Shown: one piece after another, positions 1 to 32,000 of the stretch
Numbering within the stretch: the first letter of the stretch is position 1
Layout: the number at the start of each line of letters is the position of its first letter
Assembly (NCBI RefSeq): GCF_003010495.1
Contig: NZ_CP027570.1
Location: 1,590,001-1,622,000, forward strand
DNA: 32,000 nt
Direction of reading: 5' to 3'
From: Megasphaera elsdenii DSM 20460
Lineage (GTDB): Bacteria > Bacillota > Negativicutes > Veillonellales > Megasphaeraceae
Translations under genes and position numbers: made by a program
The notes under the pieces: model-generated
What the model saw: only the letters and a program-made list of their open reading frames with translations
Told to the model about the DNA's origin: nothing
Databases searched by the model: none

Positions 1-63
1 ATAAGTGACTGGAGAGAGCGTCACAGGAAGGCTTCTGTCGTCATGTGATGCTCCTTTCTTTAT

Positions 64-150
64 TGTTTGTAGTACGGAGTTTGTAGTTTGTAGAAGAGGG
101 CTTAAATTTAGAGCCATCTACTAGCCACTAACTGCTAACAACTAACTACT
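64..150. repeat. Mosaic intergenic repeat: GT-rich heptad array (gtttgta type), AT-loop hairpin (gggcttaaatttagagcc, 98-115), AC-rich heptad array (ctagcca/ctaactg/ctaacaa)
   Basis: 7-nt periodicity read directly. The same three-part architecture recurs at 2487, 3352, 6008, 29520 and 29645. Confidence 0.7.
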
Positions 151-151
151 T

Positions 152-183
152 AAAAGGCGCTGTCTTCGTAGACGGCGCCTTTT
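152..183 (+). terminator. Intrinsic terminator-like hairpin (A-run, ggcgctgtct/agacggcgcc stem, T-run)
   Basis: GC stem of about 11 bp flanked by aaaa and tttt. The stem contains the CTGTC core shared with other terminators in the window. Confidence 0.6.
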
Positions 184-199
184 ATCATAAGGAGGCCCC

Positions 200-1093
200 A
201 TGGATTTACCGTCGATACAGCAGCTGCGGAATTTCGTCATTTATGGGAAGTATGGGAACTTCACGACGGCTGCCAATGCTGCCAACATCACCCAGTCGGC
301 TTTTAGTGCGCAGATGAAGAAATTGGAAGACCTCGTCGGCGTCCGCCTCATTGAACGCTCGAACAGGGGGAGTCATCTGACACCGGCCGGGAAGCTGTTC
401 TATACGAAAATAGCCCGTATTTTGGGCGAATTGGAGGAGGCTATGAGCGAACTGCCAGGACGGATGGGGAAGACCCAGCCCCTGTCTGTAGGCATCATGC
501 TGTCCTTAGGGGATGTCCACATGAACCGGCACCTGGCTTATTTCCAGGAACATCACAGCGGCGCTTCGTTCCGGGTCTATAACCTGGAAGTCCGGGAGAT
601 GATCCAATGGCTGAAAGAAGATCGCCTGGATATTGTATCGCTCTTTTACTTGCCGGCGCTGCATCTGGAAGAGTATGAGAAGGTCTTCTTCGGCATCGAG
701 AACCTCGTCTATTACGGGCCGAACCTCAAGTTGCCGGAACATGCCGTGACGCCGCAATATGTGGCGTCCCAGCCGTTGGCCCAGTATTCGCCCCAGTATG
801 AGATGAATCGCTACATCAACCATTATTTCACGTCCCACGCCTGTCCGCCTCAGGAGACGCAGGCCTGGTTCTCGACGCCTTATGCCATGATGAACTACTG
901 TCAGCAGAACCGCATCGGGGCTATCCTGCCGGAACGCTTCCTCCAGGCCATGGGCATTGCCAAAGGTTACTGTGAATTGGAACCGCCCCTGCGCCTTCCG
1001 TGTTATCTCGTGTATAAGAAAGACAACCCGAAATACGCGACGATCCAGGTTTTCGTCGATTATATCCGCCGCGTCTATCATATTAAAAAATAA
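200..1093 (+). CDS. LysR-family transcriptional regulator
   Basis: 297 aa. N-terminal HTH typical of LysR (LRNFVIYGKYGNFTTAANAANITQSAFSAQMKKLE...LIERSNRG..LT.AG). RBS aaggagg lies upstream of the ATG. Confidence 0.9.
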   Translation: MDLPSIQQLRNFVIYGKYGNFTTAANAANITQSAFSAQMKKLEDLVGVRLIERSNRGSHLTPAGKLFYTKIARILGELEEAMSELPGRMGKTQPLSVGIMLSLGDVHMNRHLAYFQEHHSGASFRVYNLEVREMIQWLKEDRLDIVSLFYLPALHLEEYEKVFFGIENLVYYGPNLKLPEHAVTPQYVASQPLAQYSPQYEMNRYINHYFTSHACPPQETQAWFSTPYAMMNYCQQNRIGAILPERFLQAMGIAKGYCELEPPLRLPCYLVYKKDNPKYATIQVFVDYIRRVYHIKK

Positions 1094-1100
1094 TGATAAA

Positions 1101-1143
1101 GGTATCTGCCATCATATAAAACGATGGCAGGTATCTTTTTTTT
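1101..1143 (+). terminator. Intrinsic terminator after the LysR gene
   Basis: 13-bp perfect stem ggtatctgccatc/gatggcaggtatc followed by a T8 run. Confidence 0.8.
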
Positions 1144-1212
1144 GCGTTATACAAGACGGGAAAGAAGGTGTAGAATCTAGCTTGCAAATACGAAAGGAGC
1201 AGTGAATACACA

Positions 1213-2418
1213 ATGTCGAATCAATCACTTTGGAACAAAGATTTCCTTCTCGACACAGGTATCAATTTTGTAGTCTATCTTATTTATTACTTATTAATGG
1301 TCATCATCGCCGTCGTCGCCAAAGACCAATTGCACGCTTCCCTCGGTGAAGCCGGACTGGCTTCGGGCATCTTCATTGTCGGCACCCTGCTGGCACGCTT
1401 GCAGTTCGGCAAGGCTATTGAATTATACGGTCGCCGCAAGTCCTTATATGGCGGGATCCTCTTTTATTTCGTAACGACCTTATTATACTTTTATATCCCG
1501 AATCTCGCTATTCTCTATGGCATCCGCTTCCTCAACGGCATGGCCTATGGTATCGTCTCGACGGCGACCAATACGATCGTCGCTTCTTGCATTCCGGCAG
1601 AAAAACGGGGCGAAGGCATCAACTACTACGGCTTGAGCACCAGCCTGGCTGCCGCTGTCGGCCCCTTCCTGGGTATGTTCCTCATCGTCGTCACGAACTT
1701 CACCTTTATCATCACCCTCTGTGCCGTTCTCGTCGGCTTGTGCATGATTGGCTGCATCGCCCTCCATATCGACGAAATCACGCTTACGTCGGAACAGGTT
1801 GCCCGCATGAAAGCCATGACCCTCGACAATTACGTCGAATATCGCGTACTGATCATCTCCATCATCGGCTTCTTCATGGGCTTCGCTTATTCCAGCGTCC
1901 TGACATTCTTGGCCGCTTATGCTCGTGAAATCAACCTGGTCCAGGCCGGTACGTTCTTCTTCGTCGTCTATGCCGTTGTCATCACTATCACTCGTCCGAT
2001 GACGGGTGTCATCTTCGACCACAAAGGCGAAAACTACGTCCTCTATCCCTGCTACATCTGCCTGGCTATCGGCTTGTTCCTCCTCAGCATTACCGGTGCT
2101 TCTTGGCAGCTGCTCTTATCGGGCGTCTTCGTTGGCCTTGGCTATGGTACGTTCATGTCCAACGGTCAGGCTGTCTGCATCAAATTGACCCCGTCGTACC
2201 GCATCAGCGTTGCCTTATCGACGTACTTCGTCGCTTTGGACCTCGGCATCGGCGTAGGGCCCTATGTCCTCGGCAGCCTCCACGGCCTGCTCACCTTCCC
2301 GCAGCTCTATGCTGTAGCAGCCATCGTCGCTGTTGCCTGCTTCATCATGTACCATGCCTTCTACGGCCGCAAGATCAATCTCATCAACCGTGCCGTCCGC
2401 ATCTACATCCACGCATAA
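1213..2418 (+). CDS. MFS transporter
   Basis: 401 aa, highly hydrophobic and consistent with about 12 TM segments. MFS loop 2-3 type motif GKAIELYGRRKSL. RBS aaaggag is present. Confidence 0.85.
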   Translation: MSNQSLWNKDFLLDTGINFVVYLIYYLLMVIIAVVAKDQLHASLGEAGLASGIFIVGTLLARLQFGKAIELYGRRKSLYGGILFYFVTTLLYFYIPNLAILYGIRFLNGMAYGIVSTATNTIVASCIPAEKRGEGINYYGLSTSLAAAVGPFLGMFLIVVTNFTFIITLCAVLVGLCMIGCIALHIDEITLTSEQVARMKAMTLDNYVEYRVLIISIIGFFMGFAYSSVLTFLAAYAREINLVQAGTFFFVVYAVVITITRPMTGVIFDHKGENYVLYPCYICLAIGLFLLSITGASWQLLLSGVFVGLGYGTFMSNGQAVCIKLTPSYRISVALSTYFVALDLGIGVGPYVLGSLHGLLTFPQLYAVAAIVAVACFIMYHAFYGRKINLINRAVRIYIHA

Positions 2419-2451
2419 CACGCAATTACAATAGATCCTATCCCCAGATTC

Positions 2452-2484
2452 GAGGGCTTGTCGTATGGCGACAAGCCCTCTTTT
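2452..2484 (+). terminator. Intrinsic terminator after the MFS gene
   Basis: Stem gagggcttgtcg/cgacaagccctc followed by tttt. Confidence 0.8.
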
Positions 2485-2486
2485 AG

Positions 2487-2567
2487 GTTCATCGTAGGTC
2501 GTTCATCGTAAATTGAAGGGACAAAAAATCCATCGCGACGAATCACGAACCACTAGCCACGAACCAC
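2487..2567. repeat. Mosaic repeat: gttcatc/gtaggtc heptads, A-rich centre, cacgaac/cactagc heptads
   Basis: Read directly. The left arm is GT-rich and the right arm is its AC-rich inverted counterpart, ending in a T-run. Confidence 0.65.
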
Positions 2568-2610
2568 TTTTTTCAGTTATAATGGATATAAGGAAAAAGG
2601 GGAGAGAGAC

Positions 2611-3156
2611 ATGACCATCAAAACGAGAATCCTGGCAGGGCTTGCCTGTATTTGCTTGATATTGACGATTTTTTTCTGGCCTGGCAAGGAAGAAGAGGCT
2701 TATAGTTCGGATGTCATCAAGGAAGCGGAAGACGTGACGACGGCTGAAACGGAAATGATGGCCCCTGATGAATCTCTGGAATCACCTAATGGTACGGTGC
2801 GGCTTCAGGCCTTGTATAATGAGAAACCGGTTTGCCTCTTCTTCTGGTCTTCCTGGAGCCAGGACAGTTTGCGCCAGCTCGCAGCACTGGAAGAAGTGTA
2901 TCCAACGTATGGGCAAGCCATTCAGTTTGTGACGGTCCCTGTCGGACCGGACCAGGAGGACAGCTTGTCTTATATGAAGCAGAGCGGGGCAGGCCTGCCT
3001 GTCTATTGTGTCCGGGAACCGATGCTGAAGGAATATGGCGTCCATGACATACCGAAACTCATCTTCATCGCCCGCGGTGGCCAGATGACGCGCCCCTTCG
3101 ACAGCGTTTTGACGCCGCGACAGTTGTCCTATGAAATGGAAAAGTTATTAAAATAA
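2611..3156 (+). CDS. Membrane-anchored thioredoxin-fold (TlpA/ResA-like) protein without the CXXC active site
   Basis: 181 aa with an N-terminal TM anchor. LFFWSSWSQDSLRQL aligns to the FWASWCGPCRxE motif, with both Cys replaced by Ser. Confidence 0.7.
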   Translation: MTIKTRILAGLACICLILTIFFWPGKEEEAYSSDVIKEAEDVTTAETEMMAPDESLESPNGTVRLQALYNEKPVCLFFWSSWSQDSLRQLAALEEVYPTYGQAIQFVTVPVGPDQEDSLSYMKQSGAGLPVYCVREPMLKEYGVHDIPKLIFIARGGQMTRPFDSVLTPRQLSYEMEKLLK

Positions 3157-3170
3157 TTTTTCTATTTCCC

Positions 3171-3199
3171 TTGCCAAAAAGAGAAAAGTAGGTTATAAT
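3171..3199 (+). promoter_or_regulatory. Sigma-70-type promoter of tRNA-Val copy 1 (TTGCCA-17-TATAAT)
   Basis: Hexamers with a 17-nt spacer, about 30 nt upstream of the tRNA. An almost identical copy sits at 3925-3953. Confidence 0.7.
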
Positions 3200-3229
3200 A
3201 AACGAGTCGCACAGAGAAGTATAAAATAT

Positions 3230-3306
3230 GGGCGGTTAGCTCAGTTGGTTAGAGTATCTCGTTGACATCGAGGGGGTCGATGGTTCGAATCCATTATCGC
3301 CCACCA
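3230..3306 (+). tRNA. tRNA-Val (anticodon GAC), CCA encoded
   Basis: Cloverleaf folded by hand: 7-bp acceptor stem, D arm gctc/gagt, anticodon loop ttGACat, T loop ttcgaat, and a 3' acca. Confidence 0.9.
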
Positions 3307-3315
3307 TATTGTGTG

Positions 3316-3351
3316 AAAAAAGAGGCTGTCGCATTAAGACAGCCTCTTTTT
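3316..3351 (+). terminator. Intrinsic terminator of tRNA-Val copy 1
   Basis: A-run, stem agaggctgtc/gacagcctct, T-run. Confidence 0.8.
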
Positions 3352-3472
3352 GAGTTTTAAGTTTGTAGTTTTTAGTTTGCAGCAAATGGTAAAAAATTAA
3401 AGCCAGCTTCTACAAAATATAAAGCAACCTCTCAGACCGCCTGAGGCGGCCAGCTCCCCTAAAAAGGGAGCC
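3352..3472. repeat. Mosaic repeat: gttttaa/gtttgta/gttttta/gtttgca heptads, AT hairpin, AC-rich arm, then double-hairpin element (3421-3472)
   Basis: Read directly. The double-hairpin element recurs at 6078, 7749, 31740 and 31806. Confidence 0.7.
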
Positions 3473-3493
3473 TTTGCGAACTGCTGCCTGCTA

Positions 3494-3847
3494 TTAGAAC
3501 TTCCCTTCATCGTACATCTTGATTTTCCAGTTCAGGTGCTGCAGGGCCTCTTGAATATCTTTCATGCGGCTTTCTAAATGGTCCCGTTCTTCTGTGAGGA
3601 TTTGACGCCGTTCTTTGCGCGTCGCCTCGCCTTGCTGAAAGAGTTCCATATACCGCGACAGGCCGTCGATGGAGACGCTGGCTGCGCGCATGCATTTGAT
3701 GAAGGCAATGGTATTGCAGTTTTCCTGGCTGTAATTGCGGATACCGTTCTTATCACGGCTTACGTTGTGGATGAGGCCGATTTTTTCGTAATAGCGCAGC
3801 GTATCCGGCGAAATCTGGAATTTTTCACTGACATCTTTTATCTTCAA
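3494..3847 (-). CDS. MerR-family transcriptional regulator
   Basis: 117 aa. N-terminal MerR HTH (IKDVSEKFQISPDTLRYYEKIGLI) followed by a coiled-coil dimerisation helix. RBS aaggaggg is present. Confidence 0.9.
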   Translation of the reverse strand: MKIKDVSEKFQISPDTLRYYEKIGLIHNVSRDKNGIRNYSQENCNTIAFIKCMRAASVSIDGLSRYMELFQQGEATRKERRQILTEERDHLESRMKDIQEALQHLNWKIKMYDEGKF

Positions 3848-3924
3848 AACAATCCCTCCTTACCTTTATTATACTGGTTAGAGTGGAGTTCAAGTCAAGC
3901 TGTGAAAAATGTTGAAAAAAGCCC

Positions 3925-3953
3925 TTGCCAAAATGTGAAAAGTAGGTTATAAT
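3925..3953 (+). promoter_or_regulatory. Sigma-70-type promoter of tRNA-Val copy 2 (TTGCCA-17-TATAAT)
   Basis: Near-identical duplicate of 3171-3199. Confidence 0.7.
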
Positions 3954-3983
3954 AAACAAGTCGCACAGAGAAGTACGAAATAT

Positions 3984-4060
3984 GGGCGGTTAGCTCAGTT
4001 GGTTAGAGTATCTCGTTGACATCGAGGGGGTCGATGGTTCGAATCCATTACCGCCCACCA
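3984..4060 (+). tRNA. tRNA-Val (anticodon GAC), second copy
   Basis: Identical to 3230-3306 except for one acceptor-stem base (c4051 versus t3297), which changes G-U to G-C. Confidence 0.9.
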
Positions 4061-4071
4061 TATTGTGTGCG

Positions 4072-4107
4072 AAAAAGGACTTGTCGCTATGCGGCAAGTC
4101 CTTTTTT
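4072..4107 (+). terminator. Intrinsic terminator of tRNA-Val copy 2 and insertion site of the group II intron
   Basis: A5, stem ggacttgtcgc/gcggcaagtcc, T6. The intron GTGCG starts 2 nt later. Confidence 0.8.
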
Positions 4108-4109
4108 AG

Positions 4110-6007
4110 GTGCGCCCGGCATGGGCGCACTCTAATGGGTGAAAGTCCCTAAGCCGCCCGGTAGCGGGAAGGCTATAGCCAGAACCAAGGGTGTCCATCG
4201 TGAGATGGAATCTGAAGGAAGGTCGAGGCAAATCTCTGGTCTGACGAACAGAAATCACATAAGGCTAGTCATGGGGATAAGGCCGCCTAACAGGTTGAAG
4301 TCCCATAGCTACACGGAACCATGAATAGTAGATGTGGCAGACACATGGAGAGAAAGAGTGCGTTCTTACCCGGGGAGGCCTCATGGACATGATGGTGCCA
4401 TATAGATTGGACATCATGGTTGAAATAAGATTTATCATGAGGAGTCAGCCGAGGCCATAGTACCTTATGGGCTATAGACCATGAGGAAAGGGCCGAATCC
4501 TAGGAGATGTTAGTTAATGAAAGTAACCAATCATGGAATGAAAGACAGAAAACTTCATCAAGAAGGCTGTCCACAAAAAGAGGTTGCGGAACAACCGGGA
4601 TATGTGGAAGCGTCTGCCCATGCGAGGATTGCTGAACACAACGACATCATTGCAAGCTTGCCAGCGGACAGTCTGTTGAAGCAGATTTTATCACGAGACA
4701 ACTTAAATGGTGCCTATAAGAAGGTAAAGTCTAATCGAGGAACCGGCGGGGTCGACAGGATGAGTGTAGATGAACTTCTACCCTACCTGCGGGAACATCG
4801 CCTGGACCTCCTTCAGCAAATACGGAATGGGAAATATAAGCCCCAGCCAGTCCGTCGGGTTGAAATACCCAAAGAGGAAAAAGGGAAATTCCGGAAATTA
4901 GGAATCCCTACGGTCGTAGACCGCATGATACAACAGGCGATTACGCAGGTTCTTGTGCCTATCTACGAGCCACAGTTTTCAGATAGCAGTTTCGGGTTCC
5001 GTCCCAAACGGGGCGCCCACGATGCGTTGAAACAATGCCAGGCCTATGCAGATGAGGGCTATGTCTACGTCGTAGACATGGACTTGGAGAAATTTTTCGA
5101 CAATGTCTGCCAAAGCAAATTGATAGAAGTTCTGTCAAGGAGCGTAAAAGACGGCCGGGTCATCTCGCTGATACACCAATATCTCCATGCTGGTGTTATC
5201 CGGCATGGGATGTTCGAACGAAGTGAACAGGGGGTTCCCCAAGGAGGGCCATTGAGTCCGCTCTTGAGTAACATCATGCTGAATGAGCTGGATAAGGAGC
5301 TGGAACGGCGCGGACATAAATTTGTCCGCTATGCAGATGACTGCATGATACTCTGCAAAAGCAGAAGAAGTGCCGAAAGGACCTTGGAAAGCATCACTCG
5401 ATATATTGAGAAGAAATTATTTCTCAAGGTGAATCGAAATAAGACGCACGTAGCCCACATCCGCTATGTTAAATATCTGGGATATGGCTTCTACCGAAAG
5501 AATGGAAAATGCCGACTCCGGGTGCATCCGAAATCCATTACTAAGATGAAAGACCGTTTGCGGTTTATATTGAAACGAAGCAATGGAAAAGGAAACGAAG
5601 TGAGAGCCCTTCTATTGAAACGATTCATAAAGGGATGGGTGAATTACTTTAAACTAGCGAATATGAAGGAACTGCTAATTCAAATTGACAGATGGATTCG
5701 ACGCAAAATACGAACCATATACTGGAAACAATGGAAGAAGGTACGGACGAAACACCGGATGATAAGCCAATACGGCGCGCCCAAGTGGGTAGTGTTGGAA
5801 ATGGCTAACTGCCGAAAAGGTCCGTGGCGAGCAGCGGCAATGCTGAACTCAGTTCTTACGAATAAAGAAATAGCCCGCCTTGGCTACATAACCATGACGA
5901 GCTATTACAAGCAAGTATGCGAAAACTAGGAAACCGCCGTGTACCGAACGGTACGCACGGTGGTGTGAGAGGTCGGGATTTCTACTCAGAAATCCCTCCT
6001 ACTCGAT
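4110..6007 (+). mobile_element. Group II intron, probably bacterial class C (IIC), with an intron-encoded RT/maturase
   Basis: 5' GTGCG at 4110. Domain V-like helix at about 5934-5965 with a 2-nt 3' bulge and CGC at the triad position. Domain VI helix with a bulged A at about 6001. Size is about 1.9 kb, the IEP has no En domain, and the insertion is right after an intrinsic terminator. The 3' boundary is good to about +/-5 nt. Confidence 0.85.
4517..5929 (+). CDS. ltrA: Group II intron reverse transcriptase/maturase (no endonuclease domain)
   Basis: 470 aa. RT blocks are present, including GVPQGGPLSPLLSN and the catalytic YADD (RYADDCMILC). The maturase X region is rich in W/K/R. There is no C-terminal HNH. 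Confidence 0.93.
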   Translation: MKVTNHGMKDRKLHQEGCPQKEVAEQPGYVEASAHARIAEHNDIIASLPADSLLKQILSRDNLNGAYKKVKSNRGTGGVDRMSVDELLPYLREHRLDLLQQIRNGKYKPQPVRRVEIPKEEKGKFRKLGIPTVVDRMIQQAITQVLVPIYEPQFSDSSFGFRPKRGAHDALKQCQAYADEGYVYVVDMDLEKFFDNVCQSKLIEVLSRSVKDGRVISLIHQYLHAGVIRHGMFERSEQGVPQGGPLSPLLSNIMLNELDKELERRGHKFVRYADDCMILCKSRRSAERTLESITRYIEKKLFLKVNRNKTHVAHIRYVKYLGYGFYRKNGKCRLRVHPKSITKMKDRLRFILKRSNGKGNEVRALLLKRFIKGWVNYFKLANMKELLIQIDRWIRRKIRTIYWKQWKKVRTKHRMISQYGAPKWVVLEMANCRKGPWRAAAMLNSVLTNKEIARLGYITMTSYYKQVCEN

Positions 6008-6175
6008 CAGTCAGCGGCTAGCAGTTAGCGAATGGTTTTAAATTTGACGCCATCCACTAAAAACTACAAATGCTGAGAAAGCAACCTCTCAGACCGCCTT
6101 TGGCGGCCAGCTCTCCTATGAGGAGAGCCTTTCGTCAAACATCAAGTCTCAAGCCTCAAGCATCAAAGACAAAGA
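6008..6175. repeat. Mosaic repeat: cagtcag/cggctag/cagttag heptads, AT hairpin, AC-rich arm, double-hairpin element (6078-6129), tcaag-type heptads (6139-6175)
   Basis: Same module order as 3352-3472, that is, the 3' flank of the other tRNA-Val copy. Confidence 0.7.
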
Positions 6176-6222
6176 AAACATGAGAGATAACAAAAAGCTT
6201 TACAAGAGTTTTCTTTTTTTTA

Positions 6223-6251
6223 TTGAAAATTTATGGATTTTGCTTTATAAT
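6223..6251 (+). promoter_or_regulatory. Sigma-70-type promoter upstream of sstT (TTGAAA-17-TATAAT)
   Basis: Hexamers and spacing read directly. It shares the tataataaacaagt context with the tRNA promoters. Confidence 0.6.
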
Positions 6252-6323
6252 AAACAAGTGTATTCATGTATTATACATTTGTAACATGGAATCATTGATA
6301 TTTTAGGGTAGGAGGTTTTCTTT

Positions 6324-7568
6324 ATGCATAGTTTATGGAATGCATTGAACCGCATCAGCCTGATTAAGCAGATCCTCGTCGGCTTGATCATCGGTATCGT
6401 CGTGGCCATGGCTTTCCCGGCAGCTGGGAAGGAATTGGCTTTGCTCGGCGTCATTTTCGTCGGTGCCTTGAAGGGCATCGCCCCGGTCTTGGTCTTCGTC
6501 CTGGTCTCCGCTGCCTTGAGCCGCAAACAGGAAGATCACGAATCGAACATCAAAGATGTCATCATCCTGTATCTTATCGGTACCTTTTTAGCGGCTTTCT
6601 TCGCCGTCATGATCAGTTTCGTCTTCCCGCTGACGCTGCAGCTCGACGTATCGGCTGCCAGCAATAAGGCGCCTGAAGGCATTGCCGAAGTCTTGACGAC
6701 GCTCCTCAAGAACATCGTCGATAACCCGGTCCACGCTCTGATGACGGGCAACTACATCGGGATCCTCGGCTGGGCCTGCCTGTTCGGCGTCGCCGTCCGC
6801 CGCGTTTCCGAATCGTCGAAAGCCGTCCTCGATGACTGTGCCGACGCCGTTACGACTTGTGTCCAGTGGATCATCCGCCTGGCTCCGCTCGGCATCATGG
6901 GCCTCGTCGCTGACTCCGTTTCGTCCAATGGTATCGGTGCCCTCATCGGCTATGCTAAATTGCTCTGCCTCTTGTTAGGGACGATGCTGCTCTTTGCCTT
7001 CGTCGTCAACCCGATCATCGTCTATGCCAAGATCCACCGCAATCCCTATCCGCTGGTCTGGAAATGCATCAAGACGTCTGGGGTCACGGCCTTCTTTACG
7101 CGCAGCTCGGCTGCTAACATCCCGGTCAACCTGTCCTTGGCCAAAGAAATCGGTGTCAATCCCGATACGTATACCGTTACGATTCCCCTCGGGGCCACGA
7201 TTAACATGTCCGGCGCAGCTATCACCATTTCTATCATGACCTTGGCCGCTGTCCATACCTTAGGGATTGCCGTCGACTTCCCGACAGCCCTCCTGCTCAG
7301 CGTTCTCTCGGCCATCGGTGCCTGCGGGGCTTCCGGCGTTGCCGGCGGCTCTCTGCTGCTGATCCCCATGGCCTGCAGCCTCTTCGGCATCTCCAATGAT
7401 ATTGCCATGCAGGTTGTCGGCGTCGGCTTCATCATCGGCGTTTTACAGGACTCGACGGAAACGGCCCTCAACTCGTCGACAGATATCCTCTTCACAGCCG
7501 CTGCCGACTTCGCCCAGCGCGGTTATCCCGAACACCTGGGCGGCCACGAAGTAAGCCATCAAGGGTAG
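6324..7568 (+). CDS. sstT: Serine/threonine:sodium symporter SstT (DAACS family)
   Basis: 414 aa. The N-terminus ([17 protein letters not shown]...[21 protein letters not shown]) closely parallels E. coli SstT. RBS aggagg is present. Confidence 0.88.
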
Positions 7569-7663
7569 GAACGCCCATGTAGGGGAGGCCCATGTAGGGG
7601 ACGCCCAGAGGGCGTCCCGCCGTCCGCCGTTCGCATGTAGGGGCGCCACGTGGGGCGCCCGCC
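7565..7663 (+). repeat. Cluster of REP-like units: two half units (7565, 7579) and two full GTAGGGG-hairpin-CCCGCC units (7594-7621, 7637-7663)
   Basis: Each unit is GTAG followed by a GC palindrome (gggacgcc/ggcgtccc and gggcgcc/ggcgccc). The first GTAG contains the sstT stop codon. Confidence 0.75.
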
Positions 7664-7705
7664 ATAGATTATAATGAATAACGCAATTCGCCGTTCGCAA
7701 AAGTA

Positions 7706-7743
7706 CCCTCGCATGACGATATTCATCATGCGAGGGCCTTTTT
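7706..7743 (+). terminator. Intrinsic terminator downstream of sstT
   Basis: Stem ccctcgcatga/tcatgcgaggg followed by a T5 run. Confidence 0.7.
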
Positions 7744-7748
7744 GTGTC

Positions 7749-7832
7749 AAAAGCAACCTCTCAGACCGCCTTCGGCGGCCAGCTCCCCTATAAGGGGAGC
7801 CGCTAGCCACGAGCCACGAACCACGAGCCACT
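7749..7832 (+). repeat. Double-hairpin element (7749-7801) followed by a cacgagc/cacgaac heptad array (7802-7832)
   Basis: aaaagcaacctctc + ccgcc-ttc-ggcgg + gctcccc-tataa-ggggagc, followed by the 7-nt units. Confidence 0.75.
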
Positions 7833-7866
7833 AAAAAAGCGTTGTCCGTCAGGACAACGCTTTTTT
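7833..7866. terminator. Bidirectional intrinsic terminator (A6, gcgttgtcc/ggacaacgc, T6)
   Basis: Symmetric A-run and T-run around a 9-bp stem. It lies 7 nt from the stop of the minus-strand gene at 7873. Confidence 0.8.
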
Positions 7867-7872
7867 CCACCC

Positions 7873-8082
7873 TTATTTTCCGCTAGCAGCGATGCAGTCG
7901 TTGAGGTCGGCGACGAGGGCGTCGACGTCGATGCCGTGAGCACCAGCGCCCTGGCCGATGGTTTCAAAGTGAGCAGCCATGCAGCCAATGCAGCCGAGAC
8001 CGTACTGCTGGAAGATTTCAATGATCTGCGGATATTTCTGAACGGCTTCAATGATACCCGTGTCTTTTGTAATCTGTGCCAT
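7873..8082 (-). CDS. DUF1858-type small redox-disulfide protein (hybrid-cluster-protein-associated family)
   Basis: 69 aa. Sequence I...IIEIFQQYGLGCIGCMAAHFETIGQGAGAHGID contains a CxxC. RBS aaggagg is present, and a TGaTATAAT extended -10 lies upstream on the minus strand (8147-8155). Confidence 0.8.
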   Translation of the reverse strand: MAQITKDTGIIEAVQKYPQIIEIFQQYGLGCIGCMAAHFETIGQGAGAHGIDVDALVADLNDCIAASGK

Positions 8083-8164
8083 TGTGTGTATTCCTCCTTG
8101 TCAAATCGTATCCGTACTGTTTTGAAGGAACGTCCGGATTGCATCTATTATATCATACTTTTTT

Positions 8165-9484
8165 TCATTTGTGCGAGGAAATGCGCTTTTCCTCCAAGAG
8201 TTGTCCGTTCGGCAGGAAGCTGCGGAAGGTGAGGCTGTCTTCGCTGGCTTCCAGGCTCATGTAATTGTCCGTTTCCGGCTGGGGCGCGACGTATTCATCG
8301 AGGCTGTGCTGCTTCCACAGGCCCGGATACTGGACGTTGCCGGCGACGCCGGTGATGAGGTACAAGGGCCCCGATTCATCGCGCTGGAAGTTCTTGATAT
8401 GGCCCCGGTCGCGGTAGGTGTGGAGGTGCGCCGAGAGGACGGCATCGACGCCATATTGGTCGAAGAGGGGCATCCACAGCTGTCCTTCCGGCGAAAAGCC
8501 TTCGGCACGAGGTTCTGGCCGGCTGGCAAAGCCATATTGAAGCGGGTCCTTGTGCATGAGGACGATTTTCCATTTCTTCTTCGTCTTGGCCATGTCTTTT
8601 TTGAACCAGGCCACTTCGTCTTCATCGAGGCTGGGCTCGAAGTCGGCCAGTTCCTGGGACTGCGTGTTGAGGACGACGAAGTGGACGTCGCCGTAGTCAA
8701 AGGAGTAGAACTGGTTCTGGTATTTTTCCATATCGATCTGAGGCAGGGCGAAGAGGTGCAGATAGGCTTCGGGCATGCGGACTTTCCAGTCCTTATTATA
8801 CGTTTCGTGGTTTCCCAGGAGAGGGACGACGGGGATGCGGGCAATCATGTCGTTGACGACGTCGAACCAGGCATTCCACTGGTAGTGGTCCTGGCCGTTA
8901 TCGACGAGGTCGCCCATGTTGATGAAGAACTGGGCGTCCTGGTTGCGCTGCCATGCCGGCTGTGCCGTGGCGGCCCAGACGCTGTAGTCGCTGGATTGGG
9001 AGTCCGGGAAGATGAGGGCCTTGAAGTCATTGCCCTGGGCCGTGTGGAAGGTCTGCCAGCTGCTGCGCTTGTCGCCGGCGCCGACGCGGTATTCATAGGC
9101 CGTACCCGGTTCGAGGCCGGTGACGGTGGCCGTGTGGATGTACGTCGTCACGCCATCGTCGCTGAAGGCGTCGCTGGAAGCGGGGAGCTGCATGAGGGTA
9201 GTATCGTCGCCGGCTTTGCGGTATTCGACGACGGGCTTATCTTCGGCGTAGTCCGACTGCCACATGAAGGTCCGCGACGTCGTGCTGTCCGCCGTGATGA
9301 CCTGGCGGATGTTGGAGGCATCGACGACCTCCGTCGACAGGTAGTGGGCCGCCGCAGCCTTGGTGGCCTTGACGCCCTGCTTGGCGACGGTCTTCGTACC
9401 GGGCAGCCAGGTATAGGCACTGACAGCGGCGATGACGGCAGCGGCCAGAGAACAGGCGATGATCTTTTTATATTTTGCTTTCAT
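8165..9484 (-). CDS. Secreted or membrane-anchored metallophosphoesterase (purple acid phosphatase-like)
   Basis: 439 aa with an N-terminal signal or anchor. It has a PAP-type N-terminal FN3-like domain and the calcineurin-like motifs GDLVDNG, GNHE and SAHLHTY. Confidence 0.85.
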   Translation of the reverse strand: MKAKYKKIIACSLAAAVIAAVSAYTWLPGTKTVAKQGVKATKAAAAHYLSTEVVDASNIRQVITADSTTSRTFMWQSDYAEDKPVVEYRKAGDDTTLMQLPASSDAFSDDGVTTYIHTATVTGLEPGTAYEYRVGAGDKRSSWQTFHTAQGNDFKALIFPDSQSSDYSVWAATAQPAWQRNQDAQFFINMGDLVDNGQDHYQWNAWFDVVNDMIARIPVVPLLGNHETYNKDWKVRMPEAYLHLFALPQIDMEKYQNQFYSFDYGDVHFVVLNTQSQELADFEPSLDEDEVAWFKKDMAKTKKKWKIVLMHKDPLQYGFASRPEPRAEGFSPEGQLWMPLFDQYGVDAVLSAHLHTYRDRGHIKNFQRDESGPLYLITGVAGNVQYPGLWKQHSLDEYVAPQPETDNYMSLEASEDSLTFRSFLPNGQLLEEKRISSHK

Positions 9485-9561
9485 AGCGTTCCTCCTATTT
9501 TTGAATATACGTTATTATAAGGGATGGAGTCAACTCTAAGTCAAGAGAAAAAAAGAAAAAC

Positions 9562-9590
9562 TTGACAAGGCCCTTTCTTCGATATAAGAT
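9562..9590 (+). promoter_or_regulatory. Promoter of the trpS T-box leader (TTGACA-17-TAAGAT)
   Basis: Consensus -35, a 17-nt spacer and an acceptable -10. Confidence 0.55.
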
Positions 9591-9599
9591 AGATGCATC

Positions 9600-9890
9600 C
9601 AAAGTGATAGAGAACGTCGATGAACGGGAGCAAGTACCGTCACGATACCCTTGACAGCGAGCCGGTGGCAGTGGAAGTCCGGTGAAGAGGCCGTGAATGG
9701 GAATGGGCCCGGGAGATGCAGGCTGAAGCTGAGTAGGTCCTGCCGGAACTTTCACCGTTATCAGGAAAGAATGCATCTACGTGTGCATATGAGCCGGGCA
9801 GTTTTGCCAACCAGGGTGGTACCGCGGAAATGACTTTCCTTTCGTCCCTAATGTGAGGGATGGAAGGATTTTTTTATTGAACAGGGAGGA
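9600..9890 (+). promoter_or_regulatory. T-box riboswitch leader with Trp (UGG) specifier, controlling trpS
   Basis: Stem I elements are present (agagaa GA motif, AGTA box, gccggtggcagtggaa distal region). GAA-TGG-G lies in the specifier region (9695-9700). The T-box sequence aaccagggtggtaccgcgg is at 9812-9830. A terminator (tccttcc../..ggaagga followed by T7) is at about 9838-9880. Confidence 0.88.
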
Positions 9891-9897
9891 ATCCATC

Positions 9898-10884
9898 ATG
9901 TCTGTTATTTTTTCTGGTATCCAGCCGAGCGGCAATCTGACTTTAGGTAACTATTTAGGCGCACTTCGCAATTTCTCGAAAATCCAGGACGGCAACGAAT
10001 GTTATTACTGCGTCGTCAACCAGCATGCCATCACGGTCCCGCAGGACCCGGCCCTCTTACATCAGCGCACGCGGCAGCTGGCTGCCATCTACCTGGCTTC
10101 CGGCCTGGATCCGGAAAAATCGACGCTCTTCGTCCAGTCAGAAGTCCCGGAACACGCACTCCTGGGCTGGATGATGATTACCTTGTCCTATGTCGGTGAA
10201 TTGGAACGCATGACCCAGTACAAGGATAAGGCTTCCAAACGGGGCGACTCCATCCCGGCCGGCCTGTTGACCTATCCGCCCCTCATGGCTGCGGACATCC
10301 TCTTGTACCAGACCAACTTCGTCCCCGTCGGCGATGACCAGAAGCAGCACATGGAAATCACCCGCAACCTGGCTCAGCGCTTCAACCGCCTCTATGGCGA
10401 AGTCTTCACCATCCCCGATATCTACCTCGGCCAGGACGGCACGCGCGTCATGAGCCTCCAGGAACCGACCAAGAAGATGAGCAAGTCCGACGACAACACG
10501 ACGGCAACGATTTATCTCCTCGACGAACCGAAGGCTATCGAAAAGAAAATCAAACGGGCCCAGACGGACAGCGAAAACTCCGTTCATTACGATAAAGAAA
10601 ACAAGCCGGGCATTTCCAACCTCATCGAAATCTTCTCGGCCCTGACAGACCAGACGCACGAACAGGTCGAAGCGGCCTATGCCGGCAAAGGCTATGGCGC
10701 CTTCAAGAAAGACGTGGCCGACGCTGTCATCTCGACGCTGGAACCGATCCAGCAGCGTTACCGCCAGCTCGTCGACGATCCCGAACTGGACGCTATCCTT
10801 GACAAAGGCGCTGCCAAAGCCCATGCCAAGGCCAGCGTGACTTACGAAAAAGCCGCCAAGGCCATGGGCTTGTTCCGCAAGTAA
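9898..10884 (+). CDS. trpS: Tryptophan--tRNA ligase
   Basis: Start is placed at ATG 9898, which has RBS agggagga. The track start at 9853 lies inside the T-box terminator. Motifs include the class I signature GIQPSGNLTLGNYLG and KMSKS. Confidence 0.93.
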   Translation: MSVIFSGIQPSGNLTLGNYLGALRNFSKIQDGNECYYCVVNQHAITVPQDPALLHQRTRQLAAIYLASGLDPEKSTLFVQSEVPEHALLGWMMITLSYVGELERMTQYKDKASKRGDSIPAGLLTYPPLMAADILLYQTNFVPVGDDQKQHMEITRNLAQRFNRLYGEVFTIPDIYLGQDGTRVMSLQEPTKKMSKSDDNTTATIYLLDEPKAIEKKIKRAQTDSENSVHYDKENKPGISNLIEIFSALTDQTHEQVEAAYAGKGYGAFKKDVADAVISTLEPIQQRYRQLVDDPELDAILDKGAAKAHAKASVTYEKAAKAMGLFRK

Positions 10885-11008
10885 AACGATTACTCTTAAA
10901 TTTGAAAGTCGATAAGATTTGAAATTTATAAAAATAAAAGCAAATAACATATTGACAAAGAAAGTATAAAGTATTACACTATATCCAACAAAGAAAATAG
11001 TAGAGACA

Positions 11009-11060
11009 AGAGGCAAGGGAGCCTGATGGAACATCAGCTTTCCTTGCCTCTGTTTTTATT
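11009..11060 (+). terminator. Strong intrinsic terminator between trpS and the aminotransferase gene
   Basis: 20-bp stem agaggcaagggagcctgatg/catcagctttccttgcctct (two G-U pairs, one mismatch), loop gaa, then gtttttattt. Confidence 0.75.
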
Positions 11061-11130
11061 TGGGGATTTCTTTGTTCGATCTTTTAGTTATCATTTCTTT
11101 ATAAATTCATCAGTTTAGGGGGAGTTACGA

Positions 11131-12351
11131 ATGAGATTACGCGATGTAGGATTGACCAAAGAAGAAATCAAAGCCAAAGTAGACAAGTACATGATTGAAA
11201 CGTACGAACGCTTCGACATGATCGCCGAACGCGGCAAAGGCATGTACGTCTACGATGAAAACGGGACACCGTACCTTGATTTCTACGCTGGTATCGCCGT
11301 CAACAGCGCCGGCAGCTGCAACGACAAAGTCGTCCTGGCCGTCATCGACCAGTGCATGGACATCATGCAGACCTTCAACTATCCGTACACAGTACCGCAG
11401 GCCCTGCTGGCTGAAAAGATTTGCACGACCATCGGCATGGACAAGATCTTCTTCCAGAACTCCGGGGCAGAAGCCAACGAAGCCATGATCAAGATGGCCC
11501 GTAAATACGGCGTTGAACACTTTGGTCCCAACAAATACGAAATCATCACGGCAAAAGAATCCTTCCACGGCCGTACCTTTGGTTCCATGAGCGCTACGGG
11601 CCAGCCGGACAATGCCTGCCAGATCGGTTTCGGTGCCATGACGCCGGGCTTCAAATATGCTGAATTCAACAATTTGAAAGCCTTTGAAGATGCCATCACG
11701 GAAAACACCATCGGTATCATGGTCGAACCGGTACAGGGCGAAGGCGGTGTCCATCCGGCAACGAAAGAATTCCTCACGGGCCTGCGCAAACTGTGCGATG
11801 AAAAAGGCCTGCTCCTCCTCCTCGATGAAGTACAGAGCGGCTGGTGCCGCACCGGGGCTGTCATGTCCTACATGAACTACGGCATCAAACCGGATATCGT
11901 CTCTATGGCCAAAGCCCTGGGCGGCGGCATGCCAATCGCTGCTATCTGCGCCCGCGAAGATGTTTCCAAAGCCTTCACTATGGGTTCCCACGGCAGTACC
12001 TTCGGCGGCCATCCGGTCTGCTGCGCCGCAGCCTTGGCCGAAGTCAACGAACTGTTGGACAAAGACCTGGCTGGCAATGCCAAGAAGATGGGGGCATACT
12101 TCTTGGAACAGGCCCGGGAAAAACTGCCGCATCTGAAGGAAGCCCGCGGCCAGGGCTGCTTCTTGGGGCTTGAATTTGACGACAAGATCAACAGCGTCGA
12201 CTTGAAGCATAAATGCTTCGACAAACACATGCTGTCGACGGCTATCGGCGACCACGTCCTGCGCCTGGTTCCGCCGCTGATCCTCCAGAAGGAACACGTC
12301 GACAAGGCCATTGCCATCATCAAGGAATCGGTCGAAGAATTGGCAAAATAA
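11131..12351 (+). CDS. Class-III (ornithine/acetylornithine/GABA-type) PLP aminotransferase
   Basis: 406 aa. Motifs are FFQNSGAEANEAMIKMARKYG, LLLLDEVQSGWCRTG and the PLP lysine in SMAKALGGGMPI. RBS gggggag is present. Substrate specificity cannot be determined from the sequence. Confidence 0.88.
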   Translation: MRLRDVGLTKEEIKAKVDKYMIETYERFDMIAERGKGMYVYDENGTPYLDFYAGIAVNSAGSCNDKVVLAVIDQCMDIMQTFNYPYTVPQALLAEKICTTIGMDKIFFQNSGAEANEAMIKMARKYGVEHFGPNKYEIITAKESFHGRTFGSMSATGQPDNACQIGFGAMTPGFKYAEFNNLKAFEDAITENTIGIMVEPVQGEGGVHPATKEFLTGLRKLCDEKGLLLLLDEVQSGWCRTGAVMSYMNYGIKPDIVSMAKALGGGMPIAAICAREDVSKAFTMGSHGSTFGGHPVCCAAALAEVNELLDKDLAGNAKKMGAYFLEQAREKLPHLKEARGQGCFLGLEFDDKINSVDLKHKCFDKHMLSTAIGDHVLRLVPPLILQKEHVDKAIAIIKESVEELAK

Positions 12352-12373
12352 GTAATCACTACTGAGGGGTAGG

Positions 12374-12416
12374 AAAAGGTGTCTGCCAGAATTGAGGGGT
12401 TGGCAGGCACCTTTTC
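12374..12416 (+). terminator. Intrinsic terminator after the aminotransferase gene
   Basis: Stem aaggtgtctgcca/tggcaggcacctt followed by a short T-run. The stem resembles the LysR-gene terminator (ggtNtctgcca). Confidence 0.65.
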
Positions 12417-12437
12417 TAAAAAAAAGGGGGGAACGAA

Positions 12438-13031
12438 ATGAAACATTTCGTCATTACCGTGGGATGTGAATTCGGCAGCGGCGGCCCGGAAATCGGCAAG
12501 ATGCTGGCTAAGTCGCTGGGAATCGAATACTACGACCGGGATCTCGTAGATAAAGTCGTGGAAAAAATCGGCGTAGAAAAACATCTCGTAGAAGAAGCAG
12601 ATAACAAGAATTTCGTTCCGTATGGCATCGAAACATCGTTGGGAACGCGCTATGCGAATTTGTCCAACAAAGTCATTTACACGCAGTTCGACGTCATCCG
12701 CAAGATGGCAAAGACATCGTGCGTCATCATCGGCCGGTGCAGCGACTATATCCTGAAGGGGCAGGAAAATGTCGTCAACGTCTTCATTTATGCACCGACA
12801 GAAGTACGTATTAAGACCATCATGGAAAAGATGAACTTATCCGAACGCCACGCGGCAGAAGTCATCCGTGATTATGACAATGCTCTCCATAGACGGTATA
12901 AATACATTACCGGGACCTATCGCGGTGACCGTCACAACCGGCACCTGCTGGTCGACAGCAGCGTCCTGGGCTGGGAAAAGACGGCGAAGTTCATCAAATC
13001 TTTCGTCGAAATGCGTTTTGAAGAGACTTGA
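12438..13031 (+). CDS. Cytidylate kinase-like family protein (P-loop NTPase, function unknown)
   Basis: 197 aa. GCEFGSGGPEIGKMLAKSLGIEYYDRDLV matches the Cytidylate_kin2-type N-terminus. Confidence 0.75.
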   Translation: MKHFVITVGCEFGSGGPEIGKMLAKSLGIEYYDRDLVDKVVEKIGVEKHLVEEADNKNFVPYGIETSLGTRYANLSNKVIYTQFDVIRKMAKTSCVIIGRCSDYILKGQENVVNVFIYAPTEVRIKTIMEKMNLSERHAAEVIRDYDNALHRRYKYITGTYRGDRHNRHLLVDSSVLGWEKTAKFIKSFVEMRFEET

Positions 13032-13044
13032 GGGGGTATGAAAG

Positions 13045-15627
13045 ATGGCGACAAAAAAGTCTGATTTTGATAAAGTCCTGAGTGCTTGGGACGTCCTGGT
13101 CATCGCCTTCGGGGCCATGATTGGCTGGGGCTGGGTCGTATCGACGGGCGACTGGATCATGCAAGGCGGCGTCTTAGGCGCCATGCTGGGGTTTGCCATT
13201 GGCGGCGTCATGATTTTCTTCGTCGGCCTGACCTATGCCGAACTGACGTCGGCTATGCCGCAGTGCGGCGGTGAACATGTCTTCAGTTATAAGGCCATGG
13301 GGCCGCTTGGTTCTTTTGTTTGTACCTGGATGATCGTTTTAGGGTATGTCGGCGTCGTCTGTTTCGAAGCCTGCGCCCTGCCGACCATCGTAGCTTATAT
13401 TTATCCTGATTTCCTGGCAGGCTATCTGTATACCGTTGCCGGTTTCGATATTTACGCTTCCTGGCTGGCCGTAGCCATTCTGGTTTCTGTCTTCATTACG
13501 GCCATCAATATCATCGGGACCAAGACGGCAGCTATTTTGCAGACGATCCTGACGGTCATCATCGGTGGCGTCGGTATCCTGCTCATCGCGGCTTCGGCCC
13601 TGACCGGTACGGTATCGAACCTGGAAGGCCAGCTGTTCATGGGGGCGACGACGACGGATATGGTCAAAGGGACCCTGGCCGTTGCCGTCATGACGCCGTT
13701 CTATTTCATCGGCTTCGACGTCATCCCGCAGGCTGCCGAAGAAATTTCTGTATCCTTGCAGAAAATCGGCCGCATCCTCATCTTGTCCATCGTCCTGGCC
13801 GTCCTCTTCTATGCGCTCATCATCTTCGGCGTCGGCTATGTCATGAATAATGCAGAAATCTCCGTCGCCATGAAAAGCGTCGGCGGCCTGGTCACGGCTG
13901 ATGCCATGGCCGTCGCTTTTGGCAGCTCCATCATGGCCAAGGTCCTCATCATCGGCGGCCTCTGCGGCATCATCACCAGCTGGAACTCCTTCCTCATCGG
14001 CGGCAGCCGCGCCATGTACTCCATGGCTGAATCGTATATGATCCCGCGGGTCTTTGCCAAATTGCACGATAAATATAAGACGCCTGTCAATGCGCTCTTG
14101 CTCATCGGCCTCTTGTCCATCATCGCGCCGTTCTTCGGCAAAAAGATGCTGGTCTGGGTCGTCGATGCCGGCAACTTCGGCTGCTGCGTCGCCTACTGCA
14201 TGGTCGCTATTTCCTTCGTCATCCTTCGTAAAAAAGCACCGGACATGGCTCGTCCTTATAAAGTCAGCCATTATAAACTCGTCGGTGCCCTGGCTATCCT
14301 CATGTCGGGCTTCATGGTCGTCATGTACGTCGTCCCCGGTTCCGGTGCTACCCTGGTTCCGCAGGAATGGGGCATGGTTCTCAGCTGGTCAATCCTGGGC
14401 GTCCTCTTCGGCCTCTATTGCAAGGCTAAATACGGCAGCAAGTTCGCTACCCATATCGACGTGGCCCTGGATAATGAAGCCGTCGAAGAAGCGGGCGACC
14501 TGGCTTTCGGTCAGGCTATGGCCGCAGCCCTTCAGAATGTCGAATCGGATGCGCCTGTCACCTATGTATCGCAGCCGCTCAGTTTCTCCTTCTCCATGCC
14601 GGTATCCGTCGTCTTTGGCGCCGGCAAGCGCCACCTGGCCGGGGAACTGTTGAAGTCCTATGGGACCAAGGCCCTGGTCGTCACCGATTCGGCGACGAAT
14701 GGACGGGACCTGGTCCGTGAAGTCGAAAAGAGCTTGAAAGATGCCGGTATCTCTGTGGCCCGTTTTGCCCACGTCACGGGGAAATCCCTGGATATTACGG
14801 CTGATTCAGCCGTCGATGAAATCAAGAAGAACGGCAGTGACTTCATCGTCGCCATCGGCGGCAATACCGTCATGGAAGGGGCCAAGATGATTGCCCGTGC
14901 CGCTGCCAGCACCCTGGGTCAGGCAATCCTGCCGCTGACCTTCGTGCCGACGAACTATCATACCGGTGCCTGCTTCGATGCATCCCTGCCCGACGGCAGC
15001 CGCGACCAGGCCCTGCTGGCAAAAGTCGTCATCGTCGATCCGGAATGTATGACCGGCATGAGCCAGAAAGAACGGGCCGTCTCGGGCTTTGCCGCCCTCA
15101 GTGAATGTATCAGTGCCTATACGGCAGCCGATGCCCAGCCGCTGACCGATGCCATGGCCCTCTACGCCATCGACATCTTGAACGATAAGCTGGCCGGCGT
15201 CTGCACCGATCATGCCGATAAAGGAGCTTGGGAAAAAGTCGTCCTGGCCGGCGTCATCGGCAGCATGGTCGCTGCAGAAACGGGCAGTCAGGTAGCCAAA
15301 GGACTGGCGCAAGCCGTCGCCAAGACCTCCTTCCCGGCTGACGAAGTGCTCTTGGCAGCTATCGTCCCTGTCGTCATCGATGCTAAAGCAGGGAAGGATC
15401 CCTTCCTCTATGGTAAACTGGCCCGCACGATGGGCGGCTTTACATCCGATGACTGTGCAGCCCGCCTTTGCTATCTGGCCAAGGCACTGCACCTGGACCT
15501 GCGCATTGCCGACATGGGCGTCCATGAAGACGATATCGCCACCATGGCCGAAGCCTATATCGGTGAGGAAGCAGCCGAAGCCGTCCAGGAAAAAGCCGCT
15601 GCCATGGAAGCCGCATTTGATTCGTGA
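13045..15627 (+). CDS. Fusion protein: APC-superfamily amino acid permease (aa 1 to about 480) plus a degenerate iron-type alcohol dehydrogenase-like domain (aa about 510-860)
   Basis: The N-terminal half has about 12 TM segments and the APC signature (LTYAELTSAMPQCGGEHVFSY). The C-terminal half follows the Fe-ADH fold order (VVFGAGK...ALVVTD...VAIGGNTVMEGAK...PTNYHTGAC...DPECM...GFAALSECISAY), but the metal and NAD motif residues are substituted. Confidence 0.8.
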   Translation: MATKKSDFDKVLSAWDVLVIAFGAMIGWGWVVSTGDWIMQGGVLGAMLGFAIGGVMIFFVGLTYAELTSAMPQCGGEHVFSYKAMGPLGSFVCTWMIVLGYVGVVCFEACALPTIVAYIYPDFLAGYLYTVAGFDIYASWLAVAILVSVFITAINIIGTKTAAILQTILTVIIGGVGILLIAASALTGTVSNLEGQLFMGATTTDMVKGTLAVAVMTPFYFIGFDVIPQAAEEISVSLQKIGRILILSIVLAVLFYALIIFGVGYVMNNAEISVAMKSVGGLVTADAMAVAFGSSIMAKVLIIGGLCGIITSWNSFLIGGSRAMYSMAESYMIPRVFAKLHDKYKTPVNALLLIGLLSIIAPFFGKKMLVWVVDAGNFGCCVAYCMVAISFVILRKKAPDMARPYKVSHYKLVGALAILMSGFMVVMYVVPGSGATLVPQEWGMVLSWSILGVLFGLYCKAKYGSKFATHIDVALDNEAVEEAGDLAFGQAMAAALQNVESDAPVTYVSQPLSFSFSMPVSVVFGAGKRHLAGELLKSYGTKALVVTDSATNGRDLVREVEKSLKDAGISVARFAHVTGKSLDITADSAVDEIKKNGSDFIVAIGGNTVMEGAKMIARAAASTLGQAILPLTFVPTNYHTGACFDASLPDGSRDQALLAKVVIVDPECMTGMSQKERAVSGFAALSECISAYTAADAQPLTDAMALYAIDILNDKLAGVCTDHADKGAWEKVVLAGVIGSMVAAETGSQVAKGLAQAVAKTSFPADEVLLAAIVPVVIDAKAGKDPFLYGKLARTMGGFTSDDCAARLCYLAKALHLDLRIADMGVHEDDIATMAEAYIGEEAAEAVQEKAAAMEAAFDS

Positions 15628-15641
15628 AAATAGTTTGTAGT

Positions 15642-15679
15642 AAAAAAGGAGCTGTCGCACATGCGACAGCCCCTTTTTT
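15642..15679. terminator. Bidirectional-type intrinsic terminator after the permease fusion gene
   Basis: A6, stem ggagctgtcgca/tgcgacagcccc, T6. Confidence 0.85.
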
Positions 15680-15783
15680 CATATAACCAAAAGATTTTCT
15701 TTTTACCAGCAGGAGTTTGACAAGGCTGTGTAGAATATCTTAAGATAAACTAGTTATATCATAGTTGCTTGGAGGTAGTCATT

Positions 15784-16185
15784 ATGACACTCAGTTTATT
15801 TTGGTCGCGTTATACGCTGGAACTTCGGGAACAGCATTTGCGCGACGTCGATGAACTTTATCATTATCTCATTGCCCGGGAACGATGGAACTGGTTCCTG
15901 GCCAAGATCCCCGAACAGGCTCAGATCCAGATACTCCGGGGCCACAACCACGGGGAGGACTCCTGGACGTGCCGCAAGTGGCTCGACCACATGCTGGACT
16001 GGATCAAGGAAAACAAACCGCCTGCCGTCTATGATGCCGTCATCGACAAGATTCATATGATTGAAGACAAGCCTATTGAGGAACTGGAAAAACAGGCTGC
16101 CCGGAACATTTCGCCGGAAGAATTGGAAAAACTCCAGCGTGCCGGTTATTTTCAATGTATTGAGGCGCCGAAAAAAAGTGAATGA
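15784..16185 (+). CDS. Hypothetical Trp-rich cytoplasmic protein (133 aa)
   Basis: ATG 15784 is preceded by GGAGG at an 8-nt spacing. The track start at 15769 is a TTG. The stop overlaps the next ORF as ATGA. I recognise no motif. Confidence 0.6.
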   Translation: MTLSLFWSRYTLELREQHLRDVDELYHYLIARERWNWFLAKIPEQAQIQILRGHNHGEDSWTCRKWLDHMLDWIKENKPPAVYDAVIDKIHMIEDKPIEELEKQAARNISPEELEKLQRAGYFQCIEAPKKSE

Positions 16186-17510
16186 AAGCAGGTGAGGGAA
16201 TGACCTTTCTATTACGCATGATAACAGCTGCTGTCTTGTTCTTTTCCCTGGCAGCCGCCGCACCGGCTGCTGTCGTGCAGGCCGATTCCGTCCGCGTCCT
16301 GCCGATTTCCGGCGATATCGACGGCAGCCAGGCCGCCTTCATCCAGCGCGGTCTGCGCCAGGCCGCCGAAGAAGGGGATACGGCTGTCGTCATTACCATC
16401 AATACCTTGGGAGGCCGCGTGGACAGCGCCCTCAAAATCCGCGATATGCTCATGGCTTCCGACGTCCCGACCATCGCCTATGTCACGTCGCGGGCCTGGT
16501 CGGCCGGGGCCCTTATTGCCTTGTCGTGCCGCCATATCATCATGGCGCCGGGCAGCAGTATCGGCGCGGCCGAACCGATTCCCAACACGGAAAAGAACAT
16601 TGCCGCCTTAAAGGCCGAGTTCAGCGCGACAGCCGCCCAGAATGGCCATAATCCCGGTGTCGCCGAAGCCATGGTCGACAAATCCCAGGGCTATCCCGAT
16701 TATGCCGAACCGGGCAAGATATTGGCCTTATCTGACGGCCAGGCCAAGGAACTGAACGTGTCCGATGGCTCAGCCGATACGCTGTCCGAAGCCCTGGCCC
16801 TGTACAGCCTGGGCGATGCGTCATTGACGTACGTCGATAAGGATTGGCGCGACGACGTCGTCGGCATCTTGCAGAATCCCTATGTCCGGACCATCTTCGT
16901 CGCCTTGATCATCGCTGCCTTGCTGGCAGAAATCAAGATGGCCGGCATCGGCGCCGGCATCGCTACGGCCTTTGTCTTCGGCGGCCTGCTGCTCCTGTCG
17001 GGCAACGAGTCCCTGGCAGACGGCCTGAAAATCGTCGCCGCCTTTCTCGTCAGCCTGCTCTGCATCGGCCTGGAACTGGCGTCGCCCGGCGTCGGTATCT
17101 TCGGCCTGGCCGGCGTCGTCCTCTTGTTCGGCAGCCTGTTCTTCATGCTCGGGGCGACGTATGAAGCCGTCTACATCCTGGCTGGCGGGACGGTCCTGGC
17201 CATTATATTGTTTTATGTTGTCGGCAAGCACCTGCCCAAGAGCCGGCTCTTTGAAAAATTGACCCTCAAGAACCGTTCGACGAAAGAAAAGGGATATACG
17301 GCCCAGGCCGACTACAGCAAATATCTCTATGAACGGGGCAAGACCATTACTATCCTGCGTCCGTCCGGCACGATCCGCATCGGCAAAGAACGGGTCGACG
17401 CCGTGGCCAATGGGACTTTCATAGGCCGCGATGTCATCGTCCGCGTCGTCAAAGTCGAAGGCAGCCGCGTCGTCGTCGAACCGGAACCGGAACGCCATCC
17501 CAAACCCTGA
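16182..17510 (+). CDS. NfeD-family membrane-bound ClpP-class serine protease (YqeZ-like)
   Basis: It has a signal peptide, a ClpP-like domain ([16 protein letters not shown]...[12 protein letters not shown]), central TM segments and a C-terminal NfeD OB domain. An alternative start is ATG 16200. Confidence 0.85.
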
Positions 17511-17524
17511 GAAGGAGGTATCTT

Positions 17525-18565
17525 ATGTCTATCGTATCCTTTTTAGCCGTACCGATCATCATCATCGCCGCCGCTGTCATCGTCGTATCCTTGTTCCTGC
17601 ACTTCGTGCCCATCGGCTTGTGGATCTCGGCCATGGCAGCCGGCGTCTCCGTAGGCATCGTCAACCTTATCGGCATGCGCCTGCGCCGGGTCATACCGTC
17701 CAAGATCATCCTGCCCCTGGTCAAGGCCAATAAAGCCGGCCTCGACGTCAACGTCAATCAGCTGGAAGCCCATTACCTGGCCGGCGGTGACGTCGACCGC
17801 GTCGTCGACGCCCTCATCGCGGCCCATCGGGCGACGATGTCCCTGACCTTTGAACGGGCCTGCGCCATCGACCTGGCCGGCCGCGACGTCCTGGAAGCCG
17901 TCCAGATGAGCGTCAATCCGAAAGTCATCGAAACGCCGTTCATCTCGGCTGTCGCCCAGAACGGCATCGAACTGAAGGTCCGGGCCCGGGTCACGGTCCG
18001 CGCCAACATCGACCGCCTCGTCGGCGGTGCCGGTGAAGCGACGGTCATCGCCCGCGTCGGCGAAGGCATCGTCACCAGCGTCGGCTCGGCACGGGACCAT
18101 TCGCAGGTCCTGGAGAATCCTGACGAAATCAGTAAGACCGTCCTCAGCAAGGGCCTCGACGCCGGGACGGCTTTTGAAATCTTGTCCATCGACATTGCCG
18201 ATGTCGACGTAGGCCGCAACATCGGCGCCCGATTGCAGACCGACCAGGCCGAAGCGGACAAGCAGATCGCCCAGGCCAAGGCCGAAGAACGGCGGGCCAT
18301 GGCTGTCGCCAAAGAGCAGGAAATGCAGGCTTATACCCAGGAAATGCAGGCCAAGGTCGTCGAAGCCCAGGCCGAAGTCCCCCTGGCCCTGGCCCAGGCC
18401 CTGCGCGAAGGCAAGTTGGGCGTCATGGACTATTATAATATGAAGAATATCATGGCCGATACGGAGATGCGGAATGCCGTCGCCCAGGCCGGCGTCCCCA
18501 AGACCCAGTCGGTCCCGACCGGGCAGGACAGTCATCACGACGACCGGGGTCCGGCCGGAAAGTAG
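17525..18565 (+). CDS. floA: Flotillin-like protein FloA (UPF0365/YqfA family)
   Basis: 346 aa. It has an N-terminal TM hairpin followed by [43 protein letters not shown], typical of FloA. RBS aaggagg is present. Confidence 0.9.
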
Positions 18566-18574
18566 GTGAGGTCC

Positions 18575-18973
18575 ATGGATATGCTATGGCTCATCGTGGC
18601 CTTTGTCCTGATGGCGGCCTTGCCCGACATCTTGCGCCGCCGCCGGCACTATGCCAAACGGAAAGGCCCTATTCCTATACCGCCGCGGCGTAAGCCGGCA
18701 CCGGCCAGGACGCCGGCTCCGGCCGAATCCGCAGAAGAAGCGGACCGGGAGGCTTCGATGACAGAAACGGCCGCTCCGGCGCAGGCGCCCAGCGTGCCAG
18801 CCGCGATGCCGGCCCGTCCGGCTGCGGTATCGCCCGTATCCGTGCCCCAGCGCGTCCGCCCGGCGGCCTGGAGCCAGCTGACGCCACAGGCGCGGGAGCT
18901 CTACGCCGGCTTTGTCTGGTCCGAAATATGGCAGGAACCGTTGGCTCATCGTCAGCGGTCAATTAAAAAATAG
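18575..18973 (+). CDS. Small membrane-anchored Pro/Ala-rich protein (third gene of the nfeD-floA operon)
   Basis: It has an N-terminal TM (LWLIVAFVLMAAL), then a basic and Pro/Ala-rich low-complexity tail. ATG 18575 follows aggtgagg. Coding status is supported mainly by its operon position. Confidence 0.55.
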   Translation: MDMLWLIVAFVLMAALPDILRRRRHYAKRKGPIPIPPRRKPAPARTPAPAESAEEADREASMTETAAPAQAPSVPAAMPARPAAVSPVSVPQRVRPAAWSQLTPQARELYAGFVWSEIWQEPLAHRQRSIKK

Positions 18974-18989
18974 AGAGGATTTATCACAA

Positions 18990-19721
18990 ATGATTCAAGA
19001 AAAAGAAGTAGGTATCAAGGGTATCCCCGGACTGGTCATCACGTCTGGGGAAAAAGCGAAAGGCGTCGTCTTGTTCTATCATGGCTGGTCGTCGCAGAAA
19101 GAATTTCAGGCCGTCCGCGGCCGCATCCTGGCCTCGTATGGCTACGATGTCGTCATTCCCGACGCCGTCAACCATGGCTGCCGCGGCACGCTGGACTATG
19201 AATCGAAGATCGTATACCCCGATTTCTGGCAGACCATTTTCCAGAACATGACGGAAGTCCCGCTCATGCTGGAATATATCCAGGAAAACTGGCCCGATAC
19301 GCCCATTGCCGTCATGGGACATTCCATGGGCGGCTTCACGGCTCTCGGCGCCATGAGCTTGTTCAAGGAATTTAAGACGGCTGTCGTCATGAACGGTTCC
19401 GGCTGGTGGGATGAATCGGAACGGCGCTTCCGTGCGTCCCTGCACATTGAAAAGCCCCGGGCCTACCGCTTCATCCAGATGCAGTTCGCTGCCATGGATC
19501 CCTATACCCACATGGACCGTCTCAGCGGCCGATCCCTCTTGTCCCTCCGCGGCGGCGCCGACGATGTCGTCGATGGGGCTGCCCAGGAACTCTATCTGGA
19601 AAAACTGGCCCAGCGCGATGACGTCAAGACCCAGTCCATCGTCTACGATGACCTCGGCCATTTCGTCACGACCAATATGATGGGCGATGCCGTCAACTGG
19701 CTCCAGGCAGAGCTGCATTAA
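18990..19721 (+). CDS. Alpha/beta hydrolase (esterase/peptidase S9-like)
   Basis: Start is placed at ATG 18990 with RBS agagagga. The nucleophile elbow GHSMGG and a C-terminal DDLGHF (catalytic His) are present. Confidence 0.85.
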   Translation: MIQEKEVGIKGIPGLVITSGEKAKGVVLFYHGWSSQKEFQAVRGRILASYGYDVVIPDAVNHGCRGTLDYESKIVYPDFWQTIFQNMTEVPLMLEYIQENWPDTPIAVMGHSMGGFTALGAMSLFKEFKTAVVMNGSGWWDESERRFRASLHIEKPRAYRFIQMQFAAMDPYTHMDRLSGRSLLSLRGGADDVVDGAAQELYLEKLAQRDDVKTQSIVYDDLGHFVTTNMMGDAVNWLQAELH

Positions 19722-19845
19722 GGAAAAAAAGAAAATACTTTAAAATGACAAGAAGTAAAACCTTTTCCTATAAAAATAATTAAATGAATTACGGCAAAAT
19801 ACTTTACAAAATTTAAAAAGTGAGTATAATATACGTATAAACAAG

Positions 19846-19930
19846 AAACCGCAAGGACGCGGAGTGTAAGAAATCATTCATCGTTACGATAGAAATGATT
19901 TTCTCCCGTCCTTGCGGTTTTATATTTTTT
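19846..19930 (+). terminator. Long extended hairpin plus T-run, either the terminator of the floA/hydrolase operon or a leader attenuator of the permease gene
   Basis: An 18-bp outer stem aaaccgcaaggacg(c)ggag/ctcccgtccttgcggttt, an inner 8-bp stem aaatcatt/aatgattt, and an apical stem atcg/cgat, followed by ttttatatttttt. Confidence 0.7.
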
Positions 19931-19977
19931 ATGGTTATCATTCATGTATCAGGGGATGTATAACAGGGGGGATAGGT

Positions 19978-21465
19978 ATGTCAAAGAATATTTTCCGAAC
20001 AAAAAGCATCAATCAGTTCCTATCGGAAACGAAACAAGACGGCGGCATGAACCGCGTCCTGGGGACGTTCGGTCTGACTATGTTGGGCATCGGCTGTATC
20101 GTCGGCACGGGGATTTTCGTCCTGACCGGGATTGCAGCGGCTAATTTTTCCGGGCCGGCCCTGGTCATTTCCTTCGTCATCGCAGCCCTGGCCTGTGGCT
20201 GTGCCGCGCTTTGTTATTCTGAATTTGCAGCCATGATTCCCGTAGCCGGCAGTGCTTACACCTACGGTTACGTGGCTTTAGGCGAATTTTGGGCCTGGGT
20301 CATCGGCTGGGATTTGATTTTGGAATATACCCTGGCGCTGAGCGCCGTTTCCATCGGCTGGTCCGGCTATTTCGGTAATATCCTGACGAATTTGGGCCTG
20401 GCCTTGCCGAAAGAGTTCATTACGGCACCGGAAGAAGGGGGCCTCATCAATTTGCCGGCCATGGCCATTATCTGGATCATCACTTTGATCAATATGAAGG
20501 GCATTACTCAGAGCTCCCTGGTCAATGACATCATCGTCGTCATCAAGCTGGCTGTCGTCGGCCTGTTCATCGCCCTCGGCGTCAGCCATGTCGACCCGGC
20601 TAACTGGACGCCTTTTATGCCCTATGGCTGGTCCGGTGTCTTTACCGGCGCTTCGGTCATCTTCTTTGCTTACATCGGCTTCGACGCCGTTTCGACGGCA
20701 GCTGAAGAAGTCAAGAATCCGCAGAAAGATTTGCCTCGCGGCATCATCTTATCGCTGGTCATCTGCACGGTCTTGTACATTGCCGTATCGGCTATCCTGA
20801 CCGGCATGGTCCCGTACTTGCAGTTCAAGACGACGGCCGCTCCCGTTGCCTATGCTCTGCAGCTCGTCGGTTATCATTGGGGTGCCGCTGCCGTATCGGT
20901 CGGCGCTATCTGCGGCCTCACGTCGGTTCTCCTGGTCATGTGCCTCGGCCAGAGCCGTATCCTCTTCGTCATGTCCCGTGACGGCCTGCTGCCGCGCTTC
21001 TTCGGCCATATCAACCAGAAGACCAAGACGCCGGTCCGCAGTTCCTTGTTAGTCGCCGTCGTATCGTCCATCCTGGCCGGCCTCGTTCCTATCGGCGTCG
21101 TCGCCGAAATGGTCAATATCGGCACGTTAGGGGCTTTCATCATCGTCTCGGCGTCGGTCATCATCCTTCGCAAGAAGGCACCGGACCGCGTCCGTCCGTT
21201 CCGCTGCCCCTTGGTTCCGCTCATTCCGATTTTGGCGATCCTCTTCTGCGGCGTCCTGGTCGTCATGCTGCCGACGATTACGCAGATCCGCTTCGTCGTA
21301 TGGCTGGCCATCGGCCTGGTCATCTACTTTGGCTATGGCTATAAGCACAGCATCATCACCAAAGCCCAGAAAGGTACCCTGACGGCTCCCGTTTCCGCGG
21401 CGGCTGAAGAACCGGCTCAGGCTCCGGCCCTTCACGAAGGAGCTCATTCCACTATTGAACACTGA
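19978..21465 (+). CDS. APC-family amino acid permease (cationic amino acid transporter/YfnA-like)
   Basis: Start is placed at ATG 19978 (MSKNIFRTKSINQF...). Motifs are GIGCIVGTGIFVLTG and SEFAAMIPVAGSAYTY, with about 13-14 TM segments. Confidence 0.88.
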   Translation: MSKNIFRTKSINQFLSETKQDGGMNRVLGTFGLTMLGIGCIVGTGIFVLTGIAAANFSGPALVISFVIAALACGCAALCYSEFAAMIPVAGSAYTYGYVALGEFWAWVIGWDLILEYTLALSAVSIGWSGYFGNILTNLGLALPKEFITAPEEGGLINLPAMAIIWIITLINMKGITQSSLVNDIIVVIKLAVVGLFIALGVSHVDPANWTPFMPYGWSGVFTGASVIFFAYIGFDAVSTAAEEVKNPQKDLPRGIILSLVICTVLYIAVSAILTGMVPYLQFKTTAAPVAYALQLVGYHWGAAAVSVGAICGLTSVLLVMCLGQSRILFVMSRDGLLPRFFGHINQKTKTPVRSSLLVAVVSSILAGLVPIGVVAEMVNIGTLGAFIIVSASVIILRKKAPDRVRPFRCPLVPLIPILAILFCGVLVVMLPTITQIRFVVWLAIGLVIYFGYGYKHSIITKAQKGTLTAPVSAAAEEPAQAPALHEGAHSTIEH

Positions 21466-21597
21466 CGCATTCTATATATCGACAGAAAAAGACCCGCCCT
21501 CTCCCCTGGCCGGGCCTTTTTCTTGCCCTTGAAGCTAGCCGCCGGCCGTGATTTTTTTTGTAGCCTGCGTTCTTTTTCATCGTCTGTATGCGATTTC

Positions 21598-21625
21598 GTA
21601 GGGGCCGTCTCAACGGGCGGCCCGC
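21598..21625 (+). repeat. REP-like unit GTAGGGGCCGTC-tcaacg-GGCGGCCCGC
   Basis: Same arms as the units at 25259, 29274 and 29468, with a different loop. Confidence 0.7.
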
Positions 21626-21700
21626 TCCAGAATATGTGTGATTTCCCAGACCGGACTACAGGGGCATCGTCCCCATATCCGGCAGCATCAGCCACCCGAC

Positions 21701-21749
21701 GCTAACCACGAACCACGAACCACGAGCCACGAACCACTAGCCACTAGCC
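21701..21749 (-). repeat. Heptad array (ccacgaa/ccacgag/ccactag units as read on the plus strand)
   Basis: Seven consecutive 7-nt units read directly. Confidence 0.75.
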
Positions 21750-21807
21750 CCCCATTTGTGGTAAAGTAGAGCCATGCGAAATATCATTGCAGAGGGGAGC
21801 TAGGAGA

Positions 21808-22782
21808 ATGGAAAAAAAGAAGATCTATGTATTGGCCTGCGGCGGGACCATTGCCGGCAAGGCTGCGTCTGCCGACGATTTGACGGGGTATGCTGCCGGG
21901 CAGACATCGGTCGGCGAATTGCTGGCCGCCGTACCGGAACTGGCTGAGTATGCCGATGTAGAAGGCGAGCAGTTCTGCAATATCGACAGTTCGGACATGA
22001 CCGAAGCCTTATGGCAGTCCCTGGCCAGCCGGGTACAGGAAGTGGCTGACCGGGAAGACGTGGACGGCATCGTCATCACCCACGGCACGGATACTATGGA
22101 GGAAACGGCCTATTTCCTCGACCTCACGGTCCACACCATCAAGCCTGTCGTCCTGACGGGCTCCATGCGGCCTTCGACGGCCATCAGTGCCGACGGGCCT
22201 TTGAACCTGTTGGAAGCCGTCCAGGCGGCGTCCTGGGCGGAATTGGGGAAATACGGCGTCGTCATCGTCATGAACAGCACCGTTCACAGCGCCCGCTTCG
22301 TCGAAAAGACCGATACGACCCATGCCGATACTTTCAAAGGCCGCCAGATGGGCTGCCTGGGCTACATGCAGGACGGCCGGACGTACTTGTACCAGCAGCC
22401 CCTGCGCAAGCATACGTGGTCGTCGGACTTGGCGTCTCCCAAAGACTTGCCGCCCGTGGCCATCGCCTATACCTATGTAGGCCTTACGGCCGATGACGTG
22501 TGCCGTCTGGCCCAGGGGAAGGCCGGTCTGGTCCTGGCCGGCCTCGGTCACGGTAAAGTGCCGGAACCGGTCTGGCAGGCCTTGCAGTCCCTCATGGCAC
22601 AAGGGCTCGTCGTCGTCCGCGCTGCCCGCGCCCTGGGAGGGATGGTCACGCCGGTCCCGGCTTATGACGGGACGATTACGGCTGATTCCCTGACGCCGCA
22701 GAAGGCCAAGATCCTCTTGCAGCTGGCCCTGGCCCATACGACGGACCGGGACAAGATACAGGCCATCTTCGACACGTACTGA
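21808..22782 (+). CDS. L-asparaginase, type II (AnsB-like) family, no signal peptide
   Basis: Start is placed at ATG 21808 with RBS aggag. Motifs are LACGGTIAG (catalytic Thr), HGTDTMEETAYFLDL and GSMRPSTAISADGP. Confidence 0.9.
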   Translation: MEKKKIYVLACGGTIAGKAASADDLTGYAAGQTSVGELLAAVPELAEYADVEGEQFCNIDSSDMTEALWQSLASRVQEVADREDVDGIVITHGTDTMEETAYFLDLTVHTIKPVVLTGSMRPSTAISADGPLNLLEAVQAASWAELGKYGVVIVMNSTVHSARFVEKTDTTHADTFKGRQMGCLGYMQDGRTYLYQQPLRKHTWSSDLASPKDLPPVAIAYTYVGLTADDVCRLAQGKAGLVLAGLGHGKVPEPVWQALQSLMAQGLVVVRAARALGGMVTPVPAYDGTITADSLTPQKAKILLQLALAHTTDRDKIQAIFDTY

Positions 22783-22908
22783 GCCTTTCCTTTCGCGGCG
22801 ATATGCCTTCCCTAATGGGGCGGGGTGTGATAAAATAAATAAGATAAAACATAGGTATGCAATCCCTGTATCCTTTACGACACTGACATAGATAGGAGCG
22901 AATGAATC

Positions 22909-23937
22909 ATGAATAAGTACAAAAAATTGATGGCCATTACGGCCATGACGGCAGCTCTCGGCACGTCGGCTTTCGCCGCATCCACCGGGATCACGGACAT
23001 CAGCAATTATTGGGGCAAAGCGGCCATCCAGTATTTCTATAACCAGCACTACATCAGCGGCACCAACGGCCAGTTCCGCCCGAATGAAGACATTACCCGT
23101 GAAGGCGCTGCGGCCATCATCAACAACATGATCGGTGAAGATTCCAAAGTCAAGACGACGAATTTCAGCGACGTCAAAGGCCGCTGGTCTGAACGGGCCA
23201 TTGCCTCGCTGGTCGACAAACAGATCATGAGCGGTTACAGCAACGGCACGTTCAAGCCGGAACAGAAGATCACCCGTGAAGAATTTGCCGTCATCGCCTA
23301 CAACTACATGACCTATAAAGGCATGAGCACCCTCGAAGGCGCTGCACCTTATGCCGACGAAGCCAAGATTTCCAGCTGGGCCCGCCAGGCCGTCGATGCC
23401 CTGGCTGCTGCCGGCTATATGAAGGGCGGCAACTACAACATGTTCAACCCGAAACAGTACGTCACCCGCGGGGAAGCCGTCAACGTCCTCTACCGCATCC
23501 TGACGGGCGTCAAGGAAACGACGCAGAGCCAGGACGGCCTGGAAGCCAAGGCCTTCAAGGACATCAAAGACGTCTATGGTTCGGTCAAGGCCTTTGCCGC
23601 TGACGGCATCATGTACTGGCAGGGCGATAAGCTCCACATCGGCGTCAAGGATCCGAAGAACAAGCAGAAACTGGCCGACGCCATTGCCGCCGACAAGGAT
23701 ATCCCGGCTGAATCGGTCTACGTCCAGAAATCGACGTACAGCTACGACGATTATAAGAACCTCATGGCTCAGGCCGAAAAGATTTACAAGGCCACGGAAG
23801 CGACGAACGCCACCGTTTCGACCGAACCGGATTACCTCAATGAAAAGGTCGTCCTCACAGTCAGCTCCATTTCTAAAGAAACGCAGAATAATCTCAATAA
23901 AGCCCTGGGCAGTGCCCTTCGCATCGTCATTCAGTAA
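22909..23937 (+). CDS. Secreted SLH-domain protein (three SLH repeats plus an unknown C-terminal domain)
   Basis: It has a signal peptide (AMTAALGTSAFAA) and three SLH repeats of about 55 aa (e.g. FSDVKGRWSERAIASLVDKQIMSGYSNGTFKPEQKITREEFA). Confidence 0.85.
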   Translation: MNKYKKLMAITAMTAALGTSAFAASTGITDISNYWGKAAIQYFYNQHYISGTNGQFRPNEDITREGAAAIINNMIGEDSKVKTTNFSDVKGRWSERAIASLVDKQIMSGYSNGTFKPEQKITREEFAVIAYNYMTYKGMSTLEGAAPYADEAKISSWARQAVDALAAAGYMKGGNYNMFNPKQYVTRGEAVNVLYRILTGVKETTQSQDGLEAKAFKDIKDVYGSVKAFAADGIMYWQGDKLHIGVKDPKNKQKLADAIAADKDIPAESVYVQKSTYSYDDYKNLMAQAEKIYKATEATNATVSTEPDYLNEKVVLTVSSISKETQNNLNKALGSALRIVIQ

Positions 23938-23958
23938 TCGCAGCAGAGGAGGATTTTC

Positions 23959-25167
23959 ATGGTACGGAACAAAATCATTGCCTTTCTGGCAGCCGCTGCC
24001 CTCTTGTCAGTCAGTGCCGTTTCGGCCGATGCCCCTTATACGGACCTGGACAGCCTGACCGACCGCGCTGCCGTCGATTATCTCTATGACGCACAGTGCC
24101 TGACCTTCATTACAGGGACTTCCTTCGAACCGGACCGGGTCCTGACCCGCGGCGACCTGGCCCAGCTGCTCTATAATTCGGCAGCCAACATCCCCCTGGC
24201 ACCCCTCGGCGCTGCCAGCTATGGTGATGTGCCGTCCGGAACGGCGGGTGACGCCATGAACAGCGTCGCTGCCCAAGGCATCCTGGCCGGTTATGAAGAC
24301 GGGAATTTCCATCCCGAAGCGCCTGTGAGCCGCGAAGAGTTCGCCGGCGTCCTGTATCGCTACTTGCAGTACAATCACCTGGCCGACCCGGATCAGGATG
24401 TCAAGCCCTACGCCGATGCCGCGTCCATCGCTCCGGCCTATGCCAAAGCCATCGACGTCCTGCACAGCAAGAACATTATGGTGCCGGCAGACAATTATTT
24501 CCGGCCCAAAGAAGGCATGACCCGGGCCGATGCGGCTCAGGTATTTTACCGGCTCATGCATTCCGATGGCGATTATACGTCCCATGTCCAGGTCGAATCG
24601 CAGGTCATCAAGGCCATCAATGCCGAATACGGCTCGGTGCCGATTTACTTCCGCAGCGGTACGATGTACTGGGATGGCGATACCCTTGTCCTGGGCATCA
24701 AGGGCGCTCCCAGCAAGTACTTGAAACAGCGCCTCCGCGATGATGTGGCTAAAACGTCGGCCGTCCAGATCCGCCGCGCCGCCTTGAGCCACAGCGATTA
24801 CAGCCAGCTCATGACTAAGGCCATCCACTGCGTCGTCGACAACGAAGGCGTCCAGAACTACGTCGGCGCCCTGCCGGACTATGTCCATGAACAGATCGTC
24901 CTCACCGTCCGCCATCCCGTCAGCAAGGCCACCCTGGCCGAACTGGCCAAACGCGTCGGTACGGGACGGGTCCGCCTGGAAACGGCTCCCATTGCCGGTC
25001 AGGCTCCCATCGTCCAGGTAGCCGGACAGATGGAAGAAACAGCCGGTACGGATACGACGGCAACGACAGAAAATTCCAAAAAAGAAGTAAAGCAAGTCTA
25101 CTCGACCTTACTGGACGATGCCACGACCAGTGCCATCACCTCCGTCCAGAACGACGTGATGAAGTAG
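23959..25167 (+). CDS. Secreted SLH-domain protein, paralog of 22909..23937
   Basis: It has a signal peptide, three SLH repeats, and a C-terminal region alignable with the upstream paralog (YGSV...MYW.GD.L..G.K...DY..LM...PDY..E..VLTV). The Thr-rich tail is unique to this copy. Confidence 0.85.
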   Translation: MVRNKIIAFLAAAALLSVSAVSADAPYTDLDSLTDRAAVDYLYDAQCLTFITGTSFEPDRVLTRGDLAQLLYNSAANIPLAPLGAASYGDVPSGTAGDAMNSVAAQGILAGYEDGNFHPEAPVSREEFAGVLYRYLQYNHLADPDQDVKPYADAASIAPAYAKAIDVLHSKNIMVPADNYFRPKEGMTRADAAQVFYRLMHSDGDYTSHVQVESQVIKAINAEYGSVPIYFRSGTMYWDGDTLVLGIKGAPSKYLKQRLRDDVAKTSAVQIRRAALSHSDYSQLMTKAIHCVVDNEGVQNYVGALPDYVHEQIVLTVRHPVSKATLAELAKRVGTGRVRLETAPIAGQAPIVQVAGQMEETAGTDTTATTENSKKEVKQVYSTLLDDATTSAITSVQNDVMK

Positions 25168-25202
25168 TTTGGTGGCTCGTGATTCGTGGTTCGTTGTTCG
25201 TA
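25168..25202 (+). repeat. Heptad array gtggctc/gtgattc/gtggttc/gttgttc starting immediately after the stop codon
   Basis: Read directly. The stop TAG (25165-25167) sits inside GTAG. Confidence 0.75.
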
Positions 25203-25203
25203 T

Positions 25204-25240
25204 AAAAAAAGAGAACTGTCATAAGACAGTTCTCTTTTTT
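25204..25240. terminator. Bidirectional intrinsic terminator between convergent genes
   Basis: A7, stem gagaactgtc/gacagttctc, T6. Confidence 0.85.
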
Positions 25241-25258
25241 ACTAGCCCCTAGCCCCAG

Positions 25259-25340
25259 GCGGGCCGCCCTTTGGGACGGCCCCTACGAACCACGAACCAC
25301 GAGCCATGAGCCACGAGCCATGAGCCACGAGCCACGAGGC
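25259..25340 (-). repeat. REP-like unit (25259-25286, minus orientation) plus a heptad array (25287-25340) abutting the stop of the HAD gene
   Basis: The reverse complement reads gtggctc/atggctc heptads, then GTAGGGGCCGTC-ccaaag-GGCGGCCCGC. Confidence 0.75.
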
Positions 25341-25341
25341 C

Positions 25342-25992
25342 TCACACTCCGAAGAGAGCCCCCAGTTCTTCCCGCGTGTCGATGAGGTACGTCGGCTGGA
25401 GGGATTTCAGGAAGTCCCGGTCGCGGAAGCCCCAGGTGACGAGGGCGGCGTCGAGGCCGGCGTTGTCGGCGGTCTGTTTATCGACTTCCGAGTCGCCGAC
25501 GTAGATGGCGTCTTCTTTGGCACAGCCCAGGCGTTTCAGGGCTTCCCAGACCATGTCCGGCGCCGGCTTTTTGCGGTACATCGGCGTTTCGCCCAGAGAG
25601 AAGTCGACGAAATCCTTGAAGTATTCGTCGTGCAGTTCGGAGACGGCGCCCTGGCCCTTATTGGAGACGATGGCCATGTGGTAGCCGGCTGCCTTCAGCC
25701 GTCCCAGGACCTGGGGGATGCCGGGGTAGGGGAAGGTCGTCGTCTGGCAACGGGCGCTGTAATAGGCGATAAATTCCTTTGTCATCGTCCGCCGCAGGGC
25801 TTCCGGCGCCTGCGGAGCGGCCTTGTCGATGAAGCCGTCATAGCCAAAGCCCAGGCAGGGCCGGATGGCCTTTTGCGTCATAGAAGGCAGGCCATGGCGG
25901 GCGAAAACGTAGTTCAGGCTTTTCGTCAATTCGTCCAGCGTATCCAGGACAGTACCGTCCATATCGAAGACGATGGCTTTATATTTTTCCAT
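25342..25992 (-). CDS. HAD-superfamily hydrolase (phosphoglycolate phosphatase/PpaX-like)
   Basis: Start is placed at ATG 25992 (MEKYKAIVFDMDGTVLDT, motif I DxDGT) with RBS aaaggag. Motifs II (SNK) and IV (GDSEVD) are present. Confidence 0.88.
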   Translation of the reverse strand: MEKYKAIVFDMDGTVLDTLDELTKSLNYVFARHGLPSMTQKAIRPCLGFGYDGFIDKAAPQAPEALRRTMTKEFIAYYSARCQTTTFPYPGIPQVLGRLKAAGYHMAIVSNKGQGAVSELHDEYFKDFVDFSLGETPMYRKKPAPDMVWEALKRLGCAKEDAIYVGDSEVDKQTADNAGLDAALVTWGFRDRDFLKSLQPTYLIDTREELGALFGV

Positions 25993-26137
25993 GAAAAAGA
26001 CTCCTTTGATGGACAAAAAAACAATTTACTCCATTATTATACGAAAGCGTCAATTAATCGGCAATAGGTAGTAGCTCATGACGTCATCTTATGCTACAAT
26101 GGGGAAAGAAGTTTGATAAAATAGAGGAGAGGATGAC

Positions 26138-28390
26138 ATGACAAACTTTTTGCCGTACGCTATCATAGCGGGCATAGCAATCGTCTTTTTTGTAATTTGT
26201 TATATTATGTATTCCGGCGGAGGACACTCCGAGAGTAGTCCCCAAACGGAGAAAAAGGGGAACACGAAGACGAAGACGCGCTACGACAGCGAGCCGCAGC
26301 CGATGCGCAGGGTCCAGCACCGCAGCCCGGCAACAGTTAAGCATGCCAGACAATTACCGAAGGAAGCGGACGACGAAGAAACAGCCCCCTTGCCGAAAGT
26401 CCCGAAAATGACCTTAGGCGAACGGCGGGAACATCCGGAAGAAACGGCTTTTGTCACGACCAAAGGAGAAGCTGTCCGCCGCAATGGCAAGATCGTCTAT
26501 AAAGAAGCGCCGAAAGCCCAGGAAACACCGGTCCGTAAGGGTCCCAATGCAGATGACCTCGATGCGACCCGCGTCTTGTCACGCGATGAAATTCTGGAAG
26601 CCATGGAAAAGGTAGATAAAGAAGAAGCCGCCGCCTATAAGGCACGGGAAGAAGAAGCCAAGCTGGCCCGCCAGCGCCAGGCTGAACAGGAAAAAGAAGC
26701 CCAGGAACAGCAGCTGGCCCGCAACCGGGAACGGCGCGAACAAGCCCGCCGCGAAGCAGCTGCCGCTAAAGAAGCCGATGCCCGCCGGGAAGAACGGGCG
26801 CGCTGGGCGAAAGAAGTAGCCCAGACAGAAGAAGACAAGCCGCCTCTGGCTGATATGGCTGCCATCGTCTCGGCTGACCTGGCCGCCAAAGATGGCGGTG
26901 CAGCCCCGGTGGTAAAGAAAAAGGCTGCCCCTGCTGCTGAACCGGCAGCATCCGAACAAGAAGTGCCGAAAGATACGCACCGCAAACACATTCTCCGCGA
27001 CGTCATGGCCGAAACGGCGAAAGCCGCTGGCCGGGCTGCTGCCGGGACAACCGTGGCTGCAGCCGCCTCGGAAGGGGCTAAGAAACGGGCCGTATCCGAT
27101 GCGACACGGGTCATGGAAGGCCCTGTCGTCAGCGAAGGCATGAAGGCCGTCGCTTCGCAGCTGGAACAGACCCAGCGCATGGAACCGATCCACATCGATT
27201 CGGCCATGACGGCCAAGAAGAAGGCTGTCCCTGAAGAAACGATGGTCATGCCGCCTATCCGGGCCCACAAGTCCCAGGAAAAAGCGACGCCTGTCGTTAA
27301 ACCGGCACCGGTCGTCAAACCGTCCCAGACGTCGTGGGATTCCAATACGTCCGGCACGGATACGCGCAATCCGTCCCTGGGCAGTGCGCCGCACTATGCG
27401 TCCATTTGGGAATCGGAAAGCACCGTCGATTCTCCCGTCGTCCGCCAGTGCGTCTCTCACTTCCTGCGCCAGTACGGCGTCGTTTCGCCGGACCTGCAGC
27501 AGCAGACGGAATACATCACGTCGGCTGCCTTCGACCAGATCGGCTGCCAGACCGATGCCGAACGGCAGCAGGCCCTGGCTCCGCTCATCGTCCAGGAAGC
27601 CTTGCAGAATGTCCAGAAAGCCTACGCCGCTCATCCCGACGACTATGTCGGTACCATTGCCCTTCAGGCTTTTTATGATATCGTTCATTGCTCGCCCATT
27701 TCGACGCGCCACCTGGTCGCCATCGATGCCTTGAAGGTCATGCCCTATTTGACCCAGGGCCATTACCAGATCCTGGCGATTCTCTTATTGTTCCTGTATT
27801 CGCGCAACTCCCACAATGTCGATAAAGATTCGTTCTGCCGCTATATCGATAAATACGTCTATCCCTTCCTGGATGGCTTCCCGACAGAACGGCCTTATTA
27901 CCAGCAGCTCGATTACCTGCACTGCACGGCTTTTGAAGCCAAGGAAACACATTTTGCCGAAATCCTGTCCGATTCGTATCCGCTCTTGTTCCGCTTCCGC
28001 GGCTTTACTGAAGAAGAATTGCGCAAGGCCCTCAAGGGCCAGCGGATCCCGGACGAATTTATCGTCCCGTCCTTCAATTCGCCCCTGGTCAAACTGGCCA
28101 TGGTCGACGAAAGCATGGCCAAACGCTTCTTCCGCATGACCGGCATCAACGACCGCAACATGCAGGACCATATCCTGCGCCTGGCCAAGAAGCGCCCGGC
28201 CAATTTCAGCGGCGAAGAAGCCCTGGACATCATGGAAGACATTTCGCCCGTCCTGGCCGACCTGGCCGATATCTGGGACAGCTCGCTGCTGCGCGTATCG
28301 ACGCTGTCGCTCCTGGGCCTGTACTTAGCCCAGGGCTTCGTCAAGGAAATCATTGGCGAAGAATTTGATTTGTCCCGCTGGTTTGAATAA
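26138..28390 (+). CDS. Large membrane-anchored protein: N-terminal TM, E/K/R/A-rich coiled-coil-like region, Ala/Pro-rich linker, conserved-looking globular C-terminal domain of about 330 aa, function unknown
   Basis: 750 aa with RBS aggagag. The TM is AIIAGIAIVFFVICYIMY. A charged repeat region spans about aa 150-260. The ORF ends 11 nt before the galU start. Confidence 0.75.
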   Translation: MTNFLPYAIIAGIAIVFFVICYIMYSGGGHSESSPQTEKKGNTKTKTRYDSEPQPMRRVQHRSPATVKHARQLPKEADDEETAPLPKVPKMTLGERREHPEETAFVTTKGEAVRRNGKIVYKEAPKAQETPVRKGPNADDLDATRVLSRDEILEAMEKVDKEEAAAYKAREEEAKLARQRQAEQEKEAQEQQLARNRERREQARREAAAAKEADARREERARWAKEVAQTEEDKPPLADMAAIVSADLAAKDGGAAPVVKKKAAPAAEPAASEQEVPKDTHRKHILRDVMAETAKAAGRAAAGTTVAAAASEGAKKRAVSDATRVMEGPVVSEGMKAVASQLEQTQRMEPIHIDSAMTAKKKAVPEETMVMPPIRAHKSQEKATPVVKPAPVVKPSQTSWDSNTSGTDTRNPSLGSAPHYASIWESESTVDSPVVRQCVSHFLRQYGVVSPDLQQQTEYITSAAFDQIGCQTDAERQQALAPLIVQEALQNVQKAYAAHPDDYVGTIALQAFYDIVHCSPISTRHLVAIDALKVMPYLTQGHYQILAILLLFLYSRNSHNVDKDSFCRYIDKYVYPFLDGFPTERPYYQQLDYLHCTAFEAKETHFAEILSDSYPLLFRFRGFTEEELRKALKGQRIPDEFIVPSFNSPLVKLAMVDESMAKRFFRMTGINDRNMQDHILRLAKKRPANFSGEEALDIMEDISPVLADLADIWDSSLLRVSTLSLLGLYLAQGFVKEIIGEEFDLSRWFE

Positions 28391-28401
28391 GGAGCATCGT
28401 T

Positions 28402-29277
28402 GTGAAGAAAATCCGTAAAGCCGTCATCCCGGCGGCCGGGTTCGGCACCCGTTTCCTGCCGGCGACGAAGGCGACGCCGAAAGAAATGCTGCCTATCGTC
28501 GATAAGCCGACAATCCAGTATATCGTCGAAGAAGCCCTGCAGAGCGGCATCGAAGAAATCCTCATCATCAGCGGCCATGCCAAACGGGCCATTGAAGACC
28601 ACTTCGATACCAATCCGGGCCTGGAACTGCACCTGGAAGAAAGCCATAAGATGGGGCTTTTGAACATGGTCCGCAGTATTTCCGAAATCAATATCCACTA
28701 TATCCGTCAGAAACACATGCGGGGCTTAGGCGATGCTATCCTTTGCGCCCAGTCCTTCATTGCTGACGAACCCTTCGCTATCCTTCTCGGCGACGACGTC
28801 GTCTACAACGAAACCAATCCGGCCCTGCGCCAGATGATCGATTTGTACAACGACCTCGACGCGACCATCCTGGGCTGCCAGGAAGTCCCCTTGGAAAAAG
28901 TATCGTCTTACGGCATCGTCCAGGGGACGCCTGTCGAAGGGCAGGGCATCCTCAAGGTCAACCGCGTCGTCGAAAAGCCGGCCATCGAAGAAGCGCCGAG
29001 CCGGACCGCCGTCCTCGGCCGTTATATCGTCACGCCGGACATCTTTGAAGTCCTGTCCCATACCCGGCCGGGCAAAGGCGGGGAAATCCAGCTCACCGAT
29101 GCCTTGCAGACCATGGCCAGCCGGGAAGCGGTCTATGCCTACTGCTTTGAAGGCAAGCGCTACGACGTCGGCGATAAACTGGGCTTTTTGAAAGCCAACG
29201 TAGAATACGCCCTGCGCCGGCCCGACCTGGCCGCCCCGTTCCGCCAGTTCCTGAAGGAAGTCGTTCGTGGTTCGTAG
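28402..29277 (+). CDS. galU: UTP--glucose-1-phosphate uridylyltransferase
   Basis: GTG start with RBS aaggag. Motifs are AVIPAAGFGTRFLPATKATPKEMLP and VEKP. The last codons (VVRGS-stop) are made of heptad and REP sequence. Confidence 0.92.
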   Translation: MKKIRKAVIPAAGFGTRFLPATKATPKEMLPIVDKPTIQYIVEEALQSGIEEILIISGHAKRAIEDHFDTNPGLELHLEESHKMGLLNMVRSISEINIHYIRQKHMRGLGDAILCAQSFIADEPFAILLGDDVVYNETNPALRQMIDLYNDLDATILGCQEVPLEKVSSYGIVQGTPVEGQGILKVNRVVEKPAIEEAPSRTAVLGRYIVTPDIFEVLSHTRPGKGGEIQLTDALQTMASREAVYAYCFEGKRYDVGDKLGFLKANVEYALRRPDLAAPFRQFLKEVVRGS

Positions 29278-29585
29278 GGGCCGTCCTGGAAGGCGGCCCG
29301 CGTGAATCCTGTGTAAAACGTTATAGCTTGTAGTGGGTGGCTCGTGGTTTGTGGCTTGTGTTCGTGGCTCGTGCTCGTGGCTCGTGTTCGTGGCTCGTGG
29401 TTCGTGGCTCGTGTTCGTGGCTCGTGGCTCGTGGTTCGTGGTTCGTGGCTCGTGTGGCTCGCGGCTCGTAGGGGCCGTCCTGGAAGGCGGCCCGCGTGAA
29501 TCCTGTGTAAAACGTTATAGCTTGTAGTGGGTGGCTAAAAATTTAAAGCCATCCGCTAGCCACTAGCCACTAACTGCTAACCACT
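29261..29585 (+). repeat. Composite: heptads, 69-bp unit (REP-like hairpin plus spacer, 29274-29342), 125-bp array of 6/7-nt cgtggct/cgtggtt/cgtgtt/cgtgct units (29343-29467), identical 69-bp unit (29468-29536), AT hairpin, ctagcca/ctaactg heptads
   Basis: The two 69-bp copies are identical base for base by my alignment. Array units were parsed by hand. Confidence 0.85.
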
Positions 29586-29637
29586 AAAAAAGGGGCTGTC
29601 GCACGAAGGTTTTTGCCATCATGCGAGGGCCCTTTTT
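29586..29637 (+). terminator. Chimeric terminator-like element (left half ggggctgtcgca, right half atcatgcgagggccc, T-run)
   Basis: The left arm matches the 15642 terminator and the right arm matches the 7706 terminator. Pairing between the two halves is only partial. Confidence 0.45.
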
Positions 29638-29644
29638 CTTAAAT

Positions 29645-29737
29645 GTTTGAGGTTTGATGTATGACGTTTGAGGCGATGGCTTTTAAATTTTGTCCCCTCC
29701 ACATCAAACTTTCAACTTCAAACTTCAAACTCAAAAA
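29645..29737. repeat. Mosaic repeat: gtttgag/gtttgat/gtatgac heptads, AT hairpin centre (gatggcttttaaatttt), catcaaa/cttcaaa heptads
   Basis: Inverted GT-rich and AC-rich arms read directly. Confidence 0.75.
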
Positions 29738-29769
29738 GGGCTTGTCGTCATGCGACAAGCCCTTTTTTT
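29733..29769. terminator. Bidirectional-type intrinsic terminator (A5, gggcttgtcg/cgacaagccc, T7)
   Basis: Perfect 10-bp stem with flanking A-run and T-run. Confidence 0.8.
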
Positions 29770-29799
29770 ACGACGACTATAAACTGCACGAAAATAGTA

Positions 29800-29828
29800 T
29801 TGATTGAATGAAAAGGCCATGCTATAAT
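29800..29828 (+). promoter_or_regulatory. Promoter of the rseC-like gene (TTGATT-17-TGcTATAAT)
   Basis: -35 hexamer, 17-nt spacer and an extended -10. Confidence 0.6.
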
Positions 29829-29851
29829 AGGCTCAGAAAGAAGGGATTCCT

Positions 29852-30274
29852 ATGAAAATTGAAGAAGGTACAATTATTTCTATAAAAGAACAAGGCACGG
29901 CCGAAATCAAGGTCGGCCGCCATTCTGACTGCATCGCCTGCGGTGCCTGCGAAGGGGCTGAAAACATCGTTGTTACCGCTGTCGACCCGTTGGGCGTCAA
30001 AGTCGGCCAGCACGTCAAATTTGAATTTCGCGATGTCAACATCGTCATCGGCGCTTTCATCTGTTTCGTCATGCCGCTCCTGGTCTGCGCAGCCGGTGCC
30101 TTTGCCGGCCACTTCCTGGCCCTGGCCCAGGGCTTCGATACGGTCCAGACTGCTGTTATCGGCGGCATCATCGGCTTTCTCATCGGCGCCGTCGGCGTCA
30201 AACTCTTCGACCGCTCCCTGTCGAAAGATATAAATTCCAAGCCGAAGATCATCGAAATCTGTTCGGGGAATTAA
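29852..30274 (+). CDS. RseC/MucC-family (SoxR-reducing system) membrane protein
   Basis: 140 aa. An N-terminal Cys cluster CIACGAC is followed by two TM helices, which is the typical RseC layout. Confidence 0.8.
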   Translation: MKIEEGTIISIKEQGTAEIKVGRHSDCIACGACEGAENIVVTAVDPLGVKVGQHVKFEFRDVNIVIGAFICFVMPLLVCAAGAFAGHFLALAQGFDTVQTAVIGGIIGFLIGAVGVKLFDRSLSKDINSKPKIIEICSGN

Positions 30275-30277
30275 GAA

Positions 30278-30353
30278 GGACAGGCGCCTGACGGCGCCGT
30301 CCGTGCGGGGCTGCTGTATAAGGGAATCCTCCTTTATAGGCAGCTCTTTTTTA
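30278..30353 (+). terminator. Two consecutive hairpins, the second followed by T6 (terminator of the rseC-like gene)
   Basis: ggac(a)ggcgcc/ggcgccgtcc, then gctgc..tataagg/cctttata.gcagc followed by tttttt. Confidence 0.55.
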
Positions 30354-30403
30354 CTGGTCCTATGTCAAGATTTCGGACAAATTAAATTGAGGTTTTTCGT
30401 TTC

Positions 30404-31318
30404 TTAGATTCCCAGACGCATATTATGTTTCTGGAAATCAGCATACAGCTTTTCATAGTCATCCGGTGACATGTAGTTGCAATGGCTATGAATGCGTACG
30501 GTGTTGTAAAAGGTATTGATGTATTCAAACACCAACAAGTACGCTTGCTGATAATTTTGAATCTTGAAGCGATTGAGCCATTCCCGTTTAATCAGGGAGT
30601 GGAAGGATTCGATGCAGGCATTGTCCCATGGATAGCCTTTCTTCGAATAGCTGCGGCGCATTTGGGATGTCTCCCGAATATATGCCTGCGAAACATACTG
30701 GCAGCCACGGTCCGAATGGATAACCAACAGCTGTCCGGGTTTCCGGCATTGTTTGGCTTCCTGCAGCATCTTGACGATGCCGGCGACGTCCAGATTACGG
30801 GCCAGATTCCAGGCGATGATTTTCCTGGAGAACAAATCCATAATGCTTTCCAAATAGACGAAACCTTCAGCTGTCCAGATATAGGTGATGTCGCTGCACC
30901 ATACTTGATCCGGTTCTTCAGGATTGAAGCATTCCTGAAGGATATTCACCAGCGCCACGTCAAAGTCACTGTTACGGGTCGTTACGGTGTAATGCTTTAC
31001 CCAGCAGGCCTGAATGCCCATTTGCCGCATGTATACGCCAACTGTGCGTTCAGAGATACTGTCCCCGTTCTGCTGCATAACTTGGGCAATCTTCGGGGCT
31101 CCGTAAATCTGCTTGGAATCGTCGTAGATAGTTTGAATCTTTTTCTTCATCTCCTTGCGGTGCTGGGCCTGTTTCGATGGTTTGCGCGCCGCCCAGTCAT
31201 AATATCCTGAAGAAGAAACGTCGAGTTCAGAAAGCACTCCGGACACCGAAAAACGACGTTCTGCCTGATGGGCATTTTCGGCTTCTTCCTGGACACTGCG
31301 ATAGATGGCAATGGTCAT
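30404..31318 (-). CDS. IS3-family transposase OrfB (DDE integrase core), probably expressed as an OrfAB fusion
   Basis: The DDE triad contexts are VWCSDITYI, VIHSDRGCQYVS and YPWDNACIESFH. The frame is open from the A7G site. Confidence 0.9.
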   Translation of the reverse strand: MTIAIYRSVQEEAENAHQAERRFSVSGVLSELDVSSSGYYDWAARKPSKQAQHRKEMKKKIQTIYDDSKQIYGAPKIAQVMQQNGDSISERTVGVYMRQMGIQACWVKHYTVTTRNSDFDVALVNILQECFNPEEPDQVWCSDITYIWTAEGFVYLESIMDLFSRKIIAWNLARNLDVAGIVKMLQEAKQCRKPGQLLVIHSDRGCQYVSQAYIRETSQMRRSYSKKGYPWDNACIESFHSLIKREWLNRFKIQNYQQAYLLVFEYINTFYNTVRIHSHCNYMSPDDYEKLYADFQKHNMRLGI

Positions 31319-31596
31319 TTGTCCAGAATGCTGATAGCTTTTTTTAGGACATTCAACGCATCCTTCGCATCCCGCAGTTCACGCTGCAGACGGGCGATTT
31401 CCTTAGCTTCATCCGAAGCATAGTTGCCGGAACCACGATAAGGCATTTCGCCATTGTCCTTCAGCTGCTTTTGCCAACGGGACAAGGTTTGTGGAGCAAT
31501 ACCTAGATTCGTAGCACAGCCAACCAAGCCGAGTTCCCGATGTTCATGATAATATTTAACTGCGTTGATTTTGAATTCTTTGTTGAATTTTGCCAT
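31315..31596 (-). CDS. IS3-family transposase OrfA (HTH)
   Basis: 93 aa with an HTH (GCATNLGIAPQTLSRWQKQ) and a leucine-zipper-like C-terminus. Confidence 0.9.
   Translation of the reverse strand: MAKFNKEFKINAVKYYHEHRELGLVGCATNLGIAPQTLSRWQKQLKDNGEMPYRGSGNYASDEAKEIARLQRELRDAKDALNVLKKAISILDK
31338..31346 (-). other. Programmed -1 ribosomal frameshift site (A AAA AAA G on the minus strand)
   Basis: The minus strand reads cta aaa aaa gct in the orfA frame. The -1 frame continues without a stop into orfB. Confidence 0.75.
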
Positions 31597-31687
31597 ACTG
31601 AGGCCTCCTTAGTTAATCCTATTGTACCACCATTAGGAACCTCAGTTTGACTTGTCCTATTTATATGCTAACACCATACACGGTTTG

Positions 31688-31914
31688 CCGTGGTTCGTTT
31701 GCCGTAATGGAAAACGGGCTCGCTGGCGCATCGCCTTTACTAAAAGCAACCCCTCAGTCAGCTGTGCTGACAGCTCCCCTATTAGAGGAGCCTTGTTTAC
31801 TGAAAGCCTCCCCTAATAGGGGAGGTGCCGCGAAGCGGCGGAGGGGTTGCTTTTAATGGTAGCGATGCGCCAGCGAGCCCGTTTCGTAAACGAACCACGC
31901 CAAACGAACCACGG
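31688..31914. repeat. Imperfect palindrome of about 227 bp made of nested modules (gtggttcgttt heptads, aacgggctcgctggcgcatcgc, and two head-to-head double-hairpin elements)
   Basis: The arm 31688-31792 is largely the reverse complement of 31806-31914. The centre is near 31800. Confidence 0.8.
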
Positions 31915-31934
31915 CGCCCGCTTATGGGCGCCCT

Positions 31935-32000
31935 TCACTGCCCGTCCGGCAGCGTATCGGCGAGGCTGAAGCTGGTGCCGTCGTTGAGGGTGATAGCCGT
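31935..32000 (-). CDS. 3' end of an unidentified minus-strand gene (partial, runs off the window)
   Basis: The reverse complement reads ...TAITLNDGTSFSLADTLPDGQ-stop, followed by the hairpin gggcgcccataagcgggcgcc. It is too short to identify. Confidence 0.35.
   Translation of the reverse strand, partial: TAITLNDGTSFSLADTLPDGQ

Follow-up and report, generated by a model that had tools for sequence, protein, structure and literature searches.

Repetitive extragenic palindromes (REPs) are defined by an unpaired GT(A/G)G tetranucleotide 5' of a palindrome (PMC3733652, PMC2817692), and the available REP surveys describe GTAG-tagged REP/RAYT systems from four groups, namely Proteobacteria, Cyanobacteria, Chloroflexi and PVC. 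REPs measure 20-40 nt and typically number more than 100 per genome. The associated RAYT proteins share a conserved N-terminal threonine as a RAYT-specific feature (Nunvar 2010; PMC2817692), and their classical motif NP(L/V)(R/K)xG lies beside the catalytic tyrosine (Nunvar 2010, PMC2817692). RAYT Group 1 genes have previously been noted in Clostridia. A description of REPs in Firmicutes or Negativicutes was not found in the REP surveys that we searched. Literature searches that combined Megasphaera and RAYT or REP produced nothing but false matches (a word beginning with 'rayt', and rep-PCR typing), and those for RAYT, REPIN and Firmicutes gave nothing. The original prediction had considered a REP-like system in a Negativicute-type genome to be notable. 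This holds to a moderate degree: Firmicute REPs are absent from these surveys, but Group 1 RAYT members in Clostridia, and the name RayT that IMG already gives to the Megasphaera elsdenii protein discussed below, were on record.

Here, we analyzed a window of 32,000 nucleotides from M. elsdenii DSM 20460, an industrially and ruminally important organism. The window corresponds to HE576794.1:1324116-1356115, a placement on which an identical stretch of 3876 bp (L151) and coordinates calculated from two loci agree. We consider it highly probable that the repeated hairpins in this window are GTAG-tagged REPs of a REP-RAYT system that is native to Megasphaera and whose RAYT has been lost from its locus in DSM 20460. 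A search for GTAGGGG-N14-30-CCCGC yielded seven matches in the window, comprising six distinct full units and a seventh match that begins within a half unit and overlaps a full one, whereas 0.09 +/- 0.32 are expected by chance (100 dinucleotide-preserving shuffles). When the window was scanned, filters disabled, with a covariance model of 29 distinct Megasphaera units, the model recovered the same six units (32-43 bits, E 4e-6 to 8e-9) and no other site above 18 bits in the whole window. Both approaches therefore agree with the six full copies originally proposed. The proposed positions also held, apart from two ends (7621 and 7663) that were one base too long and are corrected here to 7620 and 7662. 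Each full unit has the layout GTAG, GGG-stem/loop/stem-CCC and GC, and two further half units in the window consist of the 5' arm only.

Half unit 1 (GTAGGAACGCCCAT, 7565-7578, plus strand) has a degenerate head, and the SDF symporter gene (6324-7568) ends with the TAG inside this half unit (7566-7568) as its stop codon. Half unit 2 (GTAGGGGAGGCCCAT, 7579-7593, plus) is a member of a 15-bp tandem array to which both half units and the opening part of the first full unit contribute (TRF 7571-7607, 2.5 copies); the two arm-only half units that had been described at 7565 and 7579 are real and form part of this array. The first full unit is of subtype B (GTAG GGGACGCCC aga GGGCGTCCC GC; 7594-7620, plus) and has a perfect 9-bp stem. 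It is followed by a CGTCCGC/CGTTCGC heptamer tail (7621-7636, plus), which echoes the 3' arm, and by a full unit of subtype B2 (GTAG GGGCGCC acgtgg GGCGCCC GC; 7637-7662, plus). A full unit of subtype A with a T·G wobble (GTAG GGGCCGTC tcaac GGGCGGCCC GC; 21598-21625, plus) lies between a permease gene (19912-21465) and an asparaginase gene (21787-22782); the sequence ATGCGATTTC that precedes it recurs ahead of units in other Megasphaera loci. Another subtype A unit (25259-25286, minus) is situated in the 3' region of a HAD hydrolase gene (25342-26016, minus), with a GTGGYTC heptamer array directly before and a bidirectional terminator after it. The subtype A unit at 29274-29301 (plus) carries in its GTAG head the stop codon of an NTP_transferase gene (galU, 28402-29277; TAG at 29275-29277), with the hairpin beginning one base past that codon, and continues into a conserved 35-nt 3' extension starting with GTGAATCCTGTG (29274-29336 in total). 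Unit and extension are repeated in tandem at 29468-29530 (plus), and the two copies are separated by a GTGGCTC/GTGTTC heptamer array (29337-29467, plus). Independence cannot be claimed for the units at 29274 and 29468, as they head identical 63-bp segments (unit plus GTGAATCCTGTGTAAAACGTTATAGCTTGTAGTGG).

All six full units are located between open reading frames, and two of them touch a gene only via its TAG stop codon, an overlap of relevance to annotation, to strain typing and to the biology of 3' UTRs. They occur as singlets or in the same orientation, with no inverted doublets (BIME/REPIN) among them, and a RAYT-like gene is indeed missing from the window, as stated originally. Eight units were counted in 71 kb that had not been chosen for REPs, which would correspond to roughly 280 per 2.47 Mb when extrapolated from those 71 kb alone.

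The unit is a single-strand hairpin of 26-30 nt with an unpaired 5' GTAG, an unpaired 3' GC and a loop of 3-8 nt. Its stem of 8-9 bp opens with GGG...CCC and continues with five to six variable yet complementary pairs, and hairpin energies amount to -17 to -20 kcal/mol (RNA parameters). The GTAG head is invariant and unpaired in 29/29 distinct Megasphaera units. Across these units 92% of the cells are paired, compared to 81% after shuffling and 40-54% in slid controls. Two-sided changes affect five of the nine stem pairs (pair 8-25, for example, is CG15/AU11/UA3) and add up to 26 such cells versus 7.0 in shuffled data, a score that was matched by 0/500 shuffles. The independent covariation count over 104 non-Megasphaera units gave the same result. 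The stem is maintained through compensatory changes, just as had been proposed from the differing stems and loops of the window copies, and the unpaired GTAG, the compensatory changes and the extragenic position together support the proposed REP layout of GTAG and an imperfect GC palindrome. One pair is a T·G wobble in 15/29 units and never C·A, the form expected for the opposite strand, indicating that the GTAG strand is the folding strand. An unpaired 5' GTAG, an extragenic GC-rich palindrome and compensatory stem changes are likewise features of the REPtrons of E. coli (REP and YafM, PDB 4ER8), Stenotrophomonas and Marinomonas; however, the stems of the E. coli REPs contain a bulge in place of the T·G wobble.

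A reading of the hairpins as intrinsic terminators was rejected, as the hairpins are not followed by a T-tract, and the genuine terminators, which do have one, are found beyond them in the downstream direction. Could the hairpins instead be primarily RNA elements, that is, 3'-UTR stabilizers against exonucleases or modulators of translation termination that are selected in the transcript and spread by ordinary duplication, with no transposase involved? Each of the six window units follows a gene and has its sense orientation, five of them are located upstream of a T-tract terminator (the unit at 21598 is found downstream of a terminator-like hairpin at ~21488-21525), two overlap stop codons and the T·G wobble on the sense strand reads as G·U in RNA. 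Many REPs are known to lie downstream of coding regions where they are plausibly transcribed (surveys; PMC3733652). Nevertheless, we regard this explanation as unlikely. It does not account for the invariant unpaired GTAG, for the inverted units that bracket a Y1/HUH gene in every RAYT-bearing contig or for doublets in both orientations elsewhere, and the orientation bias is not significant because the sample consists of only four independent intergenic regions. No Rfam family matches the units; the gathering-threshold scan of the window returned two tRNAs and group II intron domains. A role in RNA is moreover compatible with a secondary function of REPs rather than with a rival origin. As GTAG-tagged REPs of a REP-RAYT system, the six window copies have the sense orientation of the 3' untranslated or intergenic transcripts in which they reside, two of them supplying the stop codon, and by analogy with E. 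coli REPs they may additionally serve as hairpins at the 3' side of mRNAs.

The suggested search for a Y1 gene flanked by inverted copies of the unit was successful at the level of the species. Many M. elsdenii strains have a 149-aa Y1/HUH protein, P0121, whose exact sequence was present on about 450 contigs, one of them a 2.55-Mb chromosome. The gene lies in the order permease-RAYT-queC with an amino-acid permease on one side, and this context is identical in all contigs examined, at one syntenic site. In 11/11 of the RAYT-bearing contigs first examined, a minus-strand unit was found at -153..-127 and a plus-strand unit at +501..+530 of the gene. The inverted unit is thus situated 127-153 bp ahead of the gene and the forward unit 51 bp behind it, and both belong to a cluster of 4-10 units. 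An inverted-doublet module of ~205 bp recurs at the RAYT locus and also at one other locus, and inverted doublets or BIME-like arrays are present at the RAYT locus and at further Megasphaera loci (L031, L038, L077, L097, L100, L128 and L158).

This arrangement resembles the described REPtrons, in which a small Y1/HUH gene is bracketed by inverted REPs, but here the host is a Negativicute (Firmicutes/Bacillota) and the gene is a presence/absence polymorphism in the species. The syntenic and probably single-copy RAYT (one site in the contigs examined here) and the repeated inverted doublets with a conserved spacer, in modules of ~205 bp, are shared with the REPIN-RAYT system of Pseudomonas fluorescens SBW25 (Bertels & Rainey 2011; PMC3116915). 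In contrast to SBW25 REPINs, the Megasphaera spacer is far longer (about 150 bp), is not itself a long hairpin and carries heptamers and a TGGTATAAT box, and the window copies are mostly singlets. As with the BIMEs of E. coli, REP clusters of alternating orientation flank the RAYT gene and the number of units differs between strains. Unlike BIMEs, the Megasphaera arrays include same-orientation runs spaced 93 bp and tandem arrays of half units, and their clusters gave no evidence for IHF or gyrase motifs.

Based on its sequence and a structural model, P0121 is a Y1/HUH nuclease of the RAYT/TnpA-REP type with a correspondingly predicted activity. The HUH motif is represented by H76-V-H78, the nucleophile by Y135 and the RAYT-typical threonine by T24 (YFVTICT), in keeping with the conserved HUH, catalytic tyrosine and N-terminal threonine of REPtrons. 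In an alignment of 52 homologues T24, H76, H78 and N139 were invariant, and Y135 and P140 were conserved in at least 90%. Of the classical motif P0121 retains NPL, with the R/K and the G replaced (N139-P-L-Q-W-E); its subgroup has the consensus NNPxxW at the C-terminus and RKxxRLxxYDY near the N-terminus. These subgroup motifs distinguish it from E. coli TnpA-REP, with which it is ~21-23% identical. Pfam Y1_Tnp (PF01797) is assigned to the M. elsdenii gene in the precomputed Pfam table and scored above cut-off for a 48%-identical homologue in a second species, Megasphaera sp. UMGS1114. The top sequence match in the PDB was TnpA-REP (4er8_A, E 1.3e-4), with H76-V-H78 aligned to HMH and Y135 to Y115. 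The same structure was the best fold match (TM 0.67, rmsd 3.2 A) of the AF2 model (pLDDT 88.8), whereas the IS608/ISDra2 transposases (2xm3, 2vih and others) deviated from the model by an rmsd of 7-9 A.

We also considered that the units could be ends or miniature, PATE-like derivatives of a classical IS200/IS605 insertion sequence and not of a domesticated RAYT. The RAYT fold is common to the TnpA proteins of IS608 and ISDra2, the Y1/HUH chemistry, the subterminal single-strand hairpin and the 5' guide tetranucleotide are shared with these elements and PATEs, and a classical IS200-type TnpA (151 aa) is in fact inserted in the REP array of one M. elsdenii genome (L174). Yet the hairpins adjoining this gene (GCCCCCACCCGTAAAACGGGTGG... 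and CACCCGCATAGCGGGTG...) do not have the GTAGGGG head. P0121 scored 73.8 bits on the REP_Tyr_transpos equivalog model (NCBIfam NF047646), just below the cut-off of 80, and far lower on the IS200 model (27.7 bits versus a cut-off of 55). Instead of defined element ends, a tnpB partner and a multi-copy transposase, the 149-aa gene has a single syntenic site in the contigs examined and is not accompanied by tnpB. An origin from a classical insertion sequence is hence very improbable, and REPs of a RAYT remain the preferred reading.

HE576794.1, which contains the window, was absent from look-ups of the exact P0121 sequence, and the gene-less locus was then found on it via the neighbouring queC and permease alleles (L170; HE576794.1:724126-729809). 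The permease-queC spacer at this site measures 567 bp and consists of REP modules only, with no Y1 ORF in it, and CCC72848 and CCC72849 are consecutive accessions at the locus. DSM 20460 has lost the RAYT gene from the permease-queC locus, probably via recombination between the flanking ~205-bp direct-repeat REP modules, and the gene is a presence/absence polymorphism within M. elsdenii. Since the site is empty in DSM 20460, the six window copies are probably orphan REPs. With a type strain that is devoid of the gene at this locus and other isolates that possess it, the species lends itself to asking directly whether the persistence and spread of REP populations depend on a RAYT.

By analogy with the TnpA-REP proteins of E. 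coli, Stenotrophomonas and Marinomonas (PMC8266576, PMC3479197), the Megasphaera RAYT would bind the folded GTAG strand as single-stranded DNA, with GTAG serving as recognition and guide sequence. It would cleave at a nearby dinucleotide via a 5'-phosphotyrosine link and then rejoin the strands, and such cleavage and rejoining could seed REP copies in intergenic DNA. In DSM 20460, slippage and unequal recombination would be the only processes by which the REPs still change, visible as altered tandem copy numbers of 15-mers, heptamers and 63-bp segments.

Comparison of orthologous regions, as suggested originally, showed that the presence of units varies between strains: the full unit at 7594-7620 is missing from 3/10 strain contigs and the second copy of the 63-bp segment at 29468-29530 from 5/10. 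The 15-bp half-unit array has 1-4 copies across strains, the heptamer tail at 7621-7636 differs in copy number and the heptamer array at 29337-29467 ranges from 0-122 bp in the remaining strains. Strain-level length variation has its hotspots in the units and the tandem repeats derived from them. Nearly all differences at the window loci are tandem copy-number changes, which can be explained by slippage without any RAYT, and no transposition event was observed in this comparison. The sole insertion-type difference (L155) carries a 14-bp direct repeat, which is no signature of IS200/IS605 elements or RAYTs.

These arrays raise the question of whether the units are merely by-products of a pervasive heptamer microsatellite process, with GTAGGGG and the arms being nothing but phased heptamers. 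The length of subtype A units is exactly 28 nt (4 x 7), three of the four directly adjoin GTGGYTC arrays and keep their phase, CGTCCGC heptamers come after subtype B and array lengths differ between strains. This artefact reading is largely refuted by units that are free of arrays, by the flanking of the RAYT gene and by covariation, and we deem it scarcely credible. The unit is present without heptamers in other genera and phyla, lengths of 26, 27, 29 and 30 nt also occur, covarying stems are not a product of slippage and a unit is lacking from most of the heptamer arrays in the window.

Building on the REP-RAYT reading, a wider scenario may be entertained, though we hold it to be doubtful: strains would keep or lose the RAYT via its own REP modules, the repeats would seed tandem arrays that rewrite 3' UTRs and the archetype would be common to RAYT-bearing Oscillospiraceae and Planctomycetota. 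If this were true, M. elsdenii would be a Firmicute in which REP-RAYT biology could be followed as a natural experiment, with culturable and sequenced strains with or without the RAYT. REP heads and arms would be the seeds of the 15-mers (GTAG plus 5' arm), of heptamers echoing the 3' arm and of GTGGYTC arrays abutting GTAG in phase, and the derived arrays would rewrite 3' UTRs, even stop codons and C-termini, between strains. The archetype GTAG-GGG-N-CGYC ... GRCG-N'-CCC-GC, if shared across phyla, would imply that the recognition code has been conserved for a very long time or that REPtrons have spread between phyla.

The scan for units across genomes used a pattern with fixed head and part of the stem, so that the cross-phylum picture, which covers the matches listed only, is ascertainment-biased. 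A search for RAYTs requiring all three motifs gave none, two motifs gave L031 and L118, and an HMM from RAYT homologues additionally found L121. A clear REPtron in a Negativicute and the same archetype in gut Oscillospiraceae widen the range of REP/RAYT systems into Firmicutes. In the second Megasphaera species (L031) the RAYT adjoins an inverted unit pair located upstream of the gene. The same REP archetype adjoins RAYT genes in an Oscillospiraceae MAG and in a Gemmata MAG, and the Gemmata RAYT (L118) contains the motif NPVRKG.

In the window, the pattern GTAGGGG-N14-30-CCCGC was matched seven times, and these matches represent six distinct full units, located at 7594-7620, 7637-7662, 21598-21625, 29274-29301 and 29468-29495 on the plus strand and at 25259-25286 on the minus strand. 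When the window was searched with filters off, a covariance model of 29 distinct units from Megasphaera recovered exactly these six units and none other above noise. Two arm-only half units start at 7565 and 7579 and form, together with the start of the first full unit, a tandem array (7565-7607) whose 15-bp repeat consists of GTAG, the 5' arm and CAT. With a chance expectation of 0.09 matches, as estimated from shuffled sequences, the repeat family put forward in the original prediction is real. The units at 29274 and 29468 are not independent, as both head an identical 63-bp segment that is duplicated on either side of a heptamer array.

All six units lie outside ORFs, each 3' of a gene and on its sense strand. 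A group of units follows the SDF symporter gene, and a single unit separates a permease gene from an asparaginase gene. Another, on the minus strand, comes after a HAD hydrolase gene, and the last two come after the gene for a nucleotidyl transferase. The symporter gene takes its stop codon (7566-7568) from the TAG of a degenerate REP head; that of the nucleotidyl transferase gene (29275-29277) is the TAG inside the GTAG of a full unit, and here the hairpin begins one base later. The last residues of the nucleotidyl transferase (..VVRGS) are encoded by GTTCGTG heptamers. A T-tract terminator is present downstream of five of the units, while the 21598 unit lies 3' of a terminator-like hairpin instead. 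The possibility that the units themselves act as intrinsic terminators was rejected because a T-tract is absent 3' of their hairpins. A scan of the window against Rfam yielded no match to the units.

Each unit folds at -17 to -20 kcal/mol into a hairpin whose stem opens with GGG/CCC and ends in a short loop, while GTAG on the 5' side and GC on the 3' side stay unpaired. Among the 29 distinct Megasphaera units, standard pairs occupied 92% of stem cells versus 81% after shuffling and fell to 40-54% when the partner was slid. Changes on both sides were found in five of the nine stem pairs, the first variable pair being CG in 15 units, AU in 11 and UA in three, and no shuffle reached the covariation score. 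The stem position left free in the pattern used for the collection scan was Watson-Crick in 35/36 Megasphaera and 94/104 non-Megasphaera units. At one pair, half of the Megasphaera units have T·G and none has C·A, the version of the other strand, indicating that the GTAG strand is the folding strand. The excess of paired cells and the changes on both sides bear out the proposal of a selected hairpin, and the family is under structural selection.

The collection scan covered one genome per species with the pattern GTAGGGG-N-CGYC-N3-8-GRCG-N-CCCGC. Because the head and some of the stem are set in this pattern, the scan reports presence and not abundance. Among the matches listed were several Megasphaera species, many Oscillospiraceae, Ruminococcus and Lawsonibacter MAGs, Gemmata and Fimbriiglobus (Planctomycetota), candidate division FCPU426 and others, often with an inverted partner nearby. 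A screen of the fetched loci revealed Y1/HUH ORFs adjoining units in three places: in Megasphaera sp. UMGS1114 (locus L031), in a Gemmata MAG (L118) and, found with an HMM, in an Oscillospiraceae MAG (L121; CANROC010000043.1, reverse-complement coordinates 6176-7111). The L121 ORF itself contains an 84-bp repeat five times in frame; four copies have an intact GTAGGGGCCGCCACTCCTGGCGGCCCGC unit, and in the remaining copy the head is mutated to GTTG. A further inverted unit lies 3' of the HUH motif, and the reading frame is kept, giving a 311-aa protein.

With the L031 protein as query, homology search led to a cluster of 149-aa M. elsdenii proteins. The commonest member, P0121, occurs on about 450 contigs, one of them a 2.55-Mb chromosome, and is labeled 'REP element-mobilizing transposase RayT' in IMG. 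Several features mark P0121 as a RAYT-type protein. In alignment, its H76-V-H78 and Y135 correspond to the HUH motif and the catalytic tyrosine of E. coli TnpA-REP, whose structure (4er8_A) was the best match among solved structures both by sequence and by predicted fold (TM 0.67, rmsd 3.2 Å; model pLDDT 88.8), compared with an rmsd of 7-9 Å for IS608 and ISDra2. P0121 scored 73.8 bits on the NCBIfam model REP_Tyr_transpos (cut-off 80) and 27.7 bits on the IS200 model (cut-off 55), below the cut-off in each case. The N-terminal Thr typical of RAYTs is retained, whereas NPLQWE replaces the NP(L/V)(R/K)xG of classical RAYTs. TnpA-REP proteins bind single-stranded REPs, with GTAG as recognition and guide sequence, and cleave at CT or CA via a phosphotyrosine intermediate (PMC8266576). 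By analogy, the same mechanism may operate in Megasphaera.

In 11/11 M. elsdenii contigs, the RAYT gene has an amino-acid permease gene on one side and queC on the other; a unit in minus orientation lies 127-153 bp upstream of it and one in plus orientation 51 bp downstream. A gene flanked by REPs in this way is the defining arrangement of REP-RAYT systems (PMC2817692). This bracketing supports the REP/RAYT interpretation of the original prediction, and we conclude that the units and the RAYT belong to the known GTAG-REP/RAYT kind. The cluster comprises 4-10 units depending on the strain. It is built from a module of about 205 bp in which a 150-bp spacer separates REP(+) from REP(-), and this module was found again at a second locus. 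Within each such module lies an extended -10-like box, TGGTATAAT or GAGTATAAT (L131, 4444-4480 and 4699-4735; L170, the permease-queC locus of DSM 20460, about 2055-2090), aimed at the downstream REP(-) or, in the last module, at the RAYT gene; the module may possibly carry a promoter.

GTAG REPs are listed for Proteobacteria, Cyanobacteria, Chloroflexi and the PVC group in a survey of GTAG- and CGTC-tagged REPs that leaves Firmicutes unmentioned (PMC3733652). The original RAYT paper placed RAYTs in Proteobacteria only, and a later classification of RAYTs records Group 1 members from Clostridia, where associated repeats are few (PMC5581495). Our literature search found no description of REPs in Megasphaera. 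The system is a new GTAG-REP/RAYT member from an under-described phylum, and the within-species polymorphism of its RAYT, which the type strain lacks at that locus, is worth following. In the type strain, DSM 20460, to which the window belongs, the permease (CCC72848) and QueC (CCC72849) alleles have consecutive accessions. At their locus (HE576794.1:724126-729809), the spacer measures 567 bp and consists solely of one REP(+), the spacer module and three REP(-) 93 bp apart, with no Y1 ORF at this site. The RAYT-less site is common to several other genomes and contigs, and the gene is retained in others with the same queC allele. The simplest reading is that the RAYT was deleted from the DSM 20460 locus by recombination between flanking direct-repeat modules. 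In L174 (CP199043.1), a classical IS200-type TnpA (151 aa; 1650-2105, minus) that has end hairpins of its own sits within the 93-bp REP repeat of a RAYT-less permease-queC spacer.

Ten contigs that encode the same symporter protein differed, downstream of its gene, in the number of 15-bp half units (1-4) and of CGTCCGC heptamers; the 7594 unit was missing from three, and a terminator module of about 125 bp was duplicated in some. This module, single at 7690-7835 of the window, consists of a terminator hairpin, a CAGACCGCCTTCGGCGGC hairpin, a CAGCTCCCCTATAAGGGGAGC hairpin and GAGCCAC heptamers and is tandemly doubled in seven of the ten (L002-L004, L006, L008-L010). Among ten contigs with identical nucleotidyl transferase protein, the region 3' of its gene carried a single unit in some and, in the others, two units with 35-122 bp of heptamers between them. 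In L155 (CP027569.1, about 2620-2745), a 107-bp insertion with the REP variant GTAGGGGCGCCCACGTGGGGCGACCGC is flanked by 14-bp direct repeats, AACT(G/A)CACGAAAAT, and is missing from nine other contigs. The strain differences are nearly all of tandem type; the region is unstable, and they do not by themselves demonstrate transposition.

The way in which REP heads and arms are intertwined with tandem half-unit and heptamer arrays is also worth following. Heptamer arrays of strain-variable copy number occupy many intergenic regions (window 65-150, 3348-3379, 6135-6167, 7797-7831, 21704-21749, 25172-25201, 25242-25256, 25285-25338, 29337-29469, 29556-29587 and 29643-29735) and include GTGGCTC/GTGGTTC, GAGCCAC/TAGCCAC, GTTTGAG/TCAAACT, GTTTGTA, CTACTAA and other types. 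Several run in phase into a REP head (GTGGYTC|GTAGGGG) or on from a tail (CCCGC|CGTCCGC), and the arrays are often placed with one on one side of a terminator hairpin and its reverse complement on the other.

Elsewhere in the window, two tRNA-Val(GAC) genes (3230-3306 and 3984-4060) are both preceded, about 40 nt upstream, by the near-identical AAAAGTAGGTTATAATAAAC(G/A)AGTCGCACAGAGAAGTA with a TATAAT box. Directly downstream of a tRNA-Val gene lies a group II intron (4194-5929; Rfam domains 4194-4493, RT/maturase ORF 4517-5929), which is present in HE576794.1 and CP027569.1. This region has undergone rearrangement or insertion, since the upstream gene order (IleRS, others) differs in the other eight contigs. 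An IS3-family transposase gene (rve, HTH_21) with an upstream overlapping ORF occupies 30404-31596 (minus) in DSM 20460, a position held by a 341-aa gene in nine other contigs shown. The 750-aa ORF at 26138-28390 gave no Pfam-A match in our domain scan; a precomputed table assigns it PF28206 (Vpar_1526).

Follow-up and report, generated by a model that had tools for sequence, protein, structure and literature searches.

The bacterial intrastrand-triplex motifs designated BoxC, PIT or TMECO, present in E. coli among others, were reportedly described by Hoyne et al. in 2000. These repeats have been known since the 1990s and adopt a triplex in vitro, with no function, origin or partner protein assigned to them (PMC4666352). 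The TMECO pattern is CCCTCNCCC-N3-6-GGGNGAGGG-N3-GGGNGAGGG, with arms of 9 nt and a second loop of 3 nt (Holder et al. 2015, PMC4666352). In E. coli, TMECO falls into two subtypes, type A being combined with type B in five of five inverted pairs; the most common type carries one mismatched triad, and TMECO/BoxC marks unstable loci (PMC4666352). The E. coli DUF559 gene ycjD has a TMECO copy approximately 180 bp downstream and a partial copy at its stop codon. BoxC/PIT/TMECO is the closest known class to the repeat family of Megasphaera elsdenii described here. In the literature searched, no description of these repeats was found for Megasphaera, nor was any paper found that links DUF559 or ycjD to repeats.

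The window, i.e. the whole stretch of 32,000 nt that was analyzed, contains five copies of a unit with a shared 5' tag and two adjacent hairpins, as claimed in a preliminary description of this DNA; all five were located by tag search and sequence inspection (Table 1). The coordinates given there stood for the most part, with the true starts of two copies corrected to 7750 and 31743 and the span of the inverted copy to 31806-31853. The exact tag, AAAGCAACCYCTC, occurs on the + strand at 3421, 6078, 7750 and 31743 and on the - strand at 31841-31853. With up to two mismatches allowed, six tags were found in the window against 1.18 expected, a number attained in none of 100 shuffles. Hairpin 1 is variable in sequence and yet paired in every copy, in agreement with the same description, the forms being (G)ACCGCC-nnn-GGCGG(CC) in three copies, GTCAGC-tgt-GCTGAC in one and GCCGC-ttc-GCGGC in one. 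The three forms reported for hairpin 2 (GCTCCCC/GGGGAGC, ctctcc/ggagag at 6078 and CCTCCCC/GGGGAGG in the inverted copy) were also recovered, while details required correction at 31743, where one mismatch is present (GAGGAGC), and at 3421, where the hairpin has 6 bp. In the single window copies, all of one subtype (B, below), hairpin 1 has an A.C mismatch at its base, which in the 7750 copy corresponds to a G.T wobble on the complementary strand.

Table 1. Repeat units of the window, their parts and neighboring features (positions are counted from the first nucleotide of the window).
Feature	Position	Strand	Sequence or remark
Single B-type element	3421..3472	+	tag AACCTCTC
Hairpins of the 3421 copy	3421..3472	+	hairpin 1 GACCGCC-tga-GGCGGCC; hairpin 2 GCTCCC-ctaaaaa-GGGAGC
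Single B-type element	6078..6129	+	hairpin 2 GCTCTCC/GGAGAGC
Terminator-like hairpin and T-run of upstream + gene	7706..7743	+	CCCTCGCATGA...TCATGCGAGGG CCTTTTT; directly 5' of 7750 element
Single B-type element (copy headlined in the preliminary description)	7750..7801	+	sequence, model match, ssDNA fold
Tag core CCTCTC, candidate third strand	7757..7762	+	parallel to purine arm 7794-7799
Hairpin 1, linker between tag and hairpin 2	7764..7780	+	GACCGCC-ttc-GGCGGCC
Hairpin 2	7782..7800	+	pyrimidine arm GCTCCCC, loop TATAA, purine arm GGGGAGC
7-base quasi-repeats	7802..7832	+	GCTAGCC ACGAGCC ACGAACC ACGAGCC; directly 3' of 7750 element
Two-way terminator hairpin of convergent DUF1858 gene	7833..7866	.	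AAAAAAGCGTTGTCC-gtca-GGACAACGCTTTTTT
DUF1858 gene, convergent	7873-8082	-	
A-type element, left half of tail-to-tail A+C pair	31743..31792	+	tag AACCCCTC
Hairpin 1 of the 31743 copy	31743..31792	+	GTCAGC-tgt-GCTGAC
C-type element, right half of tail-to-tail A+C pair	31806..31853	-	
Hairpins of the 31806 copy	31806..31853	-	GCCGC-ttc-GCGGC; CCTCCCC/GGGGAGG
Composite palindrome enclosing the A+C pair	31683..31915	.	233 nt
Palindrome, inner arms	31712-31755 and 31841-31884		89% complementary, tags included
Palindrome, outer arms	31683-31705 and 31888-31915		7-base repeats

Folded as single-stranded DNA, all five copies on either strand yielded exactly two hairpins with the tag unpaired (z -3.0 to -4.5), the G-rich strand folding slightly better than the tag strand in each, under energy models that include Watson-Crick pairs only. 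The copy at 3421 has a + strand tRNA with a terminator hairpin on one side and the stop codon of a - strand gene on the other, while the copy at 7750 lies between two terminators, at 7706..7743 and 7833..7866. A generic promoter/terminator scan was uninformative, missing long-loop terminators that are visible by eye. GTAG-headed hairpins, for example at 7575-7690 of the window, constitute a separate family.

At the scale of the genome, a single contig of 2.48 Mb with 52.8% G+C in which the window occupies 1590001-1622000, 25 exact tags were found, and a reversed-pattern control yielded none. Searches with nhmmer returned 125 matches at E<=1, among them 111 near-full copies at E<=1e-3. A covariance model built from genomic copies, as the preliminary description had recommended (R1, 75 distinct M. 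elsdenii copies), recovered 119 copies; their abundance and their division into three subtypes had been missed in that description. Pairing over the 75 distinct copies held in 91.7% of cells, compared with 76.0% in column shuffles and 41-51% in slid registers, and 6 of the 13 pairs were altered on both sides. The structure-preserving variation first seen in five copies is thereby genuine, with statistical support on this much larger alignment as well as on the cross-taxon set described below. The family is almost entirely intergenic: 14% of copies fall wholly within long open frames, compared with 81% of random sites.

The subtypes are set apart by hairpin 1 and by the closing pair of hairpin 2. 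Subtype A (n=57) has AGTCAGC...GCTGACA and GCTCYCC/GGRGAGC, subtype B (n=17) has AGACCGCC...GGCGGCCA with hairpin 2 as in A, and subtype C (n=37) has CGGCC...GGCCA and CCTCYCC/GGRGAGG. Every B copy is solo (17 of 17), including the three single copies of the window, and units of A and C are found either alone or combined, in inverted A+C pairs and in arrays. Each of the 30 adjacent pairs consists of one A and one C in inverted orientation, 19 head-to-head with adjoining tags and 11 tail-to-tail; in some gene-less head-to-head pairs the tags abut directly, forming a perfect 16-bp palindrome. With respect to replication, subtypes A (30:27) and B (9:8) have no strand bias, and C copies are distributed 11:26 under an uncertain, skew-based origin call. 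Non-Watson-Crick cells on the tag strand are A.C rather than G.T by 39:11 in this genome and 15:5 in the cross-taxon set, an approximately threefold excess of A.C that means G.T on the G-rich strand.

Comparison across strains and species established that the units are polymorphic in presence and in number. Surveyed with R1, seven genomes of the genus carry 22 to >150 copies and the other 29 carry 0-8. Ten strain-level loci corresponding to the 7750 site, among them that of M. elsdenii record HE576794.1, contain 1 to 3 tandem copies of a module composed of the terminator hairpin, the unit and the 7-base repeats, the terminator-like hairpin at 7706..7743 thus being part of the duplicated unit and the number of 7-base quasi-repeats also varying by strain. 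One strain has a different mosaic from which the unit is absent, and another has an IS inside hairpin 2. In related species the 7750 and 3421 sites are conserved, show duplication of a larger module, or have been swapped for other repeat modules; at the site orthologous to the 3421 copy, for example, the element is kept in genome G018 and other repeats take its place in G026. Orthologous copies are kept across species where flank identity is approximately 91-94%. At the 7750 and 3421 sites compared, the search for a cleanly bordered single-unit insertion, or for a target duplication, was negative, and a clean empty site was seen only for an array and a DUF559 gene as a whole.

That gene, whose nesting among copies the preliminary description had also missed, is the sole DUF559 gene of the genome. 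It fills the spacer between the two tags of a C/A junction that belongs to an array of A+C pairs. Its product matches PF04480 (E = 9.9e-29, 99.8 bits against a cut-off of 20.6), with PDB 3HRL, an 'endonuclease-like protein', as the closest solved relative (E = 1.6e-13), and is a DUF559, Vsr-like predicted nuclease of the PD-(D/E)XK type. The M. elsdenii protein is 123 aa long, and D...ExD...QH are conserved residues of DUF559. Strong DUF559 genes were detected in the window genome (G000) and in G007, G018, G026 and G015, each flanked by R1 matches; the first four loci are orthologous, and the gene also lies inside an A/C array in G007, G018, G026 and G106. The last of these is one of only two further genomes with matches among 150 sampled from the phylum, and its DUF559 gene is bracketed by them. 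In G015 the gene stands in another context among diverged units, with eight weak matches genome-wide, the best (42 bits) 600 nt from DUF559 and another 400 nt away on the opposite side.

A clean empty site is present in G025, where the flanks are 1 bp apart, the 968 bp of array and gene are missing, and the borders share a short CC(T)C microhomology. The same site holds one 66-bp unit in G002 and a remnant in G022. Several genomes are rich in elements and have no DUF559 gene, namely G002 (34-35 copies, 100% complete) and the incomplete G022 and G025, and therefore the gene is not needed for the repeats to persist; G049, with three copies, also lacks the gene. By tblastn, no decayed DUF559 was detected in other head-to-head pairs whose tags enclose 350 bp or 2.1 kb.

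The association extends well beyond the genus, to DUF559 cassettes of many gut bacteria. A wider set of 80 DUF559 homologue loci was assembled, mostly from Clostridia with some from Pectinatus and Schwartzia (Negativicutes) and Anaerolineae. R1, built from M. elsdenii copies only, gave 186 matches to these loci. Within 100 nt of the open reading frame their density is 18.6 times that of the remaining flanks, and such a close match is present at 69 of the 80 loci. At the E. coli ycjD/TMECO locus R1 gave no match. The gene usually has a C-type unit (- strand) that ends at its start codon and an A-type unit (+ strand) that begins at or over its stop codon, and therefore the tags face the gene. 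The A-type stem GTC...GAC and the distinction between A and C are conserved over the taxa of the 80 loci, and a B-like hairpin 1 occupies the downstream position in Pectinatus and G015. By their sequence and placement, the units resemble a differentiated left end and right end of a single cassette, and the B copies of the window look like solo right ends. It is very probable that the family consists of repeats at the DNA level and that these are homologous to the ends of DUF559 cassettes.

Also unrecognized in the preliminary description is a mirror relation between tag and hairpin 2, the tag core CCYCTC being the pyrimidine arm CTCYCC in reverse order. Read along the G-rich strand, the parts follow one another as Y-arm, loop, R-arm (GGRGAG), hairpin 1 and GAGRGG, as they do in a class II (purine-motif) intrastrand triplex, or in class IV when the other strand is read. 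In the window, the tag core CCTCTC of the 6078 copy is a perfect mirror of hairpin 2 with 6 of 6 possible triads, the inverted copy at 31806-31853 (tag CCCCTCC) has 7 of 7, and the 7750 copy has one triad off the rule, with T over G-C. A model-free search for the order Y-loop-R-hairpin-mirror(R) found it in the flanks of 70 of the 80 DUF559 loci, covering Clostridia, Negativicutes and Anaerolineae. Among 680 purine-arm hairpins at the 80 loci, the mirror arrangement was present in 168 and the direct-repeat arrangement in 45, with no mirror in 20 shuffles per locus.

Triads were counted over 133 distinct units aligned to the model. At triad 1, 60 units have T/T/A and 59 have C/C/G, with approximately six exceptions, and the pattern of mutual information at triad 3 is the same. 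Tag-to-purine-arm cells obeyed the T·A and C·G rule in 96.9% of cases in register, compared with 36-63% when slid and at most 78% when antiparallel; triad fit as computed by the tool was 97.2%, compared with 88.3% in shuffles. When the tag column was compared with all well-filled columns, the two highest values of mutual information (0.77 and 0.73) fell on the predicted base pair, the next being 0.31. The two ends of a cassette may differ in triad state, as they do at six loci, and on a quick, short DUF559 tree the state switches at least five times per end, a rough count of independent changes. Variants that fit the rule include AATCCCCC with GCCCCCT/AGGGGGC, CCCCTTC with CTTCCCC/GGGGAAG in G015, and CCCTCTC with CTCTCCC/GGGAGAG on a Haliovirga plasmid. 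Strong triad covariation comes only from the cross-taxon set. Within M. elsdenii alone 83% of cells fit and covariation is weak, with T over G-C at triad 3 in 40 of 75 distinct copies and the tag variant C accompanied by C-G in 8 of 9 copies.

A mirror repeat is not made by copying and is not a symmetric site for a protein on B-DNA, and therefore a three-stranded fold, or a reader of that fold, is its natural explanation. The composite reading is moderately probable: selection would have shaped the mirror tag for a triplex-hairpin fold, and the nuclease would recognize that fold.

The strongest competing explanation is that the units are host-level structural repeats, or selfish, recombination-prone ones, with no dedicated enzyme, and that DUF559 is a homing-type passenger at the tag-to-tag palindrome (GAGAGGTT followed directly by AACCTCTC), so that its association with the repeats would reflect choice of target and not an enzyme that makes or moves them. 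The nineteen gene-less head-to-head pairs, some of them with abutting tags, would supply such targets, and the DUF559 gene always lies exactly between two tags. The persistence of repeats in genomes without the gene, and observed variation that amounts to unequal recombination of larger modules, agree with a passenger, as does the invasion of hairpin 2 by other sequences, namely a 61-nt repeat and an IS. Against this, a single site per genome is occupied, with numerous seemingly suitable pairs left vacant, the two ends, A and C, remain distinct across phyla around the gene, as the left and right ends of one unit would, and the constraint on the mirror repeat still requires a reader of the fold. 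A passenger at pre-existing repeats is considered rather unlikely.

Action of the units as RNA, whether as a 3'-UTR or intergenic stabilizer, as a pause or terminator (as proposed for REP) or as a small RNA, was one of two readings offered in the preliminary description. Both hairpins are stable and carry compensatory changes, many copies stand just 3' of genes, the complement of the 3421 copy would fall in the 3' UTR of a - strand gene, and pyrimidine-motif triplexes are possible in RNA (PMC4666352). Purine-motif triplexes, in contrast, do not form in RNA (PMC4666352). A search of the window against Rfam at the gathering score gave no match, in keeping with the original remark that no known riboswitch or sRNA class is recognizable, and at E<=1 over the elements there was none except a chance-level sau-19 match beside one copy. 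Moreover, the units take both orientations relative to neighboring genes, the 7750 copy lying between two convergent terminators, the hairpins are not followed by a T-run, G-U pairs are infrequent, and mismatches favor the opposite strand in different copies. The inverted A+C pairing and the arrays are obligatory, the family is patchy within one genus, and units are nested around a nuclease gene. Orientation, pairing, patchiness and mismatches fit DNA repeats rather than RNA genes, and a role as RNA appears very unlikely. The other reading, a recognition hairpin for a protein or transposase, is consistent with an interspersed, strain-variable repeat that forms DUF559 cassette ends.

That the units are ordinary MITEs or fragments of IS terminal repeats, mobilized by a DDE or Y1 transposase whose gene lies elsewhere, is extremely improbable, for although the tags of A+C pairs constitute terminal inverted repeats (AACCTCTC...GAGAGGTT) and the genome encodes an IS200/RAYT-like Y1 protein and DDE transposases, no transposase gene is flanked by units, the Y1 gene (PF01797) at 766 kb has no model matches nearby, no target-site duplication was seen, the matching full-length IS that an origin from known IS or MITE termini (raised in the preliminary description) would predict was not found, the GTAG-headed REPs are a family apart, the only bracketed gene is DUF559, here and in 69 of the 80 other loci, and phages gave no match and plasmids a single one (an A/C pair between thiG and thiH in Haliovirga).

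The preferred reading, in which the units belong to a DUF559 cassette, can be put as a mechanism. Each unit is composed, in order, of the 8-nt tag AACCYCTC, a GC-rich hairpin 1 that defines the subtype and a polypyrimidine/polypurine hairpin 2. The units would be non-coding DNA repeats, each one end-module of a small cassette that carries the DUF559 gene when complete, with C at the gene-upstream end and A, with its variant B, at the gene-downstream end. In single-stranded or extruded DNA the tag would lie in the major groove of hairpin 2, and the result would be an intrastrand triplex of 6 to 7 triads with hairpin 1 as the connecting loop. If this triplex forms in vivo, the DUF559 nuclease may recognize and nick its compact fold. 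The approximately 119 solo units, inverted A+C pairs and arrays would then be gene-less derivatives of the cassette, kept or multiplied through nuclease activity together with unequal recombination, and single units may themselves be mobile. The full claim, that DUF559 is the enzyme maintaining or moving the units, is put forward tentatively, as possible rather than probable. Equally tentative is the generalization that DUF559 proteins are structure-specific nucleases acting on an intrastrand triplex composed of a hairpin, a linker hairpin and a mirror tag, and that together with their end-modules they constitute a widespread, undescribed class of selfish or domesticated cassettes. Such a class, if real, would span Negativicutes, Clostridia, Chloroflexota and Fusobacteriota, with enterobacterial BoxC as a form with a short linker; it would supply the BoxC/PIT 'triplex' repeats with a long-missing enzyme and origin and would be an instance in which a DNA triple helix is maintained by natural selection.

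The results extend the class of triplex repeats to a hairpin-linked form that is undetectable by published searches. Covariation of base triples over many lineages provides comparative evidence for selection on a three-stranded fold, and the module is closely tied to DUF559, a small family of genes with unknown function, which becomes a candidate enzyme for otherwise unexplained 'triplex' repeats. The question is now directly testable with oligonucleotides and one 14-kDa protein, E. coli YcjD included. For M. elsdenii genomics, a large share of hairpin-dense, strain-variable intergenic DNA is accounted for, and the units should not be annotated as small RNAs.

Compared with the REP/REPIN-RAYT and BIME systems of Proteobacteria, the M. 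elsdenii family has in common short hairpin repeats with a conserved 5' tag, approximately one hundred intergenic copies present as singles, inverted doublets and mosaic arrays, a single-copy enzyme gene flanked by inverted copies, and a patchy distribution between related species. The tag is AACCYCTC here and GTAG in REP, two hairpins and a mirror repeat take the place of the one imperfect palindrome of 20-40 bp, and the flanked gene encodes a DUF559 protein of the PD-(D/E)XK type, whereas RAYT is a Y1 (HUH) transposase of PF01797. M. elsdenii also possesses a GTAG-REP family of its own and a Y1 gene. Differentiated left and right ends, subterminal hairpins read as folded single strands and gene-less derivatives are shared with IS200/IS605, which differ in that the M. 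elsdenii family has no Y1 transposase or TnpB, its ends are mutually inverted, its A and B copies show no replication strand bias, and its nuclease is of a different family. The pneumococcal BOX, RUP and SPRITE elements, Correia/NEMIS and ERIC are likewise abundant, modular, foldable intergenic repeats, but have no mirror-repeat constraint, no nested DUF559 and no sequence similarity to the units.

The likeness to BoxC/PIT/TMECO is closer. Both have the G-rich order of Y-arm, loop, R-arm, linker and mirror of the R-arm; both are intergenic, in both orientations and at strain-variable loci; both have subtypes found only singly or in inverted unlike pairs; one mismatched triad is frequent in both; and a DUF559 gene is nearby in both, ycjD standing at one TMECO copy. 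The mirror segment that defines the class (G·G:C and A·A:T, or C+·G:C and T·A:T) is present, by sequence, in units of the M. elsdenii type. With respect to the TMECO pattern, the arms are shorter (6-7 nt, compared with 9 in TMECO), and the 3-nt second loop is replaced by a hairpin of 5-7 bp and 15-25 nt, which explains why published searches, with loops of <=6 or <=10 nt, left the family unreported. The sequences are unrelated, and in the M. elsdenii type the module forms both ends of the DUF559 cassette.

Units of the tag/double-hairpin family (the tag, hairpin 1 and the polypyrimidine/polypurine hairpin 2) are accompanied by other repeats. The 110-bp stretch 5' of the 3421 unit is itself a repeat, present in numerous copies of 88-97% identity in related genomes, and its boundary falls exactly at the first bases of the unit. 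At the 7750 site, comparison of strains carrying an identical DUF1858 protein (loci L122-L131) revealed one, two or at least three tandem copies of a ~145-bp module, while in one strain the module was swapped for a palindrome of 7-base repeats that contains no unit. The 7-base quasi-repeats in the window are of the types GCCACGA, GTTTGTA, CAAGYCT and GTTTGCC, and the number of 7-base units varies among strains and among species. The runs are positioned with terminator hairpins on one side and units on the other, and they serve in addition as the outer arms of long palindromes.

Several units carry a 61-nt repeat, a distinct family of its own with 19 copies in the genome, within or immediately adjoining the pyrimidine arm of hairpin 2. 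In one strain (L126), a DDE-type IS has integrated at this same point; hairpin 2 may be an insertion hotspot.

Other elements lie close to the window units. The 6078 unit (B-type) begins ~75 nt beyond the end of a group II intron. The GTAG-headed REP-like hairpins represent a family distinct from the units; a Y1/RAYT-like gene, which contains a single in-frame TAA, is located elsewhere in the genome.

Features associated with the units and their locations
Feature	Location	Remarks
110-bp repeat	window 3313-3423	directly 5' of 3421 unit; contains a terminator hairpin, a run of 7-base repeats and ...AAATGGTAAAAAATTAAAGCC...
tRNA	window 3984-4057	precedes group II intron
Group II intron	window 4100-6003	immediately 3' of tRNA; Rfam domain matches and RT-like ORF
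Intron domains D1-D4	window 4194-4365, 4423-4493	Rfam matches
Reverse-transcriptase-like ORF	window 4517-5929	470 aa, in intron
GTAG-headed REP-like hairpins	window 7575-7690	ATGTAGGGGACGCCCAGAGGGCGTCCCGCC, ATGTAGGGGCGCCACGTGGGGCGCCCGCC; just 5' of 7750 unit
~145-bp module	window 7700-7866	terminator hairpin, unit, 7-base repeats
7-base quasi-repeat runs	window 3351-3383, 6136-6170, 7802-7832, 31683-31705, 31888-31915
61-nt repeat at hairpin 2	genome 32677-32788, 1263742-1263854, 2050943-2051058, 2466742-2466860
Y1/RAYT-like gene	genome 766044-766403	PF01797, E = 3e-38
Tail-to-tail A/C pair	Haliovirga abyssi plasmid pHIC (L117), 90144-90243	between thiG and thiH
ycjD region	E. coli K-12 (L116), 1351100-1351760

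Outside Megasphaera, the A/C pair of pHIC, a Fusobacteriota megaplasmid, conforms to the mirror rule, by which the tag mirrors the pyrimidine arm of hairpin 2; no DUF559 (Vsr-like nuclease) gene was found within the 3 kb examined around it. At ~30 Clostridia loci (among the DUF559 homologues L044-L115), the DUF559 reading frame overlaps the downstream A-type unit by ~27 nt, such that the stop codon lies within the repeat. The stop codon of the E. coli K-12 DUF559 gene, ycjD, is overlapped by a partial C-rich/G-rich motif. A duplicate of ~40 nt from the gene's 3' end (GGAGACGGTGCTGGAGAATATTC...) is present ~60 nt downstream of the gene, and a type-A TMECO (BoxC/PIT triplex repeat) lies ~180 bp past the stop codon.

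Follow-up and report, generated by a model that had tools for sequence, protein, structure and literature searches.

The locus described here raises the question of why an amino acid transporter would carry, at its C-terminus, a domain resembling an enzyme that has lost its active site. In the window, which is the whole 32,000-nucleotide stretch of the Megasphaera elsdenii DSM 20460 genome that was analyzed, a single ORF joins an APC permease to a domain related to the iron-containing alcohol dehydrogenases (Fe-ADHs). We consider it probable that the protein belongs to a widespread family of permease-ADH fusions, that the ADH of the Megasphaera branch has lost catalysis and stays folded and selected, and that it now has a structural or regulatory role in the transporter.

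One reading frame, two domains

The ORF begins 13 nucleotides past the stop codon of the preceding gene and has a ribosome-binding site (GAGGGGG) about 8 nucleotides upstream. It is divided as follows.

13045..15627, + strand: permease-pseudoADH fusion ORF, ATG start, 860 amino acids plus stop codon
13045..14454, + strand: APC-superfamily permease half, residues 1-470, with about 12 predicted transmembrane helices (Pfam AA_permease_2, AF2 helices)
14455..14589, + strand: linker, residues 471-515 (AF2 pLDDT <50, predicted helix at 478-500)
14590..15024, + strand: Fe-ADH-like N-terminal Rossmann-like subdomain, degenerate, residues 516-660 (Pfam 519-643; AF2 beta-alpha, pLDDT 82-95)
15025..15624, + strand: Fe-ADH-like all-helical C-terminal subdomain, metal site lost, residues 661-860 (Pfam 678-842; AF2 helices, pLDDT 74-92)

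Related operons have separate permease and ADH genes, some of them 7-9 nucleotides apart or overlapping by a single nucleotide, and two such genes might have been joined here by a sequencing or assembly error. However, independent public assemblies encode the identical 860-residue product (CCC73429.1 in M. elsdenii DSM 20460) in 686 blocks whose gene neighborhood does not vary, and it also lies on finished contigs of 2.3–2.5 Mb, including that of the type strain. Because the exact protein recurs in this way, the junction is real and no frameshift or stop separates the halves. Uninterrupted orthologous ORFs are also found in more than 10 Megasphaera species and more than 45 other species, and an artefactual fusion is refuted for practical purposes.

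The permease half is a member of the APC superfamily by full-length profile match. The Pfam model AA_permease_2 (PF13520) covers residues 12-441 with profile positions 1-416 of 427 (E=7e-40), and PF00324 matches as well (E=3e-31). The AF2 model shows approximately 12–13 long helices between residues 14 and 466 with moderate confidence (pLDDT 50–79); a crude hydropathy scan was too noisy for a count of transmembrane segments. Among solved structures, GkApcT and BasC are the closest. All NCBIfam equivalogs fall short of their cut-offs on this half, the best being the 2A0306 subfamily (170 against a cut-off of 557) and BcaP (135 against 690), and the ethanolamine permease model scores 129 against 382. 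A K/R-rich stretch, KAKYGSKF, comes after the last permease helix, and the linker originated as the C-terminal extension, presumably cytoplasmic, of the permease itself.

The tail has a genuine two-subdomain (DHQS-like) Fe-ADH fold, which spans residues 516-845. Both Pfam domains of the family score well above their gathering thresholds, Fe-ADH (PF00465) with 77 bits against 31 on residues 519-643 and ADH_Fe_C (PF25137) with 56 bits against 27 on residues 678-842. AlphaFold models the tail with pLDDT 80–95, and in Foldseek it matches Fe-ADH structures with target-normalised TM-scores of 0.67–0.81 over 350–400 columns, among them FucO, DhaT, ADH2, maleylacetate reductase and TauF (6jko). In a phmmer search of the PDB, the matches that cover the whole tail include FucO, DhaT and methanol dehydrogenase 8zwd (E=1.5e-20). 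In the full AF2 model (pTM 0.44, linker pLDDT <50) no contact of the tail with the permease is confidently modeled. The ORF, the Pfam matches and AlphaFold together confirm what a preliminary description of this DNA had read from it, a single 860-residue ORF with a complete APC permease and a C-terminal Fe-ADH-like domain.

Loss of the catalytic motifs

Alignments place the following segments of the tail at the functional sites of the Fe-ADH fold.

14857..14886, + strand: GGNTVMEGAK in place of GGGSxxDxAK, the dinucleotide motif, residues 605-614
14947..14973, + strand: PTNYHTGAC in place of PTTxGTGSE, residues 635-643
15085..15120, + strand: GFAALSECISAY, residues 681-692, in which the Asp ligand is Ala683 and the first His ligand is Glu687
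15298..15342, + strand: former HxxxH...H segment, now K752...Q756...D766, which has no His

In intact relatives and reference enzymes the five ligand columns read D, H, H, H, H. On alignment with canonical Fe-ADHs and intact fusions, HxxxH is replaced by Lys752 and Gln756 and the last His ligand by Asp766, and residues 740-780 contain no histidine at all. Two loops that flank the cleft are deleted in the M. elsdenii tail and in P0073. The preliminary description had read the first three segments in the same way, with exact coordinates for the first and third, and its proposed Asp-to-Ala and His-to-Glu replacements and histidine-free ligand segment are all borne out. Profile and structure comparison with Fe-ADHs likewise upholds its view of the domain, since the fold is confirmed and every metal ligand is lost. 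With the metal ligands and the canonical NAD(P) motifs gone, the domain on the permease C-terminus is, by sequence criteria, a pseudoenzyme in the operational sense, a homolog of an enzyme family that lacks the catalytic residues. We predict that it has no NAD(P)-dependent alcohol or aldehyde oxidoreductase activity.

The group-III Fe-ADHs (FucO lactaldehyde reductase, DhaT, Zymomonas ADH2 and Bacillus methanol dehydrogenase) have the complete two-subdomain fold in common with the tail. However, they are 20–26% identical to it, and the tail differs from them in lacking the Asp/His/His/His metal site, the GGGS loop and HxxxH, and in forming one polypeptide with a membrane transporter. Of the NCBIfam ADH models, ErcA (NF041833) gives the tail its highest score; the name of this model denotes a regulatory protein of the Fe-ADH family. 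The tail scores 92–95 bits against a cut-off of 550 and is therefore not a member, and ErcA, unlike the tail, is soluble and stands alone.

At the five ligand columns almost every Megasphaera lineage has its own set of residues (AEKQD, ADKKD, MKKGY, ARRKY, TQEHP, GHQRD and others), so no alternative catalytic set is conserved. This makes it very improbable that the tail still catalyzes a redox or other reaction through non-canonical residues or without metal, although the fold and cleft architecture are retained and metal binding by Glu687 and Asp766 is conceivable. Ala683 and Lys752 fill two of the ligand positions, and the dinucleotide loop is not conserved, its GGGS portion reading GGN, GGY, GGS, GTS, GSA or GQS by lineage.

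Distribution, descent and selection

The preliminary description could name no characterized permease with this architecture; a survey of its distribution shows that the architecture is not unique. Full-length fusions of 845–942 residues are abundant in public data, where NCBI names them 'bifunctional amino acid transporter/iron-containing alcohol dehydrogenase', and occur in Lachnospiraceae, Clostridium, Anaerostipes hadrus, Blautia, Coprococcus, Bifidobacterium, Pseudoscardovia and Eggerthellaceae. Relatives of at least the permease half are present at at least 579 sites in species-representative genomes. The family is thus annotated; as far as could be found, no member is characterized in the literature searched, and queries on the fusion, PF13189, Fe-ADH pseudoenzymes and the protein accession returned nothing relevant.

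Across the whole family the permease halves are 65–100% identical. The M. elsdenii protein is 58–67% identical over its full length to the named members (for example those of Anaerostipes hadrus, Clostridium sp., Lachnospiraceae and Bifidobacterium apri), with 65–78% identity in the permease half. It resembles them in its two-domain architecture, in the junction motif …K-Y-x-x-K-F-A/G-T/S-H-I-D-V… and in an operon with an aminotransferase, a cytidylate-kinase-like (CK-like) protein and the fusion, and its tail descends from their ADH lineage. However, their ADH keeps GGGSxxDxAK, PTTxGTGSE and all metal ligands, every one of which M. elsdenii has lost, and the M. elsdenii tail is 32–39% identical to theirs and lacks two loops. 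The linkers differ as well, being a variable acidic spacer in the named fusions and carrying an invariant motif, DxAFGxAM, in Megasphaera.

We examined 167 full-length fusions. The full D/H/HxxxH/H and GGGS signature is present in 128, and the other 39 are degenerate and all belong to one Megasphaera-type clade; every fusion examined from outside Megasphaera keeps GGGSxxDxAK, PTTxGTGSE and the D/H/HxxxH/H ligands. The degenerate tails score 218–253 bits against an HMM of type-A tails and 31–71 bits against that of type B. In a neighbor-joining tree without bootstrap support, the permease halves of Megasphaera form one clade that branches from within the intact fusions. The preliminary description had spoken of a pseudoenzyme recruited to the transporter, which these counts contradict. 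Because only the Megasphaera clade is degenerate and the other ADHs examined are intact, catalysis was lost in place after fusion, from an intact fused type-A ADH, and not by acquisition of a domain that was already dead. A competent ADH half, as the name 'bifunctional' implies, was found neither in the M. elsdenii protein nor in any Megasphaera-type member. Megasphaera proteins annotated as 'bifunctional' or as 'iron-containing alcohol dehydrogenase' are almost certainly not dehydrogenases, and their annotation should be corrected.

The taxonomic range of the degenerate form is taken from the full-length search and the genome scan. A word-indexed search with the tail and a profile of degenerate tails were discarded for mapping this range, as they returned mostly fragments and standalone Fe-ADHs. 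An exhaustive search with the tail gave 11 representatives with E below 1e-30, the best non-self match being 38–40% identical, which shows how isolated the tail is at the sequence level.

The tail is under purifying selection, and its rate of change relative to the permease is approximately four times that of its catalytic relatives. In the only four sequence pairs with unsaturated dS, tail dN/dS is 0.142, 0.068, 0.095 and 0.114, while that of the permease half is 0.017–0.061. Ratios against eight loci (L001–L008) were discarded because these had been picked by exact protein identity, which sets dN to zero by construction. The median of dN(tail)/dN(permease) is 5.5 in the degenerate clade compared with 1.31 in intact fusions. 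Median pairwise identity of the N-terminal subdomain is 35% among degenerate tails compared with 71% among intact ones, and 117 positions conserved in intact tails vary freely in degenerate ones, whereas 41 fold-defining positions are still conserved.

Faster evolution, the lost loops and the loss of every functional motif would also be expected of a functionless relic that decays undeleted because it is fused to an essential permease. Relatives that have no tail include a paralogue in L009, and the operons of L076 and L084 contain no ADH, so the permease fold needs no ADH domain in general. Separate permease and ADH genes, from a 65-nucleotide overlap to 135 nucleotides apart, are present in 20 loci and point to a gene pair as the origin of the fusion. 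To drop the tail would take a single stop codon, as is evident from the split and tail-less relatives. Yet the ORF is unbroken in all Megasphaera-type loci, with approximately 345 tail codons open and the C-terminal end constant despite saturated synonymous sites between loci. In one locus (L090) the fusion is tandemly duplicated together with the CK-like gene, and the dead tail is kept in both copies. Considering also the confident AF2 model, the conserved fold-defining positions and dN/dS values of 0.07–0.14, far below 1, we regard neutral decay as a distinctly unlikely account of the tail. The distribution amounts to a natural experiment, with the fusion intact in many gut Firmicutes and Actinobacteria, split into separate genes elsewhere, and dead but selected in one genus. 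It permits direct tests of what a fused enzyme domain contributes to a transporter other than catalysis.

Operon context and the role of the tail

The fusion closes a conserved operon of class-III aminotransferase, CK-like protein, permease and ADH. In the window its remaining elements are the following.

10952..10980, + strand: promoter-like site TTGACA-17-TACACT upstream of the aminotransferase gene (consensus match only)
11131..12351, + strand: class-III (ArgD/ornithine-type) aminotransferase, 406 amino acids, first gene of the operon (TIGR00707, PDB matches)
12438..13031, + strand: cytidylate-kinase-like protein (PF13189), 197 amino acids, second gene (Pfam)
15651..15680, + strand: terminator-like hairpin 24 nucleotides past the stop codon, with 6 G-C pairs in its 8-bp stem and a T-run behind it (consensus match only)

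The operon is present in most of the 79 loci examined, largely from gut anaerobes. An aminotransferase homolog lies just upstream in 63 of 80 loci, on all branches, and the CK-like gene directly precedes the permease in 61. The hairpin likely marks the operon end. The promoter-like site is a possible operon promoter, and sites of this type are no more numerous in the region than expected from shuffled sequence. No riboswitch or leader RNA that would reveal a ligand was identified at Rfam gathering thresholds. The aminotransferase scores 418 bits with TIGR00707 (cut-off 410) and has acetylornithine and ornithine aminotransferases as its best PDB matches; the CK-like protein matches only the structural-genomics entries 3hdt and 3fdi. 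The CK-like gene prompted an alternative pathway in which an amino-alcohol kinase is followed by a phospho-lyase of class-III fold and an EutG-like ADH. This is not supported, as the aminotransferase scores as the ArgD/ornithine type and no kinase activity has been demonstrated for the CK-like family.

A comparable pathway is found in Bifidobacterium kashiwanohense, where taurine is converted to sulfoacetaldehyde and then isethionate by the Toa aminotransferase and TauF, a reductase of the Fe-ADH family (PMC6616044). Like the operon described here, it clusters a transporter, a class-III aminotransferase and a metal-dependent aldehyde reductase of the ADH family in gut anaerobes, and TauF is among the structural matches of the tail. 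However, in the related taurine clusters the substrate enters through an ABC importer, the reductase is a protein of its own and a distinct exporter is present (PMC6616044), and SarD and other NCBIfam equivalogs are far below cut-off for the M. elsdenii tail and its intact relatives. We therefore rejected a taurine/TauF pathway for the operon and retain this route as an analogy only.

In the ancestral pathway the amine taken up by the permease would probably be ornithine-like or an omega-amino compound; the aminotransferase would turn it into an aldehyde, and the ADH, whether fused, adjacent or docked, would reduce the aldehyde at the inner face of the transporter. The four-gene operon is likely an uncharacterized amine-to-alcohol route with relevance to amine and nitrogen metabolism in the gut. 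The ancestor shared by the Megasphaera clade lost catalysis in its fused ADH, with all four metal ligands, the HxxxH histidine, the GGGS and TGSE loops and two loops beside the cleft gone, yet the 345-residue domain remained folded, in frame and under purifying selection. Transport and transamination would continue in Megasphaera and the aldehyde would be handled elsewhere. The present role of the tail is most likely structural or regulatory and would be independent of catalysis, a natural case of an enzyme domain becoming a non-enzymatic appendage of a transporter. Candidates for this role are the assembly or dimerization of the permease and the tethering of the operon's soluble proteins, and the newly fixed linker motif DxAFGxAM would be part of it. 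For the sensor, gate or docking roles suggested in the preliminary description, two conserved features give weak hints.

14497..14532, + strand: Megasphaera-clade linker motif D-L-A-F-G-Q-A-M-A-A-A-L, residues 485-496 (conservation in degenerate fusions)
14686..14688, + strand: codon of Asp548, which is Asp in 19 of 19 degenerate tails and Gly, followed by SSxK, in 40 of 40 intact type-A tails

The position of Asp548 is, we presume, that of the adenine-ribose aspartate of NAD-dependent Fe-ADHs. Its invariance, against Gly in all intact type-A tails, would suit a sensor or gate in which the dead ADH binds NAD(P)(H) or the aldehyde or alcohol of the pathway and allosterically tunes transport to redox or metabolite state. 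The conservation of G605, A613, K614, P635 and T636 of the nucleotide motifs in both degenerate and intact groups, the purifying selection on the tail and the conserved linker motif are also consistent with such a sensor. However, a preferential preservation of the nucleotide-binding subdomain was rejected, its median identity in the degenerate clade being 35% compared with 41% for the rest of the tail. In addition, the GGGS loop varies freely by lineage, the M. elsdenii protein and P0073 have lost the loops beside the cleft, and the 117 positions released from constraint argue in the same direction. We judge a ligand sensor unlikely.

A broader form of the structural or regulatory role is a tentative candidate to which we give somewhat more weight. 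Here the ADH-fold domain, with the C-terminal helix or linker of the permease, would perform a catalysis-independent job in this transporter family, such as permease assembly or dimerization, tethering of the operon's soluble proteins (the aminotransferase and the CK-like protein), or ligand-controlled gating. If true, this would explain why approximately 345 dead residues are kept and why DxAFGxAM became fixed, and the M. elsdenii protein would be a transporter with a pseudoenzyme regulatory module that evolved in place from its own metabolic partner. All 19 non-redundant degenerate fusions have the linker residues D485, F488, G489, A491 and M492, and the motif does not occur in intact fusions. 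An amphipathic helix was considered for the motif and rejected, as the hydrophobic moment is low (at most 0.28). Both tandem copies of the duplicated fusion carry DxAFGxAM.

Domain organization and loss of catalytic residues

The window protein is encoded by a single ORF that starts 13 nt past the stop codon of the preceding gene and has a ribosome binding site, GAGGGGG, upstream. It consists of a permease (residues 1-470), a linker (471-515) and a tail resembling iron-type alcohol dehydrogenases (Fe-ADHs) from residue 516.

Features of the fusion protein (ligand replacements are from alignments with canonical enzymes and intact relatives)
13045-15627, + strand: permease-ADH fusion ORF, 860 aa, ATG start
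Residues 12-441: AA_permease_2 (Pfam, E=7e-40)
Residues 519-643: Fe-ADH, PF00465 (Pfam, 77 bits; gathering score 31)
Residues 678-842: ADH_Fe_C, PF25137 (Pfam, 56 bits; gathering score 27)
Residues 605-614, nt 14857-14886, + strand: GGNTVMEGAK, in the place of GGGSxxDxAK
Residues 635-643, + strand: PTNYHTGAC, in the place of PTTxGTGSE
Residues 681-692, nt 15085-15120, + strand: GFAALSECISAY, metal-site motif
Ala683: replaces the Asp ligand
Glu687: replaces the first His ligand
Lys752 and Gln756: replace the HxxxH pair
Asp766: replaces the last His ligand

The permease half is complete, and the CAT/LAT-type transporters GkApcT and BasC are nearest to it. The tail aligns end to end with iron-type ADHs in the PDB (phmmer; 8zwd with E=1.5e-20, FucO, DhaT and ADH2). 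No NCBIfam ADH or permease equivalog reached its cut-off in the window protein or in the intact relatives tested. An AlphaFold2 model, computed from a family alignment of 43 sequences, predicts that the tail (pLDDT ~80-95) has an α/β subdomain of the Rossmann-like kind and, C-terminal to it, an all-helical one. The top Foldseek PDB matches to the modelled tail are exclusively Fe-ADH-family structures, with target-normalised TM scores of 0.67-0.81 over 350-400 columns. Based on this predicted fold and the substituted residues, the tail has kept the Fe-ADH fold and lost the catalytic apparatus; judged by alignment, every canonical catalytic and cofactor residue is gone. The preliminary description had placed a permease and an Fe-ADH-like tail in one 860-aa ORF and had proposed ligand loss. 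ORF calling, Pfam and phmmer confirm the former, the alignments confirm the latter, the structure comparison agrees with the assigned fold, and the motif positions that it gave were exact.

Distribution and descent of the fusion family

Megasphaera elsdenii is a well-studied rumen and gut species, and 686 public assembly blocks hold the identical 860-aa protein in a constant neighbourhood, which speaks against a frameshift or stop between the two halves. The exact protein is CCC73429.1 of M. elsdenii DSM 20460 and occurs on 327 contigs, the largest of 2.48 Mb; database labels for it vary ('amino acid permease', 'iron-containing alcohol dehydrogenase', 'amino acid transporter/alcohol dehydrogenase class IV'). 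The probability that the fusion is an artefact is negligible.

The preliminary description had also named no characterised permease of this architecture. As far as it implied an unknown architecture, this did not hold: fusions of this kind are numerous and have a name at NCBI. A full-length search returned more than 100 clusters of 845-897-aa fusions with identity down to 58%; several carry the NCBI name 'bifunctional amino acid transporter/iron-containing alcohol dehydrogenase'. A scan of species-representative genomes identified at least 579 confirmed relatives, at least of the permease half, and the best 79 were used for locus comparison. These 79 come from Megasphaera, Lachnospiraceae, Clostridium, Anaerostipes hadrus, Coprococcus, Blautia, Bifidobacterium (apri, moukalabense, erythrocebi, pongonis), Pseudoscardovia, Eggerthellaceae, Senegalimassilia, Mitsuokella and others. 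We found no paper describing or characterising the permease-Fe-ADH architecture in the literature searched. The family itself is already in databases; what appears to be new is, first, that one genus-level clade, M. elsdenii among its members, has a catalytically dead ADH half on which selection still acts and, second, that in a single conserved operon the family takes split, fused-active and fused-dead forms. Their value is as a natural experiment, as an annotation correction and as a lead to an amine-handling operon of gut anaerobes that is so far uncharacterised.

Genes were extracted from all 79 loci and sorted by ADH form. Intact tails carry GGGSxxDxAK, PTTxGTGSE and the D/H/HxxxH/H ligands, and degenerate tails are the Megasphaera-type tails without them. 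Types A and B are two Fe-ADH lineages.

ADH forms in the 79 loci
Type-A ADH, fused: 45 loci; intact GGGS[IV]MDxAK, PTTCGTGSE and D/H/HxxxH/H; 32-39% identity to the window tail
Type-A ADH, own gene: 3 loci; intact; permease-ADH gaps of 9, 7 and -1 nt
Type-B ADH, always its own gene: 17 loci; intact GGGSPMDVAK and PTTAGTGSE; other Fe-ADH lineage, ~22% identity
Permease alone or at contig ends: 5 loci
Degenerate fusion: 9 loci; signature lost; 8 labelled Megasphaera, 1 Lachnospiraceae (7-kb contig)

The full-length fusions gathered (n=167) comprise 128 intact and 39 degenerate examples. Residues at the five ligand columns vary by degenerate lineage (AEKQD, ARHQY, MKKGY, ARCKY, ARRKY, AQAQP and TQEHP), and metagenomic relatives add ADKKD, AQKLT, GHQTD and MRDRG; that the tail is now a non-canonical enzyme is highly improbable. 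An HMM of intact type-A tails gives the degenerate tails 218-253 bits, compared with only 31-71 bits for type B. The Megasphaera permease halves form one clade nested in the intact type-A fusions (neighbour-joining, no bootstrap), and the post-TM junction …KYxxKFA[TS]HIDV… is common to this clade and some type-A fusions. The degenerate tail descends from an intact fused ADH. In the simplest history, a permease and an ADH encoded by adjacent genes would have become fused, the fusion would have spread through gut anaerobes, and a single loss of catalysis in the Megasphaera clade's ancestor would then have let the former active-site residues drift freely.

The slot after the permease gene holds two Fe-ADH lineages in different loci (L057-L087 versus L017-L064), a non-orthologous replacement: type B occurs only as a gene of its own, type A mostly as a fusion. 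Two loci (L076 and L084) have the permease with the aminotransferase and/or the cytidylate-kinase-like (CK-like) gene described below and no ADH. Megasphaera sp. WILCCON 0056 (L009) encodes, in addition to a degenerate fusion in the same operon, a tail-less permease paralogue directly upstream of the aminotransferase (6320-7840; 506 aa, 83% identity to window residues 1-483).

Selection on the tail and its possible role

We obtained separate dN/dS estimates (Nei-Gojobori) for the tail and the permease half. Synonymous sites are mostly saturated between loci, and values were taken from the four Megasphaera-type pairs in which they are not.

dN/dS and median pairwise identity
Window vs L009: tail dN/dS 0.142, permease 0.061
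L016 vs L034: tail dN/dS 0.068, permease 0.028
L012 vs L034: tail dN/dS 0.095, permease 0.023
L012 vs L016: tail dN/dS 0.114, permease 0.017
Permease identity: degenerate 84%, intact 72%
Tail N-subdomain identity: degenerate 35%, intact 71%
Tail C-subdomain identity: degenerate 41%, intact 64%

The dead tail is under purifying selection. The ratio of tail dN to permease dN has a median of 5.50 in the degenerate clade (IQR 5.03-6.66, 44 pairs) and 1.31 in intact type-A fusions (IQR 1.14-1.51, 983 pairs). From dN/dS, this ratio and the subdomain identities, constraint on the tail is strongly relaxed yet far from absent. Intact and degenerate tails still have 41 positions in common, mostly Gly, Pro or hydrophobic; another 117, with at least 90% conservation among intact tails, vary freely in degenerate ones. 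Two loops bordering the cleft are absent from the window protein. In all Megasphaera-type loci ~345 tail codons remain open and the C-terminal end is constant, despite dS saturation between most of these loci. On a metagenomic contig (L090:1277-7830; ERZ27291348 k141_54894) the module of CK-like gene and fusion is duplicated in tandem; both fusions (879 and 845 aa) have kept their tails and both tails are degenerate (TKHRY and GHQRD). That the tail is a relic without function is improbable, being contradicted by its dN/dS and by maintenance of the ORF.

That the tail gates transport by sensing NAD(P)H or a metabolite seems unlikely, though somewhat less so. In its favour, Asp548 is invariant in degenerate tails; its position is presumably that of the adenine-ribose-binding Asp of NAD-specific Fe-ADHs such as FucO, and here Gly, followed by SSxK, is present in every one of the 40 non-redundant intact type-A tails. 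This residue is the only hint of a possible survival of nucleotide binding. However, the GGGS loop varies freely across degenerate lineages and both tail subdomains are eroded equally, which argues against nucleotide binding.

The linker is derived from the permease's own C-terminal extension. In split systems (permeases of L033, L057 and L062-L087) this ~45-aa acidic, helical extension is conserved as …SDEDAAxL…LDxVIDAAIxRVL; the window counterpart is 14455-14589. At matched permease divergence (65-85% identity), split systems reach a median identity of 65% over this segment, the degenerate clade 59% and intact fusions 20%. Degenerate linkers follow the pattern D-[LV]-A-F-G-x-A-M-A-A-A-[LM], with D485, F488, G489, A491, M492 and P511 invariant in 19 of 19 non-redundant fusions and DxAFGxAM kept in both copies of the duplicated module; in its place, the spacer of intact fusions is acidic and variable. 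We speculate that the extension may serve to dock the ADH where this is a protein of its own, and that it became dispensable once the ADH was covalently attached and was constrained anew, in a new form, in Megasphaera.

Any biological role for the tail is conjectural. We infer that the tail is probably a non-catalytic appendage that serves the transporter structurally or in its regulation; it might aid assembly or dimerisation, or might tether the soluble proteins of the operon.

The conserved operon and neighbouring genes

Neighbouring ORFs were clustered across 80 loci. A class-III aminotransferase (63 of 80) and a ~200-aa CK-like protein (61 of 80) are encoded directly upstream of the permease on the same strand in every branch, and are conserved operon partners of the fusion. 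An HTH-cupin (PuuR-like) regulator is often nearby (28 loci).

Features of the window operon
10952-10980: promoter-like site (consensus match only)
11131-12351, + strand: class-III aminotransferase
12438-13031, + strand: CK-like protein (PF13189)
15651-15670, 3' of the fusion stop codon: strong terminator-like hairpin (consensus match only)

The aminotransferase is of the ArgD/ornithine-aminotransferase type (TIGR00707, 418 bits; cut-off 410), and its best PDB matches are acetylornithine and ornithine aminotransferases. A class-III aminotransferase recurs together with an Fe-ADH, and two ADH lineages fill one and the same operon slot; both observations argue for a pathway in which the permease would import an amine, the aminotransferase would convert it to an aldehyde, and the ADH would reduce the aldehyde. 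The logic is analogous to that of the taurine/TauF route (PMC6616044), but the parts differ. With a dead tail, transport and transamination would go on.

The only PDB matches to the CK-like protein are two structural-genomics entries, 3hdt and 3fdi, both uncharacterised. Its gene is always wedged between those for the aminotransferase and the permease, and the protein and its orthologues have an N-terminal loop, GSGG…IGK, that is not a canonical Walker A.

In nearly all Megasphaera-type loci the fusion is followed by a block (window 15769-18565) consisting of a small conserved ORF without a family match (15769-16185; 133-138 aa), NfeD (16182-17510) and the flotillin-like FloA (17525-18565). 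No riboswitch was seen in the window at Rfam gathering thresholds. Two tRNA genes (3230-3303 and 3984-4057) precede group II intron RNA domains (RF02001 at 4194-4365, RF01998 at 4423-4493) and an intron-type reverse transcriptase/maturase ORF (4517-5929; RVT_1 and GIIM). A 750-aa ORF at 26138-28390 has no Pfam match. A second, unrelated APC permease with AA_permease_C (19912-21465) adjoins an asparaginase gene (21787-22782). Two SLH-domain proteins, expected in a diderm Negativicute, are encoded at 22909-23937 and 23959-25167.

Follow-up and report, generated by a model that had tools for sequence, protein, structure and literature searches.

The window (the whole 32,000-nucleotide stretch of Megasphaera elsdenii DSM 20460 DNA analysed here, 99.99% identical to HE576794.1) contains, at 25168-25341, the spacer between two convergent genes, an SLH-domain gene (23959-25167) and a HAD hydrolase gene (25342-26016, minus strand), in which a 4-unit GT-type arm lies opposite an 8-unit AC-type arm. 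The left, GT-type arm (25168-25203, plus strand; GTGGCTC GTGATTC GTGGTTC GTTGTTC GT), identified by TRF and a period scan, starts 1-5 nt past the TAG stop codon of the SLH-domain gene. The right, AC-type arm (25286-25341, plus strand, TRF) is built of CGAACCA/CGAGCCA/TGAGCCA units, is of GT type when read on the minus strand, and extends to the HAD hydrolase stop codon; an exact-protein look-up of the HAD ORF from its TTG start gave no match, and gene callers predict a 216-aa form. Between the arms are a bidirectional terminator with a perfect stem, a short CTAGCCC array (25242-25256, plus strand, two units by TRF) and a REP-like hairpin with a GTAG tag (25259-25286; GTAGGGGCCGTCCCAAAGGGCGGCCCGC on the minus strand) found by folding and a hairpin search. 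The terminator (25204-25240, inverted-repeat search and folding) consists of A7, a 10-bp GC-containing stem (16 bp including A/T pairs), a 4-nt loop and T6, which is the make-up of an intrinsic bidirectional terminator, and the heptad arms lie outside it. This terminator is conserved in the relative L001, and the hairpin at 25259-25286 is missing from the orthologous L001 spacer. An earlier note on this DNA had overlooked this GTAG-tagged, GC-rich hairpin. Both arrays lie 3' of the stop codons of the convergent genes and not in an ORF or promoter spacer, for which reason a phase-variable contingency locus was ruled out at this site. Elsewhere, a few arrays sit in divergent spacers (e.g. L085 16958).

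One question is whether the facing arms act together as a stem. The whole composite folds at -96.9 kcal/mol (z = -12.4) with the arms as its outer stem, and in the best register the arms are 87% complementary over 31 nt, several 7-nt-shifted registers being possible. One hypothesis is that this structure is a functional RNA: after terminator read-through, the GU-rich arm of the 3' UTR would pair with the AC-rich arm, and the stem would act as an insulator of the convergent genes, a barrier to 3' exonucleases or a recruitment site for RNase III. The folding energy and the z-score of the arm duplex (-7.0) are consistent with this hypothesis, as are the GU-type arm that both convergent transcripts would carry upstream of the terminator and the enrichment of arrays in convergent and tandem spacers. 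However, most of the z-score of the composite stems from the terminator and REP hairpins, and sister species at ~90% nucleotide identity have no arrays at the same positions. Moreover, no Rfam family was matched: searches of the whole window at gathering threshold and of 25100-25400 and 29200-29900 at E<=1 returned only tRNAs, the group II intron and sub-threshold generic hairpin matches.

The strain comparison bears on this hypothesis most directly. Among ten strains that differ by 0-13 SNPs in ~4 kb of flanks, the spacer measures 146, 153, 153, 166, 174 (four strains), 181 and 195 nt, the window having 174. Right-arm counts among strains are 3, 4, 4, 6, 8, 9 and 9 units and the CTAGCCC array has 2, 3 or 4, whereas the left arm (4 units), the REP hairpin and the terminator, apart from an A7/A6 difference, are invariant in all ten; the orthologous L001 spacer has 11 units opposite 4. 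Because the right arm varies from 3 to 9 units while the left is fixed at 4, the arms behave as independent slippage-prone microsatellites and not as a co-maintained stem, in agreement with the earlier proposal that they were expanded independently rather than copied as a palindrome. A long-stem stabiliser or insulator is disfavoured since such roles would need the arms to be kept matched.

Paired complementary arms had been described at seven loci, a description that holds in part. Arm-to-arm complementarity is significant at 25168-25341 (z -7.0), 29641-29738 (z -3.8) and 29518-29588 (z -3.2) and weakly so at 6006-6079 (z -2.2), but falls short of significance at 62-152, 2485-2569 and 3347-3425. 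Some composites do fold better than shuffled controls, as had been expected, while three of the seven fold or pair no better. Locus-specific complementarity was rejected, since arms of the same unit family taken from other loci pair as well or better. The suggested role as a long-stem 3' UTR stabiliser is therefore not supported, given that it needs matched arms and that the arms are unmatched and foreign arms pair equally well, and we consider a functional RNA improbable.

Period-7 arrays in the window and the clade

TRF reports period-7 arrays at 65-93, 118-150, 3348-3378, 6142-6166, 7797-7831, 21704-21749, 25172-25201, 25242-25256, 25285-25338, 29556-29587, 29645-29673 and 29704-29735, together with a 19-unit array at 29337-29469 that is missing from the earlier note's list. 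The arrays that the note had placed were borne out by TRF and the period scan, and TRF did not call the short or degenerate arms at 2487-2515, 6008-6031, 3404-3425 and 29518-29535. A self-match scan of the window found nine arrays at period 7 and none at periods 4-6 or 8-12, so that the period-7 signal is far beyond chance. In ~150-215 kb of M. elsdenii-clade sequence, 85% of it coding, 38 of 39 period-7 arrays are intergenic and one is coding, and at a stricter threshold all are intergenic (50/50). Every other period from 4 to 12 gave zero intergenic arrays, which leaves period 7 as the sole period of intergenic tandem repeats in this sequence set. Relative to gene ends, arrays favour spacers with 3' gene ends, with densities of 3.0/kb in convergent, ~1.85/kb in tandem and 0.55/kb in divergent spacers. 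Array starts often lie 0-5 nt from a stop codon and the orientation is GT-sense in 9/11 cases, which hints at a transcript-level bias.

As the earlier note had stated, the 7-nt period is constant and the unit sequence depends on the locus (TRF and consensus comparison). Its 'GT start' is partly a choice of phase, although the unit families of different loci do share a real degenerate consensus, G-T-K-K-N-T-M. AC-type arrays, 31-60 nt long, are C-rich and G-poor as had been described (C 27-43% versus G 0-25%). Around AT-loop cores there are six GT->AC pairs and one AC->GT pair.

A cold-shock domain contacts 6-7 nt of nucleic acid. An alternative hypothesis is that the arrays are lattices for a single-strand-binding protein with a footprint of ~7 nt, for example a cold-shock-domain protein, or that the AC arrays are Rho rut sites. 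The strict 7-nt period, the shared consensus and the C-over-G bias would all be expected, and Csp, S1 and CsrA have been proposed as heptamer-repeat binders, with a cold-shock-domain protein suggested for TAACTGA repeats (MacGregor 2015, PMC4679880). However, unit sequences differ widely among loci, near-identical strains show a 3-fold range of copy number, arrays run in either direction with respect to genes, and none are found in the sister species. A rut site is C-rich, G-poor, unstructured RNA, ~70-80 nt long and located upstream of Rho-dependent 3' ends, and AC arrays, in which C exceeds G, are only 31-60 nt, below that typical length, with a 3-fold length range among strains. This variability argues against roles in Rho loading, as an insulator or as a protein-binding array, and we regard lattices and rut sites as very improbable.

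The other composites and arrays illustrate how the parts are combined. At 62-152 (TRF; fold z -1.6), a GT arm (62-96, GTTTGTA), an AT-loop core (97-116, gggcttaaatttagagcc) and an AC arm (117-152, CTAnCnA) follow one another. A weak composite at 2485-2569 (GT arm GTTCATC, A-rich core, AC arm CGAACCA; fold z -1.2) comes after the terminator at 2453-2486, and at 3347-3425 (TRF; fold z +1.1) a GT arm (TTTKNAG x5) directly 3' of the tRNA-Val terminator precedes an AT-loop core and a degenerate AC arm. The degenerate composite at 6006-6079 (core tggttttaaatttgacgcca; fold z -1.8) begins at the 3' end of the group II intron. Three AC-type arrays on the plus strand (all TRF) are unpaired: 6133-6170 (TCAAGCC/TCAAACA) comes after the double-hairpin module 6078-6129, 7795-7835 (GAGCCAC) is flanked by the double-hairpin module 7750-7794 and the terminator 7836-7866, and 21697-21752 (AACCACG x7) lies ~70 nt downstream of the REP-like hairpin 21598-21625. 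Farther on, the REP-like GTAG hairpin at 29274-29301 (plus strand, hairpin search), whose GTAG provides the TAG stop of an NTP-transferase gene (28402-29277), is entered in phase by GT heptads. The largest GT-type array (29337-29469, plus strand, TRF), with ~19 GTGGCTC/GTGGTTC units mixed with 6-nt GTGTTC, has a copy of a duplicated 67-nt REP segment on either side. It is followed by a composite at 29518-29588 (short GT arm, palindromic core ggctaaaaatttaaagcc, AC arm CTAGCCA/CTAACYR; fold z -2.6), a terminator-like hairpin (29590-29632, plus strand) and a composite at 29641-29738 (GT arm GTTTGAG, core ggcttttaaattttgtc, AC arm CTTCAAA; fold z -4.2/-3.5).

Strain polymorphism and mosaic modules

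Differences in unit number between strains, which the earlier note had proposed to look for, are found at several loci. Strains with 98.9% identity differ by just four indels in 11.9 kb, one of them of 14 nt and inside another array, and strains at the same identity also differ in whether they carry a 24-nt REP-like hairpin. The spacer 29278-29851 is between 235 and 581 nt long, depending on the strain. Of its parts, the array 29337-29469 is absent or shorter in other strains, the composite 29641-29738 is present or absent, and the composite 29518-29588 is found in all M. elsdenii strains examined; +7 and -7 nt changes occur, and one strain carries a 7-nt deletion inside an arm. The arrays adjoin hairpins, their units change independently in 7-nt steps, and the modules are duplicated, deleted and copied elsewhere.

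The earlier note did not recognise that the arrays belong to a wider mosaic built from dispersed repeat modules. These modules are REP-like hairpins, a palindromic AT-loop core, a double-hairpin module and a family of related terminators. The REP-like hairpins have the form GTAGGGGnCGnCC-loop-GGnCGnCCCGC (e.g. 25259-25286 on the minus strand, 29274-29301 and 7594-7620), and 13 well-formed GTAG-tagged copies occur in ~118 kb, all intergenic. They have the properties of a GTAG-REP palindrome (20-40 nt, GC-rich, with an unpaired tag), into which the heptad arms do not enter, and in the same ~118 kb they cluster in REP/BIME fashion, in mosaics with heptads, terminators and AT-loop cores. Further AT-loop cores, sought with a fuzzy pattern and an A/T-run clamp heuristic, number only about a dozen, and their scarcity and many indels preclude a covariance model. 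Their variants, from GGCT/AGCC to GGTT/AACC, look compensatory.

How do the modules spread? One possibility is that the composites are REPIN- or MITE-like non-autonomous elements moved by an HUH/Y1 transposase (RAYT) that would recognise the GTAG hairpins or the AT-loop palindrome, with the heptad arms inside the transposed unit. The 13 intergenic GTAG hairpins and the presence or absence of the 24-nt hairpin point in this direction, as do the CGTGGYT heptads that run in phase up to the GTAG tag. A ~190-nt composite, including both its terminators, has a 95% identical copy ~0.57 Mb away in the genome, the paralog of the composite 29641-29738 lying at L084 13761-13892. The composite 29641-29738 is furthermore bounded by an 8-nt direct repeat, TCATGCGA, and RAYTs have been proposed to mobilise GTAG REPs (PMC3733652). 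However, no Y1 transposase or RAYT gene was found in the window or in the neighbouring sequence examined, and no transposase or other mechanism that spreads the modules was identified. The paralogs share mosaic segments whose breakpoints differ, without fixed ends, and transposition leaves the 7-nt-step changes of the arms unexplained. Since TCATGCGA lies inside two related terminator stems, microhomology-mediated deletion explains the boundary of 29641-29738 equally well; on these grounds a MITE with a target-site duplication is disfavoured, the ends not being fixed. We consider mobilisation by a transposase rather unlikely, and it differs from the explanation favoured below only in invoking transposition instead of recombination. 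A plasmid or phage origin of 29470-29800 was also sought, and blastn gave no match in 72,556 plasmids and 50,697 phage records.

Array density in the M. elsdenii clade is 0.1-0.5/kb, and essentially no arrays occur in the sister species L004 and L006 or in less closely related Megasphaera (L004, L006 and L007-L017 scanned). Orthologous spacers of other species have different unit families or no arrays. The imperfect arm GTTTGTA GTACGGA GTTTGTA GTTTGTA is found again in another species, at a site that is not orthologous, and heptads start at the 3' exon junction in eight of nine group IIC-like intron copies.

Relation to known repeats and likely origin

Heptamer over-representation in bacterial intergenic DNA has reportedly been noted since 2007. 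BOX elements of Streptococcus pneumoniae, boxA-(boxB)n-boxC, are modular and intergenic with variable tandem internal units and a predicted stem-loop, as in Megasphaera, but their boxB unit is ~45 nt and not 7 nt, and they have no sequence relationship to the Megasphaera arrays. The intergenic DNA of many bacteria is enriched in heptameric SSRs, whose length differs among close relatives and some of which form inverted pairs (PMC4692102); heptamer arrays have been reported in cyanobacteria, Beggiatoaceae and Bacteroidetes (PMC4679880). The closest parallels are the STRR of heterocystous cyanobacteria and the GGGGAYT repeats of Nostoc PCC 7120, which are strictly intergenic, lineage-specific 7-nt tandems at many loci per genome (PMC4692102). 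What characterises STRR-type repeats is found here: at least three head-to-tail units of exactly 7 nt (TRF and period scan), a noncoding-only location at many loci (50/50 or 38/39 intergenic), 7-nt-step copy-number polymorphism between close strains, and a patchy, lineage-specific distribution and unit sequence. Unlike cyanobacterial STRR, the Megasphaera units follow GTKKNTM, the host is a rumen/gut Negativicute, and the arrays adjoin terminator or REP-like hairpins, often as inverted arms on either side of a palindromic core. In Xanthomonas, the GGGAATC repeats (Rehm et al. 2015, PMC4692102) are also intergenic heptamers that vary in length and sequence between relatives at conserved positions, and some are inverted pairs with one copy per strand, the layout seen in Megasphaera; however, their units are G-rich and quadruplex-forming, whereas the window units are GT-rich without G-runs. 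GGGGTTA units are present in L001. TAACTGA repeats (MacGregor 2015, PMC4679880) are likewise intergenic, with indels in 7-nt increments between strains and mixed heptamers in a spacer, but in the BOGUAY genome most of them directly precede start codons, in a single orientation, while the Megasphaera arrays are mostly downstream of genes, beside hairpins.

The hairpin component has its own precedent in the GTAG REPs and BIMEs of enterobacteria and pseudomonads, high-copy, extragenic, GC-rich tagged hairpins in mosaic clusters that lie mainly between unidirectional or convergent genes and are often reiterated (Di Nocera 2013, PMC3733652). Classical BIMEs, unlike the Megasphaera clusters, have no heptad microsatellite component, and no RAYT was found in the window. 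The main text of the 2013 survey makes no mention of Firmicutes, Negativicutes, Veillonella or Megasphaera (PMC3733652), and a literature search for Megasphaera repeat elements returned nothing relevant. Heptad repeats of this type are thus already known, and those in M. elsdenii are a real yet fairly ordinary feature.

We hypothesize, with reasonable confidence, that the arms are hypermutable, STRR-like 7-nt tandem arrays in BIME-like mosaic intergenic clusters and have no essential function. The clusters would combine a few modules, namely terminator hairpins, GTAG REP-like hairpins, the AT-loop core aTGGCTTTTAAATTTAAAGCCAt and the double hairpin. The 7-nt-step polymorphism suggests that units change by slipped-strand mispairing in replication, and the modules may spread via recombination and/or transposition. 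The inverted GT...AC layout would arise because arrays flank a symmetric hairpin on both strands and not through selection for a long stem. The arrays, probably neutral or selfish, would lack a sequence-specific essential function and be kept where insertions are tolerated, mainly downstream of genes, with the side effects that 3' UTRs vary in length and that additional secondary structure may form near terminators. The consensus G-T-K-K-N-T-M could mean constraint, such as a binding motif, instead of common descent, and the strict GT->AC polarity around AT-loop cores could likewise reflect constraint. The left arm at 25168-25341, unlike the right, is the same in all ten strains, which was counted against slippage.

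A more speculative proposal is that a dedicated enzyme, such as a RAYT-like HUH nuclease or the reverse transcriptase of an intron, writes or maintains the heptads, or equally that they form a lattice for a protein binding single strands in 7-nt steps. It fits because of the shared consensus, the in-phase run-in to the GTAG tag, the GT->AC polarity and the eight of nine intron junctions. We give it very little credence; if true, it would start to explain why heptamers are over-represented in bacterial intergenic DNA. Several motif-based ideas were dropped: a cross-phylum 'AGT every 7 nt' (several published heptamers have AGT/ACT) holds for just 32% of 37 Bacteroidales arrays, HutP-like UAG triplets at 7-nt spacing occur in only some arrays, and Chi-like GCTNGTGG and NusG TTNTTT pause motifs fit only one unit family and only the T-rich unit family, respectively.

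M. elsdenii adds a cultivable gut/rumen Negativicute to the hosts of heptamer arrays, with an estimated several hundred arrays per genome (extrapolated from 0.1-0.5/kb) and clear strain-level polymorphism at defined loci. The contrast with its array-free sister species offers a natural comparison for a genetic determinant, be it a polymerase or repair variant, a RAYT or an intron. The arrays are likely to cause assembly breaks and variable 3' UTRs, and they are usable as VNTR markers for M. elsdenii strain typing.

Period-7 arrays and their intergenic placement

Tandem Repeats Finder located period-7 arrays at nearly every position in the window where the earlier note had described heptads, and added a 19-unit array at 29337-29469 beyond that list. 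A self-match scan of the window returned nine arrays at period 7 and none at periods 4-6 or 8-12, so the arrays are present as described and 7 stands alone among periods 4-12. Placement was assessed in gene-called sequence of the M. elsdenii clade (~150 kb). With three units as the threshold, 38/39 period-7 arrays are intergenic and intergenic arrays of other periods number zero, coding arrays of other periods being solely of periods 5 (one array), 6, 9 and 12. At a stricter threshold 50/50 are intergenic, against 85% coding content of the sequence set. Array density is 3.0/kb in convergent, ~1.85/kb in tandem and 0.55/kb in divergent spacers, and many arrays start 0-5 nt after a stop codon, bearing out the proposed enrichment in intergenic 3' regions.

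The units have a common consensus, G(0.90) T(0.92) K(0.97) K(0.87) N T(0.74) M(0.86), and for this reason the 'GT start' claimed for them is genuine, although it is in part a matter of phase choice. That the heptads form a protein-binding array is a less likely possibility; the chief unexplained features are the GTKKNTM consensus common to the units and a period of strictly 7 nt. Another candidate role is that of AC-type arrays as Rho loading sites. These arrays do contain more C than G, yet they are short, differ in length and occur in both orientations. Above threshold, Rfam returned only two tRNA-Val genes and one group II intron in the entire window, and relaxed Rfam searches of both repeat-rich spacers gave nothing but sub-threshold generic hairpin matches.

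Arm pairing and unit-number variation

The composite at 25168-25341 lies between the SLH-domain gene (23959-25167, plus strand, 402 aa) and the convergent HAD-family hydrolase gene (25342-26016, minus strand). Beginning at the SLH stop codon, the plus-strand order is a left arm of four GT-type units, GTGGCTC GTGATTC GTGGTTC GTTGTTC (25168-25203, plus strand); a bidirectional intrinsic terminator with A7, a perfect 16-bp stem, a 4-nt loop and T6 (25204-25240); a CTAGCCC x2 mini-array (25242-25256, plus strand); a GC-rich hairpin reading GTAGGGGCCGTCCCAAAGGGCGGCCCGC on the minus strand (25259-25286); and a right arm of eight AC-type units, CGAACCA/CGAGCCA/TGAGCCA, up to the HAD stop codon (25286-25341, plus strand).

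Do such arms act as one long stem, serving as a stabilizer or insulator? The fold of 25168-25341 is compatible with that role, at −96.9 kcal/mol versus −48.3 ± 3.9 for shuffles (z = −12.4), with the terminator and GC hairpin accounting for much of the energy. Complementarity between the arms reaches 87% over 31 nt when they are aligned in the best register; registers shifted by 7 nt give 77-95%. Arm-only duplex energies exceed those of shuffles at 25168-25341 (z −7.0), 29641-29738 (z −3.8), 29518-29588 (z −3.2) and, marginally, 6006-6079 (z −2.2), but not at 62-152, 2485-2569 or 3347-3425, where whole-composite z values are −1.6, −1.2 and +1.1. Arms of one unit family taken from different loci pair as well as or better than with their own partner. 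For example, the 25168 left arm and the 2533-2569 right arm reach −39.5 kcal/mol, and the 6006 left arm gives −28.4 with the 29551 right arm versus −11.7 with its own. Complementarity therefore belongs to the unit family rather than to the locus. Neighboring arrays are ordered GT→AC six times, AC→GT once and AC→AC once.

Strain comparison bears directly on this question. Ten further contigs encode an exactly identical SLH-domain protein, with 0-13 substitutions in ~4 kb of flanks, and their spacers measure 146, 153, 153, 166, 174 (four contigs), 181 and 195 nt (window, 174). Right-arm counts are 3, 4, 4, 6, 8, 9 and 9 units, and 2, 3 or 4 units make up the CTAGCCC mini-array. Apart from a single SNP and A7 versus A6, the left arm (four units), terminator and GC hairpin stay constant. 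The arms therefore change independently and by whole units, as the earlier note's description of independently expanded microsatellites held. This is the behavior of a slippage-prone minisatellite rather than of a paired stem kept by selection.

Strains whose RseC-like protein is identical vary in the 29278-29851 spacer as well, which measures 235, 251, 327, 355, 523, 561, 574, 574 and 581 nt. The 19-unit array is confined to strains with a tandem duplication of a 67-nt segment bearing a GC hairpin, the 29641-29738 composite is present in some strains and absent from others, one strain has a 7-nt deletion within an arm, and one carries a hybrid of both flanking terminators with its junction within the shared TCATGCGA. 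Two other strains, 98.9% identical, differ by four indels in 11.9 kb, among them a 14-nt (2-unit) array change and a 24-nt GTAG hairpin adjoining heptads.

Relatives with 88-92% nucleotide identity were compared at the orthologous SLH-HAD spacer. L001 has 11 CGTGGCT/AGTGGCT units and no GC hairpin, L005 has GCTAGTG x6, and L002 has a very different module in which an AT-loop core separates a TTTGNAG arm from a CTACAAA arm. The sister species L004 and L006 have zero heptads there. Across the M. elsdenii clade there are 0.1-0.5 arrays per kb; L004, L006 and nine Megasphaera loci of greater distance have essentially none. Unequal and unconstrained arms, composites that do not fold and array-free sister species together argue against the long-stem role.

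On the best-supported reading, the arms are simple-sequence arrays of heptanucleotides beside the hairpin modules of a BIME-like mosaic. Arrays would arise next to these modules and expand or contract by replication slippage, and the inverted GT/AC appearance would follow from their position around a symmetric hairpin, on both strands. The data directly show the period, the placement, polymorphism in steps of one unit, arms that vary independently, and modules that turn over and disperse. We infer slippage as the mechanism of unit change, and the arrays probably have no sequence-specific function. The observation in the earlier note is thus confirmed and its interpretation partly supported.

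Dispersed modules of the mosaic

Four recurrent module types surround the arrays. The first consists of GC hairpins tagged with GTAG, GTAGGGGnCGnCC-loop-GGnCGnCCCGC, with 13 well-formed copies in ~118 kb, 13/13 of them intergenic. In 6/13, GT-type heptads immediately precede the hairpin and run in phase into GTAG. Window copies lie at 7594-7620, 7637-7662, 21598-21625, 25259-25286 (minus strand), 29274-29301 and 29468-29495, with others in loci L084, L085 and L087. At the sequence level they carry the defining features of GTAG-tagged REPs (PMC3733652), that is, REP-like features in a Negativicute. The main text of that 2013 survey does not mention the terms Firmicutes, Negativicutes, Veillonella or Megasphaera. 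The window yielded no RAYT gene. The NTP-transferase gene (28402-29277) takes its last codons and TAG stop from heptads entering a REP-like GTAG (gtcgttcgtggttcGTAGGGG, 29260-29277); its 3' end differs in L004 and L005, indicating that the repeat remodeled the gene end. Upstream of the RseC-like gene, a ~105-nt segment with promoter-like sequence (ttgattgaatg...) and a GTAG hairpin is tandemly repeated, three times in L001 (rc 6140-6740) and six times in L003 (rc 703-1500), orthologous to window ~29770-29850.

The second module is a palindromic AT-loop core with the consensus aTGGCTTTTAAATTTAAAGCCAt, central in 62-152, 3347-3425, 6006-6079, 29518-29588 and 29641-29738 and present at other loci, with GGTT...AACC variants. 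The third is a 52-nt double hairpin, agcaacctctcagaccgcc..ggcggccagctcccct..aggggagcc, 92% identical between copies (3421-3472, 6078-6129, 7750-7801; locus L088 1964-2011), and every window copy is followed by an AC-type array. The fourth is a family of related terminator hairpins, many with the stem core CTGTC...GACAG or CTTGTCG...CGACAAG (155-185, 2453-2486, 3320-3350, 7836-7866, 25204-25240, 29739-29770). Given these shared cores, the terminators themselves resemble a dispersed sequence family, and a strain deletion (L102) is attributed to recombination between two of them.

Together with its two flanking terminators (~190 nt), the 29641-29738 composite occurs a second time in this genome, ~0.57 Mb away and at 95% identity, and partial copies with different breakpoints exist as well. 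Another species carries the imperfect arm GTTTGTA GTACGGA GTTTGTA GTTTGTA too, at a site that is not orthologous. Copying of modules from locus to locus thus takes place without fixed ends, by either recombination or transposition.

A group II intron (window 4072-6007, also in loci L082-L090 around 9558-11491; Rfam D1-D4 matches, RT/maturase ORF 4517-5929 in the window) has at least nine near-identical copies, five of them in DSM 20460. All directly follow a terminator-like hairpin, the class C insertion habit, and in 8/9 the 3' exon opens with GT-type heptads instead of a T-tract. The strain of locus L081 is 99.98% identical as far as the intron 3' end; beyond it (L081 11519-15211 against window 6008 onward) its sequence gives way to a cluster for arsenic resistance (ArsR, ArsD, ArsA, SBF-like carrier), marking the intron/repeat junction as a breakpoint for strain-specific DNA. 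The intron follows the terminator of the second of two tRNA-Val(GAC) genes (3160-3306 and 3915-4060). The promoter-like sequence upstream of these genes is duplicated as well, at ~93% identity over 167 nt. In DSM 20460 the RseC-like gene has an IS3-family element downstream of it (30404-31596, minus strand; orfA 31315-31596, orfB 30404-31318); several other strains (L103, L105, L106, L109) lack the element and have a 341-aa gene directly next. The DSM 20460 chromosome record HE576794.1 (~1.32-1.36 Mb) matches the first 15.9 kb of the window at 99.994% identity, and locus L104 of that record covers 29.3-31.5 kb.

Relation to known heptamer repeats

Heptameric SSRs are reported as over-represented in intergenic DNA of many bacteria, the sole proposed cause being a polymerase-footprint effect on slippage (PMC4692102). 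The intergenic heptamers GGGAATC of Xanthomonas and GGGGAYT of Nostoc differ in length among close relatives and in some cases form inverted pairs, one copy per strand (PMC4692102). In Beggiatoaceae, cyanobacteria and Bacteroidetes, arrays of TAACTGA and other heptamers differ between strains by indels in 7-nt steps (PMC4679880). No description of the present repeats was found in the literature on Megasphaera, which therefore adds to a known, poorly understood repeat kind. What sets the Megasphaera arrays apart is how tightly they are integrated with terminators, REP-like hairpins and a palindromic core. With clear strain-level polymorphism and sister species without arrays, M. elsdenii is a place to study why 7 nt is favored.

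Period 7 also dominates ~1.05 Mb of non-Megasphaera control loci (38 arrays versus 0-12 for periods 5, 6 and 8-11), most arrays coming from rumen and gut Bacteroidales. It is the dominant tandem-repeat class in seven rumen/gut Bacteroidales/Prevotella MAG contigs (L020, L021, L028, L061, L069, L070 and L073), with units including AGTTGAG, GTTTAGA, AGTGAAG and GTAAATR. L061 carries an inverted heptad pair (13193-13296) and L070 an array of >200 nt (6327-6511).

Follow-up and report, generated by a model that had tools for sequence, protein, structure and literature searches.

A duplicated GTAG-tagged REP and a heptanucleotide VNTR in the galU–rseC spacer of Megasphaera elsdenii

Repeat units downstream of galU

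In a 32-kb stretch of DNA from Megasphaera elsdenii DSM 20460, which was analyzed as a whole and is referred to below as the window, galU is followed by a 591-nt spacer leading to rseC (Table 1). Repeats begin within the gene itself, since its last five codons derive from heptamers (GTCGTTC GTGGTTC), and the galU stop codon (TAG, 29275–29277) sits in the first GTAGGGG of the repeat, bearing out the initial annotation, which had described the repeat as fused to the stop codon. The same annotation had pointed to two identical 69-bp units after galU. These units (29274–29342 and 29468–29536) are indeed identical base for base, and exact identity even spans 71 bp (29272–29342 and 29466–29536), with 95% identity over 83 nt when the comparison starts at 29260 and 29454. 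Each 69-bp unit opens with a 26-nt repetitive element (the REP), in which a GTAG tag stands unpaired ahead of a GC-rich hairpin of 8 bp, and closes with a 43-nt tail. The hairpin of the GTAGGGG unit, with the arms GGGCCGTC and GGCGGCCC, folds as had been predicted.

Table 1. Positions of galU and of the repeat and terminator features in the window
Feature	Position	Strand	Basis
galU (UTP-glucose-1-phosphate uridylyltransferase, 291 aa)	28402..29277	+	ORF list; Pfam NTP_transferase on identical protein in public contigs
Two heptamers, GTCGTTC GTGGTTC, coding GalU C-terminal VVRGS, in register into REP head	29260..29273	+	
REP copy 1: GTAG tag, 8-bp stem GGGCCGTC/GGCGGCCC with one T.G wobble, loop CTGGAA	29274..29299	+	Covariance model (41 bits), fold, family alignment, pair counts
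Tail of unit 1: 43 nt, locus-specific, 3' end heptamer-like (GTGGGTGGCT)	29300..29342	+	
Heptanucleotide VNTR: 18 units, 13- and 27-nt higher-order periods	29343..29467	+	TRF, unit parse
REP copy 2, identical to copy 1	29468..29493	+	
Tail of unit 2, identical to tail 1	29494..29536	+	
Hairpin GTGGGTGGCT-AAAAATTTAA-AGCCATCCGC	29527..29556	+	RNA centroid structure
Reverse-orientation heptamer array (TAGCCAC TAGCCAC TAACTGC TAACCAC), inverted partner of GTGGYTC units	29557..29587	+	TRF
T1, first intrinsic terminator after galU	29586..29640	+	Terminator scan (29608–29631, then T-run); stable centroid hairpin
Second mosaic module: GTTTGAG-type heptamers, AAATTT loop, CTCAAAC-type heptamers, terminator T2	29645..29769	+	
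Second array-REP instance: (GTGGCTC/ATGGCTC/GTGGTTC) array in register into GTAG REP, 46 bits	25256..25338	-	
Dispersed REP copy, GTAGGGGCCGTC-TCAACG-GGCGGCCC	21595..21628	+	Covariance model
Two REP copies (7591–7623, 7634–7665), stems different but compensated	7571..7665	+	TRF, fold, covariance model

The two 69-mers are separated by 125 bp, and a unit parse confirmed the array of about 18 short units reported there: 18 units of 6 or 7 nt made up of CGTGGCT, CGTGGTT, CGTGTT, and CGTGCT, together with two TGTG variants, one 9-mer, and one CGCGGCT. The 7-nt head-to-tail iteration is far beyond chance by TRF (period 7, 19.3 copies, score 150), as is characteristic of a heptanucleotide long simple sequence repeat (SSR), or VNTR. 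Periods of 13 (score 167) and 27 (score 190) both outscored period 7, showing that the higher-order alternation of the array is real. CGTGGCT does occupy every second position, as the initial annotation had it, but only across units 2–12, after which the alternation is lost. The array adjoins the head of the REP in register, and its unit TTCGTGG is one base apart from the 5' end of the REP, TTCGTAG. No G-quadruplex potential was seen in the galU array.

Beyond the second unit, the hairpin at 29527–29556 pairs completely only when G.U pairs are allowed, which points to the + strand as the one that folds. Modules with a AAATTTAAA loop that resemble this hairpin lie at window positions ~100, ~3390, ~6040, and 29680. 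The reverse-orientation array that follows takes part in long-range pairing in the minimum-free-energy fold, and the second mosaic module is present in some strains and absent from others. Since the whole REP–array–REP block lies between the galU stop codon and T1, the first terminator, it would be transcribed with galU and belong to its 3' UTR; this placement is predicted from sequence, as is any effect at the RNA level.

A REP family and heptamer arrays in Megasphaera

In sequence and structure, the GTAGGGG hairpin is what has been defined as a GTAG-tagged REP (PMC3733652): it is a short GC-rich palindrome with an unpaired GTAG foot, it occurs in stem subfamilies with compensatory changes, and it is placed preferentially downstream of ORFs. 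When 17 Megasphaera copies were aligned, GTAG was invariant and outside the stem in all of them (17/17), and 97% of stem cells were paired, compared to 44–58% in slid controls. Three of the eight stem pairs were changed on both sides (13 cells; CG, GC, UA, and AU), and the covariation score was reached by none of 500 shuffles. A T.G (U.G) wobble was found at one stem pair in 8/17 copies, the T always on the 5' arm. With an 8-bp stem and a loop of 4–7 nt, the hairpins fold both as DNA (−8 to −12 kcal/mol) and as RNA. In the window, the covariance model located six REP copies at four intergenic sites, and further copies were present in four Megasphaera species-level genomes, all of them extragenic; above 23 bits, no match was obtained in ~0.8 Mb of non-Megasphaera DNA. 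By our reading of the sequences, ~18 of 22 REPs are sense-oriented and follow the stop codon of a gene. The second array-REP instance of the window sits downstream of the minus-strand gene 25342–26016. At 7571–7665, part of a REP head is copied in tandem (15 nt) ahead of both REPs, and partial heads are iterated elsewhere too, with periods of 10, 14, and 15 nt.

The initial annotation had regarded the locus as the signature of a repeat system pervading the window. REPs and heptamers do recur, but the 69-mer is not the recurring unit. Its 43-nt tail is locus-specific, with no second copy at ≤14 mismatches in ~90 kb of Megasphaera DNA, and in the metagenome collection a 26-nt piece of the tail matched galU loci only (12/12 stretches). 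As a whole, the 69-mer is thus not dispersed, and just the 26-nt REP and the heptamers are found elsewhere.

All 13 period-7 arrays in the window fall within its 13.7% non-coding part. REP heads stand in register with arrays at window positions 25286 (−), 29274, and 29468, and at L030:398, L074:6708, L094:5883, L130:2125, and L130:7686. About half of the Megasphaera arrays examined enter a REP head in register, while about half have no neighboring REP, and arrays are commonly paired in inverted orientation around terminators. A contig scan with (GTGGYTC)3 demonstrated the taxonomic spread of the heptamer: the matches listed, at least 120, came mostly from unrelated phyla. Among 121 arrays at non-Megasphaera loci, REP-like hairpins were nearby only at the Amphritea loci L042, L071, and L093, and none was in register. 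An array beside a GTAG hairpin as a rule across phyla was accordingly rejected.

Both components thus have a recognized place, although the initial annotation had found no recognizable class of tandem repeat: the hairpin is a GTAG-tagged REP, and the array is a heptanucleotide SSR, a class known and abundant (PMC3733652, PMC4679880, PMC4692102). The galU locus is an unusual local form of known bacterial repeat classes and no new genetic system. The Megasphaera elements share with described GTAG-tagged REPs (Di Nocera et al. 2013, PMC3733652; Nunvar et al. 2010, PMC2817692) a GC-rich hairpin of 26–33 nt with an unpaired, invariant GTAG at its 5' foot, subfamilies whose stems vary by complementary substitutions and G.T pairs, multiple extragenic copies mainly downstream of ORFs, and clusters that reiterate units in tandem with flanking DNA. 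They differ in that the host is a Negativicute (Bacillota), that head-to-tail dimers, rare in most described families, are seen at galU and L074, and that REP heads commonly follow heptamer arrays resembling iterated tags. Such REPs typically exceed 100 copies per genome. The literature searched, including that on RAYTs and intergenic repeats, held no description of REPs in Megasphaera or Negativicutes, an absence that is no proof of novelty. In this genus, the repeats fill intergenic DNA and, at galU, even supply a stop codon.

Like the BIMEs of Escherichia coli, the galU spacer is a mosaic of short, reusable modules (REPs and linkers) in intergenic DNA, positioned between a stop codon and a terminator, with a number of tandem units that varies by strain. 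However, the REPs of a BIME alternate in orientation and are joined by fixed linkers, whereas those at galU are direct and separated by the tail and a hypervariable microsatellite, and the locus is therefore not a BIME. Likewise, GTAG-headed hairpins that are potential Y1 HUH substrates with CT dinucleotides alongside are shared with REPINs and REPtrons (PMC3116915, PMC8266576), but a REPIN is an inverted doublet and the galU doublet is direct. We saw no evidence of transposition to new sites. The array itself resembles the cyanobacterial STRR, GGGNATC of Xanthomonas and Nostoc (PMC4692102), and TAACTGA of Beggiatoaceae (PMC4679880), all intergenic 7-nt tandem units of variable copy number that often lie tens of bases from stop or start codons and for which slippage is the proposed mechanism (PMC4692102, PMC4679880). 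In contrast to these, the Megasphaera unit is GTGGYTC/GTGGYTA, and its arrays are fused in register to REP hairpins and commonly form inverted pairs around terminators. Among the long SSRs of prokaryotes, heptamers reportedly form the most abundant class (Mrazek 2007, as cited in PMC4679880), and their origin is a matter of conjecture. The in-register fusion of array and REP suggests that they may originate by hairpin-promoted slippage or by the action of an HUH enzyme.

Strain variation at the galU–rseC spacer

We compared the spacer among strains. The complete 591-nt spacer of the window was identical in HE576794.1 and CP198969.1 and in the metagenome contigs L001 and L149. Elsewhere, its length ranged from 251 to 619 nt. 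Three classes of allele were distinguished, namely, a single unit without an array (11 contigs), an array followed by one unit (3 contigs), and unit–array–unit, the last with 6, 11, ~12, ~13, 18, 19, or 22 array units, counts that derive mostly from short-read metagenome assemblies, which are prone to mis-sizing repeats. Differences between arrays parse into whole 6- or 7-nt units, the polymorphism expected of a VNTR. The length polymorphism that the initial annotation had proposed to look for thus exists, and it is found even between contigs with 0/1273 differences in their flanks, which had arrays of 11, 18, or 22 units or, in the absence of an array, one unit alone. One single-unit allele (L019) differed from the window by exactly 194 nt. 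This presence/absence block was considered as a MITE and rejected, since it is exactly one tandem period and has no terminal inverted repeats.

One 276-nt allele was found on flanks that differ at 28/1273 sites (L001 vs. L149), indicating that recombination or transfer blurs the genealogy of the locus. The alleles with an array followed by one unit and those with unit–array–unit also have a common 3' signature in their arrays, CGTGTGGCT CGCGGCTC, so that an ancestral array which received a copied unit is equally possible. Strains with an identical GalU protein and no duplication suggest that the REP/array element is dispensable. The spacer is a very fast-evolving marker that could aid the tracking of M. 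elsdenii strains in studies of the rumen and gut. It also calls for caution when genomes of this species are assembled from short reads and annotated.

Origin of the duplication and the array

We consider it probable that the locus arose by a head-to-tail duplication of a REP together with a heptanucleotide VNTR, as a local cluster of a Megasphaera-specific GTAG-tagged REP family in the galU 3' UTR. In such a scheme, a microhomology-mediated tandem duplication of heptamers, REP, and tail would have created the second copy, the microhomology being that of GTGGCT, the heptamer-like stretch in which the tail ends, to heptamers lying upstream of the REP. Heptamers caught between the copies could then grow or shrink through slipped-strand mispairing, possibly helped by a polymerase that stalls where the hairpin begins. 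The direct repeats of 71 bp would in turn allow recombination or slippage to remove exactly one 194-bp period and bring back the single-unit allele. The recent duplication suggested initially, if followed by expansion, fits the strain data; the order of the two events is a reconstruction from the sequences compared. For the active copy mechanism offered as the other option, nothing was seen beyond slippage and recombination, and the galU locus itself appears to reflect ordinary repeat dynamics. The likeliest consequence for the cell would be modest. REPs are mainly sense-oriented, and the stem wobble would be functional on the GTAG strand alone. A hairpin in the 3' UTR could slow 3'–5' decay. 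The hairpin also starts right after the stop codon and could thereby interfere with translation termination, as REPs near stop codons reportedly do in E. coli (Liang, Rudd and Deutscher 2015).

Alternatively, a RAYT (TnpA_REP) or another HUH single-strand nuclease may recognize the GTAG hairpin and cut CT in GTGGCTC units, with strand transfer generating both the arrays and the direct REP duplication. The REP does bear the GTAG tag that guides TnpA_REP, enzymes of this kind cleave a CT or CA dinucleotide on either the 5' or the 3' side of the hairpin (PMC8266576), and GTGG is tolerated as a tag variant in some families (PMC3733652, PMC8266576). Moreover, it is specifically the tag side of a REP that the arrays adjoin, in register, partial heads are iterated at several period lengths, and the strand-specific T.G wobble suits a single-stranded substrate. 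Nevertheless, we think this origin unlikely. GTGGTTC units have no CT dinucleotide, the half of the arrays without an adjacent REP fits it poorly, similar heptamer arrays in other phyla mostly have no neighboring GTAG hairpin, and whole-unit indels are already explained by slippage alone. In addition, tblastn with E. coli RayT and IS200 TnpA queries gave no match to a RAYT or IS200-like gene in 280 kb of Megasphaera DNA (~100 kb non-redundant, ~4% of a genome). A related idea, which we regard as rather doubtful, is that the heptamer arrays are iterated REP tags, made by a RAYT-like HUH enzyme in Megasphaera or serving it as a ladder for cleavage and binding; it draws on the similarity of TTCGTGG to TTCGTAG and on the CT in each GTGGCTC unit. 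If true, it would tie heptanucleotide microsatellites to REP/RAYT biology and extend the latter to Bacillota.

There is little probability, in our judgment, that REP–array–REP and the inverted heptamers form a selected cis-acting RNA that regulates galU or rseC, whether as a structured 3' UTR or as a small RNA derived from the 3' end. The prevailing sense orientation of the REPs, their G.U-compatible wobble, and the dependence of the 29527–29556 hairpin on G.U pairing would all suit such a role, and shuffled controls fold less well than the region itself (z = −2.9), but a value of this size is expected of any sequence that contains inverted repeats. Scanning the region against Rfam gave no match at gathering thresholds, and in a permissive scan the terminators gave only sub-threshold noise matches to sRNA and miRNA families. 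Furthermore, the presence and length of the block differ among strains with identical GalU, RseC, and flanks, which argues against a conserved function of the duplication or the array.

A phase-variation (contingency) switch, in which heptamer number alters the GalU C terminus, its stop codon, or rseC expression, is very improbable. In its favor, the number of nucleotides per unit is not divisible by three, arrays reach the last galU codons, and the stop codon is taken from three different repeat units among the alleles, some of which use the heptamer GGCTAGT or GGTTAGG. However, TAG precedes the variable part of the array in every allele, leaving GalU at 290 or 291 aa, and the array is upstream of two terminators and ~330 nt upstream of the rseC promoter-like site (29800–29828). 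The variable part of the SSR is thus neither in an ORF nor in the rseC promoter, and a phase-variable contingency locus was rejected.

CRISPR arrays have at least three regularly spaced repeats of 24–48 bp, their spacers are each unique but similar in length, and cas genes usually lie close by. That the locus is a CRISPR-like array, which the initial annotation had already set aside, or an assembly artefact has virtually no probability. Assemblers are prone to errors in such repeats, and the 69-mers superficially look like repeat–spacer–repeat, but there are just two repeats of 69–71 bp, the "spacer" is a microsatellite, Pfam annotation of matching public contigs revealed no cas genes among the neighbors of galU and rseC (~3 kb to either side), and the same allele is present in two metagenome contigs independent of each other as well as in two complete genomes.

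Unit duplication and heptamer array downstream of galU

Directly after galU, the initial annotation had described two base-for-base identical 69-bp units enclosing an array of about 18 short units with a higher-order pattern. Both observations were borne out: identity between the two units is complete and even reaches 71 bp (29272–29342 = 29466–29536), the copies from 29260 and 29454 are 95% identical across 83 aligned nt, and the array contains 18 units. Tandem Repeats Finder (TRF) resolved the array at period 7 (19.3 copies, score 150), which was outscored by two longer, higher-order periods, 13 nt at score 167 and 27 nt at score 190. The array is a heptanucleotide microsatellite, and 13/13 period-7 TRF arrays of the window fall in its non-coding 13.7%. 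The final five galU codons are themselves two heptamer-like units, GTCGTTC GTGGTTC, and reverse-orientation heptamers follow the second unit, so that the block is flanked by inverted heptamer arms.

An assembly artefact, which had been raised as a possible refutation of the duplication, was ruled out by independent records of the same allele. Exact matches of the GalU and RseC proteins assign the window to M. elsdenii DSM 20460 (HE576794.1, about 1.324–1.356 Mb). Its sequence agrees with that record without a difference across 6.6 kb and does so with another complete genome, CP198969.1, across 5.1 kb; its 591-nt galU–rseC spacer is also present in the metagenome contigs L001 and L149.

Coordinates of repeats and other features (window positions unless a comparison contig, L-number, is named)
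Feature	Position	Strand	Details
galU	28402-29277	+	TAG stop = TAG of first GTAGGGG
Unit copy 1 (69-mer)	29274-29342	+	identical to copy 2
Array	29343-29467		125 bp; units of 6, 7 or 9 nt
Unit copy 2 (69-mer)	29468-29536	+	identical to copy 1
Reverse-orientation heptamers	29557-29587		TAGCCAC, TAACCAC
Intrinsic terminator T1	29586-29640		3' of inverted heptamer arms
Further REP copies	7591-7623, 7634-7665, 21595-21628		
Further REP copy	25256-25289	-	
Array in register into REP head	25286	-	
Array in register into REP head	29274 and 29468		
Array in register into REP head	L030:398, L074:6708, L094:5883, L130:2125, L130:7686		
Partial-head iteration	7571-7607		15 nt
Partial-head iteration	L030 ~4915-4945		14 nt
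Partial-head iteration	L010 and L144		10 nt (GTAGGGGCTC), upstream of second unit
Second dispersed module	3426-3475, 6083-6130, 7755-7802, 31748-~31800	+	
Repeat-like terminators	150-182, 3316-3350, 7833-7866, 25205-25240, 29586-29640, 29733-29769		
Repeat-like terminators	L033, L074, L130, L137		
IS3-family element	30404-31596	-	304-aa rve transposase + 93-aa HTH_Tnp_1 ORF, downstream of rseC
tRNA-Val(GAC), two genes	3230-3306 and 3984-4060		
Group II intron	4194-~6010		Rfam D1-D4 domains; 470-aa ORF 4517-5929

REP heads and their joins to heptamer arrays

The first 26 nt of the unit comprise an unpaired GTAG and a predicted 8-bp GC-rich hairpin, GGGCCGTC-CTGGAA-GGCGGCCC, a design that recurs elsewhere in the window and in loci of three other Megasphaera species-level genomes. 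When 17 Megasphaera copies were aligned, GTAG was invariant and 97% of stem cells were paired, compared with 44–58% in slid controls. Both-side changes were found at 3 of the 8 stem pairs (13 cells), and the observed covariation was reached by 0/500 shuffles. One stem pair was either C-G or T.G with the T always on the 5' arm, which points to the GTAG strand as the relevant one, as single-stranded DNA or RNA. A covariance model built on the aligned copies gave no match above 23 bits in ~0.8 Mb of other-phyla DNA; its matches in Megasphaera are largely its training sequences. Judging from flanking ORFs read by eye, ~18/22 REPs in Megasphaera are located 3' of a gene, in sense orientation. At L094 ~6111 (minus strand) a REP tag provides the TAG stop codon of a gene; for a gene at L130 ~2070 and for several galU alleles, the TAG comes from a heptamer (GATTAGG, GGCTAGT).

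These hairpins show the GTAG and hairpin features that define GTAG-tagged REPs, which can form clusters with units and flanking DNA reiterated in tandem and in which head-to-tail dimers are rare (PMC3733652). The other 43 nt, the tail, belong to the galU locus alone: ~90 kb of Megasphaera DNA contained no further copy at up to 14 mismatches, and metagenome matches to a 26-nt piece of this tail were all at galU loci (12/12 stretches). Its first ~20 nt are similar to the sequence behind certain other REPs, e.g., GCCGCGAATCCTGTGGATAACG in L030. The proposal that the unit is the signature of a window-wide repeat system thus holds for the REP hairpin and the heptamers, but not for the 69-mer, which is local and has a galU-only tail.

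Read as TTCGTGG, the array unit is one base off the REP 5' end, TTCGTAG. By our own count, roughly half the GTGGYTC arrays that could be examined in Megasphaera lead, in register, into a REP head. Along the L030 array, units grade through TAGTGGC, TAGGGGC, TAGGGGT, TAGTGGT, TCGTGGT, and TCGTGGC into the REP's TCGTAGGGGCC, and TAGGGGC matches the REP head letter for letter. Partial heads, made up of GTAG and the initial bases of the stem, also occur as tandem iterations (periods 15, 14, and 10 nt) immediately 5' of complete REPs, indicating that head iteration is not restricted to 7-nt units.

A scan for (GTGGYTC)3 across genomes returned at least 120 stretches. Among the matches listed were 7 Megasphaera loci and >100 loci from many other phyla, with examples from Acidobacteriota, Amphritea, rumen Kiritimatiellae, Flavobacteriia, and Planctomycetota. 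The latter arrays were intergenic-looking, had heptamer arrays with other unit sequences beside them and in very many cases formed inverted pairs about a short spacer (array, spacer, reverse-complement array), as in L065 4480–4700, L057, L048, L115, and L116 (within L021–L140). REP-like hairpins near arrays were seen at Amphritea loci only among the other-phyla matches listed, which makes the array–REP fusion a Megasphaera feature within this set. Long heptanucleotide SSRs are a known, widespread class (PMC4679880, PMC4692102), to which the Megasphaera arrays as such belong. CRISPR and MITE readings were rejected by defined tests. The initial annotation was right that the structure is not CRISPR, but it does fall into recognized classes, a GTAG REP plus a heptanucleotide SSR. 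We found no description of REPs or of such arrays in the literature searched for Megasphaera or other Negativicutes. On sequence grounds, the repeats represent GTAG REPs of a new lineage, whose heads are joined to heptamer "tag" arrays; their interest is chiefly the possible link of REP heads to heptanucleotide microsatellites, together with the marker value of the locus.

Allele diversity and origin of the galU–rseC block

We compared at least 25 public contigs carrying the galU–rseC locus, most alleles coming from short-read assemblies, and distinguished three allele classes. Class A (11 contigs) has galU, two heptamers and one unit. Class B (L142, L145, L147) has galU, an array of 4–9 units and one unit, the galU stop codon being supplied by a GGCTAGT or GGTTAGG heptamer; L018 resembles this class but with a different hairpin. 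Class C has an array of 6, 11, ~12, ~13, 18, 19, or 22 units between two units of the 69-mer type, and its alleles differ by whole array units. The two unit copies are not always identical, with one change in the second copy of L003, L009, and L151. Between the window and the single-unit allele of L019, the difference is exactly one period (194 nt).

No flank differences (0/1273) were found among L001 and L020 (18 units), L013 (11), L017 (22), and L019 (single unit). Different alleles on identical flanks imply that the locus turns over much faster than point substitution. Flanks of other contigs differ from this group at 8–38 sites; L149 carries the same 18-unit allele on flanks differing at 28 sites, which suggests recombination. 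Length polymorphism in relatives, posed as a question by the initial annotation, thus extends from no array, through 4–9 units ahead of a single unit copy, to 6–22 units between two copies, and the allele series fits its view of a recent duplication with expansion, the locus being recent, expanding, and polymorphic. The locus could be useful as a hypervariable strain marker.

The neighboring module of inverted GTTTGAG/CTCAAAC heptamers and the second terminator, T2 (29641–29769), is present or absent by strain; a 48-aa ORF annotated across it in some public records is probably spurious, and L012 is an apparent recombinant between T1 and T2. In L008/L015 (CP027569.1), a ~108-nt insertion with a different REP, GTAGGGGCGCCCACGTGGGGCGACC, lies at ~4050–4170 (window ~29790), a short distance 5' of the rseC promoter. 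The insertion sits between 13-bp direct repeats, ACTGCACGAAAAT / ACTACACGAAAAT, each copy being one variant of a strain-level G/A polymorphism.

The allele series is best explained by tandem REP duplication, slippage, and recombination. The REP and tail would have been duplicated head to tail via microhomology between the heptamer-like tail end and heptamers upstream of the REP; heptamers between the copies would then grow and shrink by slipped-strand mispairing, and one period could be lost when the 71-bp repeats recombine or slip. Another possible order, in which the array is ancestral and the unit was copied in later, is kept because class B arrays share the class C 3' signature, CGTGTGGCT CGCGGCTC. 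It seems unlikely that a RAYT-like enzyme (REP-associated tyrosine transposase) acting on GTAG hairpins made the repeats. TnpA_REP uses GTAG as a guide, tolerates GTGG, and cuts next to the hairpin at CT or CA (PMC8266576), and each GTGGCTC unit carries a CT; tblastn found no RAYT gene in Megasphaera DNA amounting to a few per cent of a genome.

Lying between stop codon and terminator, the block should belong to the galU mRNA, and a predicted centroid fold retains both REP hairpins, a 29527–29556 hairpin and the terminator. A selected regulatory RNA in the galU 3' region is very improbable given presence/absence polymorphism on identical backgrounds, and the duplication appears dispensable, since strains with the same GalU protein are without it. 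The REP stem begins at the base right after the galU stop codon. Liang, Rudd and Deutscher reportedly found in 2015 that E. coli REPs lying no more than ~15 nt from a stop codon hold up ribosomes at termination and reduce expression; any such effect of the galU REP would be conjecture. Phase variation was rejected by defined tests.

Other repeats and elements of the window

The plus strand holds 4 copies, versus 0.04 expected, of a second dispersed module built as AACCTCTCAG + hairpin + CAGCTCCCCT-loop-AGGGGAGCC, which had no Rfam match. In other Megasphaera species its first hairpin reads TCAGC...GCTGA in place of ACCGCC...GGCGGC; this compensatory exchange points to a structured element. Intrinsic terminators of this genome also look like a repeat family, with A- and T-tracts on either side of a common CTGTC...GACAG stem core; inverted heptamer arrays commonly flank terminators, making the terminator the tip of a longer imperfect palindrome. 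The IS3-family element is present in DSM 20460-type records and absent at the same position in most other strains' contigs, and the spacer from rseC to the next gene is also variable (about 106–336 nt). The group II intron starts ~130 nt past the second tRNA-Val(GAC).
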